DNA from: Malacoraja senta
Taxonomy: Eukaryota
Assembly (NCBI GenBank): GCA_038087875.1
Contig: CM075993.1
Location: 11,596,001-11,660,000, forward strand
Direction: 5' to 3'
Length of the DNA: 64,000 nt
Shown here: positions 1 through 64,000 of the stretch, piece after piece
How positions within the stretch are numbered: the first letter of the stretch is position 1
Layout: each line of letters begins with the position of its first letter
Position numbers and translations under genes: made by a program
Notes under the pieces: generated by a model
The model's database searches: none
The model's input: only the letters and a program-made list of their open reading frames with translations
What the model was told of the DNA's origin: nothing

Positions 1-627
1 TCACCTCTATCCCATTGCAGACATTGGTCTTTGTCTGTGGAACTGGGGTGCTACAATGCTGAGATCTATATTCTGCACGTATTTTTCACTTTGTTCCACT
101 TATTGTACTTGAGATTGGCTTGATTATATTTATGTACTTGATTTCATTGGATAGCATGCAAAACAAAATTATTCACTGTACCTCAGTACATATGACTATA
201 ATAAACCTAAACCTAGACCAAAGTAAAGGGGAGATACAAGAAACTACAGTAAAAATCAAATGCTGGAGAAATTTAGCAGGTCAGTGGGAGAGAGTGACAT
301 TTTGGAAAGCTGGAAAAGAGATGGGAGCAGTATAAAGCCCGACAAGTTATAGATAGATCCAGGTAAGGGTGTGATTCGCAGATGGGTGGAGTAAATGACA
401 AAGGCTCGTGGATAAAAGGAGAGAAAAGAGTATCAAATAAGGAAAGAAGAGGAGAAGTGAAATGTCAAATCAGAGAAAGAGATATGGGTGCAAGGCCACA
501 TGGGGAGGGAAAGAGAGGGGATTAAAGGGAAATTCCGGTGGGGAAATGAGCGACAGAAGAGGGGACAGGAGCAGGGTGACTAGAGGTGGTGGGAGATGAG
601 AGAGGGGTATTATTTTAAATCGGAGAA

Positions 628-749
628 TTCATTGTTCATACTGAAGAAGGGTTTCGGCCCGAAACGTTGCCTATTTCCTTCGCTCCATAGATGCTGCTGC
701 ACCCGCTGAGTTTCTCCAGCATTTTTGTGTACCTTCACTGTTCATACTG
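628..749 (+). mobile_element. Hammerhead-only Penelope-derived mini-insertion with target-site duplication, inside an older minus-strand Penelope 3' remnant
   Basis: CTGAAGAAGGGTTTCGGCCCGAAACGTT at 641-668 plus the pLTR tail. Flanked by TTCA(T/C)TGTTCATACTG at 628-643 and 734-749. Confidence 0.75.
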
Positions 750-1823
750 TTGGTTTGTAGGCTACCCATGTGGAATGCAAGGTGCTGTTCTTCCAATTTT
801 AAGGAATAACAGCTTCCCACTCCTCCACTCTTCCTCCTGTGCCCCAAACACCCGCATACACCTTTCTCCCATTATCTCCTATCACCATAGTCACCCTGAG
901 CTTTTCCCTTCCTCCTTCTTTCCTTATCTGACATCCTTTAGTTTACGTTTCACCTCTAGCCTTTGACACTCCACCCATCTGCCAATCATACCCCTCACCT
1001 GTAAGCAGCTATCACTTGCCCCCACACCCATCTCTCTTTTCCAGCTTTCTCCCCCCCACTGTGGTGCTACAATGCAGCACATGTAGTCAACTTGGCCAAG
1101 GGTATGGTGGCCTAAGGCCTTCATGTAGAAATGCATATATCCATTGCTGTACAGTAAAATTCAACTAACCGAGTAAAATCATTTAAATGCGTGTGGTTTC
1201 ACTTGGCTCGGAAAATTTGAATAAGCCATCCTTTTACAATTGGTGAATTCCATAATTTTTTACAGCATTTACTTTTTTCAGATTAATTGGTAGAATAAAG
1301 TACTCAGTTCATCTGATCCATCTTTATGCTGATTTATGAAAACATTTAATAAAAATTGTAAGTTCACTTCTTTATCTCACTCAACCATTCAGAAAATAAT
1401 ATTAATGGCCTTGGAAATTAAAAAAAATAGGCAAGCTTTCTATTTCTCTAATGACTGAGAAACATGTACTGCTGGAGTTCTACTGCATTTCTGCATAATA
1501 ATGTAAACTAATAGCCCTGTATCACGGTGCGAGTCCACCCACGAGTTATCCCGAGTGAAAGAAAAAATCAAACTCGTGGTTGTCTACGAGATTCCAAGTT
1601 TATGTTCACGAGTTTAAACGAGTTCCCACGTGTATGTCTAAGTTTGCCGTTTACTTCTCATTTCTGCGATGTACCAAGTTCCTCTCCCGAGTTACCAAGT
1701 TCCTCTCCCGAGTTACTCTTGAGCCAACAATGACTACCGACGTGTGGAAAAATCATCACATGGTAAAAATGGTGTCATGCAGTATTTTTTTTCACTATAA
1801 AAAGCCTCCCATGTTTAAATTTC

Positions 1824-1960
1824 TTAGGGTTACGGAATCAAGGGATATGGGGAGAAAGCAGAAATGGGGTACTGATTTTGGATGATCAGCCATAATCATA
1901 TTGAATGGCAATGCTGGCTCGAAGGGCCGAATGGCCTACTGCACCTATTTGCTATGTGTT
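1824..1960 (+). mobile_element. CR1 LINE 3' tail fragment
   Basis: GGGATATGGGGAGAAAGCAGG...GATCAGCCAT...GAAGGGCCGAATGGCCTACT matches the 3' ends of the CR1 copies at 29870-29995 and 44875-45014. Confidence 0.75.
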
Positions 1961-3645
1961 TATACCTTTTAAATGTTTTGACATGCGTTTCAGGATTCCA
2001 GCATCTGTCTTTTCCAATATCCCTTTCCCTGTATTTCTCTTGGGCTTTTCCTCTCTTTCCCCAACTCCTATCTCCTCCATCTGCCAGTCCATCTGAGTGT
2101 AGATATGAAGTTCTTCTTGGCTGTCTATCTGTATGTGTGGACTTTCCATTAAAAGTCATCCATGAGACTGCTGAACGAGGACGGAGTGTCGCCGCCCCCC
2201 CCTCCCCCCCCAGCCCCCCCATCCCCCCAACGCTCAAACCCTCCCCACCCTCCTCACCAGCACTTGCACCCCCGCCCAAACCCCCCACACCGCCCCGCCT
2301 CGCCACCATCAAACACACACACATGGGACTGAACTGGATGGAACATGCTGTCATCACAGGTGTTCCACGGCACTTGTCACTTTGCTTGTAACAGCACTAC
2401 TTGTTATGTGGTATATTTATGGGGTATGTGTTATATGTAGGTATTGTTTTATGTGGGTTATGTGGTATTATGTGTTATAAGAGGGTATCGTTTTATGTGG
2501 GTTATGTGTAAGTGGGGAACCATGCACAACTGGACAGGCACTTAAGCATTTCACTACTGGTTATACCTGTATAATTGAGTATGTGACCAATAAACTTGAA
2601 TTGAATTGATCATTATCTCACAATCCTTCAGGTGTTTTTGCCACTCATTTCTCATCCAGTCATGGGTTCATACAACACAGAAACAGGCTCCTCCGCCCAC
2701 CACGTCCATTCCAACCATAGCCTTCCTGACCGTTATTCGAGTTCTGGCCCATATACTTTGTAAACCTGCCTCCGTCACGTTCTCAGATTATGACTACAGT
2801 ACTTACTGGGTTGAGAAAGAAAATCATCAGATGCCCTCTATTCCGCCTGCTGCTCACGTTAAATCTACGCCCTTTGATGAGTTCAATTAATCTGATTATT
2901 GTCTGTCCTCATTCATTTCATTATACGTTCACTTGAGCAGCGTGTGTCACTGCTCCAGAGACCTGGGTTTGATTCTAACCTCCGGTACTATTTTATGGAG
3001 TTTACCCCAAGTGCTCCCTTTCGCTCCCCACACGCTGCTTTGTTGTATGAATGCTCCCCGCAACACCTGCTGTGTTGTATGAACCCATGACTCGATGAGA
3101 AATGAATGGCAAAAATACTGGAAGGACTGTCACCTTCCCCCAATGTGTCGGTGAGTGGTCGAATGGGGCTCAGGTGGGAAATTGATGTGAATGCGGGCAG
3201 AAATGAGTTTGAGGTAAATGAGTGTTTGACGGCTGGCTCAGTGGGCCGAAGGGCCTGTTTCTGCCCTTTGGGACATTTTCACCAGGTGTGTGCGCTGCCA
3301 ATCGCGAAGCTTCGCTATTTGTAAAGGTTTCTTGTCTAATGTACTTTTTAAAACTCACTGAACCCGAGTTTGGGGATTTTTCAATATATAGGTTGACGGT
3401 TAGTACATTTCTCACCCCTGTTTATTCATCGCTCGGCAGACTGTATTTCGGGGATCTCGCCTCACACCTGTATCATTGGCCACATTATCATATCCTGCAC
3501 TGTTTTATCGGTGACTGCGGATGGTAGCGAACGACCCCAAAGGATATTCCCCTTCGTGTTGGCAAAGTTTTGCAATTGGTTTATTTTTCACATAAAGGCG
3601 ATTTATTTTGAAGAGCGGGTGTGGATCATTTCATTTTCAAATAAT

Positions 3646-3848
3646 CTTATTCAAACAAGAGATGGACACAAAAAGCTGGAGTAACTCAGCGGGTCAGACG
3701 GCATCTCCGGAGAAAAGGAATAGGCGACGCTTCGGGTCGAGACTCATTTTTCAGCGATGCTGCATGACCCGCTGAGCTACTCCAGCTTTTTGTGCCTGTC
3801 TTCGGTGTAAACCACCATCTGCAGTTCCTTCCTACACTTATTCAAACA
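3646..3848. mobile_element. Fold-back Penelope pLTR mini-element with 12 bp TSD
   Basis: Inverted copies of the pLTR tail and a partial hammerhead on the minus strand. CTTATTCAAACA at 3646-3657 and 3837-3848. Confidence 0.7.
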
Positions 3849-4599
3849 GGAATGCATTCACTCAACTTTTTTTACTCACCTTTTTTTTTCTCTGTCAAGC
3901 TGCCGAGTTAACTCAACGGGTCACGCAACATTTCTGGATAAAAGGAATCGGTGACGTTTGAAGGAAGGAAGTTTGGAAGGAAGGAATTGCAGATGCTAGT
4001 TTCAAATTTTTCCTTCAAGAGTAAATTTGACTCGTGGAAATCTTTCATCATGTTGAAAGATTTTCACGAGTTATCAAGTTTCCCGAGTACCTGCCGTTAG
4101 CGTTACGAGTCGCTAAGTTATGTCCACGAGTTCCGACGTTCCCGCTACGTTAATTCTACGTGATTACCACGAGTTTGATTTGTTTTTAACTCGGGATCAC
4201 TCGTGGGTGGACTCGCACCGTGAGACCGGGGTTTAAGCACATCTTAAGTCTTAAGTCACCTGTACCTATATTAATGGTTCAACACTGCCCTCTTCAGTTG
4301 GATACAGTGCATTACAGAATTTCCACTTTAACCATCTGATGCCAGGAGAAAGTCACACAAATTCACATGAACACACCATATTAGACAAATATATCTGCAC
4401 TGATATCTCTACACAAAATACATCCTGCAATCATCCAAGTATTTTACCACTTATCAAAGGAAAGTTGTCTATCCTAAACACATTAAACTTGAGGGTTAGT
4501 GATACAACTAAAAGCAACAGAACACTCAAAACACATTTTAACATGAACATTCACCACAGTGACTCCTACACATTCCTCACTGTGATGGAAAGCGAAATA

Positions 4600-5045
4600 A
4601 AGTTCAAGTCCTTTCCCTTAGTTCTTCCTCGGCCGTGGGCCTCGAGCCCCCGTTGACGGGACAGTCTTGACTCCCGTAGCCGGCGGTGTTCGGGCCCTCC
4701 GCGCCGGGCGATCGAACCTCGCGTCGGGGCTGGACGAACCTTCTGCGGCGTTGGAGCTCTCGACTAGCCTCACCCGAGACTGCGGGCCCTTTGTGTTGAT
4801 TCCGCGGTGGTCACGGTTGGAGCGATCCCAGGCAAGGGATCTGCTCCGATGGTAAGTCCGCACCCCGCGGTGGGGCTCACGACAGTCCGAGGAGGCTTCC
4901 AGCTCCATCGATGGTGGGCCGCAGAGCCCGGAGAATGTGATACGAAAAATGATCACATCTCCGGGAAGGTAGGAACCTGAAAACAAGTTCCCCCCAATCC
5001 CCTCCCACCTCCCCCCACACAAAACAAACCAAGCAACATTAAAAC
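4600..5045. other. CpG-rich, hairpin-rich segment, probably an unclassified young repeat
   Basis: High CpG density against an AT-rich background. Stem-loops at 4649-4660, 4819-4847 and 4927-4965. Confidence 0.4.
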
Positions 5046-5865
5046 AGCTATCTCCCCTGGCGCCCCTGTTGATCAGCAGTTTTGTCTCTGGGTTAGTCAC
5101 AGATTCTGCCTCCAAAACATTTAAATGCATAAATATTGTGAAGCATGCACAGAAACATACTTGGGGCAAATGAGCATGACATTTTAGACTAAAGGTAATT
5201 TGTGGCAGGGCTGCACACCATTTCTGAATCATTTGCTCAGACCTGGTTTGATTAATATCTGTCACAGATGTTATTGTTAGCAGCACACTGAGAAATGAGT
5301 TACTGGACATTCAGATTACTTCAGTGATAATTATGCTGTTTGAATTATTTATACAACCCTTACATTAAGTCTAAACTATTATTATGTGCTTGTGATTGCC
5401 AACAAACTGAAGTTTCCAAGTTTATTTTGTTAAATGTCAGTTTTGACAATAAATATGCATATTCAGGATGAAAGGAATAAAAATGCACGTTCAAATTTAT
5501 AATAAAGTGTAAATTTTTCTGCAGCGGTATTTCATTTAATGTAATCAAACCAAATGAATCTTGCCAATATAGGGCCATGTTTATTCAGAATAAATGCTGT
5601 GAAATTTCTGTTAAACAGAAGACAGAAACTCAGTATAACCATGATAAACAATACATTGAATATGGCTTAATTCTTCTTTTTCTCTGTGAGTTCGAAAGAG
5701 ATAAGAGTTAAATCATATCATATGTTGCCACCCATTGCCACAGCCACTGGCACCAGAAAATGAATCATAATTAACTGGTACACTTCCATTTCACCAGGTT
5801 TAAGTGGCTTTGTTTGTTACTTTCTACTGTTAAGTTCATCCAAACATTGTATTTGGATGATTATC

Positions 5866-5891
5866 ATGATGATGATGATGATGATGATGAT
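5866..5891 (+). repeat. (GAT)n microsatellite
   Basis: Direct reading. Confidence 0.9.
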
Positions 5892-8092
5892 ACTTTTGCT
5901 CAAATATTTAATGTTTGCAGTCTCTTTGTTGACACCTCTCCAGGTCTTTTCAGATGAATTGTTTTTCTCAGTTACTTATGCTTCATTTTACTTTCTAATT
6001 CAAGGGCATAATGTAGTTGGAGCCTTCATTATTTAACTGGTAGGAGTACGGCTGAGTACATTATCTGTGAATCCAGCCCTAACGATCAGAAGGCTCAAAC
6101 TTTGGTCAGCAACTGGAGTTGAGTAGTCTGAATTCTGCCACAGTAGCAGTGGGACCCCAGCTTTAATGTCATTGGACTAGGAAGCTTTGAAAACAGGAAA
6201 AGAGAAGCAAAGGCAGTCAAACCAGCAAAAAGAGATTTGAAGATAACGGCAGGACACTAATTATAATTTTGGTAGGAAGATTTACTATTGATACATCACA
6301 GTCATGGGGTGGTAGATTGTCTAGACTTCACTGTTTGACATGGGATTGAAGAAAAGTTCATCTTCAATTTATTCCCACTCTGATTGAACTGTTGGGGGTT
6401 CTGACAGGGTTGGCATTTTTGAAGTATTGTATTAAGCACTGAACATTACCTACAGTCACAGCTTTGAGAAAACTAATGGATCAATTAATTTAGACTAGGC
6501 AGTTATTAGCAATTTAATGTCATTTCCGGTTCTATAATGCACCCCTGGTTCAAAGTCAGGAATATGTGCAATTAAAACTGTGCCACTTTACTAGTTTTGT
6601 GAGAAAATAATACAATTATACAATTAACCTTCTTGATGGATTTCAGAACATAGCAATTACCATGGACAGCAAAATTCATTTGATTAGTACCCAAGGATAA
6701 TTAAATGTTACATTTCGACAACTCCGCCTTTTAAAAATTTTATGCCAAAATATAATCTGAATATTTGTATAAAGATCATTGTATTGGTTGCATTTTTAAT
6801 CACTCAATATATATTCTAGCATATATCAATCAATGTCAACACCAAGCATTTTTATGACAGGGTTGCTGCCACTGTCAGATTAAACAATGGTTGCACTAAA
6901 GTGTGACAAAGAAACAAAGTAACACTTAAAAAACAAAACACTTTTTTACCATTAGTGTTTTAGCATTACCATATTAATTTTTTTCACAGCCTCAGCCATT
7001 CTAACTTGCGTAGCATTTATGGTCAACAAGTTAGTTAATTTGCTCAAGATTTTTCTTTTCACGATAGACTTTAAAAAAAAAGATTGCTTTAGATCTTTTG
7101 CTATTGATTGAATTTCATTTACCCTCAAGATCATGATTCAGATTTAAGTCAGCAACATAATATTTGATTATTAATGCTAAGGAGCAATTAATCCACTGAA
7201 GTAAAGTAAAATGTTGTAAATGTACTGTTTATTTGAAATTCAGGGTTGTACAAAATAAATTTCCAGCCCTTCAGACATCAACCACAGTTTATTAATAGTA
7301 ACAATAAGTCACCAGCACCCTTCCCCAAGTGAATGCTGTTGTATTGGCAGATTACTAATATATTGGCACCAAACATCGATAGACATGTTCTAGAAACTAA
7401 ACCTTATCCTCATTTTTATCACAGGTTGCAGGAGCCAAGCTGCTGATCTATTGACAAAGGCTGCAGTGAAAGCCTCAAGCCCCAACAAAATTCACATGGA
7501 AAGTGCACAGCTCACAGTTAGAATCTTAGGTCCTGAATTTTCTCCAGTTGCGTTTCATTAAAATGATATATAACACGTGTAATATTGTTAATACATAAAG
7601 TTTCTCGGAAATAATAGGAACTGACTTCTGCCAGGAGTTATGTTGTACAATACTAGCACCACTCTGCCTTGGGTGGCCAGTACATGTAAAACTCAGCATT
7701 GCTCAGCCTTCCTTTGCAAGCAATTGCTAATTTGTGGACTTGCACCGTTATTTCTGCTGCAGCAGTTGGACCAAAATTGTTGTGTGGATGACCCAATAGT
7801 AGGGTGATTCTTAATGAAACTAACTTTTTCCCAACTCTGGGAACCAATGAATTAACAATAAAAACTATATAACCTCAGAAGTTTCTAATTTGTTTTAATA
7901 GTCTCTAATACAACATCTCACATTTTGACAGTTCATTCTTTCTAATATTGCCACTAACAGGGCTGTCACAATGTAAATCAGTACCTTACACCTTATGATG
8001 TGAAAATAAGTTGAGAGTATTGTAATAGTATGTCCACTGGGCATTCTCTTGCCTCTAATTCTTTTGGACAATCAAATAATCCATAGAGAGGA

Positions 8093-8675
8093 AGCTGGAG
8101 AAACTCAGCGGGTGAGGCAGCATCTATGGAGCGAAGGAATAGGCGACGTTTCGGGTCGAGACCCTTCTTCAGGCTGATGTCGGGGGGGGGCGGGAAAAAG
8201 AAAGGAAGAGGCGGAGACAGTGGGCTGTGGGAGAACTGGGAAGGGGAGGGGGAGGAGAAAGAAAGCAAGGACTACATTAAATTGTAGGTCAATGTTCATA
8301 CCGCTGGGGTGTAAACTACCCAAGCGAAATATGAGGTGCTGTTCCTCCAATTTGCGGTGGGACTCACTCTGGCCATGGAGGAGGTCCAGGACAGAGAGGT
8401 CAGATTTGGAATGGGAGAGGGAGTTAAAGTGCTGAGCCACCGGGAGATCAGGTTGGTTCTTGTGAACTGAGTGGAGGTGTTTGCAAAGCGATCGCCAAGC
8501 CTGCGCTTGGTCTCACTGATGTAGAGCAGTTGACACCTGGAACAGCGGATGCAATAGATGAGGTTGGAGGAGGTGCACGCGAACTTCTGCCTCACCTGGA
8601 AAGACTGCTTGGGTCCTTGGATGGAGTCGAGGGGGGAGGTAAAGCGACAAGTGAAGCATTTCCTGCGGTTGCAAG
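8093..8675 (-). mobile_element. Penelope-like element 3' fragment (GIY-YIG region plus hammerhead-bearing 3' end), frameshifted
   Basis: CNRRKCFTC...NLIYCIRCSRCQLLYISETKRRLGDRF, then AQHFNS...RKLEEQHLIFRLGSLHPSGMN in another frame. Confidence 0.9.
8145..8172 (-). ncRNA. Minimal type I hammerhead ribozyme motif
   Basis: Minus strand reads CTGAAGA-A-GGGT(CTCG)ACCC-GAAAC-GTC; core intact. Confidence 0.7.
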
Positions 8676-10269
8676 AAATTCTCAGAAAGGGCATACAGAC
8701 TGCAGTTCCGCAAAGAAGCAATTAGGTACTTAAGAGCACACTGAAAATCTAAATCTCCTGTCCTTCTCCTGCATCACCTAATCAGTGACAATCGACGGGA
8801 GGACTCCCTCGTTTGTACATCTCTGCTTCCTTCTAGTCAGAAAGAGAGAACTACTCAGGCACTTAAGCAAGGTGTCATCATCACTTAAGCAAGGTGTCGT
8901 CTTCGAAAAAAGCCTTCCTCTGTAGGGCACCCAAATTTATTACGAGAGACATGTTCCCTGCAAAGCCGAAAGACAACACTGTTGTGGCAACAGGATTATT
9001 GGTTTACCCAAGATGCAGCGGGTGATTGACAAAGAAACAAGCTGCTGAACACACCGCATGAGGAACCTGTCACTTCCATCCACAGGAAAGATTAATGCTT
9101 GCTAAATGTGCTAACCCACTGTGATGCTCAGCTGGGGATTCTGCACAAGATCTCAGATCATCAGTGAACAGTGATGTGTAATCACTGTATATAATATATT
9201 GGACTCTTTAAAATACATGTCACAGTCAATAAAATACATTTTATTATTATAACATTATGAAATATGAGCAGACTTGATTTTAGAAGTTGTAGTTCTTATA
9301 CCTTCTCTTGTCGCATCCCTACCTGGTTCTGGCTTACGTTGCCATTTATATAAATACCATGGAGTTACCCATTGTTTGGTCTGTCCGCAAGATCGTATTT
9401 CCCAATTGGCTTTACTGCATCATATATGAATCACATTTTTGGCAAATTACAGCATAAAATTCAATCTTAACAGAGAGCTGAAGGAGTATTGTGTAACATG
9501 AAACATGCTGTTGTGCAAGATCAAACTGATTATAACAGAAGCAGCCTGATGTTGCCCCATGAAATTAGATATCTGTGATTTTACGCTTTGCATAAGGTTT
9601 TCCTGTGGTGAAATAAAAACATTATACAAATATTACTCCGGATTTTTGTCTCGTGGAGTTCTTGGGAGTTCTGTATTTAGAAGACATAGCTACATTTAAA
9701 TTAGTATTTTGCATTTTCTTTAAGAAATGGAAAGTTTAAGTGTGTGATCCTGATATGACTTTTCAAGTTGATATGCAAGGGGACAAATCACATAAATTTT
9801 AGAATTGAAGTGTTTATGTGATTTTTTTTAGGCTGTATGGAACTCTGTCACACAGAACAGAAAATTCAGAACTTAATGAGTTAGAGTTGACTAGGCTCAC
9901 AGTGGGGAAGGGAGCATTGCGACTTATTTTGTATTCCTGCCCATTATTTTTTGACAAGACATCCTAGACTGCAATGGTTTATATGCACAAAAACAAATGT
10001 TAAAACATCACTGCACTTGAGATTATGCAGGTTTTATGCAATCTCACAGTGAAGTATTTTCTAGAACATTTGGAGTGCATTGAATTATGTGAATTGACAT
10101 CCGCGATCTTCTGCATAATTGTATAAAGTGTAATGAAATTTCTAAAGATATTGATCCCCACAAAAAGCTATAGTTTCCAATGGCACCAACACGCTGAGGG
10201 GTAGTGCTTATTTGGAACAACTTTTTCTCTTAGATCATAATTCATATTTCTTACAACATACAAGGAGGA

Positions 10270-10655
10270 CATCATTGAAACATACAGAATAGTGAAAGGC
10301 TTGAATAAAGTGGATGTGGAGAGGATGTTTCCACTAGTGGGAGAGTCTAGGACAAGAGGTCAGCCTCAGAATTAAAGGATGTTTTTTTAGGAAGGAGGTG
10401 AGGAGGAATTTCTGTAGTCCGAGGGTGGTGAATCTGTGGAATTATTTGCCACAGAAGGCTGTGGAGGCAAAGTCAGTGGGTATATTTAAGGCAGAGCAAG
10501 ATAGATTCTCAATTACTATGGGTGTCAGAGGCTATGGGGTGAAGGTAGGAGAATGGGGTTAGGAGGGAGAGATAGATCAGCCATGATTAAATGGCAGAGT
10601 AGACTGGATGGGCCAATTGGCTTAATTCTACTACTATCACTTATGATCTTATGAC
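10270..10655 (+). mobile_element. CR1 LINE 3' fragment (degenerate)
   Basis: ATTGAAACATACAGAATAGTGAAAGGCTTG...GGTGGTGAATCTGTGGAA...GATCAGCCATGAT with a (CTTATGAT)-like tail. Confidence 0.8.
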
Positions 10656-11663
10656 ATTTGGCTAATCGAGTCTACATCAATCCTCAGAGCAATCCATTCA
10701 ATCCAATTCCCCACATTTTTCCTGTAGCCATCTCTCTGACTCATGCCTTTTAACAACACCCCTCTCCCCACCCATCCTGAACACCTCCAATTCATCTACC
10801 GTCCACCAACACAGAGGGGAGGGCAGTTTGTTGTTGCCAATTTAGCTACCAACCAGCACATCTTTGGGATGCAGGTGGAAACTGGAGCAATAGGAAAACC
10901 CTTATGGCCACAGTGAGAAGGCAAGTCAAGTCAAGTTTATTGTCATATGCACGTACAGTGAGGTACATGTGCAATGAAAATCTTACCTGCAGCTGTAACA
11001 CAGACTCATAAGTCATGTAGAAACCATACAACACAGGATGGGTTATGAGCTATAAGACAGTTGGACTATCTGAATGAGAATAAGTAGCATGTTTCTGGTG
11101 AATAATAACAATGAGACATTGCAACCTGGGACAAGGATTGCAATTGTCCAAAAGAAAGAAGGCCTTACCTTCAACAGGAAACAACAGCCCTTCCTCTCAG
11201 AACGCCATGGTGATCTGCAGTCTTTCTCCTTCCACACTTTTCCAGCAAACTCACCTACGTTTTGTAACTCCACAGGCACTATCAAATTGGTGGTCGTGAT
11301 TCTACCCAGGGCTTTGTGTGGCAACTAAACTCCAGATGGTAGTTCCTGAGATTCAGAGCCATTAAAACAGATCAAACCATCAAATGATTAGAAATTTACA
11401 TAATTCAAGACATTTACTTTGGATTTATTAAGAATTGAATTAACAGTAAAATTAAAAAAAACATTTCATTTGCAAAACATCACTTATCAGTGTTCTCCAG
11501 GGATGCTGGCTGACCCATTGAGTTATTCCAGCACTATCTGTCTTATTTTGTAAACCAGCATCTGCAGTCCCTTGTTTCTAACAAAAAACACTTACCCTCC
11601 TCTACATTTTTAGTCTACGTGTTGACAACATTGAAATGCGTGGGCTTATGTAAAGTCACCTTT

Positions 11664-11886
11664 TGTGGCGGGGACTCTAAGGAGTCCAGCCAAAAACTAA
11701 TCGGACACGAGTTGCGTGTTTATTCTCTCCAATACAGCTCCCTACTCCTCTCCTCTCACGGGTGTTGCCTGGCCTTAAATACCAACTCAGGTACCGACCC
11801 AGTGACTAACGCCTCCCACACCAAGACGCCGCCCTCCAGAGCCGATGGTTCGTTGTGCCCTTGGGTTGCCACCAGTTGCCGCCACA
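11664..11886 (-). mobile_element. Solo LTR (223 bp), Gypsy-like
   Basis: TGTGGCGG...CCGCCACA termini (TG...CA, 8 bp inverted repeat). Flanks CTTT/CTAT form a 4 bp TSD with one mismatch. AATAAA and TATTTAA on the minus strand. Confidence 0.65.
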
Positions 11887-11899
11887 CTATGGCCTTTAA

Positions 11900-13700
11900 A
11901 AGAACATAGAACAGTACAGTACAGGAATGGGACCTTTAGCCCACAACGTTTGTGCCAAAAATGATGCCAAGTAAAACTGATCTCATTTGCCTGCACATGA
12001 TCCATATCCCTCGATTCCCTGCACTTCCATGTTCCTATCTAAAAGCCTTTTAAGCGTCACTATTGTATCTGCCTCCACCACCCCAGGCAATGCGTTCTAG
12101 GCCCATGCCACTCTCTGTGTAAAATACTTGCCTCACATATTTCTATTAAACAATTCCCTCTCACCTTTAAGCTATGTCCTCGAGTGATGGATATTTCCAC
12201 TCCAGGAAAAAAGTTCTGACTGTCTACCCTATCTATGCTTTTCATAATTTTATATACTTCTATCGTCTCTCCTCAACCTCCGATTTGCCAGAGAAAACTG
12301 TCTATCCAGTCTCTCCCCATTGCTGAAGCGTTCTATTTTCGGCAACATCCTGGTAAACCTCCACTGCACCCTCTCCAAAGCCTCCACATCTTTCCTGTAA
12401 TGTGGTGACCAGAACTGAACAAAATACTCCAAATGCTGCCTAACCAAATTCCAAGGAGATGCATGATGACTTCCTGACTCTTATATTCAATGACCCCAGC
12501 AATGAAGGCAACCATACCATAGGCCTTCTTTACCACCATACTGTATCTACTTGTGTTCCCACCTTTAGTGAACTATGAACTTGGACTCCAAGATCCCTCT
12601 ACACACCAATGCTGTTAGGGGTCTTGTCATTAACTATATACTCTCTCCTTACATTCAACCTCACAAAGTGCACTACCTTACATTTGCTCGGGTTAAACCA
12701 TCTACCATTTCTCTGCTTATTTCTGCAGCTGATCTTTATTCCACTGTATCTACATTCAGAAGCAGTCCAGGGCAGCACAATGAAGCAGCAGTAGAATTGC
12801 TGCCTTGCAACACCAGAGACCCAGTTTGATCCTGACTACGGGTGCTGTCTGTACGGAGTTTCATGGGTTTCACAGCATGGGTTTTCTTTGGGTGCTCCAG
12901 TTTCCTCCCAAACTCCAAAGATGTGCAAATTTGTAGGCGAATTGGGTTTGGGAAAATTGTAAATTGTCCCTAGTATGTGGGATAATGATAGTGTGCGGGG
13001 TGATTACTGGATGGTGCAGACTCGGTGGGCTGAAGGGCCTGCTTCCCCACTGTATCTCTAAAGTAAAGTGAACTATAGGTAAAGCATTCTTCACTGTCTG
13101 CAACACCTCCAATTTTGGTGTTGGCAGCAGACTTACTCACCAAGCCATCTACATTTACATCAAGGTCATTTATATATCACAAACAGTAGATGTCCCAGCA
13201 CAGATCCCTGCAGAACTCCACTGGTCACAGACCTCCAGCCAGAATATCTACCTACCACCACAACCTCCATTCTTCAATGAATAAGACAGTTCTGAATCTA
13301 GACAACCAAGTCATCATGATTCCCATACATCTTAATCTTATGGGTCAGTCTCCCATGAGACCCCTTATCAAAAGCCTTCCTAAAATCCAAATATACAACA
13401 TTCACCATCAATCTCCTTTGTCACCTCCTCAAAAAACTCAACCATGTTGGTGAGACGCCACTTGCCTTGTACAAAGCCCTGCTGGCGTTCCTTAATTAGC
13501 ACATTCTCTTCCAAATGGGAGTAAATACTATCTTGAAGAATTCTTTCCAATAGTTTCCCAACCACTGACCTATGGATCACCGGCCTACAATTTCCTGGAT
13601 TCTCTCTACTTTCCTTCTTAAATAAAGACAACATTTAGCAATTTTCCAGTCCTCCAGGACCTAACCTGTGGCTGGAGAAGAAACAGAGATCCTCGTCAAG
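11900..13700 (-). pseudogene. Degenerate CR1/HER1 ORF2 (RT region to 3' tail), split by an HE1 SINE
   Basis: Fragments LFKKESRENPGNCRPV..., VVKKAYGM, HLEYFVQFWSPHYRKDVEALERVQ in several minus-strand frames. Confidence 0.85.
12770..13070 (+). mobile_element. HE1 SINE
   Basis: Degenerate tRNA-like head, central TTTCCTCCCAAACTCCAAAGA domain, GGGCTGAAGGGCCTG tail. Confidence 0.8.
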
Positions 13701-15032
13701 AGATCCACGTCAATATGTAAATAAATCATATACTTGGCTTAATAAATATTTATGATCTGAATTTGCATGTGCAGGGTTTAGTTTCTACATTTGCAGATGA
13801 TATTGGCATGCAGAGAAACATATTGCAGTGAGAGGTTAGGTCTGTTTTGCACTACCATGGGTGGCTTAATTGCAGTGTTCAAAAGAGAGCTGGATTAAAA
13901 TCTGAAATGAAAATATTTGCAGGGCTACAGGAAAACAGGAGTGTGGAACTAATTAAATTGCTCACATAGAGCCAGCAAAGACTCAGTGGGGGAATAGCCT
14001 GCTTCCGTGCTGTCACCTTCCCAAGTGTAAATACAACATCAATGCACAGACAATTGCATTGCAATTTAGCACTTTAAATATCTGTGCCTAAATTGTTACA
14101 TTATTATTCAAAACCTTTTACACTTTGCCTTTGCGTTTCTGTGCCCTTTCATCTTAGTCCTCAGTCATTATAATCCAATGATATTGCTTGAAAATATAAT
14201 ACCTAGGCCCCATCAAAGCTTTATTCTATTAGAATATGTTGCCCAAAACCATATAGACTGGCAAGGTTCAATATGTCAGTTCAAGCTGCTAGTTGTGGTG
14301 TGGAATGTATGGGTGGTGGAGCAAAGATAAACAAAGCAGAATTCATTTCATACTAGAATATATGGAGATTGACCCAGAGCAATATCAATAAAAGTTCATC
14401 TCTGCTGCCGTGTAAGATGATGTAGCATGAAGGTACAATTATTTTCTCATTTAAATATTCATAAGATTCTGAAAAAGAAGGTGCTAAAAATGGATGACAA
14501 ATAATAGAATGTGCAACACGGTGTGAAATCACGACTTGCATCATGCTGACGCCCGCTCACAGCATGACCATGAACCTAAATCGGTCACATTATAAGTGAT
14601 AGCGTTTTAATGAGGGCAGAATCTACATTTTTTAAGCTGTTAGCCAGATTTAATGCGAAATAAATGAGGATTCTACAGACATGTTCTAATTACGTTAATA
14701 AACCTTTCAAAAAAGAATCTTGGCCCAGGACAAATTTCCCTTGGCATATTGAAGCCAGCCTTAAGAAAGCATCATGAGGTAAACAAAGATATAATGGTTT
14801 AAGAATATTTGGAATATCGGGCTGCCGTAGCGGCGACTGCAGAGGCCTCAATAGGCCCCGACCATGGGTGAACTGGGGATGGGACTGGACTTTGCTGCCT
14901 TCCCCCACAGTGGGAACCATTGTGGGGGGATATTTTTATGTTGTTGTTAAATTCTTGGATGTTATCTTTATTTGTGTGCTGCATGGCAAGTCAAATTTCA
15001 CTGCACCAATTGGTGTATGTGACAATAAATGT

Positions 15033-15035
<3 letters not shown>

Positions 15036-15068
<33 letters not shown>
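15036..15068 (+). repeat. (TCTA)n microsatellite ending a LINE-type 3' tail
   Basis: Follows GTGACAATAAA. Confidence 0.85.
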
Positions 15069-15097
15069 AAAAATGACTGATTGAATAACTGAACTAT

Positions 15098-15308
15098 TAC
15101 CTACCTCATTGGTGACCCTCGACAATCCTTGATCGAACTTTGCTGGCTTTAACTTGCACGAAACAATATTCACTTATCATGTATCTACACAATGTAAATG
15201 GCTCGATTGTAATCATGTTTTGTCTTTCTGCTGACTGGTTAGCACGCAACAAAAGCTTTTCACTATGCCTCGGTACACGTGACAATAAATTGAACTAAAC
15301 TGAAACTG
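15098..15308 (+). mobile_element. Repeated LINE-type 3' UTR fragment (also at ~27715-28090 and ~38180-38280 minus)
   Basis: Shared GATTGTAATCATG...AAAAGCTTTTCACT...CTCGGTACACGTGACAATAAA followed by a short-repeat tail. Confidence 0.65.
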
Positions 15309-15694
15309 ATTGCTGTCCTCAGAGGCACAGCTATATATTAAATGTCAGGATACATGTAATATTTTAACTTCTCATTTCTTAATATTTTCTTGTTTTGAAT
15401 AAATGTTCTTCAAATATCATTAAAGTCTGCATTGATATTAAAGGGAAGGTTGGAATAGCATCAATAAAAATACTGAGAGAGTAATCTTCCAGTCACTGTA
15501 GGTACCAAGTGAAACCAACAGTATGGATGAATCATAGTGAGAACCAGGAATATAGTTGATTAAAATATTAGTAGATTTTAGCTAATCAAAATGTTCAAAA
15601 TGCTTTGGGTCTAATGTGAATGAATTTTCAAGTCCATTCATTGTTATGTGGGAAATGCAACCATCAAGTGAGATGTAGGGAAGTCCCAAGGGCA

Positions 15695-16132
15695 ACAAGT
15701 TCACAAGTTATAGAAGTAGAATTAGGCCATTCAGCCCATCAAGTTTCCTCCGCCATTCAATCATGGCTGATCTCTGCTTCCTAATTCCATTTTCCAACCT
15801 TGACTCTTGACACCCATTCTAAACAAGAATTTGTCTATCTCTGCCTTAGAAATATCCACTGACTTGGCCTCCACAGCCCTCTATGGCAATGAGTTCCACA
15901 GATTAACTATCCTCTGACTAAAGAAATTCCCCCTCACCTCCTTTCTAAAAGACTGCCCTTTAATTCTGAGGCTATGACCTCTGGTCCTAGACTCTCGCAC
16001 CAATGGAAACATCCTTTCCACATCCACTCTATATTGTCTTTCATTATTCTGTAAGTTTCAATAAGGTCCCCCCTCAACCGTCTAAACTCCAGCAAGTAGA
16101 GGCCCAGTGCTGTGAAATGCTCATCATATGTC
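15695..16132 (-). mobile_element. CR1 LINE 3' fragment
   Basis: LGLYLLEFRRLRGDLIETYRIMK on the minus strand, with a CR1 3' hairpin and tail. Confidence 0.85.
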
Positions 16133-17624
16133 AACAAATGAGATGAAAACTTTTGAATGAGGGTGGAGAGGTGGGTGACCTGGTTGAATGGGAAATCTGC
16201 ATGATGAGATCCAGGAGAATGCGTCTCGAGTTTTATTTGCATGTTGGTATTCAGAATCTCACCTAAAATCAATGTGAATCAACAAGCAGCCAATAGATAG
16301 GAGAGGGATTTCAATAGGTAGACGCGAACAGTCCCCAGTCCGAATGAAAGTCATCAAGAAATTCATTACTAGCATTTAAATCAGGCAGAAATTAGAGGTT
16401 GGACAAACTTGGATCATTTTCCCTGGAGCATCGGAGGCTGAGGGAAATCTATTAGAGGCATAAATAGAATGGAAATTCAGAATCTTTACCCAGCGTGGAA
16501 ATGTCAAATACTAGAGGGATTAGCTATGTCAGGGCGAGAAAGTTTGTAAAAAGTAGGTGCCTGGAACTTTCTGCATAGGGTGGTGGTGGAAACAGATATG
16601 ATGGTGGCATTTAAGAGGCTCTTGGTTGCATGAATATGCAGGTATATGCAGTGATACAGAGCATATGCTGGCAGAAAGAATTAGCTTAACTAGGTATCAT
16701 GTCTGACACAGACATTGTGAGCAAGAGCCTGTAGCTGTGCTGTACTGTTCAATACACTCTGTTCAGAAGGGTCAGCCCAGGCAGGTGAGGTCTAAAGCAG
16801 GTTCCAAAGAGGAATCTCTGTTCATCGGATTCTGTAGAAGATACGTTAAAAATGATGTCAGCTTAGATTTGCTAGGTCATTTCTGATCCCAGTTTAACTT
16901 CCTGACAGGTTTGTTCTGGCAGGTTCTAGTTACAAATTGAAGTTCAAGCCTGGACAAGGCCCTAGTTGCATCATCCACTCATTTAAAGGTGGCAAATGTT
17001 GTCGATCTCAGCAGCCTCAATGACCAGGGGAACAAGGGGACTTGAAGGCTGTTGCCACGGAGGTTCGACATTTGAGTTTGTTGTTTTCTTCTAATATATG
17101 ATTTAGATGTAAATGTTAGAAACATAACAAGGCATTTCATAAATAATATAAAGTTTGGCTTTGTGATTGACATTGAGGAGTAAAACTTGAGACCATTGAA
17201 AGCTATAATCTGTTGTGTTGGATAGAAGCCTGACAAATAGAAGTTAATCCAGAGAAATGTGCGTCGATGCATTTGAGGAGGTGGTAACCAAGCAAGGGAA
17301 CATTTAATAAATGGGAAGAAAAATAAAAAGTTATTGGATTGTTTATCCAGAGATAGGTAGCAGACAGATGAATAAAAATACATAAGTAATACTTTCCTTT
17401 AATAACTACGCATAGAGCATAAGAACATGGGGTCATGTAGAACTGTATATAACACAGACTGTGAGGACAAAGCTTGATGATTTTGTACAATCACCACTTT
17501 ACAGGAATGACTGGAGAGCAAGCAAAGGAGATCTACAGAACGCTTTCAGGACTGGAAAATTGTGGTTGTGAGATAAGGTTGATAAGCGAGAGTTCTTTCC
17601 TATGGAACAGAGGAATTGAGGGCA

Positions 17625-17867
17625 GGCTTGTTGGGGAGCACTTCTGGTCCAGTGATCACAATACCATTAGTTTCAATATAATTATGGAGAGGGTCAGAAC
17701 TGGACCTAGGGTTGAGATTTTTGATTGGAGAAAGGCTAACTTTGAGGAGATGCGAAAGGATTTAAAAGGAGTGAATTGGGACGTGTTGTTTTATGGGAAG
17801 GATGTAGAAGAGAAATGGAGGACATTTAAAGGTGAAATTTTAAGAGTACAGAATCTTTATGTCCCTG
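17625..17867 (+). pseudogene. CR1 ORF2 fragment (end of endonuclease region), interrupted by the Penelope element
   Basis: GEHFWSSDHNTISFNI...FDWRKANFEEMRKDL. Confidence 0.85.
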
Positions 17868-17933
17868 GTACACAAAAAAATGCTGGAGAAACTCAGCGGG
17901 TGCAGCAGCATCTATGGAGCGAAGGAAATAGGT

Positions 17934-17961
17934 AACGTTTCGGGCCGAAACCCTTCTTCAG
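17934..17961 (-). ncRNA. Minimal type I hammerhead ribozyme motif in the Penelope 3' pLTR
   Basis: CTGAAGA-A-GGGT(TTCG)GCCC-GAAAC-GTT on the element's sense strand, about 115 nt after the stop codon. Confidence 0.72.
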
Positions 17962-18077
17962 ACTGATAGGGGGTGGGGAGAAGAAAGGAAAAAAGGAAAA
18001 GGAGGAGGAGGAGCCCGAGGGTTGGGGGAGGGGAGGAGACAACCAGATGGCTGATGAAGGGGAGGGGACAGCCAGGG

Positions 18078-20537
18078 CTAGCAGAATTGGGAGAATTCAA
18101 CGTTCAGGCCACCAGGGTGTAGACTGCCCAAGCGGAATATGAGGTGCATTTCCTCCAATTTACGGTGTTGCTCGCTGTGGCCATGGAGGAGACCCAGGAC
18201 AGAGAGGTCAGATACGGAATGGGAGGGGGAGTTGAAGTGCTGAGCCACCGGGAGTTCAGGTTGGTTATTGCGGACCGACCGGAGGTGTTCGGCGAAACGA
18301 TCGCCAAGCCTCCGCTTGGTCTCACCGATGTAGATCAGCTGGCATCTAGAGCAGCGAATGCAATAGATGAGGTTGGAGGAGATGCAGGTGAACCTCTGTC
18401 GCACCTGGAACGACTGCTTGGGTCCTGGAATGGAGTGGAGGGGGGAAGTGAAGGGACAAGTGTTGCATCTCTTGCGGTTGCAAGGGAAAGTACCAGGGGA
18501 GGGGGTGGTATGGGAGGGAAGGGAAGAATTGACAAGGGAGTTACGGAGGGAGCGGTCTTTGCGGAAGGCAGACATAGGGGGAGATGGGAAGATGTGGCGA
18601 GTGGTGGGGTCACGTTGGAGGTGGCGAAACTGACGGAGGATCACTTGTTGTATGTGACGGCTGGTGGGGTGAAAGGTGAGGACTAGGGGGACTCTGCCTT
18701 TGTTGTGAGTGGGGGGATGGGGAGAGAGAGCAGTGTTGCGGGGTATGGCAGAGACCCTGGTGCGAGCCTCATCTATGGTGGAGGAGGGGAACCCCCGTTC
18801 CCTGAAGAATGAGGACATTTCAGATGCCCTGGTGTGGAACGCCTCATCCTGGGAGCAGATGCGGCGTAGACGGAGGAATTGGGAGTGGGGGATGGAGTCC
18901 TTACAGGAAGCAGGGTGGGAAGAAGTGTAGTCCAGATAGCCATGGGAGTCGGTAGGTTTGTAGTGGATGTCGGTAAGGAGTCTATCACCTGCGATGGAGA
19001 TAGTGAGGTCAAGGAATGGTAGGGAAGTGTCGGAAATGGTCCAGGTGTATTTAAGTGCCGGATGGAAGTTGGTGGTGAAGCGGATGAAGTCAGTCAGTTG
19101 TGTGTGGGTGCAGGATGTGGCACCAAAACAATCATCGATGTAGCGGAGGTAGAGGTCGGGGATGGGGCCCTGGTACGCATTGAACAGGGATTGTTCTACG
19201 TACCCGACAAAGAGGCAGGCGTAGCTGGGGCCCATGCGTGTGCCCATAGCTACGCCTTGTATTTGGAGGAAATGGGAGGAGTCGAATGAAAAGTTATTAA
19301 GTGTAAGTACCAGCTCCGCTAGGCGGAGGAGGGTGTCAGTGGCCGGGTATAGATTGCTTCTACGGTCGAGGAAAAAACGGAGGGCTTTGAGACCATCCTG
19401 GTGGGGGATGGAGGTGTACAGTGACTGGACGTCCATGGTGAAGATGAGGGGGTGAGGGCCTAGAGAGTGGAATGCGCGGAGATGACGGAGAGTGTCTGAG
19501 GTGTCTTGAACATAGGTGGGGAGGGATTTAACCAAGGGGGATAGTATGGAGTCGAGGTAGGTGGAGATGAGTTCGGTGGGGCACGAACAGGCAGAGACAA
19601 TGGGTCTACCGGGACAGTCAGGTTTGTGGATTTTGGGGAGAAGGTAAAAGCGGGCTGTGCGGGGCTGGGGAACGATGAGGTTGGAGGCTCGTTCGGGCAG
19701 GGCGTGGGAGTGGATGAAGTTGGTGATGGTGCTGGAGATGGTGGCCTGGTGCTCGTCAGTGGGGTCATGGTCCAGGGGTAAGTAGGAAGAGGTGTCCGAG
19801 AGTTGGCGCGTGGCCTCAGCTTTGTAGAGGTCGACGCGCCAGACTACCACGGCACCTCCCTTGTCGGCGGGTTTGATAACCCAATCTAGGTTGTTGCGGA
19901 GTGAGTCGATGGCAGTGCGTTCAAGGGGGGAGAGATTGGAGTGAGACAGGGGAGTGGAGAAGTTGAGGCGGTGGATGTCACGGCGGCAGTTTTTAATAAA
20001 GAGTTCTAAAGCCGGAAGGCTGCGAGGGGGGTTCCATGAGGATGGGGTGCGTTGGAGACTGGAAAAGGGGTCATCAGTGGGGAGCGAGGACTGCTTCCCA
20101 TGGAAGTGAGCTGTGAGGCGGAGGCGACGGTAGAAGCGTTCCAAGTCATGGAGGGCACGGAACTCATTGAGATGGGGACGGAGGGGGACAAAGGTAAGAC
20201 CTCTGCTGAGGACAGACCGTTCGATGTCGGAGAGGGGGAGGTCGGGGGGGATGGTGAACACCCGGCAGGGATGGGGGTTGGGGCCGGAGGAAGGCAGGTG
20301 GGTGTAATGGGGACGAGGCGATGTGTGGTGGGGGGGTGGTGGGTGGTCAGGGGGTGGGGGGGTGAGAGGGCAGTGGTGTGGGTGTGGAAGAGAAGTGGTC
20401 CCATAGTTGGAGAGGGATGGGGAAGAATCAGTGGAACTGCCACTGAGATAACCAGGGCTAGGCAGACTAGCGCTAGGACCCAGTGGAGTCAAACCCCGGA
20501 GAGTGGGAGTGAACAGCGTGGAGGCTTCAGGCCCAGC
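18078..20537 (-). CDS. Penelope-like reverse transcriptase with C-terminal GIY-YIG endonuclease (5'-truncated, no native ATG)
   Basis: RT motifs IKPADKGG, YLLPKIHK, GRPIVS, MDVQSLYTSIP, GVAMG, YLRYIDD, LPFLD. Cys linker CNRKRCNTC. NLIYCIRCSRCQLIYIGETKRRLGDRFAEH. The frame is open upstream of the TTG at 20492 up to the junction. Confidence 0.93.
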   Translation of the reverse strand, partial: AGPEASTLFTPTLRGLTPLGPSASLPSPGYLSGSSTDSSPSLSNYGTTSLPHPHHCPLTPPPPDHPPPPHHTSPRPHYTHLPSSGPNPHPCRVFTIPPDLPLSDIERSVLSRGLTFVPLRPHLNEFRALHDLERFYRRLRLTAHFHGKQSSLPTDDPFSSLQRTPSSWNPPRSLPALELFIKNCRRDIHRLNFSTPLSHSNLSPLERTAIDSLRNNLDWVIKPADKGGAVVVWRVDLYKAEATRQLSDTSSYLPLDHDPTDEHQATISSTITNFIHSHALPERASNLIVPQPRTARFYLLPKIHKPDCPGRPIVSACSCPTELISTYLDSILSPLVKSLPTYVQDTSDTLRHLRAFHSLGPHPLIFTMDVQSLYTSIPHQDGLKALRFFLDRRSNLYPATDTLLRLAELVLTLNNFSFDSSHFLQIQGVAMGTRMGPSYACLFVGYVEQSLFNAYQGPIPDLYLRYIDDCFGATSCTHTQLTDFIRFTTNFHPALKYTWTISDTSLPFLDLTISIAGDRLLTDIHYKPTDSHGYLDYTSSHPASCKDSIPHSQFLRLRRICSQDEAFHTRASEMSSFFRERGFPSSTIDEARTRVSAIPRNTALSPHPPTHNKGRVPLVLTFHPTSRHIQQVILRQFRHLQRDPTTRHIFPSPPMSAFRKDRSLRNSLVNSSLPSHTTPSPGTFPCNRKRCNTCPFTSPLHSIPGPKQSFQVRQRFTCISSNLIYCIRCSRCQLIYIGETKRRLGDRFAEHLRSVRNNQPELPVAQHFNSPSHSVSDLSVLGLLHGHSEQHRKLEEMHLIFRLGSLHPGGLNVEFSQFC

Positions 20538-20591
20538 TAAACTAAACTAAAACTACTTTAAACTAAAGAGGAATGTGCTTCCAGCAGGGAG

Positions 20592-20928
20592 CTGCGGTTA
20601 CTGCTGGAACTGCAGATGCTGGAAAATCGAAGGTAGACAAAAGTGCTGGAGAAACTCAGCGGGTGCAGCTGCACCCACTGAGTTTCTCCAGCACTTTTGT
20701 CTACCTTCGAATTTCCAGCATCAGCAGTTCCTTCTTAAACACTTTGTCTACTCCACTGCGAAATCTCCTCAAGGTATGCCTACTTTGAAGAAGTTCTCCT
20801 CCTCCCTCCGAAGACAGATTTCTGAAGAAGGGTTTCTGCCCGAAACGTTACCTATTTCCTTCGCTCCATAGATGCTGCTGCACCCGCTGAGTTTCTCCAA
20901 CACTTTTGTCTACCTGCGGTTACTGCTG
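20592..20928 (+). mobile_element. 307 bp non-autonomous Penelope derivative with 15 bp TSD, 5' fold-back, tandem pLTR tail and hammerhead
   Basis: CTGCGGTTACTGCTG at 20592-20606 and 20914-20928. Hammerhead core at 20822-20849. Confidence 0.8.
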
Positions 20929-21044
20929 CTCTAAGAAGTTATTTCCATGTAAACCAGGTTTCTGTGGTATCTCTGGAGGTAAAGATCATAGACAAGAACA
21001 AGGGGCGGACACACAGATTCCAGTGGGGCAAACCTTCAGTTAAT

Positions 21045-21345
21045 TGATTGATTAAAAGATAAAGCAATGAAACAGACCCTTTAGCCCACAGAGTCCATGC
21101 TGACCGCTGATCACCTGTACACACCAGTTCTATGTTACCCCACTTTGACACCCACTCCCTACATACTAGGGGCAACTCACCTACAAACCTGTGCATCTTT
21201 GGGATGTGAGAGGAAAGCGGAGACCCATGTGGTCACAGGGTGCACGTGCAAACTCCACACAGACAGCTCCTGAGTTCACGATTGACCCCGGGTCTCTGGC
21301 GCTGCGGGGCAGCAGCTCTACCTGCCGCGCCACCGTGCCGCCCAA
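21045..21345 (-). mobile_element. HE1 SINE
   Basis: Reverse complement begins GGGCGGCACGGTGGCGCGGCAGGTAGAGCTGCTGCC. Confidence 0.85.
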
Positions 21346-21437
21346 CCAGCAGAATGAGCGCTGGGATTCTCCGCTGAAAGGTCAGGATGGCAGAAAACTT
21401 AGCTTCACCGGTCAAGGTTTCCCAAAAACCTTCAGCT

Positions 21438-21537
21438 GAAGATAGACACAAAAAGCTGGAGTAACTCAGCGGGACAGGCAGCATCTCGGGAGCGCGGGAA
21501 TGGGTGATGTTTCGGGTCGAGACCCTTCTTCAGACTG
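21438..21537 (-). mobile_element. Hammerhead mini-element
   Basis: Core at 21506-21533 (CTGAAGAAGGGTCTCGACCCGAAACATC) plus pLTR tail. Confidence 0.7.
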
Positions 21538-21780
21538 AGACTTGGATCCATCCATCAAATGGGAAAGTGATGAAGCATCTTTCTCACAAGACAAGACAAG
21601 CAGGCTGGAGCGGGGCAGGTTATTAGTGGGATAAGGTTACACACTCCTGCTATCAACAGATGTAGGAAACTAGGCCAACAGTGTGAAAATGGGATGTATG
21701 CTTTGTGGTGGCGGGAGCCAGGTGAAGTGTCGCTGGCAGCCCAGCGTGGGTCGTGTGCCTGATGCCACCCCATGTTCTTT

Positions 21781-24264
21781 GAAAAGTTACAAAAGACTCC
21801 CGAATTAAATGGAAGGAAATTTCAAGAAGGGATAAGAGAATAAGGTCAGGGCCAATTGCGAGCGGTGCGAGAGGGGAGGTGAATACCGAGGTCAAAGTGT
21901 TGTATGTGAATGCGCGAACTATAAGAAATAAAGTGGACGAGCTTGAGGCTCAGTTTGAAATTGGCAAGTATGATATTGTAGAAATTACTGAGACATGGCT
22001 GCAAGAGGGCCAGGGCTGGGAACTGAATATTCAATCTTATAAATCCTATCGAAAAGACAGGCAGGTGGGCAGAGGGGGTGGGGTAGCTCTGTTCGTGAGG
22101 AATGAAATTCAGTCCCTTAAAAGGGGTGACATTGAAACAAGAGATGTGGAGTCAGTATGGATAGAACTAAGGAATTGTAAGGGTAAAAAGACCCTAATGG
22201 GACTAATCTACAGGCCCCCAAACAGTAGCCTGGATATAGGGTGCAAGTTGAATCAGGAGTTAAAATTGGCATGTAGTAAAGGTAATGGTATGGTTGTTAT
22301 GGGAGATTTCAACATGCAGGTAGACTGGGAAAATTAGGTTGGTACTGGACCCCAAGAAAGGGACTTTGTGGAGTGCCTCTGTGATGGATTCTTAGAGCAC
22401 CTTCTATTGGAGCCTACCAGGGTGAAGGCAATTCTGGATTTAGTGTTATGTAATGAACCGGATTTGATAAAGGAACTTGATGTTAATGAGCCATTAGGAG
22501 GTAGTGACCATAATATGGTCAAGTTAATTGGAAACTTAATTGGAGAGGGAGAAGGGTAGATCGGAGGTGTCAGTGTTACAGTTGAATAAAGGGGACTATG
22601 GAGACATGAGGGAGGAGCTGGCCAAAATTGACTGGAAAGATACCCTAGCAGGGATGACAGTGGAACAACAATGGCAGGTATTTCTGGGAATAATACAGAA
22701 GGTGCAGGATCAGTTAATTCCAAAGAGGAAGAAACATTCCAAGGGCAGTAAGGGGCGACCACGGCTGACAAGGGACGTCAGGGACAGTATAAAAATAAAA
22801 GAGAAGAAGTACAACTTTGCAAAGATGAGCGGGAAGCAAGAGGATTGGGTAATGTTTAAAGAACAACAGAAGATAACTAAAAAGACAATACGGGGAGAAA
22901 AGATGAGGTACGTAGGTAAGCTAGCCAAGAATATAAAGCAGGATAGTAAAAGCTTCTTTAGGTATGTGAAGAGAAAAAATTAGTTAAGACCAAAGTTGGA
23001 CCCTTGAAGACCGAAAATGGTGAATTTATTATGGGGAACAAGGAAATGGCAGATGAGCTGAACAGGTACTTTGGATCTGTCTTCACTAAGGAAGACACAA
23101 ACAATCTTCCTGATATAGTAGTGGCCAGAGGATCTGGGGTGACAGAGGAACTGAAGGAAATCCACATTAGGCAGGAAATGGTGTTGGGTAGACTGATGGG
23201 ACTGAAGGCTGATAAATCCCCAGGGCCTGATGGTCTGCATCCCAAGGTACTTAAGGAAGTGCCTCTAGAAATCATGGACGCATTGGTGATAATTTCCCAA
23301 TGTTCTATAAATTCAGGATCAGTTCCTGTGGATTGGAGGGTAGCTAATGTTATCCCACTTTTTAAGAAAGGCGGTAGAGAGAAAACAGGGAATTATAGAC
23401 CAGTCAGCCTGACATCGGTGGTGGGGAAGATGCTGGAGTCAATTATAAATGATGAAATAGGGACACATTTGGATAGCAGTAACAGGATCGGTCGGAGTCA
23501 GCATGGATTTACGAAGGGGAAATCATGCTTAACTAATCTTCTGGAATTTTTGTGGATGTAACTAGGAAAATGGACAAGGGAGAGCGAGTGGATGTAGTGT
23601 ACCTGGACTCTCAAAAAGCATTTGATAAGGTCCCACATAGGAGATTAGTGGGAAAAATTAGGGCACATGGTATTGGGGGTAGTGCTGACATGGATAGAAA
23701 ATTGGTAGGCAGACAGGAAACAAAGAGTAGGGATTAACATTTCAGAATGGCAGGCAGTGACTAGTGGGGTACCGCAAGGCTCGGTGCTGGGACCGCAGCT
23801 ATTTACAATATACATCAATGATTTAGATGAATGGATTCAAAGTAACATTAGCAAATTTGTAGATGACACAAAGCTGGGTGGCAGTGTGAACTGTGAGGAG
23901 GATGCTATGAGAATGCAGGGTGCCTTGGACAGGTTGGGTGACTTGGACAGGATGCAGTTTAATGTGGATAAATGTGAGGTTATCCACTTTGGTAGCAAAA
24001 ACAGGAAGGCAGATTATTATCTAAATGGTGTCAAGTTGGGAAAAGGGGACGTACAACAGGATGTGGGGGTCCTTGTTCATCAGTCAATGAAAGTAAGCTT
24101 GCAGGTACAGCAGGCAGTGAAGAAAGCAAATGGTAGGTTGGCCTTCATAACAAGAGGAGTTGAGTATAGGAGCAAAGAGGTTCTTCTGCAGTTGTATAGG
24201 GCCCTAGTGAGACCACACCTGGAGTATTGTGTGCAGTTTTGGTCTCCAAATTTGAGGAAGGATA
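21781..24264 (+). pseudogene. CR1 LINE ORF2 (APE endonuclease + RT) with stops and frameshifts; 3' end cut by a Helitron-like sequence
   Basis: [58 protein letters not shown]. Confidence 0.93.
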
Positions 24265-25020
24265 TCTATATAACTAAAAGTCTCATCTTGACCACTTCCT
24301 GTCTGCACTGTATATTGATTTTAGAAACAACGCTACTATATATCGCTATGATTTTGGCCATCTTATTCACAGTCCTCCTCCACTGAGGCAGCCCCGAGGA
24401 TTTTTCCGATCGATGAAAAATAAAAAAGTTATGAATGTTTAAAGAATCTTGAGATTAGCTGATTGGTCCTCTCGCCTGTCAATCATCATGATAAATGTAA
24501 CGCCCCTTCCGGGGGGCCACGAGTATAAAGCCCCGGAGGCTGGACGTGAGTCCGACACCCTGGAAAACTGTGAGTGAGAGTTGAGCCCAGAACTGTGAGC
24601 CGTGAAATGAAATGAATTGGTAGCCTGCACTCTGCTTGAAATGGTATGAAGTTAATTTGATAGCCTGCACTCTGCTTGTAATGGTATGAAATGAATTTGG
24701 TGGCCTGCACTCTGCTTGAAATGGTATGAAATGAATTTGAGTTTGGTGGCCTGCACTCTGCTTGAAATGGTATGAATGTATTTGAATTTGGTGGCCTGCA
24801 CTCTGCTTGAAATGGAATAAAATTGAATGTGAATTTGGTGGCCTGCACTCTGCTTGAAATGGAATGAAATTGAATTTGAATTTGGTGGCCTGCACTCTGC
24901 TTGAAATGGAATGAAATGAATTTGAATTTGGTGGCCTGCACTCTGCTTGAAATGCTATGAAATGAATTTGAATTTGGTGGCCTGCACTCTGCTTGAAATG
25001 GAATGAAATTGAATTTTCCC
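24265..25020 (+). mobile_element. Helitron-like non-autonomous element, 5' part
   Basis: Starts TCTATATAACTAAAAG right after an A, at a position where other CR1 copies read A^T. Contains an internal minisatellite. No 3' CTRR end found. Confidence 0.55.
24603..25015 (+). repeat. Minisatellite, 9 units of ~40-47 bp
   Basis: Constant core GCCTGCACTCTGCTTG(A)AATG separated by variable GAAAT/GAATTT linkers. Confidence 0.92.
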
Positions 25021-25765
25021 AACTCAACCCCTTTCCACCCTGCGCAGAGACCATTCTCGCTGCAACTCCCTGGTTAACTTATCCCTTCCCACCCAAACTA
25101 CCCCCTCCCCAGGTACCTTCCCCTGTCCCTATACATCCTCCCTCGACTCTGTCCAGGGACCCCGACAGTCCTTTCAGGTTAGGCAGATGTACACTTGCAC
25201 CTCCTCCAACCTCATCTACTGTATCTGTAGTTCAAGATGTGGACTCGTACATCGGCGAGACCAAACGTAGACTGGGCGATCGTTTCGCAGAACACCTTCG
25301 CTCAGCCCCTGAACCTACCTGATCTCCCAGTTGCTAAACATTTTCATTCTCCTTCCCATTCCCACACTGATCTTTCTGCCCTAGGTCTCCTCCATTGCCA
25401 GTGAGGCTAAATGCAAATTGAAGGAATAGCATCTCATATTTTGCTTGGGCAGCTTACAGCCCAGTGGTATGAATATGGATTTCTCTAACTTCAGGTAGCC
25501 CCGGCATTCCCTCTCTCTCTATCCCTCCCCCATCCCCCTAGCTTCTTATTTTCACCCTACAAACATCTTACAATGGCCTGTTTCCTTTATCATCGTTACT
25601 TTTGCATATCTTTCATTCATTGTTCTTTATCTCTCTACATCATCGTCTATATCTCTTGTTTCCCTTATCCCTAACCAGTCTGAAGAAGGTTCTTGACCCG
25701 AAACATCACCCATTATTTTTCTCCAGAGATGCTGCCTGTTCCACTGAGTTACTCCAGCTTTTTGA
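25021..25765 (+). mobile_element. Penelope-like 3' fragment (degenerate GIY-YIG plus mutated hammerhead at 25680-25707)
   Basis: YIGETKRRLGDRFAEHLRS; CTGAAGAAGGTTCTTGACCCGAAACATC. Confidence 0.85.
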
Positions 25766-26010
25766 GTCTGTCTGTATGGAGTTAGTTAATTTTCCCTGTG
25801 ATCATGTGGGTTTTCTCCAGGTGCTCCGGTTCCCTCCCAAACTCCAAAGACGTATAGGTTTGTAGGCTAATTGGGTTGGTACAATTGTAATTTGTAAATT
25901 GTCCCTAGGTGTGTAGGATAGTGCTAGTGTACGAGGATTGCTGGTCGGTGTGGACTCGGTGGGCCAAAGGGCCTGTTTCTGTGTTGTATCTCTAAACTAA
26001 ATTAACTAAA
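25766..26010 (+). mobile_element. HE1 SINE, 5'-truncated
   Basis: Central domain, GGGCCAAAGGGCCTGTTTCT tail and (CTAAA)n. Confidence 0.85.
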
Positions 26011-26769
26011 AATAATGTCTCAGAAAGTAGGCAATCTGATTCCTATAATACCTCTATTATATCCTGCTGTGTGTCACATGACGTCCTTGTTTGGTGCAGG
26101 GATTAATCCTGAAGAGAACACAAAGTGCTGGAGTGACTCGGCAGGTCAGGCAGCATCTCCGGAGAACATGGATAATGACGTTAAGGGTCGGGGCCCTTCT
26201 TCACACTGATTGTAGTGGGGGAGAGGAAAGCTGGGAGAGAGGAGGGGCAGGACAAAATGTGGCAGGTGATAGATCAACACAGGCGAGGGGGGGAGGGTGA
26301 CAGGCAAATGGTTGGAACAAAGGCCAGTGATAAGAACAGCAGGTGTAAGACAGGTTTGAATATCGTATTGTGAAACCTGGGGGAGGAAAGTAGTGGGGAG
26401 GAGGGGGGGGGGGTGTGGGTGTGGAAAGTAATGGGGGGGGGTAAGGTAGGGTGTGTGGGGGAGGGAAGTAGTGGTGAGGTGGGAGGGGCGGTTAGTGGAG
26501 GGTAAAAATAGGTGGGAGTCTAGGTTAAAGCTAATCCACTAAAGTTGCACATCCTGAAAACTCTACAGAAAGACAAGTCTCCATCTTTCAATTTACTATT
26601 TCACCCGCTGATAATTGTCAGTGCCCATATCTGACGCTACCTCGGTTCACTACCCCCTTTAGTTGTGAAGCTTCTTCATTCAGACTAGAACTTTTATAGT
26701 CGTTGCAGTTGGATCGCATCCCAAGGAGATTTATTCCCTCTGGGACGATATTTGTTTTGAATGACTAAA

Positions 26770-26972
26770 TATTTACAGTAGACAAAAATGCTGGAGAAAC
26801 TCAGCGGGTGAGGCAGCATCTATGGAGAGAAGGAATAGGTGACGTTTCGGACCCGAAACGTCACCTATTCCTTCGCTCCATAGATGCTGCCTCACCCGCT
26901 GAGTTTCTCCAGCATTTTTGTCTACCTTCGATTTTTCCAGCATCTGCAGTTCCTTCTTAATTATTAACAGTA
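26770..26972. mobile_element. Near-perfect 73 bp-arm palindrome built from the Penelope pLTR, with 11 bp TSD
   Basis: Arms 26778-26850 and 26853-26925 (one mismatch). TAT(T/T)(T/A)ACAGTA flanks: TATTTACAGTA at 26770-26780 and TATTAACAGTA at 26962-26972. Confidence 0.85.
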
Positions 26973-27020
26973 AATGGACTGTTCGTTTTCCAATGAATAT
27001 TAGTCAGCTTGCCCCCCACG

Positions 27021-27202
27021 CCTATTTGTGTAGAAAGGAACTGCAGATGCTGGTTTAAACCGAAGATAGATACAAAACCCTGGAGTAACTCAGCGGGACA
27101 GGCAGCATCTCTGGAGAGAAGGAATGGGTGACGTTTCAGGTCAAGACCCTTCTTCAGACCTGTCCCGCTGATTACTCCAGCTTTTTGTCTATACCTATTT
27201 GT
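27021..27202 (-). mobile_element. Fold-back hammerhead mini-element with 9 bp TSD
   Basis: CCTATTTGT at 27021-27029 and 27194-27202. Mutated core at ~27130-27157. Confidence 0.75.
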
Positions 27203-27794
27203 TTGTTATATTTAAATTAAAATCTCATATTCTGTACATAATTATATTGGGCACCACTTAAACGTAAAGATGTAGTACCTGATGAGATTTCCCTGAAGGC
27301 ACCTCGAATATAAAACGACCACCTATCTCTATGGCTTTGCGCCGATTAGATCCCAAATAGATTGTAACCTGGCTGCTTCTTTTATATATAGAACGGTCTA
27401 TTTATGCATTTGTCATTTTATAAATATTTCAAGCTTTCAAATACGTGGCTTTAAGTTGATCTTTAGCTGTTTGTTCCCAAGTTGACGTTGTGAAGATGGG
27501 TCGATGGACAATGGTACTTTATTGTCAGGTACAAATGCACAGTGAAATTCTTTTCTTACTTACAGTCCAGCAAAGTATTGCCAGACCTGAGCACCATCCC
27601 CGATTAGCAAAGTCTTCAGAAATAGTCCACTGAGATCGCATGGAAGAGGCACCATGTTTTGGCACCATTTTGGCCATCGAGCGATGCTCGAACCAACCAG
27701 ACAGCAATGCTCAACTACTTCTCCCTCTTTGGTGAACCCGCAGACTATCCTTGATCGGACTTCGCTGGCTTTACCTTGCACTAAACGTTAGTTA

Positions 27795-27973
27795 TTCCCT
27801 TATCATGTGTAGGAAGGAACTGCAGATGCTGGTTTCAATCGAAGGTGGACACAACATGCGATGCTGTCTCAGCGGGACAGGCTACACCTCTGGAGCATCC
27901 CATTCCTTCTCTCCGGAGATGCTGCCTGTCCTGCTGAGTTATTTTGTGTCCATCTTCGATTCCCTCATCATGT
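27795..27973. mobile_element. Fold-back pLTR mini-element (core deleted) with 14 bp TSD
   Basis: TTCCCT(T/C)ATCATGT at 27795-27808 and 27960-27973, with inverted tail copies between them. Confidence 0.65.
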
Positions 27974-28709
27974 ATCTGTACACTGTAAATGGTTCTATTG
28001 TAATCATGTATTATCTTTCCACTGACTGGATAGCACGCAACAAGAGCTTTTCACTGTACCTCGGTACACGTGACAATAAACTAAACTGAACAAGAGACTA
28101 CGCGGTCTATACCAAATCTTCCCTGTATTTACCATGGATAAGGACATGCAAGTAACTAAGGTCAGGGGATGGAACAGTGACACTATGGAGCATGCCAACT
28201 TTACAAAGGAGGGGGCCTGGGAGGTCCTGAAACACATCAAGGGTGACTTCCCAGGGGCCTGACCAAATATCTCCAAGGATGTCATGGGAAACAAGAGAAA
28301 GCTTTCTGACTGTCTTGCAGAGATATCCATCTTTAATAGTTACTGGTGAGGTACTGGAATATTGGCGGGTGGCCGATGTTGTATCTTTATTCAAGAAGGG
28401 CAAGAAGGACAAGTCAGGGAACTACAGGCTGAGCCTAACATCAGAAGTGGAAGTGATATTGGAAGTTCTTCTGAGACACAGGGATTTACCTATATTTTAA
28501 AAGGCAAAGACTGATGGGAGATGGTCAGCATGGCTCTGTGCATGGGAAATCATTTCTCACAAATTGGTGTTTTTTGAAATGGTGACCAAATGGATTTCCA
28601 AAGGCAGAGCAATGGACTCTGATTCAGTGATTCAATGATTCTTTATTGTCACATGTACCGAGGTACTGAGACATTCTTTGTTTTGCATCCAATACACAAG
28701 TACACAAGT

Positions 28710-29995
28710 TCTGGAATTTTTTGAGGATGTGACAAGTAAAATGGATGAAGGGGTGCCAGTGGATGTAGTGTATCTAGACTTTCAGAAAGCCTTTGATAAG
28801 GTCCCGCACGGGAGACTGGTGACTAAAATTAGAGCACATGGTATTGGGGGTAGGGTGTTGACGTGGATAGAAAATTGGTTGGCAGACCGGAAGCAAAGAG
28901 TAGGAGTGAACAGGTCCTTTTCAGAATGGCAGGCAGTGGCGAGTGGAGTGCCGCAAGGCTCGGTGTTGGGGCCGCAACTGTTTACCATATATATTAATGA
29001 TTTGGAAGAGGGAATTAGGAGCAACACTAGCAAGTTTGCGGATGACACAAAGCTGGGTGGCAGTGTGAACTGTGAAGATGATGTTAGGAGTTTGCAAGGT
29101 GACCTGGACGGATTGAGTGAGTGGGCAGATGCGTGGCAGATGCAGTATAATATAGATAAATGTGAGGTTATCCATTTTGGCGGCAAAAACAAGGGGGCAG
29201 ATTATTATCTCAATGGGGTTAGGTTAGGTAAGGGGGAGGTACAGCGAGACCTGGGTGTCCTTGTACACCGTTCACTGAAAGTTGGCGTGCAGGTACAGCA
29301 GGCAGTGAAGAAAGCTAATGGAATGTTGGCCTTCATAACAAGAGGATTTCAGTATAGGAGTAAAGAGGTTCTTCTGCAGTTGTATAGGGCTCTGGTGAGA
29401 CCACATCTGGAGTATTGTGTACAGTTTTGGTCTCCTAATTTGAGGAAGGACATCCTTGTGATTGAAGCAGTGCAGCGTAGGTTCACGAGATTGATCCCTG
29501 GTATGGCGGGACTGTCATATGAGGAAAGATTGAAAAGACTAGGCTTGTATTCACTGGAGTTTAGAAGGATGAGGGAGGATCTTATAGAAACATATAAAAT
29601 TATAAAAGGACTGGACAAGCTAGATGTAGGAAATATGTTCCCAATGTTGGGCAAGTCCAGAACCAGGGGCCACAGTCTTAGAATAAAAGGGAGGTCATTT
29701 AAGACTGAGGTGAGAAAAAACATTTTCACCCAAAAAAAAAAAAAGAAAAAACATTTTCACCCAGAGATTGTGAATTTATGGAATTCCCTGCCACAGAGGG
29801 CAGTGGAGGATAAAATCACTGGATGGGTTTAAGAGAGAGTTAGATAGAGCTCTAGGGGCTAGTGGAGTCAAGGGATATGGGGAGAAGGCAGGCACGGGTT
29901 ATTGATAGGGGACGATCAGCCATGATCACAATGAATGGTGGTGCTGGCTCGAAGGGCTGAATGGCCTCCTCCTGCACCTATTTTCTATGTTTCTA
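28710..29995 (+). mobile_element. Young 5'-truncated CR1 LINE (RT C-terminal half to 3' tail)
   Basis: [41 protein letters not shown]. Tail TTTTCTATGTTTCTA. Frame broken only by the poly(A) insert at ~29733. Confidence 0.95.
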
Positions 29996-31169
29996 CACAG
30001 AGTTTAGCTCTGACATTGACACCATAATGGTATATGGTAAGGTACTTTATTTGTCATGTCTACCGAGGTACAGTGAAATTCAGTTTTGTATACAGTTCAG
30101 TACAAGTATCACTGTACATAATCATTAAGATACATATTAGATAAGTATCTCAGATACAGTACAAGTGTGTAGCAGCAGGACACTGAGACAGTTTACAGAG
30201 TCACCAGTTTGGTGCCATTTCCAAGTCCCAGTTGTTGTAAGTGCAGGGATCTTGACCTGACCATGAAGGCCCGTTGTCATGGCGACATTGCAGGGTCGGC
30301 CTGGCCAAGCGTAGCCGTGGTGACCTCCGCCGCTGCTCCACCGCTGTAGGCCGCGTCCGGTCCACGTGCTCAGCCTCTTGGAGCGGCGCCCGGTCCAGCC
30401 GAGCCCCAGGCTGCTGCAGGGCCTCCAGCGGCCACTCCCCCGTCGAGGCCGTGCACTCCCTCCTGTGGCCGCTCTGCTCACTGGCCCTCCAGGTGGGTTC
30501 CCTTCCTCAATCCACAACGGGCGGTGGACGTACCGGGCGTGTCCTCGATTTATGGACCCGGGACAGTCCTGCCATGCGCGGAGCGCATCTCTCCTCGATC
30601 TGCTGGTGGACACGACCGGTCCTGGTCGGCTGCACAGTGCTTGCCGGGAGGTCCCTTCTTCCCTAATACCAACCAAACCCATCTCCCAGAACTAAAGTGT
30701 ATGGTTTTAAGGTGAGAGGGGACCTGAGGGACAATTTCTTCATGCAGAATGTAGTGCACAAAAGGAACGAGCTGTCAGAGCAAGATGTAGAGGCAGATGC
30801 CATAGCGATGTTTAAAAGACACTGAGACAGATACATGGATAGGAAAGGTTTGGAGGGACTTGGGTCAAACACAGGCAAACGGGACTAGCACAGCTTAAAA
30901 AGGTTGGCATACTGTAGATGAGTTGGACAGCAAATATTACTCGCACTTCTTGCGGTCTTGGATGGAGCTGTTCCCAAACCATGCTGTGATGCATCCTGAT
31001 AAAATCTTTTCTCCAGCTGCTAAATGACGAGAACCAGATGGAAAGATTTCAACACATAGCAGTACAGCACAAGAACAGGCCCTTCGGCCCATAATATCCA
31101 TGCTGAACATGATGCCAAGACTATCACGTATCTACCTGCACATAATCCACATCCCTCCATATTATATGA

Positions 31170-31525
31170 CAACATTTTAGCTCCCCCTCCCATTTGCACA
31201 CTGACCTTTCTGTCCTGCACTGTCAGAGTGAGGCCCAGTGCAAATTGGAGGAACAGCTCCTCATCTTTCACTTAGGCAGCTTACACCCCAGCGGTATGAA
31301 CATTGACTTCTCTAACTTCAAGTAGTCCTTGCTTTCCCTCTCTCTCCATTCCCTCCCCCTTCTCTGTTCTCCCACCAGTCTAACTTTCTCCGACGACATT
31401 CTATCTCTGTCCCGCCCCCTCCCCTGACATCAGTCTGAAGAAGGATCTCAACCCGAAACGTCACCTATTCCATCTCTCCAGAGATGCTGCCTGTCCCGCT
31501 GAGTTACTCCAGGACTTTATGTCCC
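31170..31525 (+). mobile_element. Penelope-like 3' fragment with mutated hammerhead (31435-31462)
   Basis: Homologous to the ORF end (KLEEQ...GSLHPSGMNIDFSNF) and the pLTR. Confidence 0.8.
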
Positions 31526-31929
31526 TCCATTACCTGCATGTATTTGTGCCGATACAAAGTGCTTTTCAATGCTGGGGAGCTTGCACGGAGCTTGGCTACT
31601 GAAAAGTTCTTGGTTCAATCGAAAGTGAACGAAATTCTGAGCTCATTACTGCACTGCTGTGTCTTCAACTCTTCAAAAGAGACAAACATTTGCGGGAGAT
31701 TGTTGGTCTTGGAACAGAGCAGGTAACGCATCTTTCCCGAGTGGAGATTGACACAAAACTCAGCGGGACAGGCAGCATCTCTGGAGAGGAATGGGTGACG
31801 TTTCAGGTCGAGACCCTTCTTTAGCTCAGTTTCCAGAGTGGATATTGATTGCATTGTCCTAAAGCAAATGCCTCTCTCTTTCAATGCAGCTCACACCACC
31901 AATGTTCTGGGATGTATTTTTTCATTAAT

Positions 31930-32252
31930 TGAAAGATACCACATGGAAACAGGCCCTTCGGCCCACCGAGTCCACGCCAACCATCTAGTTCACTTCTAGC
32001 CCGTTCATCTAGCCCGTTCACTCTAGTTCTGTTATTCCACTTTCCCATCCACCCCCTGAACACGTACAGAGGGCCAATTAACCCACAAACCCACACACCT
32101 TTGAGATGTGGGAGGAAACCGAAGCACCCGGAGGAAACCCACACGATCACAGGGTGAACGTGCAAACTCCACATAGACAGCACCCAAGGTCGGGATCGAC
32201 CCCAGGTCTCTGAAGCTGTGAGGCAGCAGCTCTACCTGCTGCACCTCCGTGC
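31930..32252 (-). mobile_element. HE1 SINE
   Basis: Full head, central domain and tail on the minus strand. Confidence 0.85.
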
Positions 32253-32939
32253 TGGAGGTGGTCTCCTTCCTGACTTTCCCCGACAGCCTAAAAGGTGAGT
32301 ACAGGTGATATTTCTGGCTTTTAAAGCAGCCATTTGCTGTCCAGAGGGGTTTGATTCTCTGAGTAGTTTAGGCATCTTTCAGCTCATTGAAGATTGCACA
32401 CCATAAATCCAGTGAAACAACAAGCGTAGCAACACTTCTGTGAAGTATTTAACACTGAGACATTCCAAGGTGCTTCACAGAATCATTCACATCTAGAATT
32501 ATCATCAAGGCACATGAGGATATGTTAAACTCTTGAACTCCACAGCTCCTCTGGATTCTCCTGTCCAGTACCTTCCTCTGACCCCCATCTGTCTTACCCT
32601 TGACAATGTTTGGTTTAGTTTAGAGATACGACATGGAAATAGGCCTTTCAGCCCACCATGTCCATGCCAACAAGGTTGGCTAGTTCCCATTCGCCGGCGT
32701 TTGGTCCATAGCTGCATAAACCCTTCAAGTTTTTCACTGTACCTCGATACATTTGCCAATAAACAATCTAGACCTAAACCTAAATCATCTCACCACCCAC
32801 CAGACACCAGTCCCCTGGGGGGTGAGGGTGCATTTATGAAGCCCCTCAGCAGTGAGTTTCTTAACCTCATGATGTTGATGTGTAAGTTGTGAATGTGAAC
32901 ATTACAAACGCTTACACTTCTGTCCCCCAGATACTGGAA

Positions 32940-33238
32940 ACGGCACGCTGGCGTTGCGGTAGAGCTGCCAGACACCCGGGTTCGATCCTGACTACGGGCG
33001 CTGTCTGTGCAGAGTTTGTACGTTTGCCCCATGACAACGTGGGTTTTCTCCGAAATCCTCTGTTTCCTCCCACACCCCAAAGACTTTCAGGTTTGTTTGC
33101 TAATTGGCTTGGTGTAAATGTAACAATTGGCCCTAGTGTATGTAGGATGGTGTTAGTGTGCGGGGATCGCTGGTCGGTGTGAACTCGGTGGGCCGAAGGG
33201 CCTGTTTCCGCGCTGTATCGCTAAACTAAACTATACTA
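32940..33238 (+). mobile_element. HE1 SINE
   Basis: B-box GGTTCGATCC; tail GGGCCGAAGGGCCTGTTTCCGCGCTGTATC followed by (CTAAA)n. Confidence 0.9.
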
Positions 33239-33279
33239 ATGTTCAGATACTGAGCAAAACACAAAGTGCTGGAGTGGTA

Positions 33280-34140
33280 GAATGCAGGGTGACTTGGACA
33301 GGTTGTGTGAGTGGGCAGATGCAATGCAGATGCAGTTTAATGTGGATAAATGTGAGGTTATCTACTTTGGTAGCAAAAATAGGAAGGCAGATTATTATCT
33401 AAATGGTGTCAAGTTGGGAAAAGGGGAAGTACAACGGGATCTGTGGGTCCTTGTACATCAGTCAATGAAAGTAAGCATGCAGGTACAGCAGGCAGTGAAG
33501 AAAGCGAATGGCATTTTGACTTTCACAACAAGAGGAGTTGAGTATAGGAGCAAAGAGGTCCTACTGCAGTTGTACAGGGCCCTAGTGAGACCACACCTGG
33601 AGTATTATGTGCAGTTTTTGTCCCCAAATTTGAGGAAGGACATTCTTGCTATTGAGAGAGTGCAGCGTAGGTTCACAAGGTTAATTCCCGGGATGGCATA
33701 TGCTGAGAGAATGGAGCGGCTGGGCTTGTATACTGTGGAATTTAGAAGGATGAGAGGATATCTTATTGAAACATATAACATTATTAAGGGTTTGGACAGG
33801 CTAGAGGCAGGAAACATGTTTCCGATGTTGGGGGAGTCCAGAACCAGGGGCCACAGTTTAAGAATAAGGGGTAAACCATTTAGAACGGAGATGAGGAAAC
33901 ACGTTATCACACAGAGAGTTGAGAGTCTGTGGAATTCTTTGCCTCAGAGGGCGGTGGAGGCCTGTTCTCTGGAAACTTTCAAGAGTGAGCTAGATAGGGC
34001 TCTTAAAGTTAGTGCATTGGGGATATGGGGAGAAGGCAGGAACGTGATACTGATTGTGGATGATCAGCCATGATCACATTGAAGAGCTTGAAGGGCCGAA
34101 TGGCCTACTCCTGCACCTATTGTCTATTGTTTATTGTCTA
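33280..34140 (+). mobile_element. 5'-truncated CR1 LINE inserted inside a minus-strand hammerhead mini-element (33258-33277 / 34140-34212)
   Basis: 263-aa CR1 ORF2 C-terminus. The flanks rejoin as GTGCTGGAGT|AACTCAGCGGG. Confidence 0.9.
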
Positions 34141-34237
34141 ACTCAGCGGGTCAAGCAGCATCTGTGGAGGGAAAGGACAGGCGATGTTTCAGGTTGGCAC
34201 CCTTCTTCAGACAGATTGACAGGACATGTTAGCTTCT

Positions 34238-34555
34238 TAGTTTAGTTTAGTTTAGAGATACAGCGAGGAAACAGGCCCTTCGGCCCACCGGGTCCACGCT
34301 GACCAGCGATCCCCGCACATTAACACTACCCTACACACACTAGGGACAATTTTTTACATTTTCCAAGCCAATTAACCTACAAACCTGTACGTCTTTGAAA
34401 TGTGGGAGGAAACCGAAGACCTCGGGGAAAACCCACGCAGTTCACGGGGAGAACGTACAAACTCCGCACAGACAGCACCCGTAGTCAGTATCGAACCCGG
34501 GTCTCCGGCGCTGCATTCGCTGTAAGGCTGCCACTCTACCGCTGTGCCACCGTGA
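34238..34555 (-). mobile_element. HE1 SINE (a plus-strand 3' half follows at ~34712-34893)
   Basis: A-box and B-box on the minus strand; (TTTAG)n tail. Confidence 0.9.
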
Positions 34556-35493
34556 CTGTCTAGGTGGGGAGAAAGTTTGTTGGCTGTGCAAAGTTAACTT
34601 ACACTGTAAATGTGATTCATAATCACACATTGAAGGAAATGCGATCACTTAAAAAAAAACATGACAAAGGGAACGTTCTACAAACATTCCTTCCCAACTT
34701 CAGATACAACAAGATTTTCGGTTTCCTCCCAAACTCCAAAGACATACAAGTTTGTAGCTTAATTGGCTTGGTATAAATATTAAAAAATGTCCCTTGTGTG
34801 TGTAGGGTGGTGTTAATGTGTGGGGATTGCTGGACGGCACGGACTCGGTGGGCCGAAGGGCCTGTGTCCGCGCTGTATCTAAACTAAACTAAAAATGGCG
34901 AGGTTTGTAAAGATAATTCCACTCAAAGGCTGTTTTTCTGGAGCCTGTGAGGAATGAGTGTGCCAGTGACAGGTGCCTGCACAGATCTCTCTGCTCCTAA
35001 TTACCAACCCGTAGCGTGGAGCTGGGCTCTAAATCTCCAGAACAGACACTCTGAGAACCCTCGCCTTTGTGGTACCTTTCGCGTGGTTTATTTTTACACA
35101 GCCCTCTTCTGCTCATTCTTCAACTGCCTTTATCGAGCACTGTTGGTTGGCTTCAGTCATGACACAAGATAAATGAGCTCTGGGTCCTCGGGGCCTAGGT
35201 ATGGCTGCCAGCCGTTTCCAAAATAGCAAACTATTTTTCATAGAGCGATGCGATGTGAAATTAGATGCAGCAGGCAAGCTAACATTTACTATCACAGGTA
35301 GTGCAGTGGGAATACATTTAGTTTCCTTCTGTGTCAAAGTAACTTCTCTGAATTTACATAAAGACTGTGTTCAGCGCAAGTTCTTATTGTGAAAATCGTG
35401 GAACAAAGTTTGAATCTAAGTGAACTTTACAGCTTGTTAACCCCTCCTGGTTCTCAGGTAAGATTCTGAAGCCAGTCTATTTCTCCATCCCCA

Positions 35494-35770
35494 GATAGAC
35501 ACACAATGCTGGAGTAACTCAGCAGGTCAGGCAGCATTTCTGGAGGAAAGGAATAGGTGATGTTTCGGGTCGAGACCCTTCTTCAGACTGGTGTCTGAAG
35601 AAGTCCCCAGACTCCAGTCTCCAAAGAAGACTTCTAGTCTGAAGAAGGGTCTTGACCGAAAACGTCACCTATTCCTTTTCCCCAGAGATGCTGTCTGTCC
35701 TGCTGAGTTACTCCAGTTTTTTGCGTCTGTCTTTGGTGTAAACCAGCATCTGCAGTTCCTTCCTACACAT
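35494..35770. mobile_element. Head-to-head pair of hammerhead/pLTR units
   Basis: Minus core at 35559-35586 and plus core at 35639-35666, each followed by the pLTR tail. Confidence 0.75.
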
Positions 35771-36054
35771 AGTTCTTAACCCTGGTCTCCCACCCAGAGC
35801 CATTCAACCTGTTCCCAGTTTGAGCTCCTTTCATCGTGCTTTGTATTAGCTTGTGATTCTGGCATCTATGTGAACCGTTCTACTTCTCCTTATCATCATC
35901 TGCTCTGATCTGCCGCTTTCGCACCTTACCCTTCCATATCTCTAGACTCCCTCTCCCCTGACTCTCAGTCTGTAGAAGGGTCTCGACCTGAAACGTCACC
36001 CATTCCTTCTCTCCAGAGATGCTGCCTGTCCCGCTGAGTTACTCCAGCGTTTTA

Positions 36055-36357
36055 GAGTTTTAGTTTTAGAGATACAACGCAGAAACTGGCCACTCGGCCC
36101 AACAAGTCCATGCTGCCCAGCTACACACTAGCACTATCCTACACACATTAGGGACAATTTACATTTATACCAAGCTAATTAACCTACAAACCTGTACGTC
36201 TTGGGAGTGTGAGAGGAAACCGGACATCTCGGAGTAAACCCACGCCGTCAAGGGGAGAACGTCCAAACTCCGTACAGACAGCACCCGTAGTCAGGATCGA
36301 ACCCGGGTCAGTGACTCTGTAATTGAGCAACTCTACTGCTGCGCCACCGTGCCGCCG
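36055..36357 (-). mobile_element. HE1 SINE
   Basis: Similar to the other copies. Confidence 0.85.
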
Positions 36358-37046
36358 TTTGTGTCTATCTATGTGAAGGACATTGGTGAATGCAGCCGAC
36401 TGTAGTCAGGCAGGCAGGCTGTATTTCACAATGAGCTGGGTGGCTGTGATAGTCTGTCAAATACACTTGTGTGCAGTCTATCTCAGAGACTAACTGGCAA
36501 GGACCACCGTGAAGTGAGCTGTTGTATCTGGTGAAAATCACACACCACTCCCTCCCCCTCCCCGCCCGCTATCCCCACCATCGGAAGGAGCGAAAGGAGG
36601 CACTGCCTCGTAAAAGCAGCCAGTCTCATCAAGGTCCCACAAGCTGATTTCACCCCTACCCTGGGGACGAAGGTACAGGAGTCTGAAAACCGTCACCACC
36701 AGGTTCAAGAACAGCTTCTTGACGTATTCATGAGAGAGAGAGATGTAGCTCTTAGGGTAACAGAATAAAGGGAACTGGGAAGAAAGCAGGAATGGGGTAC
36801 TGATTCTGGATGATCAGCCATGATCATGTTGAATGGTGGCTGGCTCGATGGGCTGAATGGCCTACTCCTGCACCTATTGTCTATGTTTCTATGCTTCTTC
36901 CCAGTAACCACCAGGCTCTTGAACTCCATACAATACTAACCACTACCTCAGCAAGTATGATCCCCAGACTGTGTTTTCAGTTACGCTACGGACTCTGGTT
37001 TTGCACTGTTATGGTCACCTCATCATACTGCTATTAAATTATTGTA

Positions 37047-37345
37047 TTTTAGTTTAGTTTAGTTTAGCGTGGAAACAGGCCCCTCGGCCCACCGAGTCCG
37101 TGCCGACCAGCGATCCCTGCACACTTACACCATCCTACACGCACTAGGGACAATCCACATTTATGCCAAGCCAATTAACCTACAAACCTGTACGTCTTTG
37201 GAGTGTGGTAGGGAATTGAAGATCTCGGAGAAAACCCAAGCAGGTCACGGAGAGAAGGTACAAACTCTGTACAGACAGCACTGGTAGTCAGGATCGAATC
37301 CGGGTCTCTGGCGCAGTTGTCCCACTATCCCACTGTGCCGCCCGC
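37047..37345 (-). mobile_element. HE1 SINE
   Basis: Similar to the other copies; (TTTAG)n tail. Confidence 0.85.
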
Positions 37346-37523
37346 TACAAACATTATGAACCCCGGTTCTTATGATCACCTCATATCACTGCTATTATAT
37401 TAATGTATTATTAATCACTATATATTTGTGTGTTGTTGCATTAATGGGCTTCTTAAGCTGCTCCAAAGGAAGGGTTTCGGCCCGAAACGTTGCCATTTCC
37501 TTCGCTCCATAGATGCTGCTGCA

Positions 37524-38005
37524 CCCATACACAAATAAAAAAAAATCTTCCATCGAACGTGTCCAAAGACAGGCAGCTCGATTTGTTACTAACACCTATG
37601 AGAGAGAAGCGAGTGTTACCAAACTTCTGAATTCTCTGGGGTGGAACCCCCTCCAAGACAGACGTGAAGCTCACCGTTTGACCTGTTTTTACAAAATGTT
37701 AAATGGTCAGCTCGACATAGGTTACAAGACCTACACCAAACCCAAACCAATTAGGAGCAGATGAGGGCATTCGATCCAATTTGTGATTCCATCTACCAAG
37801 ACAGATGTGTACAGCTATTCATTCTTCCCCCGCACAATTACAGCATGGAATAATCTCCACCCTACTATAGTTACCCAACCAGATGCAACTACATTTAAGG
37901 CAGCTCTTTCTTCCCAAAAACCCCTTCTGGCCTACGTCCTCCCACCACCACCAGTTTAAATTCCAATTGGAATATTTTGGAGGACCAAGAAACTAAGAAC
38001 CAAGA
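37524..38005 (+). mobile_element. 3' fragment of a divergent CR1/L2-group LINE, inserted in a hammerhead mini-element
   Basis: IERVQRQAARFVTNTYEREASVTKLLNSLGWNPLQDRR...SFFPRTITAWNNL; (AAGAACC)n-like tail. Host halves at 37468-37527 and 38006-38055. Confidence 0.75.
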
Positions 38006-38727
38006 ACCCGCTGAGTTTCTCCAGCACTTTTGTCTACCTTCGATTTTCCAGCATCGTACATTTGCCTGGCAGAAATAGGCTGCAAATGTCCAAGCTGGGA
38101 CAGAGAGAAATATGGAACTAACCCTTTGCGTTTCTGACTGCCAGTAAGACTATTCTCTTTATAATTATTGAAGTAGTTAGTTTAGTTTATTATCACGTGT
38201 ACAGTGAAAAGCTTTAGTTGCGTGCTATCCAGTCAGCAGAAAGACAATACATGATTACAATCGAGCCATTACAGTGTATAAGAAATGTTGCTGTCGGAGT
38301 AGATATTTTAGAGTGCGGAGCGATTGTGAAATGTGATTGTAGATCTGCTTCTGTGACTAGAACGCAAATAGTCGCCTGGGTCGGGCACCATCCTCAGGTA
38401 TATAGAACAGTACAGCACAGGAACAGGCCATTCATCCTGCCCTCTCTGTGTCAAACACAATGCCAGGATAAACTAATCTCCTCTGCCTGTACATGAACTA
38501 TTTCCCACCAGTCCCTGCATATCCGTGCTAAAAGCCTCTTAAATACCACTATCGGCCTCCGCCACCACCCCTGGCATCATGTTCCAGGTTCTCACTACCC
38601 TCTGTATTAAAAAACTTCCTCCGCTCATTTCCATTCAATTTTGCATCTCTCATCTTTAATGCTCTGCCCTCTGGTCTTTGGCATTTCCACTCTGAGGAAA
38701 AAGGTTCTGACTGTCTACCCTATCTAT

Positions 38728-39338
38728 ACAATAGACAATAGACAATAGGTGCAGGAGTAGGCCATTCAGCCCTTTGAACCATTCAATGTGATCATGGCTG
38801 ATCATCCCCAATCAGTACCCCGTTCCTGCCTTCTCCCCATATCCCCTGACTCTGCTATTTTTAAGAGCCCTATCTAGCTCACTCTTGAAAGCATCCAGAG
38901 AACCTGCCTCCACTGCCCTCTGAGGCAGAGAATTCCACAGACTCACAACTCTCTGTGTGAAAAAGTGGATAACCTCACATTTATCCGCATTAAACTTCAT
39001 CTGCCATGCATCTGCCCACTCCCCCAACCTGTCCAAGTCACCCTGCATTCTCATAGCATCCTCCTCACAGTTCACACTGCCACCCAGCTTTGTGTCATCT
39101 GCAAATTTGCTAATGTTACTTTGAATCCCTTCATCCAAATCATTGATGTATATTGTAAATAGCTGCGTTCCCAGCACTGAGCCTTGCGGTACCCCACTAG
39201 TCACTGCCTGCCATTCTGAAAGGGACCCGTTAATCCCTACTCTTTGTTTCCTGTCTGCCAACGTATTCTCTATCCATGTCAGCACTCTACCCCCAATACC
39301 ATGTGCCCTAATTTTGCCCACTAATCTCCTATGTGGGA
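38728..39338 (-). mobile_element. CR1 LINE with an internal in-frame deletion, nested in an older CR1/HER1 copy (~38400-39905)
   Basis: KFADD...CEVIH fused directly to FFTQRVV; (CTATTGT)n tail. Confidence 0.88.
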
Positions 39339-41130
39339 TCTCTCATAATTTTATATGCTTCCATCAGGTTCCATCCTCAACCTCTGGCATTTCAGAGAAA
39401 ACTGTCCAACTTCTCCCTGCTGCTAAAACCTCCTAATCCGAGCATCATTCTAGTAAACCTCCGCTGCACCTTTTCTAAAGCCTCCACTTCCTCCTTGTAA
39501 AGGTACTCAAGGGGATCATGACAGAAGCCTCCTGGTAGCGATCCCCGGAAATGACGACTCAGTGATACGTCGGGCGACCGACTCTGTCAACATGTTGGAC
39601 GACGACGGAAGCCGACAGCGAGGTACGCATCGTCTGACACAGGGGCGAACGATGGGGTGCCCAGAACGAGACACCATACTCCAAATGCAGCCTCTCCAAA
39701 CTCCTCTAGAGCTGCAGCATGACTTCTTGACTAAAATACTCAGCATCTGACCAATCAAGGCAAGCATACCACATGCCTTCTTTACCCTTCATTGACGTTT
39801 GTTGCCACTTTCAGGGAGTTATGGACTTAAACCGAAAGATCCCCCTGTACATCAATACTGTTAAAGGATTTGCCTTTAGTTGTATACTTTCCTGTTACAT
39901 TCGACCTCCAGTTGCTTGTGTACACACAGCATTTCATTCTCGACCCGAAACGCCACCCATTCCTTCTCTCCGGAGATGCTGCCTGTCCCGCTGAGTCACT
40001 CCAGCTTTTTGTGTCTATCTGCGGTTTAAACCAGCATCTGCAGTTCCTTCCTCCACATTTCATTCAATATTGGATTAGCTGGTTTCAACAACATGGATGG
40101 GGTCAAGGAAAGAGCATTCACGTCGCGGCCCTGATTCCACCAATCTTTCCACCACCACGTACAAGAAGCACAAGAAGCGACAAGACAGACACCATTGTAT
40201 GCAGATGGCGAGAAGTGTGTTCAGCTCCGGCTTGATCAATTTCTAATCTTGTGACATGGACTCGATAAGAAGAACATGGATAGGAAATGCAAAATATCAT
40301 TGAAGTTTGTATATTCTCACTTGAAATGTTATAAACACCTCAAAGACCCTTGTGACAATGAACAATGAGTTTTACCACATGGAATATTATTTTGATTAAT
40401 GACAATTAATGACAATTATCAAATAGGAGAGGGAAGTGAGATGAGTTTTATTTTGCTTCTTTCTAGGATGGTGGGATGAATCAAATACTAGAGGGCATAG
40501 CTTTAAGGTGAGAAGCCAAAGTAAAGGAGATGTGTGGGCAAGTAGTTTACACAGAGGGTGGTGAGTGCCTGCAATGTGTTGCCTGGGGTTGTGGTGGTTT
40601 AATTTGGCATCATGTTTTGCACAGTCATTGTGGGCCGAAGGGCCTGTTCTTGTGCTGTGCTGGTCTACGTTCTATGTTAGATCAAAGTACCAAGCATGGA
40701 CTCATGAGTTGAAATCCTAAGGTAGTATTGAAGTCAGAGTTATACTGCGTGGAAGCAGGCCCTTCAGCTCAACTTGCCCACACTGACCAACATGTGGCAT
40801 CTGCACAAGTCCCACCTGCCCCCTGCACCAACTCCTCCTCAGCCACTCATTCATCTCCCCCATCTTCAGGCTCTTACCCACACAAGCACATGGCATTGGA
40901 AGCAATCCCGAGATCGAAAGTATCTGCCGGTGATATCAAGGTACCTTGCTTGAGTGAAGCATCACAGTGCCCCAGTAAACCTAAAGACAAAGGACATCAA
41001 AGAGAAAGCACACCAGTAGTGGAGACATATCGTGGACAAAGCCAGCGGGGGTGGTGGTGGTTCCTGGAGGTCAAAGACCACAGTACCAGGACATTGCTTC
41101 AAGCATAATCATTTTGACCCTTCTTCAACA

Positions 41131-41425
41131 TGGCAGCATGGTGGTGCAGCGGTAAAATTGCTGCCTTACAGCGCCAGAGACCTGACCAAGGGTGCTGTCT
41201 GTACGGAGCTTGTACGTTCTCACCGTGACCACGTGGGTTTTCTCCAAGATCTGCCATTTCCTCCCACACTCCAAAGACGTACAGGTTTGTAGGTTAATTG
41301 GCTTGGTGTAAATGTGAAATTGTCCCCAGTGTGTGTAGGATAGTGTTAATGTGCGGGGATCGGTGGTTGGGCAGAAGGGCCTATTTCCGCGCTGTATCTC
41401 TAAACAAAACTAAACGAAATGAAAC
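41131..41425 (+). mobile_element. HE1 SINE
   Basis: Head GGCAGCATGGTGGTGCAGCGG, central domain and tail. Confidence 0.85.
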
Positions 41426-41954
41426 ATAAGGTCAAACATGAGGAAAGATGGCAATTATTGCATGATGTTTGATGTCCTTTGCATCCCCTCAATACATAGA
41501 GCATGGAGAGGTATTGACCAGACAGCGTTCAGGCAGGGCTGAAGAAGTGGTGAGGTACAATTACATGGTGAAAGGTCTAAGCATTGACCTTCTACAAGAG
41601 TCAAGAGTGTTTCATTGTCATGTCCCAGATAGAACAATGAAATTCTTACTTGCTGCAGCACAACAGAATATGTAAACATAGTACACTGTATACAATATAC
41701 TATATACATACATATACATTTATATATACATATACATATACACACACATACGTACACACACAAAACAAACAATAGTAGTGCAATAATAGAAACATAGAAA
41801 TTAGGTGCAGGAGGAGGCCATTCGGCCCTTCGAGCCAGCACCGCCATTCCTTGTGATTATGGCTGATCGTCCCCATATAATATAATAATAATAATATTAA
41901 TAATAGTCTATTGTCGTTTGGGGTTTATTTGAGGTTGTAGTGATTAATAGCCTG

Positions 41955-42709
41955 ATGACTGTTCCTGAACCTGGACGTTACAGTTTTCAGGCTCCTGTAC
42001 CTTCTTCCCGATAGCGGGGAGGAGATGAGTGTGCTGGGTGTCTCTGATGAAGCTGGCTGCCTTTTTGAGGCATCGACTCCGATAAATCCCTTCGATGGTG
42101 GGGTGGTCAGAGCCGGTGATGGACTGGGCAGTGTTCACAATTTTCTGCAGTCTTTTCCACTACTGGACGTTCAAGTTGCCGAACCAGGCTACGATGCAGC
42201 CGGTCAGCATGCTCTCTACTGTACACCTGTAGAAGTTCAAGAGAATCCGAATCTGACATACCGAATCGCCTTAATCTTCTCAGGAAGTAGAGGCGCTGAT
42301 GTGAATTCTTTATAATTGCATCAGTGTGCTGGGACCAGGAAAGATCTTCGAAAATATGCACGCCCAGGAATTTGAAGTTTTTGACTCTCTCCACCATCGT
42401 CCCGTTGATATAAACAGGATTGTGGGTCCTCATCCTTCCCCTTCCAAAGTCCACCATCAGTTCCTTGGTTTTACTGATATTGAGAGCCAGGTTGTTGTGC
42501 TGGCACCGTTTGGTCAATCGGTCGATCTCACTTCTATACTATGACTCATCACCTTCTGCTATTTGTCCAACAACTGTGGTGTGGTCGGCGGACTTGAAGA
42601 TGGAGTTTGCACTATGTCTGACTATACAGTCATGAGTATAGAGTGAGTACAGCAGGGGGCTGAGCACGCAGCCTTGAGGAGCTCCCGTACTGATTGTTAA
42701 TGAGGAAGA
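41955..42709 (-). pseudogene. Rex1/Babar-type non-LTR retrotransposon RT remnant (continues at 45756-45873)
   Basis: STGAPQGCVLSPLLYSLYTHDC, NNLALNISKTKELMVDF, FKFLGVHI, QRLYFLRRLRRFG. Confidence 0.85.
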
Positions 42710-45700
42710 GTTATTTAAGAAGGAACTGCAGATGCTGGATAATCGAAGGTAGACAAAAACGCTGGAGAAACTCAGAGGGTGAGGCAGCATCTATGGAGAG
42801 AAGACGTTTCGGGTCGAGACCCTTCTTCAGACTGATGTGGGGGTGGGGGGGGCGGGAAGAAGAAAGGAAGAGGCATAGACAGTGGGCTGTGGAAGAGCTG
42901 GGAAGGGGAGGGGAAAGAAGGAGAAAGCAGGGACTACCTGAAATTGGAGAAGTCAATGTTCATACCGCTGGGGTGTAAACTACCCAAGCGAAATATGAGG
43001 TGTTGCACCTCCAATTTATGGTGGGCCTCATTATGGCCATGGAGGAGGCCGAGGACAGAAAGGTCAGATTCGGAATGGGAGGGGGAGTTGAAGTGCTGAG
43101 CCACCGGGAGATCAGGTTGGTTATTATGAACCGAGCGAAGGTGTTGGGCAAAGCGATCGCCAAGCCTGCGCTTGGTCTCACCGATGTAGAGCAGCTGACA
43201 TCTAGAGCAGCGTATGTAATAGATGAGGATGGAGGAGATGCAGGTGAACCTCTGCCGCACCTGGAAAGACTGCTTGGGTCCTTGAATGGAGTCAAGGGGG
43301 GAGGTAAAGCGAAAAGTGTAGTATTTCCTGCGGTTGCAAGGGAAAGTGCCAGGAGAGGGGGTGGTTTGGGTGGGAAGGGACAAATAGACCAGGGAGTTAT
43401 GGAGGGAACGGTCTCTGTGGAAAGCCGAAGATGTAAAGAGGAGATGGGAAGATGTGGCAAGTGGTGGGGTCACGTTGCAGGTGGCGAAAATGGCGGAGGA
43501 TTATTTGTTGTATGTGGCGGCTGGTGGGTTGGAAGGTGAGGACAAGGGGGATGGGAAGTGAGAGCAGAGTTACGGGGTATAGAATAGACCCTGGTGAGAG
43601 CCTCATCTATAGTAGAAGAGGCGAACCACCGTCCCCTAAATAATGAGGACATCTCTGATGCCCTGGTTTGGAACACCTCATCCTGGGTACAGATGCAGCG
43701 TAAACGGAGGAATTGGAAATAGGGGCTGGAGTCCTTACAGGAAGCAGGGTGGGAAGAAGTGTAGTCCAGATAGCCATGGGAGTGAGTGGGATTCTAGTAG
43801 ATGTCGGTCAGTAGTCTATCACCTGCGTTAGAGATAATGAGGTCCAGAAACGGTAAGGTGATGTCGGAAATGGTCCAGGTGTATTTGAGTGCCGGATGGA
43901 AGTTAATGGAGGTGAAATGGATGAAGTCAGTGAGTTCTGTATGGGTGCAGGAGGTCCTTTTCACAATGGCAGGCCGTGACCAGTGGGGTACCACAAGGCT
44001 CAGTGCTGGGACCCCAGCTATTTACAATATATATTAATGATTTGGACGAGGGAATTGAATGCAACATCTCCAAGTTTGCGGATGACACAAAGCTGGGGGG
44101 CAGTGTTAGCTGTGAGGAGGGTGCTTGGAGGCTGCAAGGTGACTTGGATAGGCTGGGTGAGTGGGCAAATGCGTGGCAGATGCAGTATAATGTGGATAAA
44201 TGTGAGGTTATCCACTTTGGTGGCAAAAACAGGAAAGTAGACTATTATCTGAATGGTGGCCGATTAGGAAAAGGGGAGATGCAACGAGACCTGGGTGTCA
44301 TGGTACACCAGTCATTGAAAGTAGGCATGCAGGTGCAGCAGGCAGTGAAGAAAGCGAATGGTATGTTAGCATTCATAGCAAAAGGATTTGAGTATAGGAG
44401 CAGGGAGGTTCTACTGCAGTTGTACATGGTCTTGGTGAGACCACACCTGGAGTATTGCGTACAGTTTTGGTCTCCTACTCTGAGGAAGGACATTGTTGCC
44501 ATAGAGGGAGTACAGAGAAGGTTCACCAGACTGATTCCTGGGATGTCAGGACTTTCATATGAAGAAAGGCTGGATAGACTCGGCTTGTACTCGCTAGAAT
44601 TTAGAAGATTGAGGGGGGATCTTATAGAAACTTACAAAATTCTTAAGGGGTTGGACAGGCTAGATGCAGGAAGATTGTTCCTGATGTTGGGGAAGTTCAG
44701 AACAAGGGGTCACAGTTTAAGGATAAGGGGGAAATCTTTTAGGACCGAGATGAGAAAAACATTTTTCACACAGAGAGTGGTGAATCTCTGGAATTCTCTG
44801 GCACAGAATGTAGTTGAGGCCAGTTCATTGGCTATATTTAAGAGGGAGTTAGATGTGGCCCTTGTGGCTAAAGGGATCAGGGGGTATGGAGAGAAGGCAG
44901 GTACAGGATACTGAGTTAGATGATCAGCCATGATCATATTGAATGGCGGTGCAGGCTCGAAGGGCCAAATGGCCTACTCCTGCACCTATTTTCTATGTTT
45001 CTATGTTTCTATGTAGCACCAATGCAATTGTCGATGTAGCGGAGGTAGAGTTGGGGGATAACCATATAACCATATATAACCATATAACCATAACAGCACG
45101 GAAACAGGCCATCTCGGCCCTTCAAGTCCGTGCCGAACATTTTTTGTTCCACTCTACGTCTCGAACAAAGATTGTTCGACGTACCCTACAAAGAGGCAGG
45201 CATAGCTTGGGCCCATGCGCGTGCCCATAGCTACGCCTTTTATTTGGAGGAAATGGGAGGTCAAACGAAAAGTTGTTAAAGATAAGGACCAGCTCCACTA
45301 GGTAGAGGAGAGTATCAGTAGATGGGGATTGGTTGGTTCTCCGGTCGAGGAAGAAACGGAGGGCTTTAAGACCCTCCTGGTGGGGGATGGAGGTTTAGAG
45401 TGAAGATGGTGGGAATGGGGGGGGCCTGGAAAACGGAAGTCATGGAGGAGACGAAGAGCGTGTGAGGTGTCTTGAACATAGGTAGGGAGGGATTTAACCA
45501 GGATGGAGTCGAGGTATGTGGAAATAGGTTCGGTAGGACACGAACAGGCAGAAACAATGGGTCTACCAGGACAGTCAGGTTTGCAGATTTTGGGGAGAAG
45601 GTAAAATCGGGCCGTGCGGGGCTGGGGAACGATGAGGTTGGAGGCTCGGGAGGACAGGGAGCCGGAGTTAATGAAGTCAGTGATGGTGCTAGAGATGGTG

Positions 45701-45755
45701 GCCTGGTGCTCGTCTGTGGGGTCATGGTCCAAGGATAAGTAGGATTTTCCAAGAA
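42710..45755 (-). mobile_element. Second Penelope-like copy (degenerate, 5'-truncated) with 13 bp TSD and two nested inserts
   Basis: TTAATGAGGAAGA at 42697-42709 and 45756-45768. RT and GIY-YIG fragments collinear with the 18-20 kb copy. Intact hammerhead core at 42803-42830. Confidence 0.9.
43953..45014 (+). mobile_element. Young 5'-truncated CR1 LINE nested in Penelope
   Basis: Uninterrupted 312-aa ORF2 C-terminus ([15 protein letters not shown]); (TTCTATGT)n tail. Confidence 0.95.
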
Positions 45756-45875
45756 TTAATGAGGAAGAAGTATTTCTGCCAATTCAAATAGACTGAGGTC
45801 TGTGGATGAGGAAGTCGATGACCCAATTGCAGAGGGATGCTCCGAGACCCAGTTCCGTGAGCTTGGTAATCAGTT

Positions 45876-46195
45876 AAAAAAAAAATCAAAAATATTTATT
45901 CAAATATTAAATTAATATATGCCGTACAGTAAGAAATAAAACGGAATACACTTCCATAATACACGATAAACGATAAACGATGATACAAGTATCTTACGCT
46001 CCTTGTCAAAGATGCATTCAACCCCCCCGCGGTGCCCAGCGGCCCCGGAAACCCCCCAGGGCGCCCGTGGACAGCACGTAGTCCCTCTCTAACACCACCT
46101 GGGCGCAGACGTAACCCCGGAAAAAGGGCAGGCAGCCGGCTCGGGCAGAGCCCTCTTCCGCCTGGCGCCGTGACATGCGGATGGCCACCTTGGCC
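45876..46195 (-). mobile_element. Tx1-like non-LTR retrotransposon 3' end
   Basis: Minus strand translates LAKVAIRMSRRQAEEG...CLPFFRGYVCAQVVLERDY...FRGRWAP, resembling Tx1 ORF2 C-termini. AATAAA near the end. Confidence 0.65.
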
Positions 46196-46274
46196 ACTCT
46201 CTAACTGCCATGCTATCCCACAGAGCTGTGTGATGGGCCTTCACTCCACTCTATTTACGACAAGCCTGTTGCTT

Positions 46275-46525
46275 ATCCGTGCCGAACAGCGGTCCCCACA
46301 CAGTAACACTACCCTACAAACACACTGGGGACAATATTTCACATTTATACCAAGCCAATTAACCTACAAACCTGTACGTCTTTGGAATGTGGGAGGAAAC
46401 TGGAGATCTTGGAGAAAATCCAAGCAGGTCATGGGGAGAACGTACAAACTGCGTACAGGCAGCACCCGGTCGGGATTGAACCCGGGTCTCTGGCGCTGTA
46501 AGTGCTGTAAGGCAGCAACTCTACC
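46275..46525 (-). mobile_element. HE1 SINE (partial)
   Basis: Central domain and head remnants. Confidence 0.8.
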
Positions 46526-46559
46526 ATTTATGCATTACTCCATCTTTCACAAACCCACC

Positions 46560-46770
46560 CAGTTTCATGTTTATTTCTTCTATATCTCTCTATATCACTG
46601 TCTATATCTTTTGTTTCCCTTTCCCCTGAATCACAGCCTGAAGAAGGGTCTCGACCCGAAACATCACCTATTACTTTTCTGCAGAAATGCTGCCTGACCT
46701 GCTGAGTTACTCCAGCCTTTTGTGTCTATCTTCAGTTTAAACCAGCATCTGCAGTTCATTCCCTCACATA
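46560..46770 (+). mobile_element. Penelope 3' UTR/pLTR with hammerhead core at 46638-46665
   Basis: CTGAAGAAGGGTCTCGACCCGAAACATC. Confidence 0.75.
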
Positions 46771-46779
46771 CAGTTTCAT

Positions 46780-47100
46780 GTTTAGTTTGACTTACTTTAC
46801 AGCAGGGAAACAGGCCCTTCGGCCCGGCGAATCCATGCCAACCATCAATCAGCTAGTTCTATGTTATCCCACTTTCTCATCCAATCCCTACACACTAGGG
46901 GCAATTTATAGAGGGACTATGAACCTACCAACCCGCACGTCTTTGGGGTGTAGGAGGAAAGCGGATCACCCTGAGGAAACCCAAATGGTCACAGGGAGAC
47001 CATGGAAACTCCACACAGACAGCACACAAAGTCAGGATTGAACCCTAGTCTCTGGCGCTGTGAGGCAGGAACTCTACCAGTTGTGCCACCATGCCGCCCA
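46780..47100 (-). mobile_element. HE1 SINE
   Basis: Similar to the other copies. Confidence 0.8.
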
Positions 47101-47125
47101 AATGTTGTTGGCAAATTTATTGCCC

Positions 47126-47283
47126 AAACACTGTGGTGTTGTCTGAAGAAGGGGATCGGCCCAAAACGTTGCCTATTTCCTTCGTTGCATAGATGCTGCC
47201 TCACCCGCTGAGTTTCTCCAGCACTTTTGTCTACCTTCGACTTTCCAGCATCTGCAGTTCCTTCTTAAACACTGTGGTGTTGT
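47126..47283 (+). mobile_element. Hammerhead-only mini-insertion with 17 bp TSD
   Basis: AAACACTGTGGTGTTGT at 47126-47142 and 47267-47283. Insert starts at CTGAAGA (47143); core mutated. Confidence 0.8.
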
Positions 47284-47899
47284 TTCATCACTGCCTGGTG
47301 CCCCAAGAAAGTCACATTTGCTCCTACTCACTGCATCCTATCTGTCAGCCACATTTCTTACCACTTAGAGTCACAGAGATAGAGATGAGAAGACAACTGC
47401 TCGAATAAGAGATGGCTGATGCAGGAAAATGCAACTAACAATAAACTGTTGGAAGAACAAGATAATGAAATTGCAGCAGGATCTTGATCGATTGGCCAGG
47501 TGGGTTGAGAAATGGTTGATGAAATTTAATACAGAGAAATTTGAGGTGTTGCAATTTGGGACGTCTAACAAGGGCAGGACCTACACAGTAAATGGGGGGG
47601 GGGGGTTCTGGGGAGTGTTGTGGAGCAGAGGGATCTAGGAGTACAGGTCACAGTGGAGTCGCAGGTAGATAGGGTGGTCAAAAAGGCTTTTGGCACATTG
47701 GCCTTCATCAGTCAGAGCATTGAGTTTGAAAGTTGGGAGGTCATGTTGCAGTTGTATAAGACGTTGGTTAGACCGCATTTAGAGTTACAGAGGGAAGATT
47801 TACAAGGACGTTGCCAGGACTAGAGGGTCTGAGCTACAGGGAGAGGTTGAGCATGCTAGGACACATTATTCCTTGGAATGCAGGAGGATGAGGAGTGAT

Positions 47900-49538
47900 A
47901 GAAACATAGAAACATAGAAACGTAGAAAATAGGTGCAGGAGTAGGCCATTCGGCCCTTCGAGCCTGCACCGCCATTCAATATGATCATGGCTGATCATCC
48001 AACTCAGTATCCCGTACCTGCCTTCTCTCCATACCCCCTGATCCCTTTAGCCACAAGGGCCACATCTAACTTAAATATAGCCAATGAACTGGCCTCGACT
48101 ACCCTCTGTGGCAGAGAGTTCCAGAGATTCACCACTCTCTGTGTGAAAAAAGTTCTTCTCATCTCGGTTTTAAAGGATTTCCCCCTTATCCTTAAGCTGT
48201 GACCCCTTGTCCTGGACTTCCCCAACATCGGGAGCAATCTTCCTGCATCTAGCCTGTCCAACCCCTTAAGAATTTTGTAAGTTTCTATAAGATCCCCTCT
48301 CAATCTCCTAAATTCTAGAGAGTATAAACCAAGTCTATCCAGTCTTTCTTCATATGAAAGTCCTGACATCCCAGGAATCAGTCTGGTGAACCTTCTCTGC
48401 ACTCCCTCTATGGCTATAATGTCCTTCCTCAGATTTGGAGACCAAAATTGTACGCAATACTCCAGGTGTGGTCTCACCAAGACCCTGTACAACTGCAGTA
48501 GAACCTCCCTGCTCCTATACTCAAATCCTCTTGCTATGAAGGCCAACATACCATTCGCTTTCTTCACTGCCTGCTGCACCTGCATGCCTACTTTCAATGA
48601 CTGGTGTACCATGACACCCAGGTCTCGCTGCACCTCCCCATTTCCTAATCGGCCACCATTTAGATAATAGTCTGCCTTCCCGTTTTGCCACCAAAGTGGA
48701 TAACCTCACATTTATCCACATCATACTGCATCTGCCAAACATTTGCCCACTCACCCCGCCTATCCAAGTCACCTTGCAGTCTCCTAGCATCCTCCTCACA
48801 GCTAACACTGCCCCCCAGCTTAGTGTCATCCGCAAACTTGGAGATGTTGCTTTCAATTCCCTCGTCCAGATCATTAATATAAATTGTAAATAGCTGGGGT
48901 CCCAGCACTGAGCCTTGCGGTACCCCACTAGTCACTGCCTGCCATTGTGAAAAGGACCCGTTTACTCCTACTCTTTGCTTCCTGTTTGCCAGCCAGTTCT
49001 CTATCCACATCAATACTGAACCCCCAATACCGTGTGATTTAAATTTGTATCCTAATCTCTTATGTGGTACCTTGTCGAAAGCCTTCTGAAAGTCCAGATA
49101 CACCACATCCACTGGTTCTCCCCTATCCACTCTACTAGTTACATCCTCGAAAAATTCTATAAGATTCGTCAGACACGATTTACCTTTCGTAAATCCATGC
49201 TGACTTTGTCCAATGATTTCACCACTTTCCAAATGTGCTGCTATCCCATCTTTAATAACTGACTCTAGCAGTTTCCCCACTACCGATGTTAGACTAACTG
49301 GTCTGTCATTCCCCGTTTCCTCTCTCCCTCCCTTCTTAAAAAGTGGGGTTACGTTTGCTACCCTCCAATCCTCAGGAACTACTCCAGAATCTAAAGAATT
49401 TTGAAAAATTATCACTAATGCATCCACTATTTCTGGAGCTACTTCCTTAAGTACTCTGGGATGCAGCCTATCTGGCCCTGGTGATTTATCGGCCTTTAAT
49501 CCATTCAATTTACCCAACACCACTTCCCGACTAACCTG
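47900..49538 (-). mobile_element. Young 5'-truncated CR1 LINE (RT domain), nested in an older plus-strand HER1-like LINE (~47465-47899 / 49539-49860)
   Basis: [31 protein letters not shown]. Host rejoins as GAGGAGTGAT|CTTATAGAG. Confidence 0.93.
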
Positions 49539-49959
49539 GATCTTATAGAGTTGTATAAAATCATGAGAGGAATAGATCGGGTAGTTGCACAGAGTCTCTT
49601 GCTCAGAGTACCAGAGGACATAGTTTTAGGTGAAGGGGGAAAGATTTAATACAAATCTGAGAGGTAACCGTTTCATGCATAGGGTGGTGAGTGTATGTTA
49701 TGAGCTGCGAGATGAAGTCGTTGAGGCAGGGACTATCCCAACGTTTAAGAAACATTTAGACAGGTACATGGATAGGACAGGTATAGAGGGATGTGGGCCA
49801 AATGCGGGCAGGTGGGACATGTGTACGTGAGACATGTTGGCCGGCGTGGGCAAGTTGGCATATAAGGGATTGTGGGGAGGGGGGGTGGGGGTAGGGAGGG
49901 TTGATGGAACTGGATAGGAAAAGGGGGAGAGGTGAAGAAAGTAAAGGGGGAGAGAGAAA

Positions 49960-50180
49960 ATAGATACAAAGTGTTGGAGTGTCTCAGCAGGTCAGGCAGC
50001 AGATCTAGAGAACTTGGATAGATGACGTTTTGGGTCGGGACCCGTCTTCAGAATGGAGAATGGTCCCAACCTAAAATGTCACCTATCCTTGTTCTCCAGA
50101 GGTGCTGCCTGACCCACTGAGTTACTCCAGCAATTTGTGCTTTTCTTTGTAAATCACCATCTGCAGGTCCTTGTATCTAC
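49960..50180. mobile_element. Old fold-back hammerhead/pLTR pair
   Basis: Minus unit at ~49960-50052 and plus unit at ~50056-50180, both degenerate. Confidence 0.65.
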
Positions 50181-50854
50181 ACTAAAGGAGAGAGGGAAAA
50201 CCTGGGATGGAGCAGTGGGGTTTGGAGAATTTAATGTTCAAACCATTGGCTGCAAACTACCTGGACGGGATGAATAGAACATTGAACATGGAACAGGACA
50301 GCACAGGAACAGGCCCTTCAGCCCATAATGTCCATGTTGTACAGGATGCCAGGTGGAACTAATCTCCTCTGCCTGCACGTGATTCATATCCCTCCATATC
50401 CATGCACCTGTCTCGTATATGCCTCAATTCTTCATTGTACAGCTTGTGTTTGGCCTCACCCTGGCAGTGGAGAATTTCGAGGACAGAGAGGTTGGTGTAG
50501 GAGTGGGGATGGGAGTTGGAGTGACCTGAAACCGAGAGTTTAAGATGGACGTTTGTGGACAGAGGGCAGACGCTGAACAAAATGGTGGCCTAGTTTACAC
50601 TTGGTCTCACAGATATGACCATATGAATGAAGGAATGAATGAACACTTTATTGTCACAGTGAAATTCTTTGCTTGCATACCCAAGGAGATTGTGGCCACC
50701 AGATGTAGTAGATCAGGTTGGAGCAGGTGAACTTCTGCCTCACCAGGAAGACTTTAGACTTTAGAGATACAGCGCAGAAACAGGCCCTTCGGCCGACTGA
50801 GTCCAGGCCGATCGGCGATCCCCACACACTAGCATTATCCTACAAACCTTTACA

Positions 50855-52175
50855 ATTGGTCTGCCATGTCCTTGTTCCCCATGATCAATTCACCTGTTTC
50901 TGACTGCAAGGGACCTACATTTGTTTTAACTTATCTCTTTCTCTTCACATATCTATAAAAACATTTGCAGTCAGTTTTTATGTTCCCTGCCAGTTTTCTT
51001 TCATAATCTATTTTCCCTTTCCTAATTAAGCCCTTTGTCCTCCTCTGCTGGACTCTGAATTTCTCCCAGTCCTCTGGTAGGCTGCTTTTTCTGGCTAATT
51101 TGTATGCTTCATCTTTTGTTTTGAAACTATCCCTGATTTCCCTTGTTATCCACGGATGCACTACCTTCCCTGATTTATTCTTTTGCCAAACTGGGATGAA
51201 CAATTGTTGTAGTTCATCCATGCAATCTTTAAATGCCTTCCATTGCATATCCACCGTCAACCCTTTAAGAATCAATTGCCAGTCAATCTTGGCCAATTCA
51301 CGTTTCATACCCTCAAAGTTACCTTTCTTTAAGTTCAGAACCCTTGTTTCTGAATTAACAATGTCACTCTCCATCCTAATGAAGAACTCAACCATATTAT
51401 GGTTACTCTTGCCCAAGGGGCCACGCACAACAAGACTGCTAACTAACCCTTCCTCATTACTCAATACCCAGTCTAGAATAACCTGCTCTCTCGTTGGTTC
51501 CTCTACATGTTGGTTTAGATAACTATCCCTCATACATTCCAAGAAATCCTCTTCCTCAGTACCCCTGCCAATTTGATTCACCCAATCTATATGTAGATTG
51601 AAGTCACCCATTATAACTGTTTTACCTTTGTTGCACGCATTTCTAATTTCCTGTTTAATGCCATCCCCAACTCCACTACTACTGTTAGGTGGCCTGTACA
51701 CAACTCCCACTAGCGTTTTCTGCCCCTTAGTGTTTCGCAGCTCTAACCATATCGATTCCACATCCTCAAAGCTAATGTCCTTCCTTTCCATTGCGTTAAT
51801 CTCCTCTCTGACCAGCAACGCTACCCCACCTCCTTTTCCTTTCTGTCTATCCCTCCTGAATATTGAATATCCCTGGATGTTCAGCTCCCAGCCTTGGTCA
51901 CCCTGGAGCCATGTCCCCGTGATCCCAACTATATCATAATCATTAATAGCTACCTGCACATTCAACTCATCCACCTTATTACGAATGCTCCTTGCATTGA
52001 GACACAAAGCCTTCAGGCTTGTTTTTACAACGCTCTTACCCCTTATACAATTATGTTGAAAAGTGGCCCTTTTTGATTTTTGCCCTGGATTTGTCTGCCT
52101 GCCACGTTTACTTTTCACCTTGCTACCTATTGCTTCCGCCCGCATTTTACACCCTCTGTCTCTCTGCTCACACAT
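50855..52175 (-). pseudogene. CR1 ORF2 N-terminal part (APE endonuclease), 3'-truncated
   Basis: LNARSIRNK, YRPP, MGDFN, LDWVL, SNH (for SDH). Stop at 50931; homology ends at ~50855. Confidence 0.9.
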
Positions 52176-52322
52176 TTAAGAAACCCACCACCTCTTATTC
52201 TCTGTTTATAATTTTTTTCTTCTTTATCCCCTACCTGTCGGGTCTGGGTGCTTCCCTTCTCTGCCTCCTGCCTCACACACTGTCTATTAGCTTTCTCTAT
52301 TTGAGTCCCTCCCCCAACCGTT

Positions 52323-53258
52323 CTAGTTTAAAGTCTCCGCAGTAGCCTTTGCAAATCTCCCCGCCAGGATATTGGTCCCCCTCGGGTTCAAGTGCAACCC
52401 GTCCTTTTTGTACAGGTCACACCTTCCACAAAAGAGGTCCCAATGATCCAGAAACTTGAATCCATACCCACTGCACCAGTCCTTCAGCCACGCATTTATC
52501 CTCCACCTCGCTCCATTCCTACTCTCACTGTCGCGTGGCACAGGCAGTAATCCCGAGGTTGTTACCTTTGCGGTCCTGCTCCTTAACTCTCTTCCTAACT
52601 CCCTAAATTCTCCTTTCAGGACCTCTTCCCTTTTTCTACCTATGTCATTGGTACCTATATGTACCACGACCTCGGGCTCCTCTCCCTCCCATTTCAGGAT
52701 ATCTTGGACACGTTCAGACACATCCCAGACCCTGGCACCAGGGAGGGAAACTACTATCCGGGTCTCCTGACTGCATCCACAGAATCGCCTGTCTGACTCC
52801 CTAACTATAGAGTCCCCTATTACTACTTCCCTCCTCTTCTTTTCCTTACCCTTCTGAGCAACAGTGCCGGTCTCTGTACCGGAGGCCCGGCCGCTGTCGC
52901 TACCCCCAGGTAGGCTGTCCCCCCCAACAGTACTCAAACAGGAGTACTTATTGTCAAGGTGTACAGCCACCGGGGTACTCTCTAGTCCCTGCCTCTGCCC
53001 CTTGCCTCTCCTAACCGTGACCAACCTGCCTGCCTCCTGTGGTCTTGGAGTGACCACCTCTCTATAACTCCTCTCTATGACTTCCTCACTCTCCCTGACC
53101 AGACGGAGGTCATCGAGCTGCTGCTCCAGGTTCCTAATAAGGTCCCTTAGGAGCCCCATCTCAATGCACCTGGCGCAGATGTGGACGTCTGGAAGGCTAT
53201 CAGATTCCTTGACCTCCCACATCTGACATCCAGAACAGTAAACTGCCCTGGGCCTCAT
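52323..53258 (-). CDS. CR1 ORF1 protein (Zn-finger/leucine zipper plus SGNH-esterase-like domain), 311 aa
   Basis: CSGC...CARC, heptad leucines, GDSIVR, HIGTND, DGLHLN. Likely ATG at 53258; frame intact. Confidence 0.9.
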   Translation of the reverse strand: MRPRAVYCSGCQMWEVKESDSLPDVHICARCIEMGLLRDLIRNLEQQLDDLRLVRESEEVIERSYREVVTPRPQEAGRLVTVRRGKGQRQGLESTPVAVHLDNKYSCLSTVGGDSLPGGSDSGRASGTETGTVAQKGKEKKRREVVIGDSIVRESDRRFCGCSQETRIVVSLPGARVWDVSERVQDILKWEGEEPEVVVHIGTNDIGRKREEVLKGEFRELGRELRSRTAKVTTSGLLPVPRDSESRNGARWRINAWLKDWCSGYGFKFLDHWDLFCGRCDLYKKDGLHLNPRGTNILAGRFAKATAETLN

Positions 53259-53550
53259 ACTCCTCCTGTACCTAGGATACAATACATCTGTCATCCAGAA
53301 CAGTAAACTGCCCTGGCCCTCATACTCCTCCTGTACCTAGGATACAACACAAATACAATACAATACAATACAAAGTGCTGGAAGAAATCAGCAGGGATCT
53401 GACTCCCAACAGCTGCTTCCTCTAGTCCACTTCCACCAATCAGCGGCTTCCTCAAGCCCACTTGTTTTGAACTGTAAACTGCGACTGGAACGTTACCGAT
53501 TTGGGCTACTCCTCCCTCACCAACAGCTCCAACGGCTCCCGGGCCTCTGT

Positions 53551-53935
53551 ACCCTGTACCTGCCTTCTCACCATATCCCCTGACTCTGCCATCTTTAAGA
53601 GCTCTATCTAACTCTCTCTTGAAAGCATCCAGAGAATTGGCCTCCACTGCCTTCTGAGGCAGAGAATTCCACAGATTCACAACTCTCGGGGTGAAAAAGT
53701 GTTTCCTCGTCTCCGTTCTAAATGGCCTACCCCTTATTCTTAAACTGTGGCCCCTGGTTCTGGACTCCCCCAACATCGGTAACATGTTTCCTGCCTCCAG
53801 CATGTCCAACCCCTCAATAATCTTATGTTTCAATTAGATCCCCTCTCATCCTTCTAAATTCCAGAGTATACAAGCCCAGCTGCTCCAATCTGTCAACATA
53901 TGACAGTCCCGCCATCCCGGGAATTAACCTCGTGG
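53551..53935 (-). mobile_element. CR1 LINE ORF2 3' fragment
   Basis: RLIPGMAGLSY...SRTRGHSLRIRG...YGEKAGTGY. Confidence 0.88.
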
Positions 53936-54059
53936 GGATCCGTTGACGATCCATAGAAAATAGGTAGAAATTAACCATCGAGGATCCATAGAAAATAGGT
54001 AGAAAATAGGTGCAGGAGGAGGCCATTTGGCCCATCGAGCCTGAACCGCACTATCCAAT

Positions 54060-54450
54060 TGCAGAGATGAGTGCTGAGTTTGGAGATACGTTTGGTGGGG
54101 TAATGGTATTGAAAGCAGAGATGTAGTCTATGAATAGGAGTCTGACATAGGTGTCTCTCTTATCTAGGCGTTCTGGGGATGAGTGTAGGGCTAGGGCGAT
54201 GGCATTATCCGTGGACCTGTTGTGGCGGTAGGTGAACTGCAGTGGGTCAAGGCCGCTGGATTTAATGCGTTCCATAACCAGCCTCTCAAAGGACTACACA
54301 ATGGTGGATGCCAAGGGATGAGATCTGGCTTTTCTTCAGCACTGGGTTGATGGTGGTCTACTTGAAGCCTGCAGCTTGGGTACTTCAGAATGGAGTGGGC
54401 AGAGATTAAAGATGTCCGTGAACACTCCCGCTAGCTGGTCCAAGCAGTTG
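54060..54450 (-). pseudogene. Rex1/Babar RT remnant
   Basis: LDPLQFTYRHNRSTDNAI...YVRLLFIDYISAFNTI. Confidence 0.8.
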
Positions 54451-54519
54451 GTCTGCAGCAAGTAAGAAATGAATTGTGCCGTAACCAGTGCATGTGGAGA
54501 GTAAACACTCTTGCCTCTT

Positions 54520-54848
54520 GGGCAGCCATGGTGGCACAGCGGTAAAGTTGCTGCCTTCCAGTGCTTGCAGCGCCGGAGACCCAGGTTCGATCCTGACTAC
54601 GGGTGCTGTCTGTACGGAGTTTGTACGTTCTCCCCGTGACCTGCGTGGGGATTTCTCTGAGATCTTTGGTTTCCTCCCACACTCCAAAGACGTACAGGTA
54701 TGTAGGTTACTTGGCTTGGTGTAAGTGTAAATTGTCCCTAGTGTGTGTAGGATAGTGTTAATGTGCGGGGATCGCTGGTCAGCGCATACTGGGTGGGCCG
54801 AAGGGCCTGTTTCTGCGCTGTATCTCTGAACTTAACTAAACTAAACTA
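54520..54848 (+). mobile_element. HE1 SINE, full length
   Basis: A-box TGGCACAGCGG, B-box GGTTCGATCC, central domain, LINE-like tail and (CTAAA)n. Confidence 0.92.
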
Positions 54849-54945
54849 ATGTCTTAACAACACACTGAGTGCAAGGTGAACCAGGAAGCGTGGTGGTTGA
54901 GAGTTGTTGGGCGACCATAGATTGAGGGGATTAGCTGGCCACATT

Positions 54946-55258
54946 CAGAGTCATATGGTCATAGAGTGATATAGTGTGGAAACAGGCCCTTCGGCCCAAC
55001 TTGCCCACACCGGCCAACATGTCCCAGCTACACAAGTTCCACCTGCACGCGTTTGGTCCATATCCCTCCAAACCTGTCCTATCCATGTACCTGTCTAACT
55101 GTTTCATAAACGTTGGGATAGTCCCAGCCTCAACTACCTCCTCTGGCAGCTTGTTCCATACACCCACCACCCTTTGTATGAAAAAGTGACCCCTCAGATT
55201 CCTATTAAATCTTTTCCCCTTCACCTTAAACCCGTGTCCTCTGCTACTCTGGGCAAGA
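54946..55258 (-). mobile_element. HER1/CR1 LINE 3' fragment
   Basis: RGHGFKVKGKRFNRNLRG...QRVVGVWNKLP. Confidence 0.85.
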
Positions 55259-55878
55259 GAGATGAACACAAAGCCAGCCTCCAGTTGCAGCTTCACACAA
55301 AGCAAAGCCTCCGTAAAACCGGGCAAGGAGCCACCTTGAGTTTCAAAGATAGCCCCTAATTGGTGAACATAATTTTGTACCGCTCTTTGCCCTGTTAGAT
55401 GTACAACGGAACATTGATTATGCCGACAGCGCTCAAAATAACCTTTGTTAGAAAAATCGCCTGAACAAATCGGTGAAGCAGCCTCACATTTATCAGTCAG
55501 CATGTGGTCACTCTGACCCAGTGCAGTGTACTTCATCATTCAGCGATCAGTCCCTGAATGTAGCTCTCACTGTTAAATCATTGCAGTCACATTCACAACC
55601 TTACCACTCAGGACAGAACAAGAATATCCCACCAACGTAAGGAGTTTTCTTATTAATTGACATGCTGTTTTGAAATTTCAATTAATTTAACTGACCCAAT
55701 TTAGCAGATTGTCCTTTTAAACTAGTCGACTATATTGCTTTTCAAAAAAAAATTAACTCTTGGCTGTAGTGTGAAATCTATTGTAAATATGAAACTGTTA
55801 CACCTCAGATTACACACTGGCTGTAACCATATAACAAACTCTCCATCACTATTATACACGATCTGCCTCCACAGCACA

Positions 55879-56540
55879 GGGCGGCATGGTGGTGCAGCTG
55901 GTAGAGTTGCTGCCTCACAGTGCCAGAGATCCTGGTTCGATCCTGACCTCGGGTGCTGTCTGTGTGGAGTTTACACGTTCTCCCTGTAACCGTATGGGTT
56001 TCATCCAGGTGCTCCGGTTTCCTCCCACATTAGATGCACAGAGTCTCTTCTCTTGCCCAGAGAAGGTGAATCAAGGACCAGAGAAAATAGGTTTAAGGTG
56101 AAGGGGAAAAGATTTAATAGAAATCTGAGGGGAACCTTTTTCACGCAAAGGGTGGTGGGTGTATGGAGCGAGCTGCCAGAGAAGGTAGTTGAGGCAGGGA
56201 CTATCCCAATGTTTCAGAAACATTCAGACAGGTTCATGGAGAGGACAGGTTTAGAGGGATATGGGCCAAATGCAGCCAGGTGGGACTAGTGTAGCTGGGA
56301 CATGTTGGCCGGTGTGGGCAAGTTGGGCTGAAGGACCTGCTTCCACGCTGTATCATTCTACGACTCTATGACTCGATCCCAAAGTCGTGCGGGTTTGTAC
56401 GTTAATTGGCCTCGAAATTGCCCTGAGTGTGTAGGGAGTGGATGTTAAAATGGGATAGCATAGACCTAGTGTGAAGGGTGATCAATGGTCGGCATGGACT
56501 CAGTGGGCCGAAGGGCCTGTTTCCATGTTTACCTTTTAAT
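55879..56540 (+). mobile_element. HE1 SINE split by a HER1 LINE 3' fragment (~56031-56373)
   Basis: SINE halves rejoin as TTCCTCCCACAT|CCCAAAG; the LINE tail lies between them. Confidence 0.85.
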
Positions 56541-56619
56541 CAATTGTCACCACTATGAGAACAAGGCAAAGGCCTTTGATGGTTTCACCCACTCATGGCT
56601 GTTCATGAGTTTATATGTG

Positions 56620-59400
56620 ATAGGAGCAGGTTGGTACGGAGGGTAGTGTGGGAAAGGTTAGTGGACAGATTAGGCAGGTGAAAGGCGGAGAGTGAGGAAG
56701 GAGGTTGGTTTAAACTGCACGTATTTTAATTCAAGGGGCCTGACGGGTAAGGCAGATGAGCTGAGGGCATGGATAGGTACGAGCGACTGGAACATTGTAG
56801 CCATGACTGAAACCTGGTTAAGGGAGGGGCAGGACTGGCAGCTCAATGTTCCGGGGTACAGGAGCTTTAGGAGAGATAGGGGTGAGGGAAAAGGAGGGGA
56901 GTTGCATTGTTGGTTAAGGAGGATGTCACGGCTGTGTTCAGAGGTGACATTACGGACGTAATGAGGCTATATGGGTGGAGCTGAGGAACAAGAAAGGGAT
57001 GATCACCTTGTTGGGGGTGTACTATAGACCCCCGAATAGTCAATAGGAATTAGAAGAACAAATGTACCGGGAGGTTGCAGACAGCTGCAGGTCAAATAAA
57101 GTTGTTGTAGTAGGAATTTTAACTTTCCCAATATTGACTGGGAACATCATAGCGTGAAGGGTTCAGATGGGGTGCAAGTCCTCAAAAGTGTTCAGGAGAG
57201 TTTTCTTAAGCAGTATGTGGAGGCCCCCACACGTGAGAGGGCAATGTTGGATCTAGTATTGGGAAATTGGGAAGGGCAAGTTAATGAAGTGTGTGTGGAG
57301 GAACCTTTTGGGACCAGTGACCACAGTTTGATTAGGTTTAAGATAGTTATGGATCGGGACGGAGAGGGTCCACGTGTTAAAATGCTCAACTGGGGTAAGG
57401 CCAACGTTGAGGGTATGAGAGAAGGTCTCGTTCAAGTTGACTGGAGCAGGTTATTAGATGGGAAAGGAACATCGGCCAAGTGGGATGTTTTTAAAAGTGT
57501 ACTGACGAAAGCTCATGATATGTACGTCCCCATTAGAGTGAAGGGTAAAGCAGGCAAATGTAAGGAAGCTTGGCTGACAAGGGAAATTGAGACGTTGGTC
57601 AAAAACAAGAAGGATGCATGGGACAGGTATAGGCAGCTGGGGTCGTGCATCCCTGGAGGAGTTTCGGGAACTAAGGAGTAAACTGAAAAATGAGATCAGA
57701 AGGACAAAAAGGGGCCAGCAGATAGCTCTGGCGGGTAGCGTTAAGGACAATCTGAAAAGATTTTATAAATACATAAGCGGGAAAAAGTAACTCCGGAATC
57801 AAAGCGGTCACCTCTGTGTGGAGCCACAGGAGATGGGCAAGGTCCTAAATGAGTATTTCTCCTCTGTATTTACTGAGGAGAAAGACAGTAGGACGGAGGA
57901 AATTGGAGCAGTCACTGGAAGTGTCTTGAGAGCAGTCGGTGTTACCGTCGTAGAAGTACTGAAAGTACTGTCGTGTTTGAAGGTAGACAAATCTCCAGCG
58001 CCTGATCAGATATATCCGAGGACATTGCAGGAAACTAGGGAGGAAATTACGGGAGTCCAGGTTGAAATTTATGAGTCGTCCTTAAATACAGGAGAGGTGC
58101 TGGAAGACTGGAGGGTGGCAAATGTTGTGCCTCTTTTCAAGAAGGCCTGCAGGGAAAATGCTGGGAACTATAGGCCGGTGAGCTCAACATCTGTAGTTGG
58201 TAAGTTACTGGAGAGTATTCTGAGGGATAGGTTATACAGGTATTTGGATGGACAAGGACTGATTAGGGATAGTCAGCATGGTTTTGTACGTGGGAAGTCG
58301 TCTCACAAATCTGATTGCTATTTTTGAAGATGGAGAAATAGCTGAATGGATAGCAAATTGGCTCCATGGAAGGAAGTTGGTGATGGTGGAAGGTTGCTTC
58401 TCAGACTAGAAGCCGGTGACTAGTGGTGTGCCTCAGGGTTCGGTGCTGGGCCCGTTACTGTTTGTCATCTACATCAATGATTTGGATGAGAACATACAGG
58501 GCAAGATTAGCAAGTTTGCTGATGATACAAAAGTTATGGTTTTGCAGATAGTGAAGATGGTTGTGAAAGATTGCAGCAGGATCTGGATCAATTGGCCAGG
58601 TGGGCTGAGGAATGGTTGATGGAATTTAATACAGAGAAGTGTGAGGTGTTGCATTTTGGGACGTCGAACAAGGGCAGGACCTACACAGTGAATGGTAGGC
58701 CTCTGGGTAGTGTTGTAAAGCAGAGGGATCTAGGAATACAGGTGCATGGTTCCTTGAAGGTCAAGTCGCAGGTAGATAAGGTGGTCAAAAAGGCTTTTGG
58801 CACTTCGGCCTTCATCAGTCAGAGTATTGAGTATAGAAGTTGGGAGGTCACGTTGCAGTTGTATAAGACGTTGGTGAGACCGCATTTAGAATATTGTGTT
58901 CAGTTCTGGGCACCGTGTTATAGGAAAGATATTGTCAAGCTTGAAAGGGTTCAGAGAAGATTTATGAGGATTTTTCCAACTATAGGGAGAGGTTGAGTAG
59001 GCTGGGTCTCTATTTCATGGGGCGTAGGAGGATGAGGGGAGATCTTATAGATGTGTACAAAATCATGAGAGGGATAGATCGGTGTCTCTTGGCCAGAGTA
59101 GGGCAATCGAAGGCCAGAAGACATAGGTTCAAGGTGAAGGAGAAAAGATTTAATAGGAATCTGAGGGGGAAGTTTTCACTCAGAGGGTGGTGGGTGGATG
59201 GAACAAGCTGCCAGCGGAGGTAGTTGAGGCTGGGACTATCCCATCGTTTAAGAAACAGTTAGACAGGTACATGGATAGGACAGGTTTGGAGGGATATGGA
59301 CCAAGCGCAGGAAGTGGGACGAGTGTAGCTGGGACATTGTTGGCTGGTGTGGGCAAGTTGGGCCAAAGGGCCTGTTTCCACACTGTATCACTCTATGACT
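56620..59400 (+). pseudogene. HER1/CR1 LINE ORF2 (endonuclease + RT to 3' tail), degenerate
   Basis: [29 protein letters not shown] in successive frames; tail GGGCCAAAGGGCCTGTTTCC. Confidence 0.92.
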
Positions 59401-59854
59401 AATTAGGCCATTTGGCCCCAGGATGGAAATATCAAATATTAGAGGGCATAGCTTTAAGGTGCGAGGGGAAAGTTTAAGCAAATGTTTTACACAGAGAGTC
59501 GTGGGTGCCTGGAACGCACTGTCAGAGGTGGTGGTGGAGGAGGCAGATATGGTAATGGTGTTTAAGCGACTTCTGGATAGGCACATGGATATGCAGGGAG
59601 TGGAGGGATATGGAGTATGTGCAGGCAGATAAGAGTTGGTATTGGCAGAGCTGTACTGTACTGTTGATATGATATATAGATATGGAGATATAGCGTGGAA
59701 ACAGGCCCTTTGGCCCATCGAGTCCCTGCCGACCAGTGATCACCTATCCTACACATTAGGGACAGTTTAAAATTTACCAAAGCTAATGAACCTGGAGCAC
59801 CTGGAGAAAACCTACACAGTCACAGGGAGAAGGTACAAACTCCATACAGACAGC

Positions 59855-60082
59855 CCCCTAGCGGCATAAACATTGACTTCTCCAATTTCCGGTAGCCCTT
59901 GCTGTCTCCTCCTCTTCTCAGCTCTCCCTCAGCCCTCGGGCTCCTCCTCTTCATTTCTACTTTCTTCTCCACGCCCCCCCCCCCCCCCACCCTACATCAG
60001 TCTGAAGAAGGGTTTCAGCCAGAAATGTTGCCTATTTCCTTCACTCTATAGATGCTGCTACACCCGCTGAGTTTCTCCAGAA
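59855..60082 (+). mobile_element. Penelope 3' end with degenerate hammerhead (60002-60029)
   Basis: NIDFSNFR-stop, pyrimidine UTR, CTGAAGAAGGGTTTCAGCCAGAAATGTT. Confidence 0.75.
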
Positions 60083-60232
60083 ATGTAGAGGTTAGGGGCC
60101 AGTTTAAAAAACCATTTGATTGAGGAGAGGAAAGGTTCACTGGGATTGATACTTGGACTGGTACATTGATAAGATAGGTTTGGAGGGGTATGGGACTAGC
60201 GTAGATGGGGCATCTTGGTCGAATGGACAAAT

Positions 60233-60636
60233 TAGGATCAACAAACTCATTAGGAAGGTTGGCTCCATCCTGGGGGTGGAGTTGGATTCACTGGAGGTGG
60301 GTCTTGGGAGGATGCTCCTCAAACTGCGGAACATCCTGGACAATACAGCTCACCCCCTCCGTGACGCACTGGTCAACCTGAGGAGCACCTTCAGCAACAG
60401 ACTGGTTCCACCAAGATGCAGCACAGAACGCCACAGGAGATCCTTCTTCCCTCTGGCTATCAAACTGTACAACTCCTCCCCCTTATGTCGTGGGGTAGAC
60501 TGACTCCTCCCCAATCTTTGCACATCCCCAATCTTTCCGCTCGTCACTTTAATTTCATATTTCATGTGTTTATGTATTTTTATGACTGTTGGTTGATCAA
60601 TTTCCCTCCTGGGATAAATAAAGTTCTATCGTATCG
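60233..60636 (+). mobile_element. Rex1/Babar-type LINE 3' end
   Basis: INKLIRKVGSILG...DNTAHPL...CSTERHRRSFFPLAIKLYN; GGGATAAATAAAG tail. Confidence 0.75.
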
Positions 60637-60699
60637 ATTCGTACGTTGGGCACAAGGACCTGTTTCAGTGCAGTATTATTCTGTGACTACCGCTGAAGC

Positions 60700-61061
<362 letters not shown>

Positions 61062-61135
61062 TGGGGTGTGTTTCTGTGTTGATCGTGTGTTGTGTGTGTA
61101 ACGACTGATCTCGTGAGCTTCCCTGTCGTGGCCAG

Positions 61136-61196
61136 CATCAGGCTGGTCTGTCCATGACGTGACGTTTCCGATACCCGACTATCAAGGGACAGCGAG
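61136..61196 (+). other. Candidate exon of an unidentified host gene
   Basis: CTTCCCTGTCGTGGCCAG acceptor and GAG|GTGAGT donor. One open frame (SGWSVHDVTFPIPDYQGTA), phase 1 to 2. Confidence 0.35.
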
Positions 61197-61304
61197 GTGA
61201 GTAACAGACTGGCTTGGGATGCAGTGTGGGTCCAGGGTAAACGCTGGCCGCCCGGTGTCCATCAGTCAGTCCACGTTTCATGTTACATGGTGACGCATTG
61301 TAAC

Positions 61305-61620
61305 CGGGTGGCTCAGTGGTAGAGTTGCTGCCTCACAGCACCAGAGACACAGGCTCGATCCTGACTACGGGCGCTGTCTGTACGGAGTTTGCACGTTTTC
61401 CCCGTGACCTGCGTGGGTTTTCCCCGAGATCTTCAGTTTCCTCCCACACTCCAAAGATGTAGAGGTTTGTAGGTTAATTGGCTTGGTATAATGGTAAATT
61501 GTCCCTAATGTGTGCTGGATAATGTTAATATGTGGGGATCGCTGGTCGACACAGACTCGCTGTGCCCAAAGGCCTGTATCTCTAAACAAAACTCAACTCA
61601 ACTAAACTAAACTCAACTAC
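61305..61620 (+). mobile_element. HE1 SINE
   Basis: A-box TGGCTCAGTGG, B-box GGCTCGATCC. Confidence 0.88.
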
Positions 61621-61753
61621 ATCTTAAACATCTGGCTTTACTGAAATCACAATGCCCTGATTGTCGTTTATTTCAGGATGCTGCCCTGATATACATTCAG
61701 TCTAAGCTGAAGTTTACAACACTTGAAACTGAAACACTTCATCAGTTCATATA

Positions 61754-62470
61754 TCATAGGAGCAGAATTGGGCCATTTGGCGCATCAAGTCTACTCTGCC
61801 ATTCAATCATGGCTGATCTATCTCTCCCCACTAACCCCATTCTCCTGCCTTCTCCCCATAACACCCAGACACCCGTACTAATCAAGTATCTATCAATCTC
61901 CACCTCAACAATACGTATTGATTTGGCCTCCATAGCCGTCTGTGGCAATGAATTCCACAGATTCACCATCCTCTGACTAAACAAATTCCTCCTTTAAAGA
62001 TACGTCCTTTTATTCTGAGGCTGTGCCCTCTGGCCCTAGACTCTCAAACTAGTGGAAACATCCTCACCATTTCCTCCTGCCTGCTCCTCCATTTGATAAG
62101 ATCTAAATAATCTTCCACCTCAGCACCATATTCCTGCACTAACCCCATGATTTCTTTAGAATCATAGAGTCACAGAGTGATACACCATGGAAACAGGCCC
62201 TTCAGCCCAACTTGCCCACACCGGCCAACATGTCCCAGCTACACAAGTGCCAACTACTTGGTCCATATCCCTCTAAACCTGTCCTATCCATGTGCCTAAC
62301 TGTTTCTTAAACGTTGCAATAGTCCCAGCCTTAATTACCTCCTCTGGCAGCTCGTTCCATACACCCACCACCCTTTGTGTGAAAAATTTACTCCTCAGAT
62401 TCCTATTCAATCTTTTCCCCTTCACCTTGAACCTATGTCCTCTGGTCCTCGATTCCCCTACTCTGGGCAT
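61754..62470 (-). mobile_element. Two CR1/HER1 3' fragments (61754-62065 and 62160-62470)
   Basis: QRMVNLWNSLP; SRTRGHRFKVKG. Confidence 0.8.
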
Positions 62471-62602
62471 GAGATTTCATTTCCAAAATTCTATTCATCT
62501 CTGACCTGAATATCCTCAGCGATTGGGTTTTCATTTGCCTCCTTAGTTGAAAATTCCAAGGATTCCCGATTCCCACCCACACCTCCCCCTTCTCCACACA
62601 AG

Positions 62603-62766
62603 GGTGAATAACCAGACAGATTCCGGAGTGGCGCTGGCAGGAGAGACATCCTTGAAAGACAACAATGAGACATTGAGAGATGTCGGGCGAAGCTCTCACA
62701 CCCAGCAACGCTGACCTCAAGGCAATCAATACACGCTTCAAAGCTGCCCTGGAAATATTCCTGGCT
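62603..62766 (+). other. Candidate exon of an unidentified host gene
   Basis: Pyrimidine tract plus AAG acceptor, GTAAGT donor. ATG at 62680 gives MSGEALTPSNADLKAINTRFKAALEIFLA, ending in phase 0. Confidence 0.35.
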
Positions 62767-62865
62767 GTAAGTGCCACGATGATGGCTAATGAAATCCCAG
62801 TGATTCACGGAGCAAGTATGATCAAACTGTACAGGAGTCAGGTAAACGGGTAAACAAGTCAAGGG

Positions 62866-63425
62866 GACCGCATTTAGAATATTGTGTTCAGTTCTGGGCA
62901 CCACGTTGTAGGAAAGATATTGTCAAGGGTTCAGAGAAGATTTACGAGGATGTTGCCAGGACTAGAGGTTCTGAGCTATAGGGAGAGGTTGAGTAGGCTG
63001 GATCTCTATTCCATGGAGCACACGAGGATGAGGGGAGATCTTATAGAAGTGTATAAGATCATGAGAAGATGCACAGAATCTGTAGATGCACAGAATCTCT
63101 TGCCCAGAGGAGGTGAATCGAGAATCAGAGGACATAGGTTCAAGGTGAAGAGGAAAAGATTTAATAGGAATCTGAGGGGAAGTTTATTCACACAAAGGGT
63201 GGTGGGTGTATGGAATAAGCTGCCAGAGGAGGTAGTTGAGGCAGGGACTATCCAAATGTTTAAGAAACAGTTAGACAGGTACATGGATAGGCCAGGTTTG
63301 GAGGGATATGGACCAAGCGCAGGTAGGTGGGACTAGTGTAGCTAGGACATGTTGGCCTGTGCGGGCAAGTTGGGCCGAAGGGCCTGTTTCCGCGCTGTTT
63401 CACTCTGTGACTCTATGAGTCTATG
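62866..63425 (+). mobile_element. HER1/CR1 LINE 3' fragment
   Basis: [13 protein letters not shown]...RMRGDLIEVYKIM; tail GGGCCGAAGGGCCTGTTTCCGCGCTG shared with HE1. Confidence 0.9.
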
Positions 63426-63436
63426 GCTCTGCCAAG

Positions 63437-63564
63437 ACATCGGGGATTTTGCCAGCTCTAGATATGTTGCCACGTTTCCACAAACCTGGCACAGCTTCAC
63501 TGGGACTCCACGTACAACACTTCAAAGGACATGTGAAGGACACTGTGCTTGACGCTGCAAAGCA
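63437..63564 (+). other. Candidate exon of an unidentified host gene
   Basis: Unique island between two LINEs. AAG acceptor, GTATGT donor, open in phase 0 (TSGILPALDMLPRFHKPG...DAAK). Confidence 0.3.
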
Positions 63565-63571
63565 GTATGTA

Positions 63572-64000
63572 ACTTCAAAAGTTTGAAGAAAAGGAAACAG
63601 CGTTAGAAGTCATCGAATATCATATTTGTATAATATTAACTTAAATGTAGAAATACCATCTACGGAGGGTATCAGAAGAGACTGGGAACAAGAGTTAGCT
63701 ATTAAAATTTCAAAGGAAAGTTGGAATGAACACTTATTAAACGTGCATAAATGTTCGATTAATGTAAGACACACTTTAATACAATTTAAAATTTTACATA
63801 GATTATATTATTCCAAAACTAAAATCCATAACATTTTCCCAAATGTATCATCCATTTGTGATAAATGTCAATGCTACTATAGCGCACTCATTTGTTTTCT
63901 GTACAAAAATTCAAAAATTTTGGAATGAAATTTTCGAAATCTTTACAAAATTATTTAAAATAAAACTGATACCCAAAGCAGAATGGATTATCTTCGGAAT
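63572..64000 (+). pseudogene. L1-clade LINE ORF2 C-terminal (Cys-rich) fragment
   Basis: WEQEL...LIQFKILHRLYYSKTK...CDKC, then C.KIQKFWNEIF after a frameshift. Confidence 0.8.

Follow-up and report, generated by a model that had tools for sequence, protein, structure and literature searches.

We find that the motif at positions 17932 to 17963 (minus strand) of the window, the whole 64,000-nt stretch of Malacoraja senta DNA analysed here, is by its sequence a minimal type I hammerhead of Penelope-like elements (PLEs), lying in the pseudo-LTR (pLTR) of a young Neptune-like element. The interpretation that we consider probable is that this pLTR belongs to a recently mobile PLE whose RNA starts at the front edge of the hammerhead, with run-off stubs, a mostly uncut template and a weak, conditional ribozyme. 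The hammerhead class and its link to PLEs are already published (PMC4209133).

The focal motif and its host element

The features of the motif and of the adjoining element are as follows; parts of the motif were read from the sequence.

17932-17963, minus strand: minimal type I hammerhead (sequence, strict pattern and copy table)
17963-17962 (G17963-U17962), minus strand: stem I, 5' strand
17961-17955, minus strand: box CUGAAGA (C3 = 17961)
17954, minus strand: extra A
17953-17950 and 17945-17942, minus strand: stem II, with a UUCG loop
17941-17938, minus strand: GAAA box (G12 = 17941)
17938-17935, minus strand: ACGU palindrome (stem III remnant)
17934, minus strand: H17 (U); predicted cut between 17934 and 17933
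17933-17932, minus strand: stem I, 3' strand; 2 bp only
17867-17931, minus strand: pLTR segment 3' of the hammerhead, to the proximal element 3' end
17964-18077, minus strand: 3' UTR or upstream part of the pLTR, pyrimidine-rich, with TCAG just 5' of the core
18078-20536, minus strand: 5'-truncated PLE ORF, ~819-822 of 1,238 aa (frame and domain scan)

The catalytic boxes CUGANGA, GAAA and UH are all present in the focal motif, which lies 116 nt 3' of the stop codon of the reverse transcriptase (RT) and GIY-YIG frame. The initial annotation had assigned it to the minimal type I hammerheads of PLEs, with ACGU as the palindrome, an assignment that the boxes, the extra A and the palindrome bear out. 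An Rfam scan of the window gave no match to the hammerhead models at E ≤ 5; the matches it returned were palindromes fitting miRNA models, below threshold.

The truncated ORF carries a DKG motif, the YIDD of RT, a C-x4-C-x2-C linker and a GIY-YIG endonuclease, with domain matches (RVT_1, E = 3.9e-6; GIY-YIG, E = 8.8e-4) that are both below curated cut-offs. The copy in the window (17867-20536) has lost its 5' part; over 2,670 nt it shares 99.85% identity with the full copy L141. Its proximal 3' end lies ~+93 from C3, and the distal end ~35 nt farther (the Penelope 'tail'). A target-site duplication (TSD) of the focal element was not found in a weak search, in which the flank ended 6 nt short of the true end.

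The full element unit is 3,996 bp long, with a 1,238-aa RT/GIY-YIG ORF and an identical hammerhead at both ends. The motif had been placed at the 3' end of the element; it does lie 3' of the ORF, but it is also at the 5' end, in both pLTRs of full units. There were 2,313 candidates in the genome for the 5' part of the ORF, 40 of which were scored and were all ~100% identical. A tandem pLTR-ORF-pLTR arrangement was seen in nine of the 20 loci targeted (L141-148, L151), each with a same-strand hammerhead ~1.4 kb 5' of a shared anchor and again 3' of the ORF. The 1,238-aa ORF is intact in L141, L144, L146 and L147, and its start lies 163 nt 3' of C3 of the preceding hammerhead.

As in EN+ PLEs, the element has a single ORF, an RT, a C-terminal GIY-YIG domain, DKG, partial-tandem pLTRs and a tail of 30-40 bp. 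A CX2-5CxxC linker between RT and EN is given as a Neptune/Nematis signature in the available part of PMC8557442, and the C-x4-C-x2-C linker at residue 1105 of the ORF suggests that this element is of Neptune (or Nematis) type. Its protein has 40,592 relatives at E ≤ 0.001, and at 1,238-1,290 aa compares with ~750-950 aa in the top relatives, the extra length being a proline-rich repeat; in L141 this repeat, of variable copy number, occupies ORF residues ~170-500. L141 also contains an upstream ORF of 41 codons (L141:2120-2245), which begins within the pLTR and runs, in another frame, across the main ATG. The context of that ATG is splice-donor-like, and translational or splicing control by these features is possible.

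Copies within the window

A strict hammerhead pattern had eight matches in the window and none in 100 shuffles, and a profile (HMM) search found 33 hammerhead copies or fragments. All 22 sites named in the initial annotation fall on HMM matches, and further copies are missing from its list (for example 26209 minus, 50050 plus, 3959 minus, 11475 plus and 27899 plus). The cores described there as intact to degenerate are thus real copies, but their integrity is lower than was implied: the catalytic boxes are all kept in 12 of the 33 (13 if the copy at 42803, with an aligner gap, is counted), the boxes, stem II and palindrome in five, and both stem I pairs as well in three (C3 at 8172, 17961 and 27157). 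Individual copies and composite insertions include:

638-734, plus strand: short copy of hammerhead and tail that has lost stem I but keeps the boxes, stem II and palindrome (copy table)
8089-8177, minus strand: older-subfamily copy with the motif fully intact, 3' of an ORF remnant (copy table)
20592-20928, plus strand: separate insertion with a 15-bp TSD (20592-20606 / 20914-20928)
26777-26927, no strand assigned: two truncated copies head-to-head, a palindrome joined at the stem II loop (profile hits)
27064-27160, minus strand: short copy, motif intact by script criteria (copy table)
42747-43266, minus strand: second subfamily; the hammerhead follows an ORF C-terminus of 84% aa identity (copy table)

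The insertion at 20592-20928 consists of an inverted tail hairpin, a fragment of tail and ORF start, and the hammerhead copy at 20822, which lacks stem I. We considered whether 20606-20915 could be the end of the focal element in inverted orientation, and rejected this because the segment has its own 15-bp TSD. The hammerhead of the second subfamily has a deletion directly 3' of H17. Head-to-head palindromes of truncated copies occur at 20617-20719, 26799-26904 and 49960-50140, with weak Rfam miRNA-hairpin scores, and an inverted copy was found directly upstream in 45 of 240 sampled copies. The window also holds many ORF-like fragments that we presume to be LINEs (CR1/L2) at 21783-24386, 28639-29832, 43934-44914, 48004-53336 and 57100-58996, and among them what we take to be an esterase-like ORF1 (52323-53336).

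Genome-wide abundance and decay

One 27-mer of the motif occurs exactly 43,259 times in the 1.94-Gb genome (control, 0). Our sample for estimating copy number comprised 120 evenly spaced, not formally random, 10-kb stretches from contigs C1-C21 (1,198,400 nt), in which the profile gave 443 matches vs none in reversed sequence. The 274 matches that span the core correspond to an estimated 4.4e5 core-spanning copies genome-wide (bootstrap 3.8-5.2e5), or one per 4.4 kb. Boxes, stem II and palindrome are intact in 48 of 263 aligned copies (~18%; an estimated ~7.8e4 genome-wide). The mutated fraction of the sampled copies is 28% at G12, which is a CpG site, and 17-32% over the CpG sites including G12.

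Most copies decay like neutral DNA. We did not count the mismatch contrast in dispersed copies (5.2% for catalytic positions vs 8.1%) as evidence of conservation, since exact cores had served to seed the HMM and differences between subfamilies enter its tail columns. The suggestion of a very abundant ribozyme family holds for abundance, at 4.4e5 copies, but not for 4e5 working ribozymes, as only 48 of 263 are intact. The copying of short stubs (described below) and the neutral-like decay likewise argue against a family of that size, and the genomic copies are likely by-products of the element's copying rather than working ribozymes. In two regions of C1 (3.87-3.89 Mb and 4.008-4.030 Mb) tail matches recur every ~2.0-2.45 kb, which suggests larger tandem arrays containing the pLTR.

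Pairing, covariation and predicted folding

Within the genome, the extra A between A9 and 10.1 is present in 171 of the 177 copies with a letter there. The commonest classes at pair 10.1-11.1 among 263 sampled copies are G-C (172) and G.U (44), and the varying stem II pair is U-A in 192 and U.G in 31. This last change is one-sided, so the alternation of GCCC and ACCC that had been read as retained pairing stands as a U-A/U.G wobble and not as compensatory covariation. The swap of the first stem I pair from U-A at 17934 to C-G at 8145 fared worse: C-G was found in 0 of 227 sampled copies, and the pair at 8145 is therefore a private change rather than a compensation. The commonest class at the third stem I pair is A.C (158 copies), and no excess of two-sided stem changes was seen among the 263 copies sampled. 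Several subfamilies keep the hammerhead block despite very different upstream UTRs; catalytic positions are invariant between them, and such differences as are fixed within the motif are all of a tolerated kind (the loop, U-A/U.G, and C/U at H17).

A broader comparison used 80 metagenome loci encoding relatives of the element protein (31-62% identity); locus L268 was left out of the covariation analysis because its match, inside the ORF region, was poor. The same hammerhead architecture occurs in 16 of these 80 distant PLE loci and has no matches in reversed controls; under a strict descriptor, the motif lies ≤300 nt downstream in 11 of the 41 loci that reach the ORF end, and two loci (L261 and L264) carry a hammerhead on both sides of the ORF. 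A palindrome (ACGT, ATAT or AACCGGTT) is present in all 16, as the descriptor demanded. Stem I is 3-6 bp long in these relatives vs 2 bp here. Its pair 3, which lies outside the descriptor, is paired in 16/16 with four pair types (shuffle mean 6.6; 0 of 20,000 shuffles), in a test whose shuffles ignore the relatedness of the loci. Pair 4 is paired in 12/16 and pair 5 at chance (6/16), and the covariation persists in the 13 loci left after near-duplicates were removed. On these alignments, true compensatory pairing is found only across distant PLE relatives and not within the genome, and the stem I compensation among the relatives argues that the focal motif is homologous to a structurally conserved hammerhead.

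Folding predictions point the other way for activity. The predicted probability of stem II is 0.00-0.21 in five copies here vs >0.5 in 11 of the 16 relatives, which suggests that the ribozyme may be inactive here. In the segment 17925-17970 the hammerhead fold is unfavoured (z = 0.36; stem II probability 0.00), and inclusion of the distal tail gives a predicted fold in which the tail end is base-paired to the core (z = -2.24). In a two-chain fold, another duplex (-29.8 kcal/mol) beats an imposed stem II with intermolecular stem III (-13.3 kcal/mol). The monomer is predicted by these models to misfold, with its core paired away.

Copy starts and ends

If cut linear RNA were the template, copies should start at nucleotide 1.1. 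An exact 20-mer of the tail has 40,793 genome copies, 2,481 of which fail at the 5' strand of stem II; starts in this group are spread, with 2/30 at 1.1. A narrower search for the cut site returned 807 rows, the first 100 of which were tallied by eye, leaving 96 after four rows with deletions were dropped. Here starts at 1.1 numbered 12/96, vs 6-15 at nine neighbouring positions, and by script 5/30 loci; starts were not enriched at the predicted cut position in these rows and loci, though a slight enrichment there is possible. The same tally for the older family was uninformative, being dominated by one amplified composite repeat. More than half of its first 100 rows (among them L374, L386, L388, L393, L394, L398 and L400) represent this larger repeat; the hammerhead stub that it has captured is broken, lacking the 5' core and bearing ~8 additional bases where the cut is predicted. 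In a single case (L349, C1:31361533), three extra bases lie exactly at the predicted cut site.

A sharp boundary does exist at the front edge of the motif. Before correction, 7,915 young exact cores extended upstream (C-run present) vs 4,362 without the upstream C-run; after correction for flanks with a chance C (estimated at ~0.5), the extended and unextended groups are about equal. About half of the young exact cores thus start ≤8 nt from C3, most often at G2.2. Among 100 of the 4,362 rows scored by eye (the first 100, on contig C1), upstream matches of 0, 1, 2, 3, 4, 5 and 6 nt occurred in 7, 13, 41, 16, 12, 5 and 6 rows; in 30 loci scored by script they occurred in 1, 4, 10, 7, 3, 4 and 1, so that 41/100 rows and 10/30 loci start at G2.2. 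Older subfamilies show a similar, broader start boundary.

TSDs of at least 7 nt occur in 25 of 30 young short copies vs 62 of 870 mismatched controls; in three of the copies (L202, L206 and L219) the TSD ends directly before G2.2. At the other end, 22 of 30 insertions stop at +88 to +105 from C3 and eight at +128 to +134. Four copies (L193, L199, L208 and L209) have a short duplicate of the core's first bases directly 5' of the copy start, as if the cDNA had re-primed upon reaching G2.2.

The peak at G2.2 fits run-off of reverse transcription from uncut RNA starting there. The TCAGT at this edge, which we take to be initiator-like, would predict a start at A, one base before the G2.2 peak, and this one-base offset counts against the proposed RNA start. 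None of the listed sequencing sets that contain the sequence is recorded as RNA, and all of the runs are contigs. In four contig sets guessed to be RNA, which carry no information on starts, strand or cleavage, none of the 15 joints listed (of 101) had GT..AG ends.

Proposed mechanism and alternatives

In the reading that we favour as probable, RNA of the element would start at the front edge of the hammerhead; an internal promoter in the pLTR is described for Penelope of D. virilis in the accessible part of PMC2377424. By analogy with the anole PLE, the element protein would nick AT-rich DNA and initiate cDNA synthesis at the tail, internally on the RNA. Synthesis that begins in the first pLTR would run off the RNA 5' end after ~95-135 nt and leave a short stub; long copies would arise when it begins in the pLTR of the following tandem unit. 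The template RNA would be mostly uncut, or re-joined, at the ribozyme site. With a 2-bp stem I and a core paired away in the predicted monomer fold, the hammerhead would be weak and conditional, cleaving rarely, only as a dimer or with the element protein, and trimming tandem read-through RNA to unit length. More tentatively, the short copies may be the PLE equivalent of strong-stop DNA, made from RNA that starts at the hammerhead's first paired base and then integrated, with a ~135-nt leader that, in the modelled fold, brings the tail onto the core and would keep the ribozyme off during copying. If this is true, hundreds of thousands of insertions record where the RNA begins as well as the two sites at which RT starts, and uncut RNA is the template in vivo.

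Could the hammerhead instead be vestigial in this lineage, the block being kept as a promoter, protein-binding or RT-initiation structure with no cutting? The stem I of 2 bp, the unfavoured fold (z 0.36, stem II probability 0.00), the predicted pairing of the core with the tail end (z -2.24) and the lack of excess starts at the cut site all lean this way, as does the report that insertion in vitro was unaffected by ribozyme mutants of the anole PLE (PMC11167929, in the part available). We nevertheless regard it as unlikely, for the subfamilies do not differ at catalytic positions and such changes as they show are hammerhead-compatible, the anole motif cleaves with protein help (same source), and a helix I of 2 bp is found in D. 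virilis too (PMC4209133). In a model of Cervera and De la Pena, the ribozyme does cut and unit-length RNA is circularised, with rolling reverse transcription giving more-than-unit copies. A re-joined cut site would appear uncut in DNA copies, and tandem copies longer than one unit exist; but a circular template lacks a 5' end and so leaves the sharp start at G2.2 unexplained, and although circles could coexist with linear RNA we think this account quite improbable.

The fixed start might also derive from short non-autonomous masters beginning at G2.2, or from use of the pyrimidine tract plus CAG as a 3' splice site. The sequence 5' of the core does resemble a splice acceptor, an intron in D. 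virilis ends at the helix I 5' end (PMC4209133, as far as its text is accessible), and many copies have 4-12 extra bases between TSD and start. Yet the short copies have the same haplotypes as the autonomous subfamilies and end at both of their 3' ends, no common upstream exon is seen among them, and the TSD abuts G2.2 in L202, L206 and L219. Masters or splicing would therefore seem a doubtful source of the boundary, and we retain RNA initiation at the front edge with run-off copying as the probable one.

Comparison with known systems and significance

Minimal hammerheads (min-HHRs) in the pLTRs of the metazoan PLEs Xena, Poseidon and Neptune were described by Cervera and De la Pena (2014; PMC4209133), and the class is also reviewed in PMC6765202 and PMC6155905. 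PLE hammerheads are reported to cut poorly, only as dimers (PMC4209133) or with the element protein (PMC11167929). The motif described here resembles the min-HHR in its boxes, in the extra nucleotide between 9 and 10.1, in G10.1-C11.1, in a palindromic 15.2-16.2 without a stem III loop, and in its presence in both pLTRs and in mostly solitary dispersed copies. It differs from the Schistosoma type, with a helix I of 4-5 bp, in having a helix I of 2 bp, as does the D. virilis variant (PMC4209133). Our literature search, which left most subscription papers, Repbase and Dfam outside its scope, found no account of such motifs in cartilaginous fish and none of a fixed 5' start.

Two RT start sites are described for PAc, the Poseidon of Anolis carolinensis (Frangieh et al., 2024; PMC11167929, accessible part). 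Our element resembles PAc in its two 3' ends, its tail of ~35 nt, a hammerhead at the pLTR-ORF junction and an apparently uncut RNA template, and it is unlike PAc in its Neptune-type zinc linker. Its ORF starts 163 nt after C3, whereas that of PAc starts inside stem II, and the available text on PAc makes no mention of short copies with a fixed 5' start. Like the non-LTR retrozymes (Li et al., 2026; 10.64898/2026.07.22.740005, in the portion available), the short copies derive from a PLE, are non-coding and carry a type I hammerhead. Retrozymes, however, form tandem arrays of short units, whereas the stubs that we examined stand alone or inverted and have TSDs; in the 64-kb window hammerhead copies are dispersed or inverted, and retrozyme-style head-to-tail arrays are absent.

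Finally, the copy number here is far above that of the genomes in PMC4209133, for which the accessible text gives ~2,000 min-HHR copies in S. mansoni, ~4,000 in coelacanth and ~9,000 in X. tropicalis, with descriptors that differ from ours. The 43,259 exact and ~7.8e4 estimated intact copies are likewise well above these published per-genome figures. With intact, near-identical full-length copies and sharp boundaries, this element offers a convenient test system for the role of the hammerhead in PLEs and for the start of their RNA.

What the first reader, a model, noticed from the sequence alone, without database searches (positions are those of the whole stretch)
20592..20928. Retrozyme-like 307 bp unit: fold-back, tail, short putative ORF start, hammerhead, tail, inside a perfect 15 bp TSD
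Seen: an inverted tail (20607-~20669), then a sense tail continuing into sequence found in no other copy here (...CTCCTCAAGGTATGCCTACTTTGAAGAAGTTC..., reading MPTLKKFSSSLRRQIS). This joins directly to CTGAAGA and a second copy of the tail, giving a permuted direct repeat of about 210 nt period. Inference: the extra segment may be the true 5' end and start codon of the autonomous element, fused to the 3' hammerhead by a large deletion. Alternatively it is a copy of a ~210 nt circular or tandem self-cleaving RNA reverse-transcribed past its junction.
Basis: partly seen in the sequence, partly recalled or inferred. Interest (0 to 1): 0.7.

Follow-up and report, generated by a model that had tools for sequence, protein, structure and literature searches.

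The report
Miniature Penelope retrotransposon insertion lacking ORF
This is a real but fairly ordinary short, broken copy of a Penelope-type jumping gene in a shark or skate genome: it keeps the normal end repeats, a crippled ribozyme motif and the first 15 codons of its gene, and is probably not a self-cleaving circular RNA.

Summary
In detail: a 307-bp unit lies inside a 15-bp direct repeat and holds a 63-bp fold-back, a 209-nt partial repeat and a minimal hammerhead. It is a Penelope-like element (PLE) insertion with the published layout: inverted pseudo-LTR (pLTR) with a tail, direct pLTR, ORF, pLTR without tail, and a target-site duplication (TSD). All but 46 nt of the ORF is missing. The start-codon idea holds: the 15-residue peptide matches the N-termini of PLE ORFs (rank 1 of 1223 window ATG peptides; 0 of 10000 shuffles reach it). 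The 'unique' segment is a genome-wide repeat in public contigs. Fold-backs, one-sided tails and 9-17 bp TSDs recur in other copies in the window. The retrozyme reading is not supported: there is one hammerhead, no tandem array, and the junction cuts helix I to 1 bp. The likeliest origin is a template jump during reverse transcription at a spot where this family's copies often begin (suggestive only). Whether the junction recurs elsewhere was not resolved.

The parts
20592..20606 (.). Left copy of the target-site duplication (15 nt; last base also fits the element)
20607..20668 (-). Inverted, 5'-truncated pLTR arm carrying about 24 nt of the ~35-nt PLE tail at its outer end
   Evidence: (3' end at offset 54)
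20661..20676 (.). Perfect 16-nt palindrome at the head-to-head junction of the two arms
20669..20741 (+). Direct 5'-truncated pLTR with full tail (tail about 20707-20741); 3 substitutions against the inverted arm (20677, 20711, 20723)
20742..20775 (+). 5' UTR of the autonomous element (genome-wide repeat)
20776..20821 (+). First 46 nt (15 codons) of the PLE ORF, MPTLKKFSSSLRRQI
20821..20822 (+). Junction of ORF start to hammerhead; at most 1 nt (T) shared; the native upstream CAG and helix I 5' strand are absent
   Evidence: (records 19, 31)
20822..20849 (+). Minimal type I hammerhead core (CUGAAGA, bulged A, helix II, GAAA-CG-U-U with palindromic helix III); predicted cut site 20849/20850; helix I reduced to 1 bp
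   Evidence: descriptor from PMC4209133
20850..20915 (+). Rest of the 3' pLTR, ending at the short (tail-less) end point
20914..20928 (.). Right copy of the target-site duplication (first 2 nt also fit the element)
   Evidence: (X1 record 8)
17867..20538 (-). Neighbouring 5'-truncated Neptune-type PLE of the same subfamily: open frame 18078-20546 (822 aa stop to stop; RT, C-x4-C-x2-C linker, GIY-YIG), 3' UTR, hammerhead-pLTR from 17961

Best explanation
One dead-on-arrival insertion of an endonuclease-containing Penelope-like element (Neptune type) in a cartilaginous-fish genome. Shown from sequence: TSD, inverted pLTR with partial tail, palindromic junction, direct pLTR with tail, 5' UTR, first 15 codons of the ORF, hammerhead-pLTR without tail, TSD. 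Inferred mechanism: the GIY-YIG endonuclease of an autonomous copy nicked both strands 12-15 nt apart, giving the TSD. One nick primed reverse transcription at the short internal start site and copied about 95 nt of pLTR back to the family's usual 5' stop point at TCAGT|CTGAAGA (Inr-like, possibly the RNA's 5' end). The enzyme then jumped onto an RNA at ORF position +46 and copied back through ATG, 5' UTR and tail into the pLTR. The other nick primed within the tail, or the cDNA folded back, and the two arms were joined head to head at the quasi-palindrome. The 209-nt period is just the pLTR-to-pLTR distance left by the jump. Identity as a PLE insertion about 0.92; this route about 0.55.
For: Layout equals Pen2a_Av and a deleted Pen2 derivative in PMC3846280 (two direct pLTRs plus an inverted pLTR, 9-10 bp TSD, 31-bp tail on one end, palindrome at the inverted junction; passages) and Fig. 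2 legend of PMC8557442. ORF start: mean BLOSUM62 score 12.9 (M excluded) against the 11 homologs with M 39 residues before the KTR motif; null mean -13.2, sd 4.5; best of 1223 window ATG peptides; 0 of 10000 shuffles. The 20738-20815 bins have summed contig depth 5.3-9.9e5 in X1 against 20.9 in the unique flank, and are covered in all 4 runs (not a copy number). A Leucoraja gene model holds the same pLTR-UTR-ATG run at 82% over 50 aa and does not continue into the hammerhead frame. TSD-like repeats scoring 9 or more flank 7 of 12 other insertions examined, against 1 of 300 random pairs. 3' ends cluster about 35 nt apart (8 of 26 arms at offsets 27-34, 10 of 26 at 62-72), matching the two RT start sites of PMC11167929. 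5' ends of other arms cluster at the junction position: 5 of 16 within 4 nt, 9 of 16 within 12 nt.
Against: The 5' clustering is only suggestive: scan p 0.065 (4 nt), 0.032 (8 nt), 0.011 (12 nt), three widths tried; the 9 of 26 arms with long native upstream were left out of that count. The pile-up of joints at 20821 is confounded, because the stretch lacks the native upstream bases, so it is not counted. Boundaries for the TSD survey were set by eye after some TSDs had been seen, and 1 of the 7 is purine-rich low complexity. No sequence linking this ATG to an RT domain was recovered. Only 5 of the 11 registered homologs score 25 or more; 3 score negative. No empty site was seen. The two-nick, two-primer step extrapolates from a Poseidon-clade protein in vitro.
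Confidence: 0.55

Rival explanations
1. The unit is one copy of a dispersed non-autonomous PLE family (MITE-like). The junction arose once in a master copy, or arises repeatedly because ORF +45 is a third preferred 3' end, and a ~209-nt RNA is mobilised in trans by the Neptune protein.
For: The ORF-start bins are deeper than the neighbour's linker bins (5.3-9.9e5 against 0.8-3.7e5 in X1). The Leucoraja copy also stops resembling PLE N-termini after residue 15. pLTRs alone suffice for mobilisation in trans (PMC3846280), and non-autonomous PLEs are described (PMC8557442).
Against: None of the 32 contig pieces shown spans 20821/20822 (168267 were hidden). Records 19 and 31 match to 20821 and then have 5 and 2 unaligned letters; six others (6, 9, 12, 28, 29, 30) run on for 23-418 unlike letters. 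The depth difference can come from fast linker divergence. The Leucoraja break may be a gene-model splice.
Confidence: 0.2
2. A full-length PLE inserted here with the canonical layout and later lost about 2.7 kb or more by a DNA deletion.
For: An internally deleted derivative with inverted pLTRs and a 10-bp TSD is described in PMC3846280. The end state is identical.
Against: At most 1 nt of microhomology (two records). The right break falls within the few bases where other arms begin, which a random deletion would rarely hit.
Confidence: 0.13
3. A true non-LTR retrozyme: a 209-nt monomer cut out by its hammerhead, circularised and reverse-transcribed about 1.2 times round.
For: The permuted partial repeat is what a circular template would give. 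PMC4209133 proposes circular PLE intermediates. Retrozymes are reported in one chondrichthyan and linked to pLTRs (bioRxiv 10.64898/2026.07.22.740005).
Against: One hammerhead only and no tandem array. The ribozyme is the minimal, dimer-dependent PLE type. Helix I has 1 adjacent pair against 2+2 in 5 of the window's native copies, and helix II has lost a pair. The fold-back and tail are PLE insertion marks.
Confidence: 0.05
4. The junction is a splice junction (the ORF removed as an intron at the polypyrimidine-CAG acceptor just before the hammerhead), or the unit is the inverted 5' cap of the neighbouring PLE from one complex event.
For: Native copies have a pyrimidine tract and CAG directly before TCTGAAGA, and the D. 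virilis intron ends at helix I. The neighbour is about 50 bp away and 96.6% identical over 87 nt of pLTR.
Against: Other copies keep T at 20821 (records 19, 31), so no GT donor follows the left side. The TSD brackets only the unit; no TSD was found round the neighbour, and an (AAACT)n-rich spacer separates them.
Confidence: 0.07

Closest known systems
Canonical EN+ PLE insertion, e.g. Pen2a_Av and the deleted Pen2 derivative of Adineta vaga (PMC3846280, passages read)
   Same: Two direct pLTRs plus an adjacent inverted pLTR, palindromic inverted junction, tail at one end, TSD of about 10 bp, Inr-like motif in the pLTR, internally deleted copies
   Different: Here nearly the whole ORF is gone (46 nt left), the TSD is 12-15 bp, the ATG lies about 35 nt past the tail, and the break has no real microhomology
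Neptune clade PLEs (criteria from PMC8557442, passages read)
   Same: [quoted passage not shown]
   Different: Clade set by the linker motif only, which Nematis shares; no tree was built and no repeat library was available for comparison
PAc (Poseidon, Anolis) internal RT initiation (PMC11167929, parts 1-2 of 4 read)
   Same: Two 3' end points separated by a tail; nicking and extension of both strands would explain TSD plus head-to-head arms
   Different: In PAc the start sites lie inside the ORF and the ATG inside the hammerhead; here both main end points lie upstream of the ATG
Animal non-LTR retrozymes (PMC7229834, passages; bioRxiv 10.64898/2026.07.22.740005, parts 1-3 of 5)
   Same: Non-coding, about 200 nt period, type I hammerhead, derived from a PLE pLTR
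   Different: Not tandem, a single minimal hammerhead with helix I broken, no circle shown

Membership tests
EN+ Penelope-like element insertion | pLTR with minimal type I hammerhead core | tested here: met
   Core, bulged A, helix II and palindromic helix III found by pattern; Rfam gathering search gave 0 hits
EN+ Penelope-like element insertion | Inverted 5'-truncated pLTR with palindromic junction | tested here: met
EN+ Penelope-like element insertion | 30-40 nt tail at one end only | tested here: met
   Left arm ends at offset 54 (partial tail), right arm at about 30 (no tail); window end clusters at 27-34 and 62-72
EN+ Penelope-like element insertion | Target-site duplication | tested here: met
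   12-15 nt; the empty site itself was not seen
EN+ Penelope-like element insertion | ORF start homologous to PLE ORFs | tested here: met
Autonomous PLE | RT plus GIY-YIG ORF inside the unit | tested here: not met
   Only 15 codons remain; RT and GIY-YIG are in the neighbouring copy, both below Pfam cut-offs but with 548 homologs at E <= 0.001
Neptune clade | CX2-5CxxC linker before GIY-YIG (parent family) | tested here: met
   C-x4-C-x2-C in the 822-aa neighbour (criterion); shared with Nematis
Neptune clade | Placement in an RT tree | not tested
   No reference clade sequences were fetched
Non-LTR retrozyme | At least two consecutive units each with a complete hammerhead | tested here: not met
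   One hammerhead; no array; criterion
Non-LTR retrozyme | Hammerhead able to form helix I | tested here: not met
   1 adjacent pair; prediction only
Non-LTR retrozyme | Same monomer at many loci | tested here: inconclusive
   No shown contig spans the junction, but the table was cut; no genome held
Non-LTR retrozyme | Monomeric circular RNA and self-cleavage | not testable with these tools
   Only assembled contigs were available

The most novel reading that the evidence does not exclude
The unit and the many solo pLTRs record a strong-stop step in PLE retrotransposition: RT starts about 95-130 nt from the RNA's 5' end (Inr-like TCAGT just before the hammerhead), runs off, and must jump to reach the rest of the element. 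A jump onto a short RNA ending at ORF +46 would have founded a dispersed 209-nt non-autonomous family with a crippled ribozyme. Skate genomes, with a pLTR every 3 kb or so, would then let the origin of pseudo-LTRs be tested from junction statistics alone.
Probability: 0.18. Interest if true: 0.55.

Novelty: new member of a known kind. Interest (0 to 1): 0.22.

Why it matters
As it stands it matters little: one broken copy among a very large number, in a layout published since 2013. It does give the 5' UTR and start codon of an abundant cartilaginous-fish Neptune-type family, useful for curating a consensus. The side observation that pLTR copies begin at one Inr-like base and end at two fixed points bears on the open question of how PLEs make their pseudo-LTR and inverted structures, and could be tested on any skate assembly.

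Tried and rejected
No genome is held for this window, so no genome-wide search was possible. Rfam: 0 hits. Attempts to recover the native continuation of the ORF: protein search with the 40-aa UTR/ORF-start frame gave 1 hit of 6 candidates; search with residues 1-150 of the neighbour among shorter proteins gave 1 hit of 298, not reaching an N-terminus; representative search gave 3 hits, 2 of them unrelated repeat proteins; DNA pattern scans gave 0 in metagenome and viral contigs, then 1 and 3 matches that were chance hits in unrelated DNA. A weak tblastn match to PLE N-termini at 27297-27554 (E 0.014-0.018, stops, no KTR motif) was rejected as chance. No RNA holder was listed with certainty; X15 is only guessed to be RNA, so expression was not assessed. 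The joints and loose ends piling up at 20821 were rejected as evidence for a hot spot because the stretch lacks the native upstream bases. An X3 contig that stops aligning at 20933 with 46 unlike letters beyond could be an empty or altered site but cannot be read. Unconstrained folds of the hammerhead regions did not give the hammerhead fold for the unit or for 4 native copies, so only pair counts were used. Three look-ups of earlier findings returned nothing. Six paper searches listed no study of this family's junctions; subscription papers are outside the library, and supplements of the bioRxiv retrozyme preprint (chondrichthyan consensus sequences) could not be seen and may already hold a related family.

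Full report
Setting. The window is eukaryotic and rich in CR1-like and Penelope-like repeats. Named homologs come from Chiloscyllium, Rhincodon, Hypanus and Leucoraja, so the host is a cartilaginous fish, probably a skate or ray (inference). No whole genome was held.

Observation. All listed features are present: a 15-nt perfect direct repeat enclosing 307 nt, a 63-nt fold-back at 95%, and a 46-nt repeat at spacing 209. The fold-back is far beyond chance (z -12.4). A contig of run X1 is identical across 20888-21150 at depth 20.9, confirming the right junction. The left junction was not spanned by any listed contig. One to three terminal bases of the TSD also fit the element, so it is 12-15 nt. 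Tandem Repeats Finder reports nothing here.

An 822-aa open frame on the minus strand (18078-20546) ends about 50 bp left of the unit. It has weak RVT_1 and GIY-YIG matches (E 3.9e-6 and 8.8e-4, both under Pfam's cut-offs) and 548 homologs among 8000 scored candidates. Its C-x4-C-x2-C linker is the Neptune/Nematis mark given in PMC8557442 (passages). Its 3' hammerhead-pLTR is the closest match to the unit's in the window, 96.6% over 87 nt. It aligns to full-length homologs only from about their residue 165-180 onward, so it lacks its own 5' end.

The extra segment is the element's 5' end. Of 120 homologs listed, 49 carry a conserved KTR-like motif near the N-terminus, and 11 of these have a methionine 39 residues before it. 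Against those 11, with the M excluded, the peptide from 20776 scores a mean of 12.9. It is the best of 1223 stop-free ATG peptides in the window (null -13.2, sd 4.5; next best 2.2), and 0 of 10000 shuffles reach the mean. Five of the 11 share 6-7 of 15 residues with it; three score negative. In public contigs the bins 20738-20815 are covered in 4 of 4 runs, in X1 at summed depth 5.3-9.9e5 against 20.9 for the unique flank (the tool warns this is no copy number). Two records match exactly to 20821 and then stop with 5 and 2 unaligned letters, and six more continue for 23-418 unlike letters, so other copies do not run into the hammerhead here. A Leucoraja gene model holds the same pLTR-UTR-ATG run (82% over 50 aa) and also lacks the hammerhead frame after it. 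I could not recover the sequence joining this ATG to an RT, so that link is inferred.

The layout is the published PLE layout. PMC3846280 (passages) describes an ORF between two pLTRs with an adjacent inverted pLTR, a 9-bp TSD, a 31-bp tail on one end, palindromes at the inverted junction, and an internally deleted derivative with a 10-bp TSD. PMC8557442 (passages) gives the same scheme. The unit maps onto it piece by piece, with a 16-nt palindrome at 20661-20676. The window supplies controls. Of 26 pLTR arms found by one motif, 8 end at offsets 27-34 and 10 at 62-72 (these counts include the unit's own arms), about 35 nt apart, as expected from the two RT start sites in PMC11167929 (parts 1-2). 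Fold-backs with a tail at one end and a TSD also occur at about 3660-3837, 26778-26960 and 27027-27193. Seven of 12 other insertions have flanking repeats scoring 9 or more (9-17 nt), against 1 of 300 random pairs; boundaries were set by eye and one case is low complexity.

Not a retrozyme. [quoted passage not shown] Its hammerhead is the minimal PLE type with palindromic helix III, which needs a dimer (PMC4209133, parts 1-2). Five native copies among the 13 cores listed pair helix I as 2+2, with a compensatory U-A to C-G change in one; the junction leaves 1 pair, and helix II has lost one. Native helix I is itself weak, so this lowers but does not exclude activity.

How the ORF was lost. The right side of the junction starts at offset -1/0 of the hammerhead core. 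Leaving out the unit and the 9 arms with long native upstream, 5 of 16 arms begin within -2..+1 and 9 of 16 within 12 nt (scan p 0.065, 0.032, 0.011 for 4, 8, 12 nt). Those five abut a TSD or a fold-back directly. The native sequence there is TCAGT, Inr-like (consensus recalled; Inr motifs in PLE pLTRs are reported), and also acceptor-like. I infer that RT often runs off the RNA's 5' end there and that in this insertion it jumped to ORF +46. This is suggestive only. A later DNA deletion, or copying from a pre-deleted master, gives the same sequence. The deeper cover of the ORF start than of the neighbour's linker, and the Leucoraja copy leaving PLE-like sequence at the same codon, keep a recurring short form open. 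The apparent pile-up at 20821 was not counted, being forced by the query.

Verdict. A real, internally truncated PLE insertion of a known design: new member of a known kind, interest 0.22. The most novel reading left open (run-off and jump as the source of pLTRs, plus a 209-nt non-autonomous family) has probability about 0.18.

Noticed in passing
window 17867-20538 (-): 5'-truncated Neptune-type PLE with an uninterrupted 822-aa frame, inserted into a CR1-like ORF2 fragment (17465-17866), with no TSD found and its 5' end at an (AAACT)n-rich run (20539-20567).
   Followed up: partly
window 641, 3754, 27158, 47142, 50053: pLTR arms whose 5' end lies within a few bases of TCAGT|CTGAAGA, abutting a TSD or a fold-back; possible transcription start or RT run-off point.
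   Followed up: partly
window 47126-47283, 628-749, 39930-40065: Solo pLTR insertions of about 95-130 nt with 17, 16 (1 mismatch) and 10 nt TSDs.
   Followed up: partly
window 3646-3851, 26770-26972, 27021-27202: Pure fold-back pLTR insertions with a tail at one end only and TSDs of 9-15 nt; 26778-26960 folds back inside the helix II loop.
   Followed up: partly
window 20770-20778: CAAG|GTATGC resembles a splice donor lying over the start codon, and native pLTRs are preceded by a pyrimidine tract plus CAG; together they could excise the whole ORF or back-splice a ~160-nt circle. Untested.
   Followed up: no
joints 20737/20741 to 20821: Contigs in 4 of 4 runs join the tail end to the hammerhead start, which may be head-to-tail pLTR tandems (~130-nt period), closer to true retrozyme arrays than this unit; the letters between are not known.
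   Followed up: no
P0121 residues 311-360: A Leucoraja TRIM-like gene model contains an in-frame PLE pLTR-UTR-ORF-start fragment; probably an annotation artefact or exonisation.
   Followed up: partly
window 8094-8694, 42714-45843, 25013-25760: Further decayed PLE ORF fragments (EN and RT parts), one interrupted by a CR1-like insertion at about 43934-44914.
   Followed up: no
window 24603-25016: 46-nt tandem repeat, 9.3 copies, directly before a PLE endonuclease fragment.
   Followed up: no

Follow-up and report, generated by a model that had tools for sequence, protein, structure and literature searches.

The closest described systems are Penelope-like elements (PLEs), and statements on them are given here as they appear in excerpts of the cited papers. 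In PMC3846280, two direct pLTRs and an adjacent inverted pLTR were described together with TSDs of 8–10 bp; one inverted pLTR carried a tail of 31 bp, and the head-to-head palindromes were interpreted as the result of self-priming. An inverted, 5′-truncated copy and a one-sided tail of 30–40 bp were regarded as typical of PLEs in PMC8557442, and the mechanism of tandem or inverted PLE insertion was called unresolved both there and in PMC11167929. In the latter work, carried out in vitro with a Poseidon element, the protein nicked and extended both strands, two RT start sites bracketing the tail were reported, and a dimer was predicted. De novo PLE insertions had a median length of 128 bp (PMC9977147), and heavy A-to-I editing was detected in Penelope of a lizard and in a palindromic Harbinger of a frog (PMC5625713).

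In the window, that is, the whole 64-kb stretch of DNA analysed, seven units of 150–340 bases were found in which two pLTR pieces stand head to head (Table 1; the one at 26770–26972 is referred to as the focal unit). We are highly confident that they are truncated PLE insertions of known design. With a rough probability of 0.55, we propose that each unit would be an extremely 5′-truncated Neptune-type PLE insertion, consisting of two pLTR stubs placed head to head within one TSD, where both nicked strands primed RT.

Table 1. Coordinates of the 822-aa element, the seven head-to-head units, and their parts
Feature	Position	Strand	Remarks
822-aa stop-free frame (RT, CX4CxxC linker, GIY-YIG)	18078–20546	−	N-terminus missing
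Tail-less 3′ pLTR of the 822-aa element	17866–17963	−	Complete minimal hammerhead core
Unit 3646	3646–3848		TSD 12 bp, exact; arm spans +1 to ~+95 (tail-less) and +40/45 to +130 (tailed)
Unit 20592	20592–20928		15-bp exact TSD; inverted arm, direct arm, spacer, and third pLTR
Inverted tailed arm, unit 20592	20607–20668		+55 to 121; far unit end tail-less
Direct arm with tail, unit 20592	20669–20744
78-nt spacer, unit 20592			Between direct arm and third pLTR; ORF start ATG 20776
Third pLTR, unit 20592	20821–20915		209 nt after second pLTR (period 209)
Left TSD copy, focal unit	26766–26780 (core 26770–26780)	+	Last 3 bases common with arm end
Inverted tail-less pLTR arm, focal unit	26778–26850	−	pLTR +19 to ~+92, subfamily A2
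Direct pLTR arm, focal unit	26851–26925	+	From +17, includes 2-nt centre
One-sided tail, focal unit	26926–26960	+	~35 nt, stops ~4 nt before full tail end
Right TSD copy, focal unit	26958–26972	+
Unit 27021	27021–27202		TSD 9 bp, exact; arm spans −2 to +130 (long, tailed) and +56 to ~+92 (short, tail-less)
Unit 27795	27794–27973		TSD 15 bp, one mismatch; arm spans +42 to +130 (tailed) and +30 to +96 (tail-less)
Unit 35494	35493–35771		No detectable TSD; tail-less arm −3 to 94, tailed arm −2 to 130
Unit 49960	49956–50185		Weak TSD, purine-rich flanks; tail-less arm +1 to 96, tailed arm ~+3/10 to 130
5′ ends at the hammerhead upstream edge	641, 47141, 3754, 27159, 35590, 35636, 50051

The 822-aa element and its pLTR module

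The arms of the units are pieces of a module of approximately 130 nt, which also terminates an 822-aa frame (in the pLTR numbering used here, the CUGAAGA box begins at +1). Against Pfam, this frame matched RVT_1 (E 4e-6) and GIY-YIG (E 9e-4), both slightly below the cut-offs, and it had 548 homologues, the best match and several of the top named ones being shark or ray proteins, which points to a cartilaginous fish as the likely host. The CX4CxxC linker located ahead of GIY-YIG (residues 689–697) fits the CX2-5CxxC pattern, and two cysteines are found within the GIY-YIG motif. Based on these motifs, which do not separate Neptune from Nematis, the element appears to be a Neptune-type PLE. The 822-aa element (18078–20546) is a young copy, and further decayed pieces of this PLE family, from its 3′ part or its RT, are present at 8105–8721, 42934–43500, and 45298–45783.

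The module starts with a predicted minimal type I hammerhead, the boxes, bulged base, and 4-bp stem II of which correspond to those in PMC4209133 and are kept across 17 copies. In these copies the predicted pairing held in 88% of the cells compared with 12–45% in slid controls. Covariation in the 17 copies was not above that of shuffles, Rfam returned no hammerhead family match at E up to 1, and the exact 31-letter pLTR pattern had 0 matches in metagenome contigs. Matches of the hairpin to Rfam miRNA families were rejected, their scores being far below gathering. Numerous 5′ ends are located at the hammerhead's upstream edge (−3 to +1), not at the predicted cleavage site (+28), and the solo copies 641 and 47141, which begin at this edge, have TSDs of 16–17 bp.

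The seven head-to-head units

Among the 35 pLTR fragments of the window, seven head-to-head pairs not more than 50 nt apart and 0 tail-to-tail pairs were found, while random placement of the 35 fragments (20,000 trials) gave 0.62 head-to-head pairs on average and 5 at maximum. Tail-to-tail pLTR pairs 250–350 bp apart, located at 25678–26206 and 31433–31824, are probably independent insertions, and these could also pair as RNA.

An end-anchored search revealed TSD-like repeats of 9–15 bp in five of the seven units (3646, 20592, 26770, 27021, and 27795), compared with a maximum of 8 in 250 random place-pairs. The duplications of 12, 15, and 9 bp that the preliminary description had assigned to units 3646, 20592, and 27021, respectively, are exact and exceed this null, whereas that of unit 27795, given there as 14 bp, is present but was measured as 15 bp with one mismatch. 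The flanks of unit 35494 contain no repeat above chance (48% of null) and the purine-rich flanks of unit 49960 share an 8-bp repeat (2.8% of null), in agreement with the previous view that these two lack a clear TSD. Three of the five solo pLTR copies tested have duplications of 10–17 bp, thus a second primed arm is not obligatory. At 47126–47283, 628–749, 27021–27202, and 26766–26972, the TSD ends overlap the element ends by 2–6 bases, which suggests that short target–template pairing aided priming.

In the focal unit, counting outward from the centre, 72 of 73 pairs match (arms 26778–26850 and 26853–26925) and the centre consists of 2 nt (26851–26852), exactly as described earlier. The RNA of the palindrome was predicted to fold into a single hairpin (−146.6 kcal/mol, z −23.8), equalled by 0 of 200 shuffles. 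The flanking duplication has an 11-bp core with one mismatch (26770–26780/26962–26972), as already noted in the preliminary description, and a longer form of 15 bp with two mismatches (26766–26780/26958–26972), and its termini share a few bases with those of the element. The tail-less arm covers pLTR +19 to 92 and the tailed one +17 to ~125. The junction shows 1-nt microhomology and lies at +16 to +20, i.e., in the loop and the 3′ strand of hammerhead stem II, so the turn had been correctly placed within this stem. The direct arm begins within stem II and the CUGAAGA box is absent; with the turn in this position, neither arm retains the first catalytic box. Consequently, the earlier term “ribozyme-bearing” does not suit the focal unit, although the complete hammerhead core pattern persists in three of the seven units. 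The only mismatch of the focal arms opposes two common family alleles, which 14 of the 219 possible changes (6%) would do, and it gives a weak hint at two templates, being a single case noticed post hoc. Homogenisation of the arms after insertion was considered and rejected, as one mismatch in 73 is not significantly fewer than the ~3–4 expected from the flank divergence of ~4–6% between organisms, which is a rough hand estimate.

The other units turn at different positions. The arms of unit 3646 are joined with ~3-nt microhomology and are not nested, 44 nt being exclusive to the tail-less arm and the tail to the other arm. The same holds for unit 27795, where 3 bases are inserted at the junction and 12 nt are exclusive to the tail-less arm, the tail again belonging to the other. 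The arms of unit 27021 are nested and meet with 1 nt of microhomology. In unit 35494 they are also nested, both extending to the 5′ edge of the hammerhead, and 29 of the 45 nt of its centre are covered by 6-mers of the two junction-proximal ends (mean of shuffles 2.0; 0 of 5000 as high). Unit 49960 is old, its arms are 76% alike, and their nesting is ambiguous. Together with the focal unit and unit 20592, nested arms thus occur in four of the seven units and non-nested ones in two. In junction patches (35591–35635 and the contig joint 26799–26882), pieces of the 5′ edge of the hammerhead occur repeatedly, which is reminiscent of templated insertions.

Unit 20592 has a more complex structure. 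Its nested arms match at 57 of 60 positions and are joined at 20668/20669 with a 0-nt centre and 2 nt of microhomology. A 15-residue reading from ATG 20776 aligns to residue 1 of related ORFs (score 40 versus a maximum of 36 in 200 shuffles), and the MPTL-type start found there occurs in 4 of 120 homologues; this ATG overlaps a splice-donor-like motif. The unit is an internally deleted element that has lost its ORF and has the usual inverted copy in front. The previous statement that the units consist of pLTR only does not apply to this one, in which the ORF start and a third pLTR are included. The segment 20669–20915 (pLTR, tail, ORF start, pLTR) resembles a retrozyme unit. The segment 20592–20928 was rejected as a 5′ pLTR belonging to the 822-aa element, since it has its own 15-bp TSD and the opposite sense.

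All seven units have one tailed (30–40 nt) and one tail-less outer end, the latter being found in solo copies as well. Near-perfect arms are restricted to the focal unit and unit 20592, and those of the remaining five are 74–87% alike and unequal in length. Both arms share one pLTR subfamily in all seven cases, which, in a permutation over 33 copies omitting two degenerate fragments, gave P 0.008 with two classes and 0.0002 with four; the fourth class is partly defined by one pair, and the two-class test is the conservative version. The common subfamily of the two arms indicates that each unit originated from one event, and the seven units have seven different junctions, which supports the earlier proposal that they are formed anew at each insertion.

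Contigs of four runs from three organisms (~200,000–400,000 records per run) were compared with the 26540–28060 region. The record totals include other repeats of this region, and joint depths were not taken as copy numbers. A 337-nt X1 contig extends from the left flank to position 26799 of the inverted arm with 0 differences; X1 may represent the sample from which the window was derived. The same junction is crossed by contigs of X3 (organism B, to 26831) and X5 (organism C, to 26804). Thus, the focal insertion is present in both organisms B and C and is older than their split. No empty site was found among the joints and pieces listed (15 of 4678 joints and 32 of >550,000 pieces), and none of these 32 pieces bridges the focal centre itself. 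An X2 contig (record 9) derived from another copy spans the centre region 26802–26928 with 14 differences and 4 gaps, and at least two further head-to-head joints with different turn points are among the joints listed. Among the piles listed, loose ends accumulated at the tail end 27027 (952, 714, 1099, and 1029 records in the four runs) and at 27080 (1974, 1495, 2283, and 2447 records), from where the loose letters run ~11 nt on to the tail-less end, offset by two private bases of the window copy; such ends were also seen at the hammerhead 5′ edge, 27159, in all four runs.

The preliminary description had placed such units throughout introns. This was not borne out, as no host exon was identified, none of 15 candidate frames matching a host family in Pfam. 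The splice-flanked 30-codon frame at 27279–27368 (− strand) was rejected as an exon, having no Pfam match and at least 5 differences in organism C. Coding-like fragments at 21783–24386, 28639–29832, 43934–44914, 48004–53336, and 57100–58996 are presumably of CR1-type LINEs, and the repetitive translations at 24479–25078 and 60600–61170 correspond to a short-period tandem array and a long dinucleotide/hexanucleotide microsatellite.

Origin of the second arm

In the mechanism that we propose, staggered nicks 9–15 bp apart would each prime one cDNA on RNA of one source, one of them starting at the tail end (+130) and the other at the inner end (~+90 to +96). Both cDNAs would stall early, often at or within the hammerhead, and host end joining would fuse their 3′ ends. 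Units formed this way would be dead on arrival, and any dsRNA role would be a by-product.

The two arms of a unit are copies of one short region, and the points where either synthesis began and ended are thus preserved in each unit. Nested and non-nested arms can therefore distinguish fold-back from two-strand priming with genome data alone. In fold-back, the first cDNA serves as the template, hence the second arm has to sit wholly inside the first. In units 3646 and 27795 the arms are not nested, thus neither could have been copied from the other unless a deletion occurred later. The cDNA fold-back put forward in the preliminary description is weakened by these two units, while its broader wording, template switching, is still compatible. 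Two primers, one for each RT start site, would yield non-nested arms, fixed outer ends, head-to-head polarity, a TSD, and repair-like junctions in one step. Two-strand priming is also favoured by the combination of a tailed and a tail-less outer end in every unit, both of which recur as loose-end piles, as well as by the same-subfamily arms, the two-allele mismatch of the focal unit, and the centre of unit 35494 patched from both ends. A junction patched from the adjacent ends is expected of the repair of two free ends. Both-strand extension, the two start sites, and the predicted dimer, as reported in the excerpt of PMC11167929, point in the same direction. On the other hand, four units are nested and one is ambiguous, and all five can be explained by fold-back just as well. 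Units 3646 and 27795, the non-nested ones, are old (arms 74–76% alike) and may have lost sequence from their centres later, as palindrome centres are deletion-prone. Furthermore, the observations come from seven units of one window, no empty site was among the joints listed, and the in vitro data were obtained with Poseidon, not Neptune, inverted products not being seen there according to the excerpt (PMC11167929).

It is possible, albeit somewhat doubtful, that the second arm arose as a snap-back of the first cDNA or by self-priming on an antisense template (PMC3846280), that the endonuclease trimmed the product at the inner site, and that the non-nested units result from later central deletions. 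The four nested units are consistent with this, and so are the focal arms, which are closer to each other (72/73) than either is to any other copy in the window (best 62/64). Several turns lie at short self-complementary stretches, and that of the focal unit falls in a stretch that is quasi-palindromic by nature in copies of family A, where snap-back would be favoured. Self-priming and endonuclease resolution have both been suggested in the published excerpts (PMC3846280, PMC8557442). However, an extra deletion is required at 3646 and 27795, and neither the 0-nt centre at 20668/20669 nor the 2-nt one at 26851 is a primary hairpin loop. In addition, the tail-less end corresponds to an in vitro RT start site in the excerpt of PMC11167929 and it is present in solo copies, too.

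A palindromic non-autonomous mini-element, transcribed and retrotransposed as a unit, seems improbable. The X2 contig of another copy does span a similar centre, and non-autonomous PLE derivatives exist according to published excerpts, one being contained in unit 20592, but the seven junctions are all different and distributed over several subfamilies, and at least two more junction types were found in the contigs.

Very little credence can be given to the assumption that the palindromes are assembly artefacts or chance neighbours of independent solo insertions. In its favour, no contig among the pieces listed bridges the focal centre, but the arms differ in sequence and length, the TSDs enclose whole units, the left junction is crossed by contigs X1, X3, and X5, and the number of head-to-head pairs is far above random expectation. 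An assembly artefact in particular is unlikely. The least credible candidate is a DNA-transposon MITE, which the units recall in being short, inverted-repeat, TSD-flanked, and of high copy number, since their TSDs vary between 9 and 15 bp, their termini are unequal, and their sequence is that of the pLTR of an RT + GIY-YIG element, present mostly as single-orientation copies. Neither the fixed termini nor the constant-length TSD by which the preliminary description had defined a true MITE was seen, and this candidate is thereby refuted. The previous classification of the units as retrotransposition products, not MITEs, is supported by the same features.

Possible consequences and comparison with known systems

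In annotation, units of this kind can be mistaken for MITEs or microRNA hairpins, as illustrated by the weak, sub-gathering Rfam miRNA matches. Given their density (seven in 64 kb), they may also be a major source of self-pairing RNA. Their putative role as dsRNA substrates is plausible by analogy with the editing data in the excerpt of PMC5625713, and here relates to predicted folding. As a tentative generalisation, PLEs might routinely insert by twin target-primed RT, where either nicked strand would prime a cDNA of its own at one of the two start sites and the cDNAs would be fused 3′ to 3′. The variable junction, the inverted pLTR, and the one-sided tail would all be explained by this one rule. 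A very large set of self-pairing stubs would have remained from it in sharks and rays, which could serve to prove the rule and might feed dsRNA pathways. In the twin priming of L1, a second nick primes RT and the inversion junction carries microhomology, as here. The two L1 segments derive from largely non-overlapping parts of the RNA, whereas in the present units one common 3′ region is copied in both arms, synthesis starting at two fixed sites.

As far as the excerpts describe them, members of the Neptune clade share with the 822-aa element the C-terminal GIY-YIG with two internal cysteines, the CX2-5CxxC linker (which occurs in Nematis, too), and the minimal type I hammerhead in the pLTR. 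In contrast to the Poseidon element of the anole, where the ORF start is said to overlap the hammerhead, here it lies ~30 nt past the tail. The units are similar to the dual minimal hammerheads of Schistosoma, 100–700 bp apart (PMC4209133, in a passage without TSD, tail, or junction analysis), in being opposite-strand pLTR pairs without an ORF and truncated PLEs, but most of them have lost at least one hammerhead core. Non-LTR retrozymes, as excerpted from bioRxiv 10.64898/2026.07.22.740005, are likewise short non-coding PLE derivatives with a type I hammerhead, to which the 209-nt repeat of unit 20592 is similar. Nevertheless, retrozymes form head-to-tail tandems with a hammerhead in each unit, while the units described here are head-to-head and the partial tandem of 20592 has only one complete hammerhead core.

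A literature search, covering few subscription journals, returned no paper in which twin priming was described for PLEs or palindromes composed only of pLTRs for cartilaginous fishes. The canonical EN+ PLE unit, as outlined in the excerpts of PMC3846280 and PMC8557442, has the same inverted, 5′-truncated 5′ copy, palindromic junction, tail at one end, and heavy 5′ truncation. It differs in its TSD, published as ~8–10 bp versus 9–15 bp here, and in its size, since the arms of the present units are shorter than one pLTR plus tail, forming hairpins of 150–280 bp without an ORF, seven in 64 kb. Unit 20592 shows the layout given for Pen2a_Av (two direct pLTRs, one inverted, TSD) minus the ORF. Considering that the design itself has already been published, judging by the same excerpts (PMC3846280, PMC8557442), the units do not represent a new element type; they are the ordinary minimal form of the published PLE insertion architecture.
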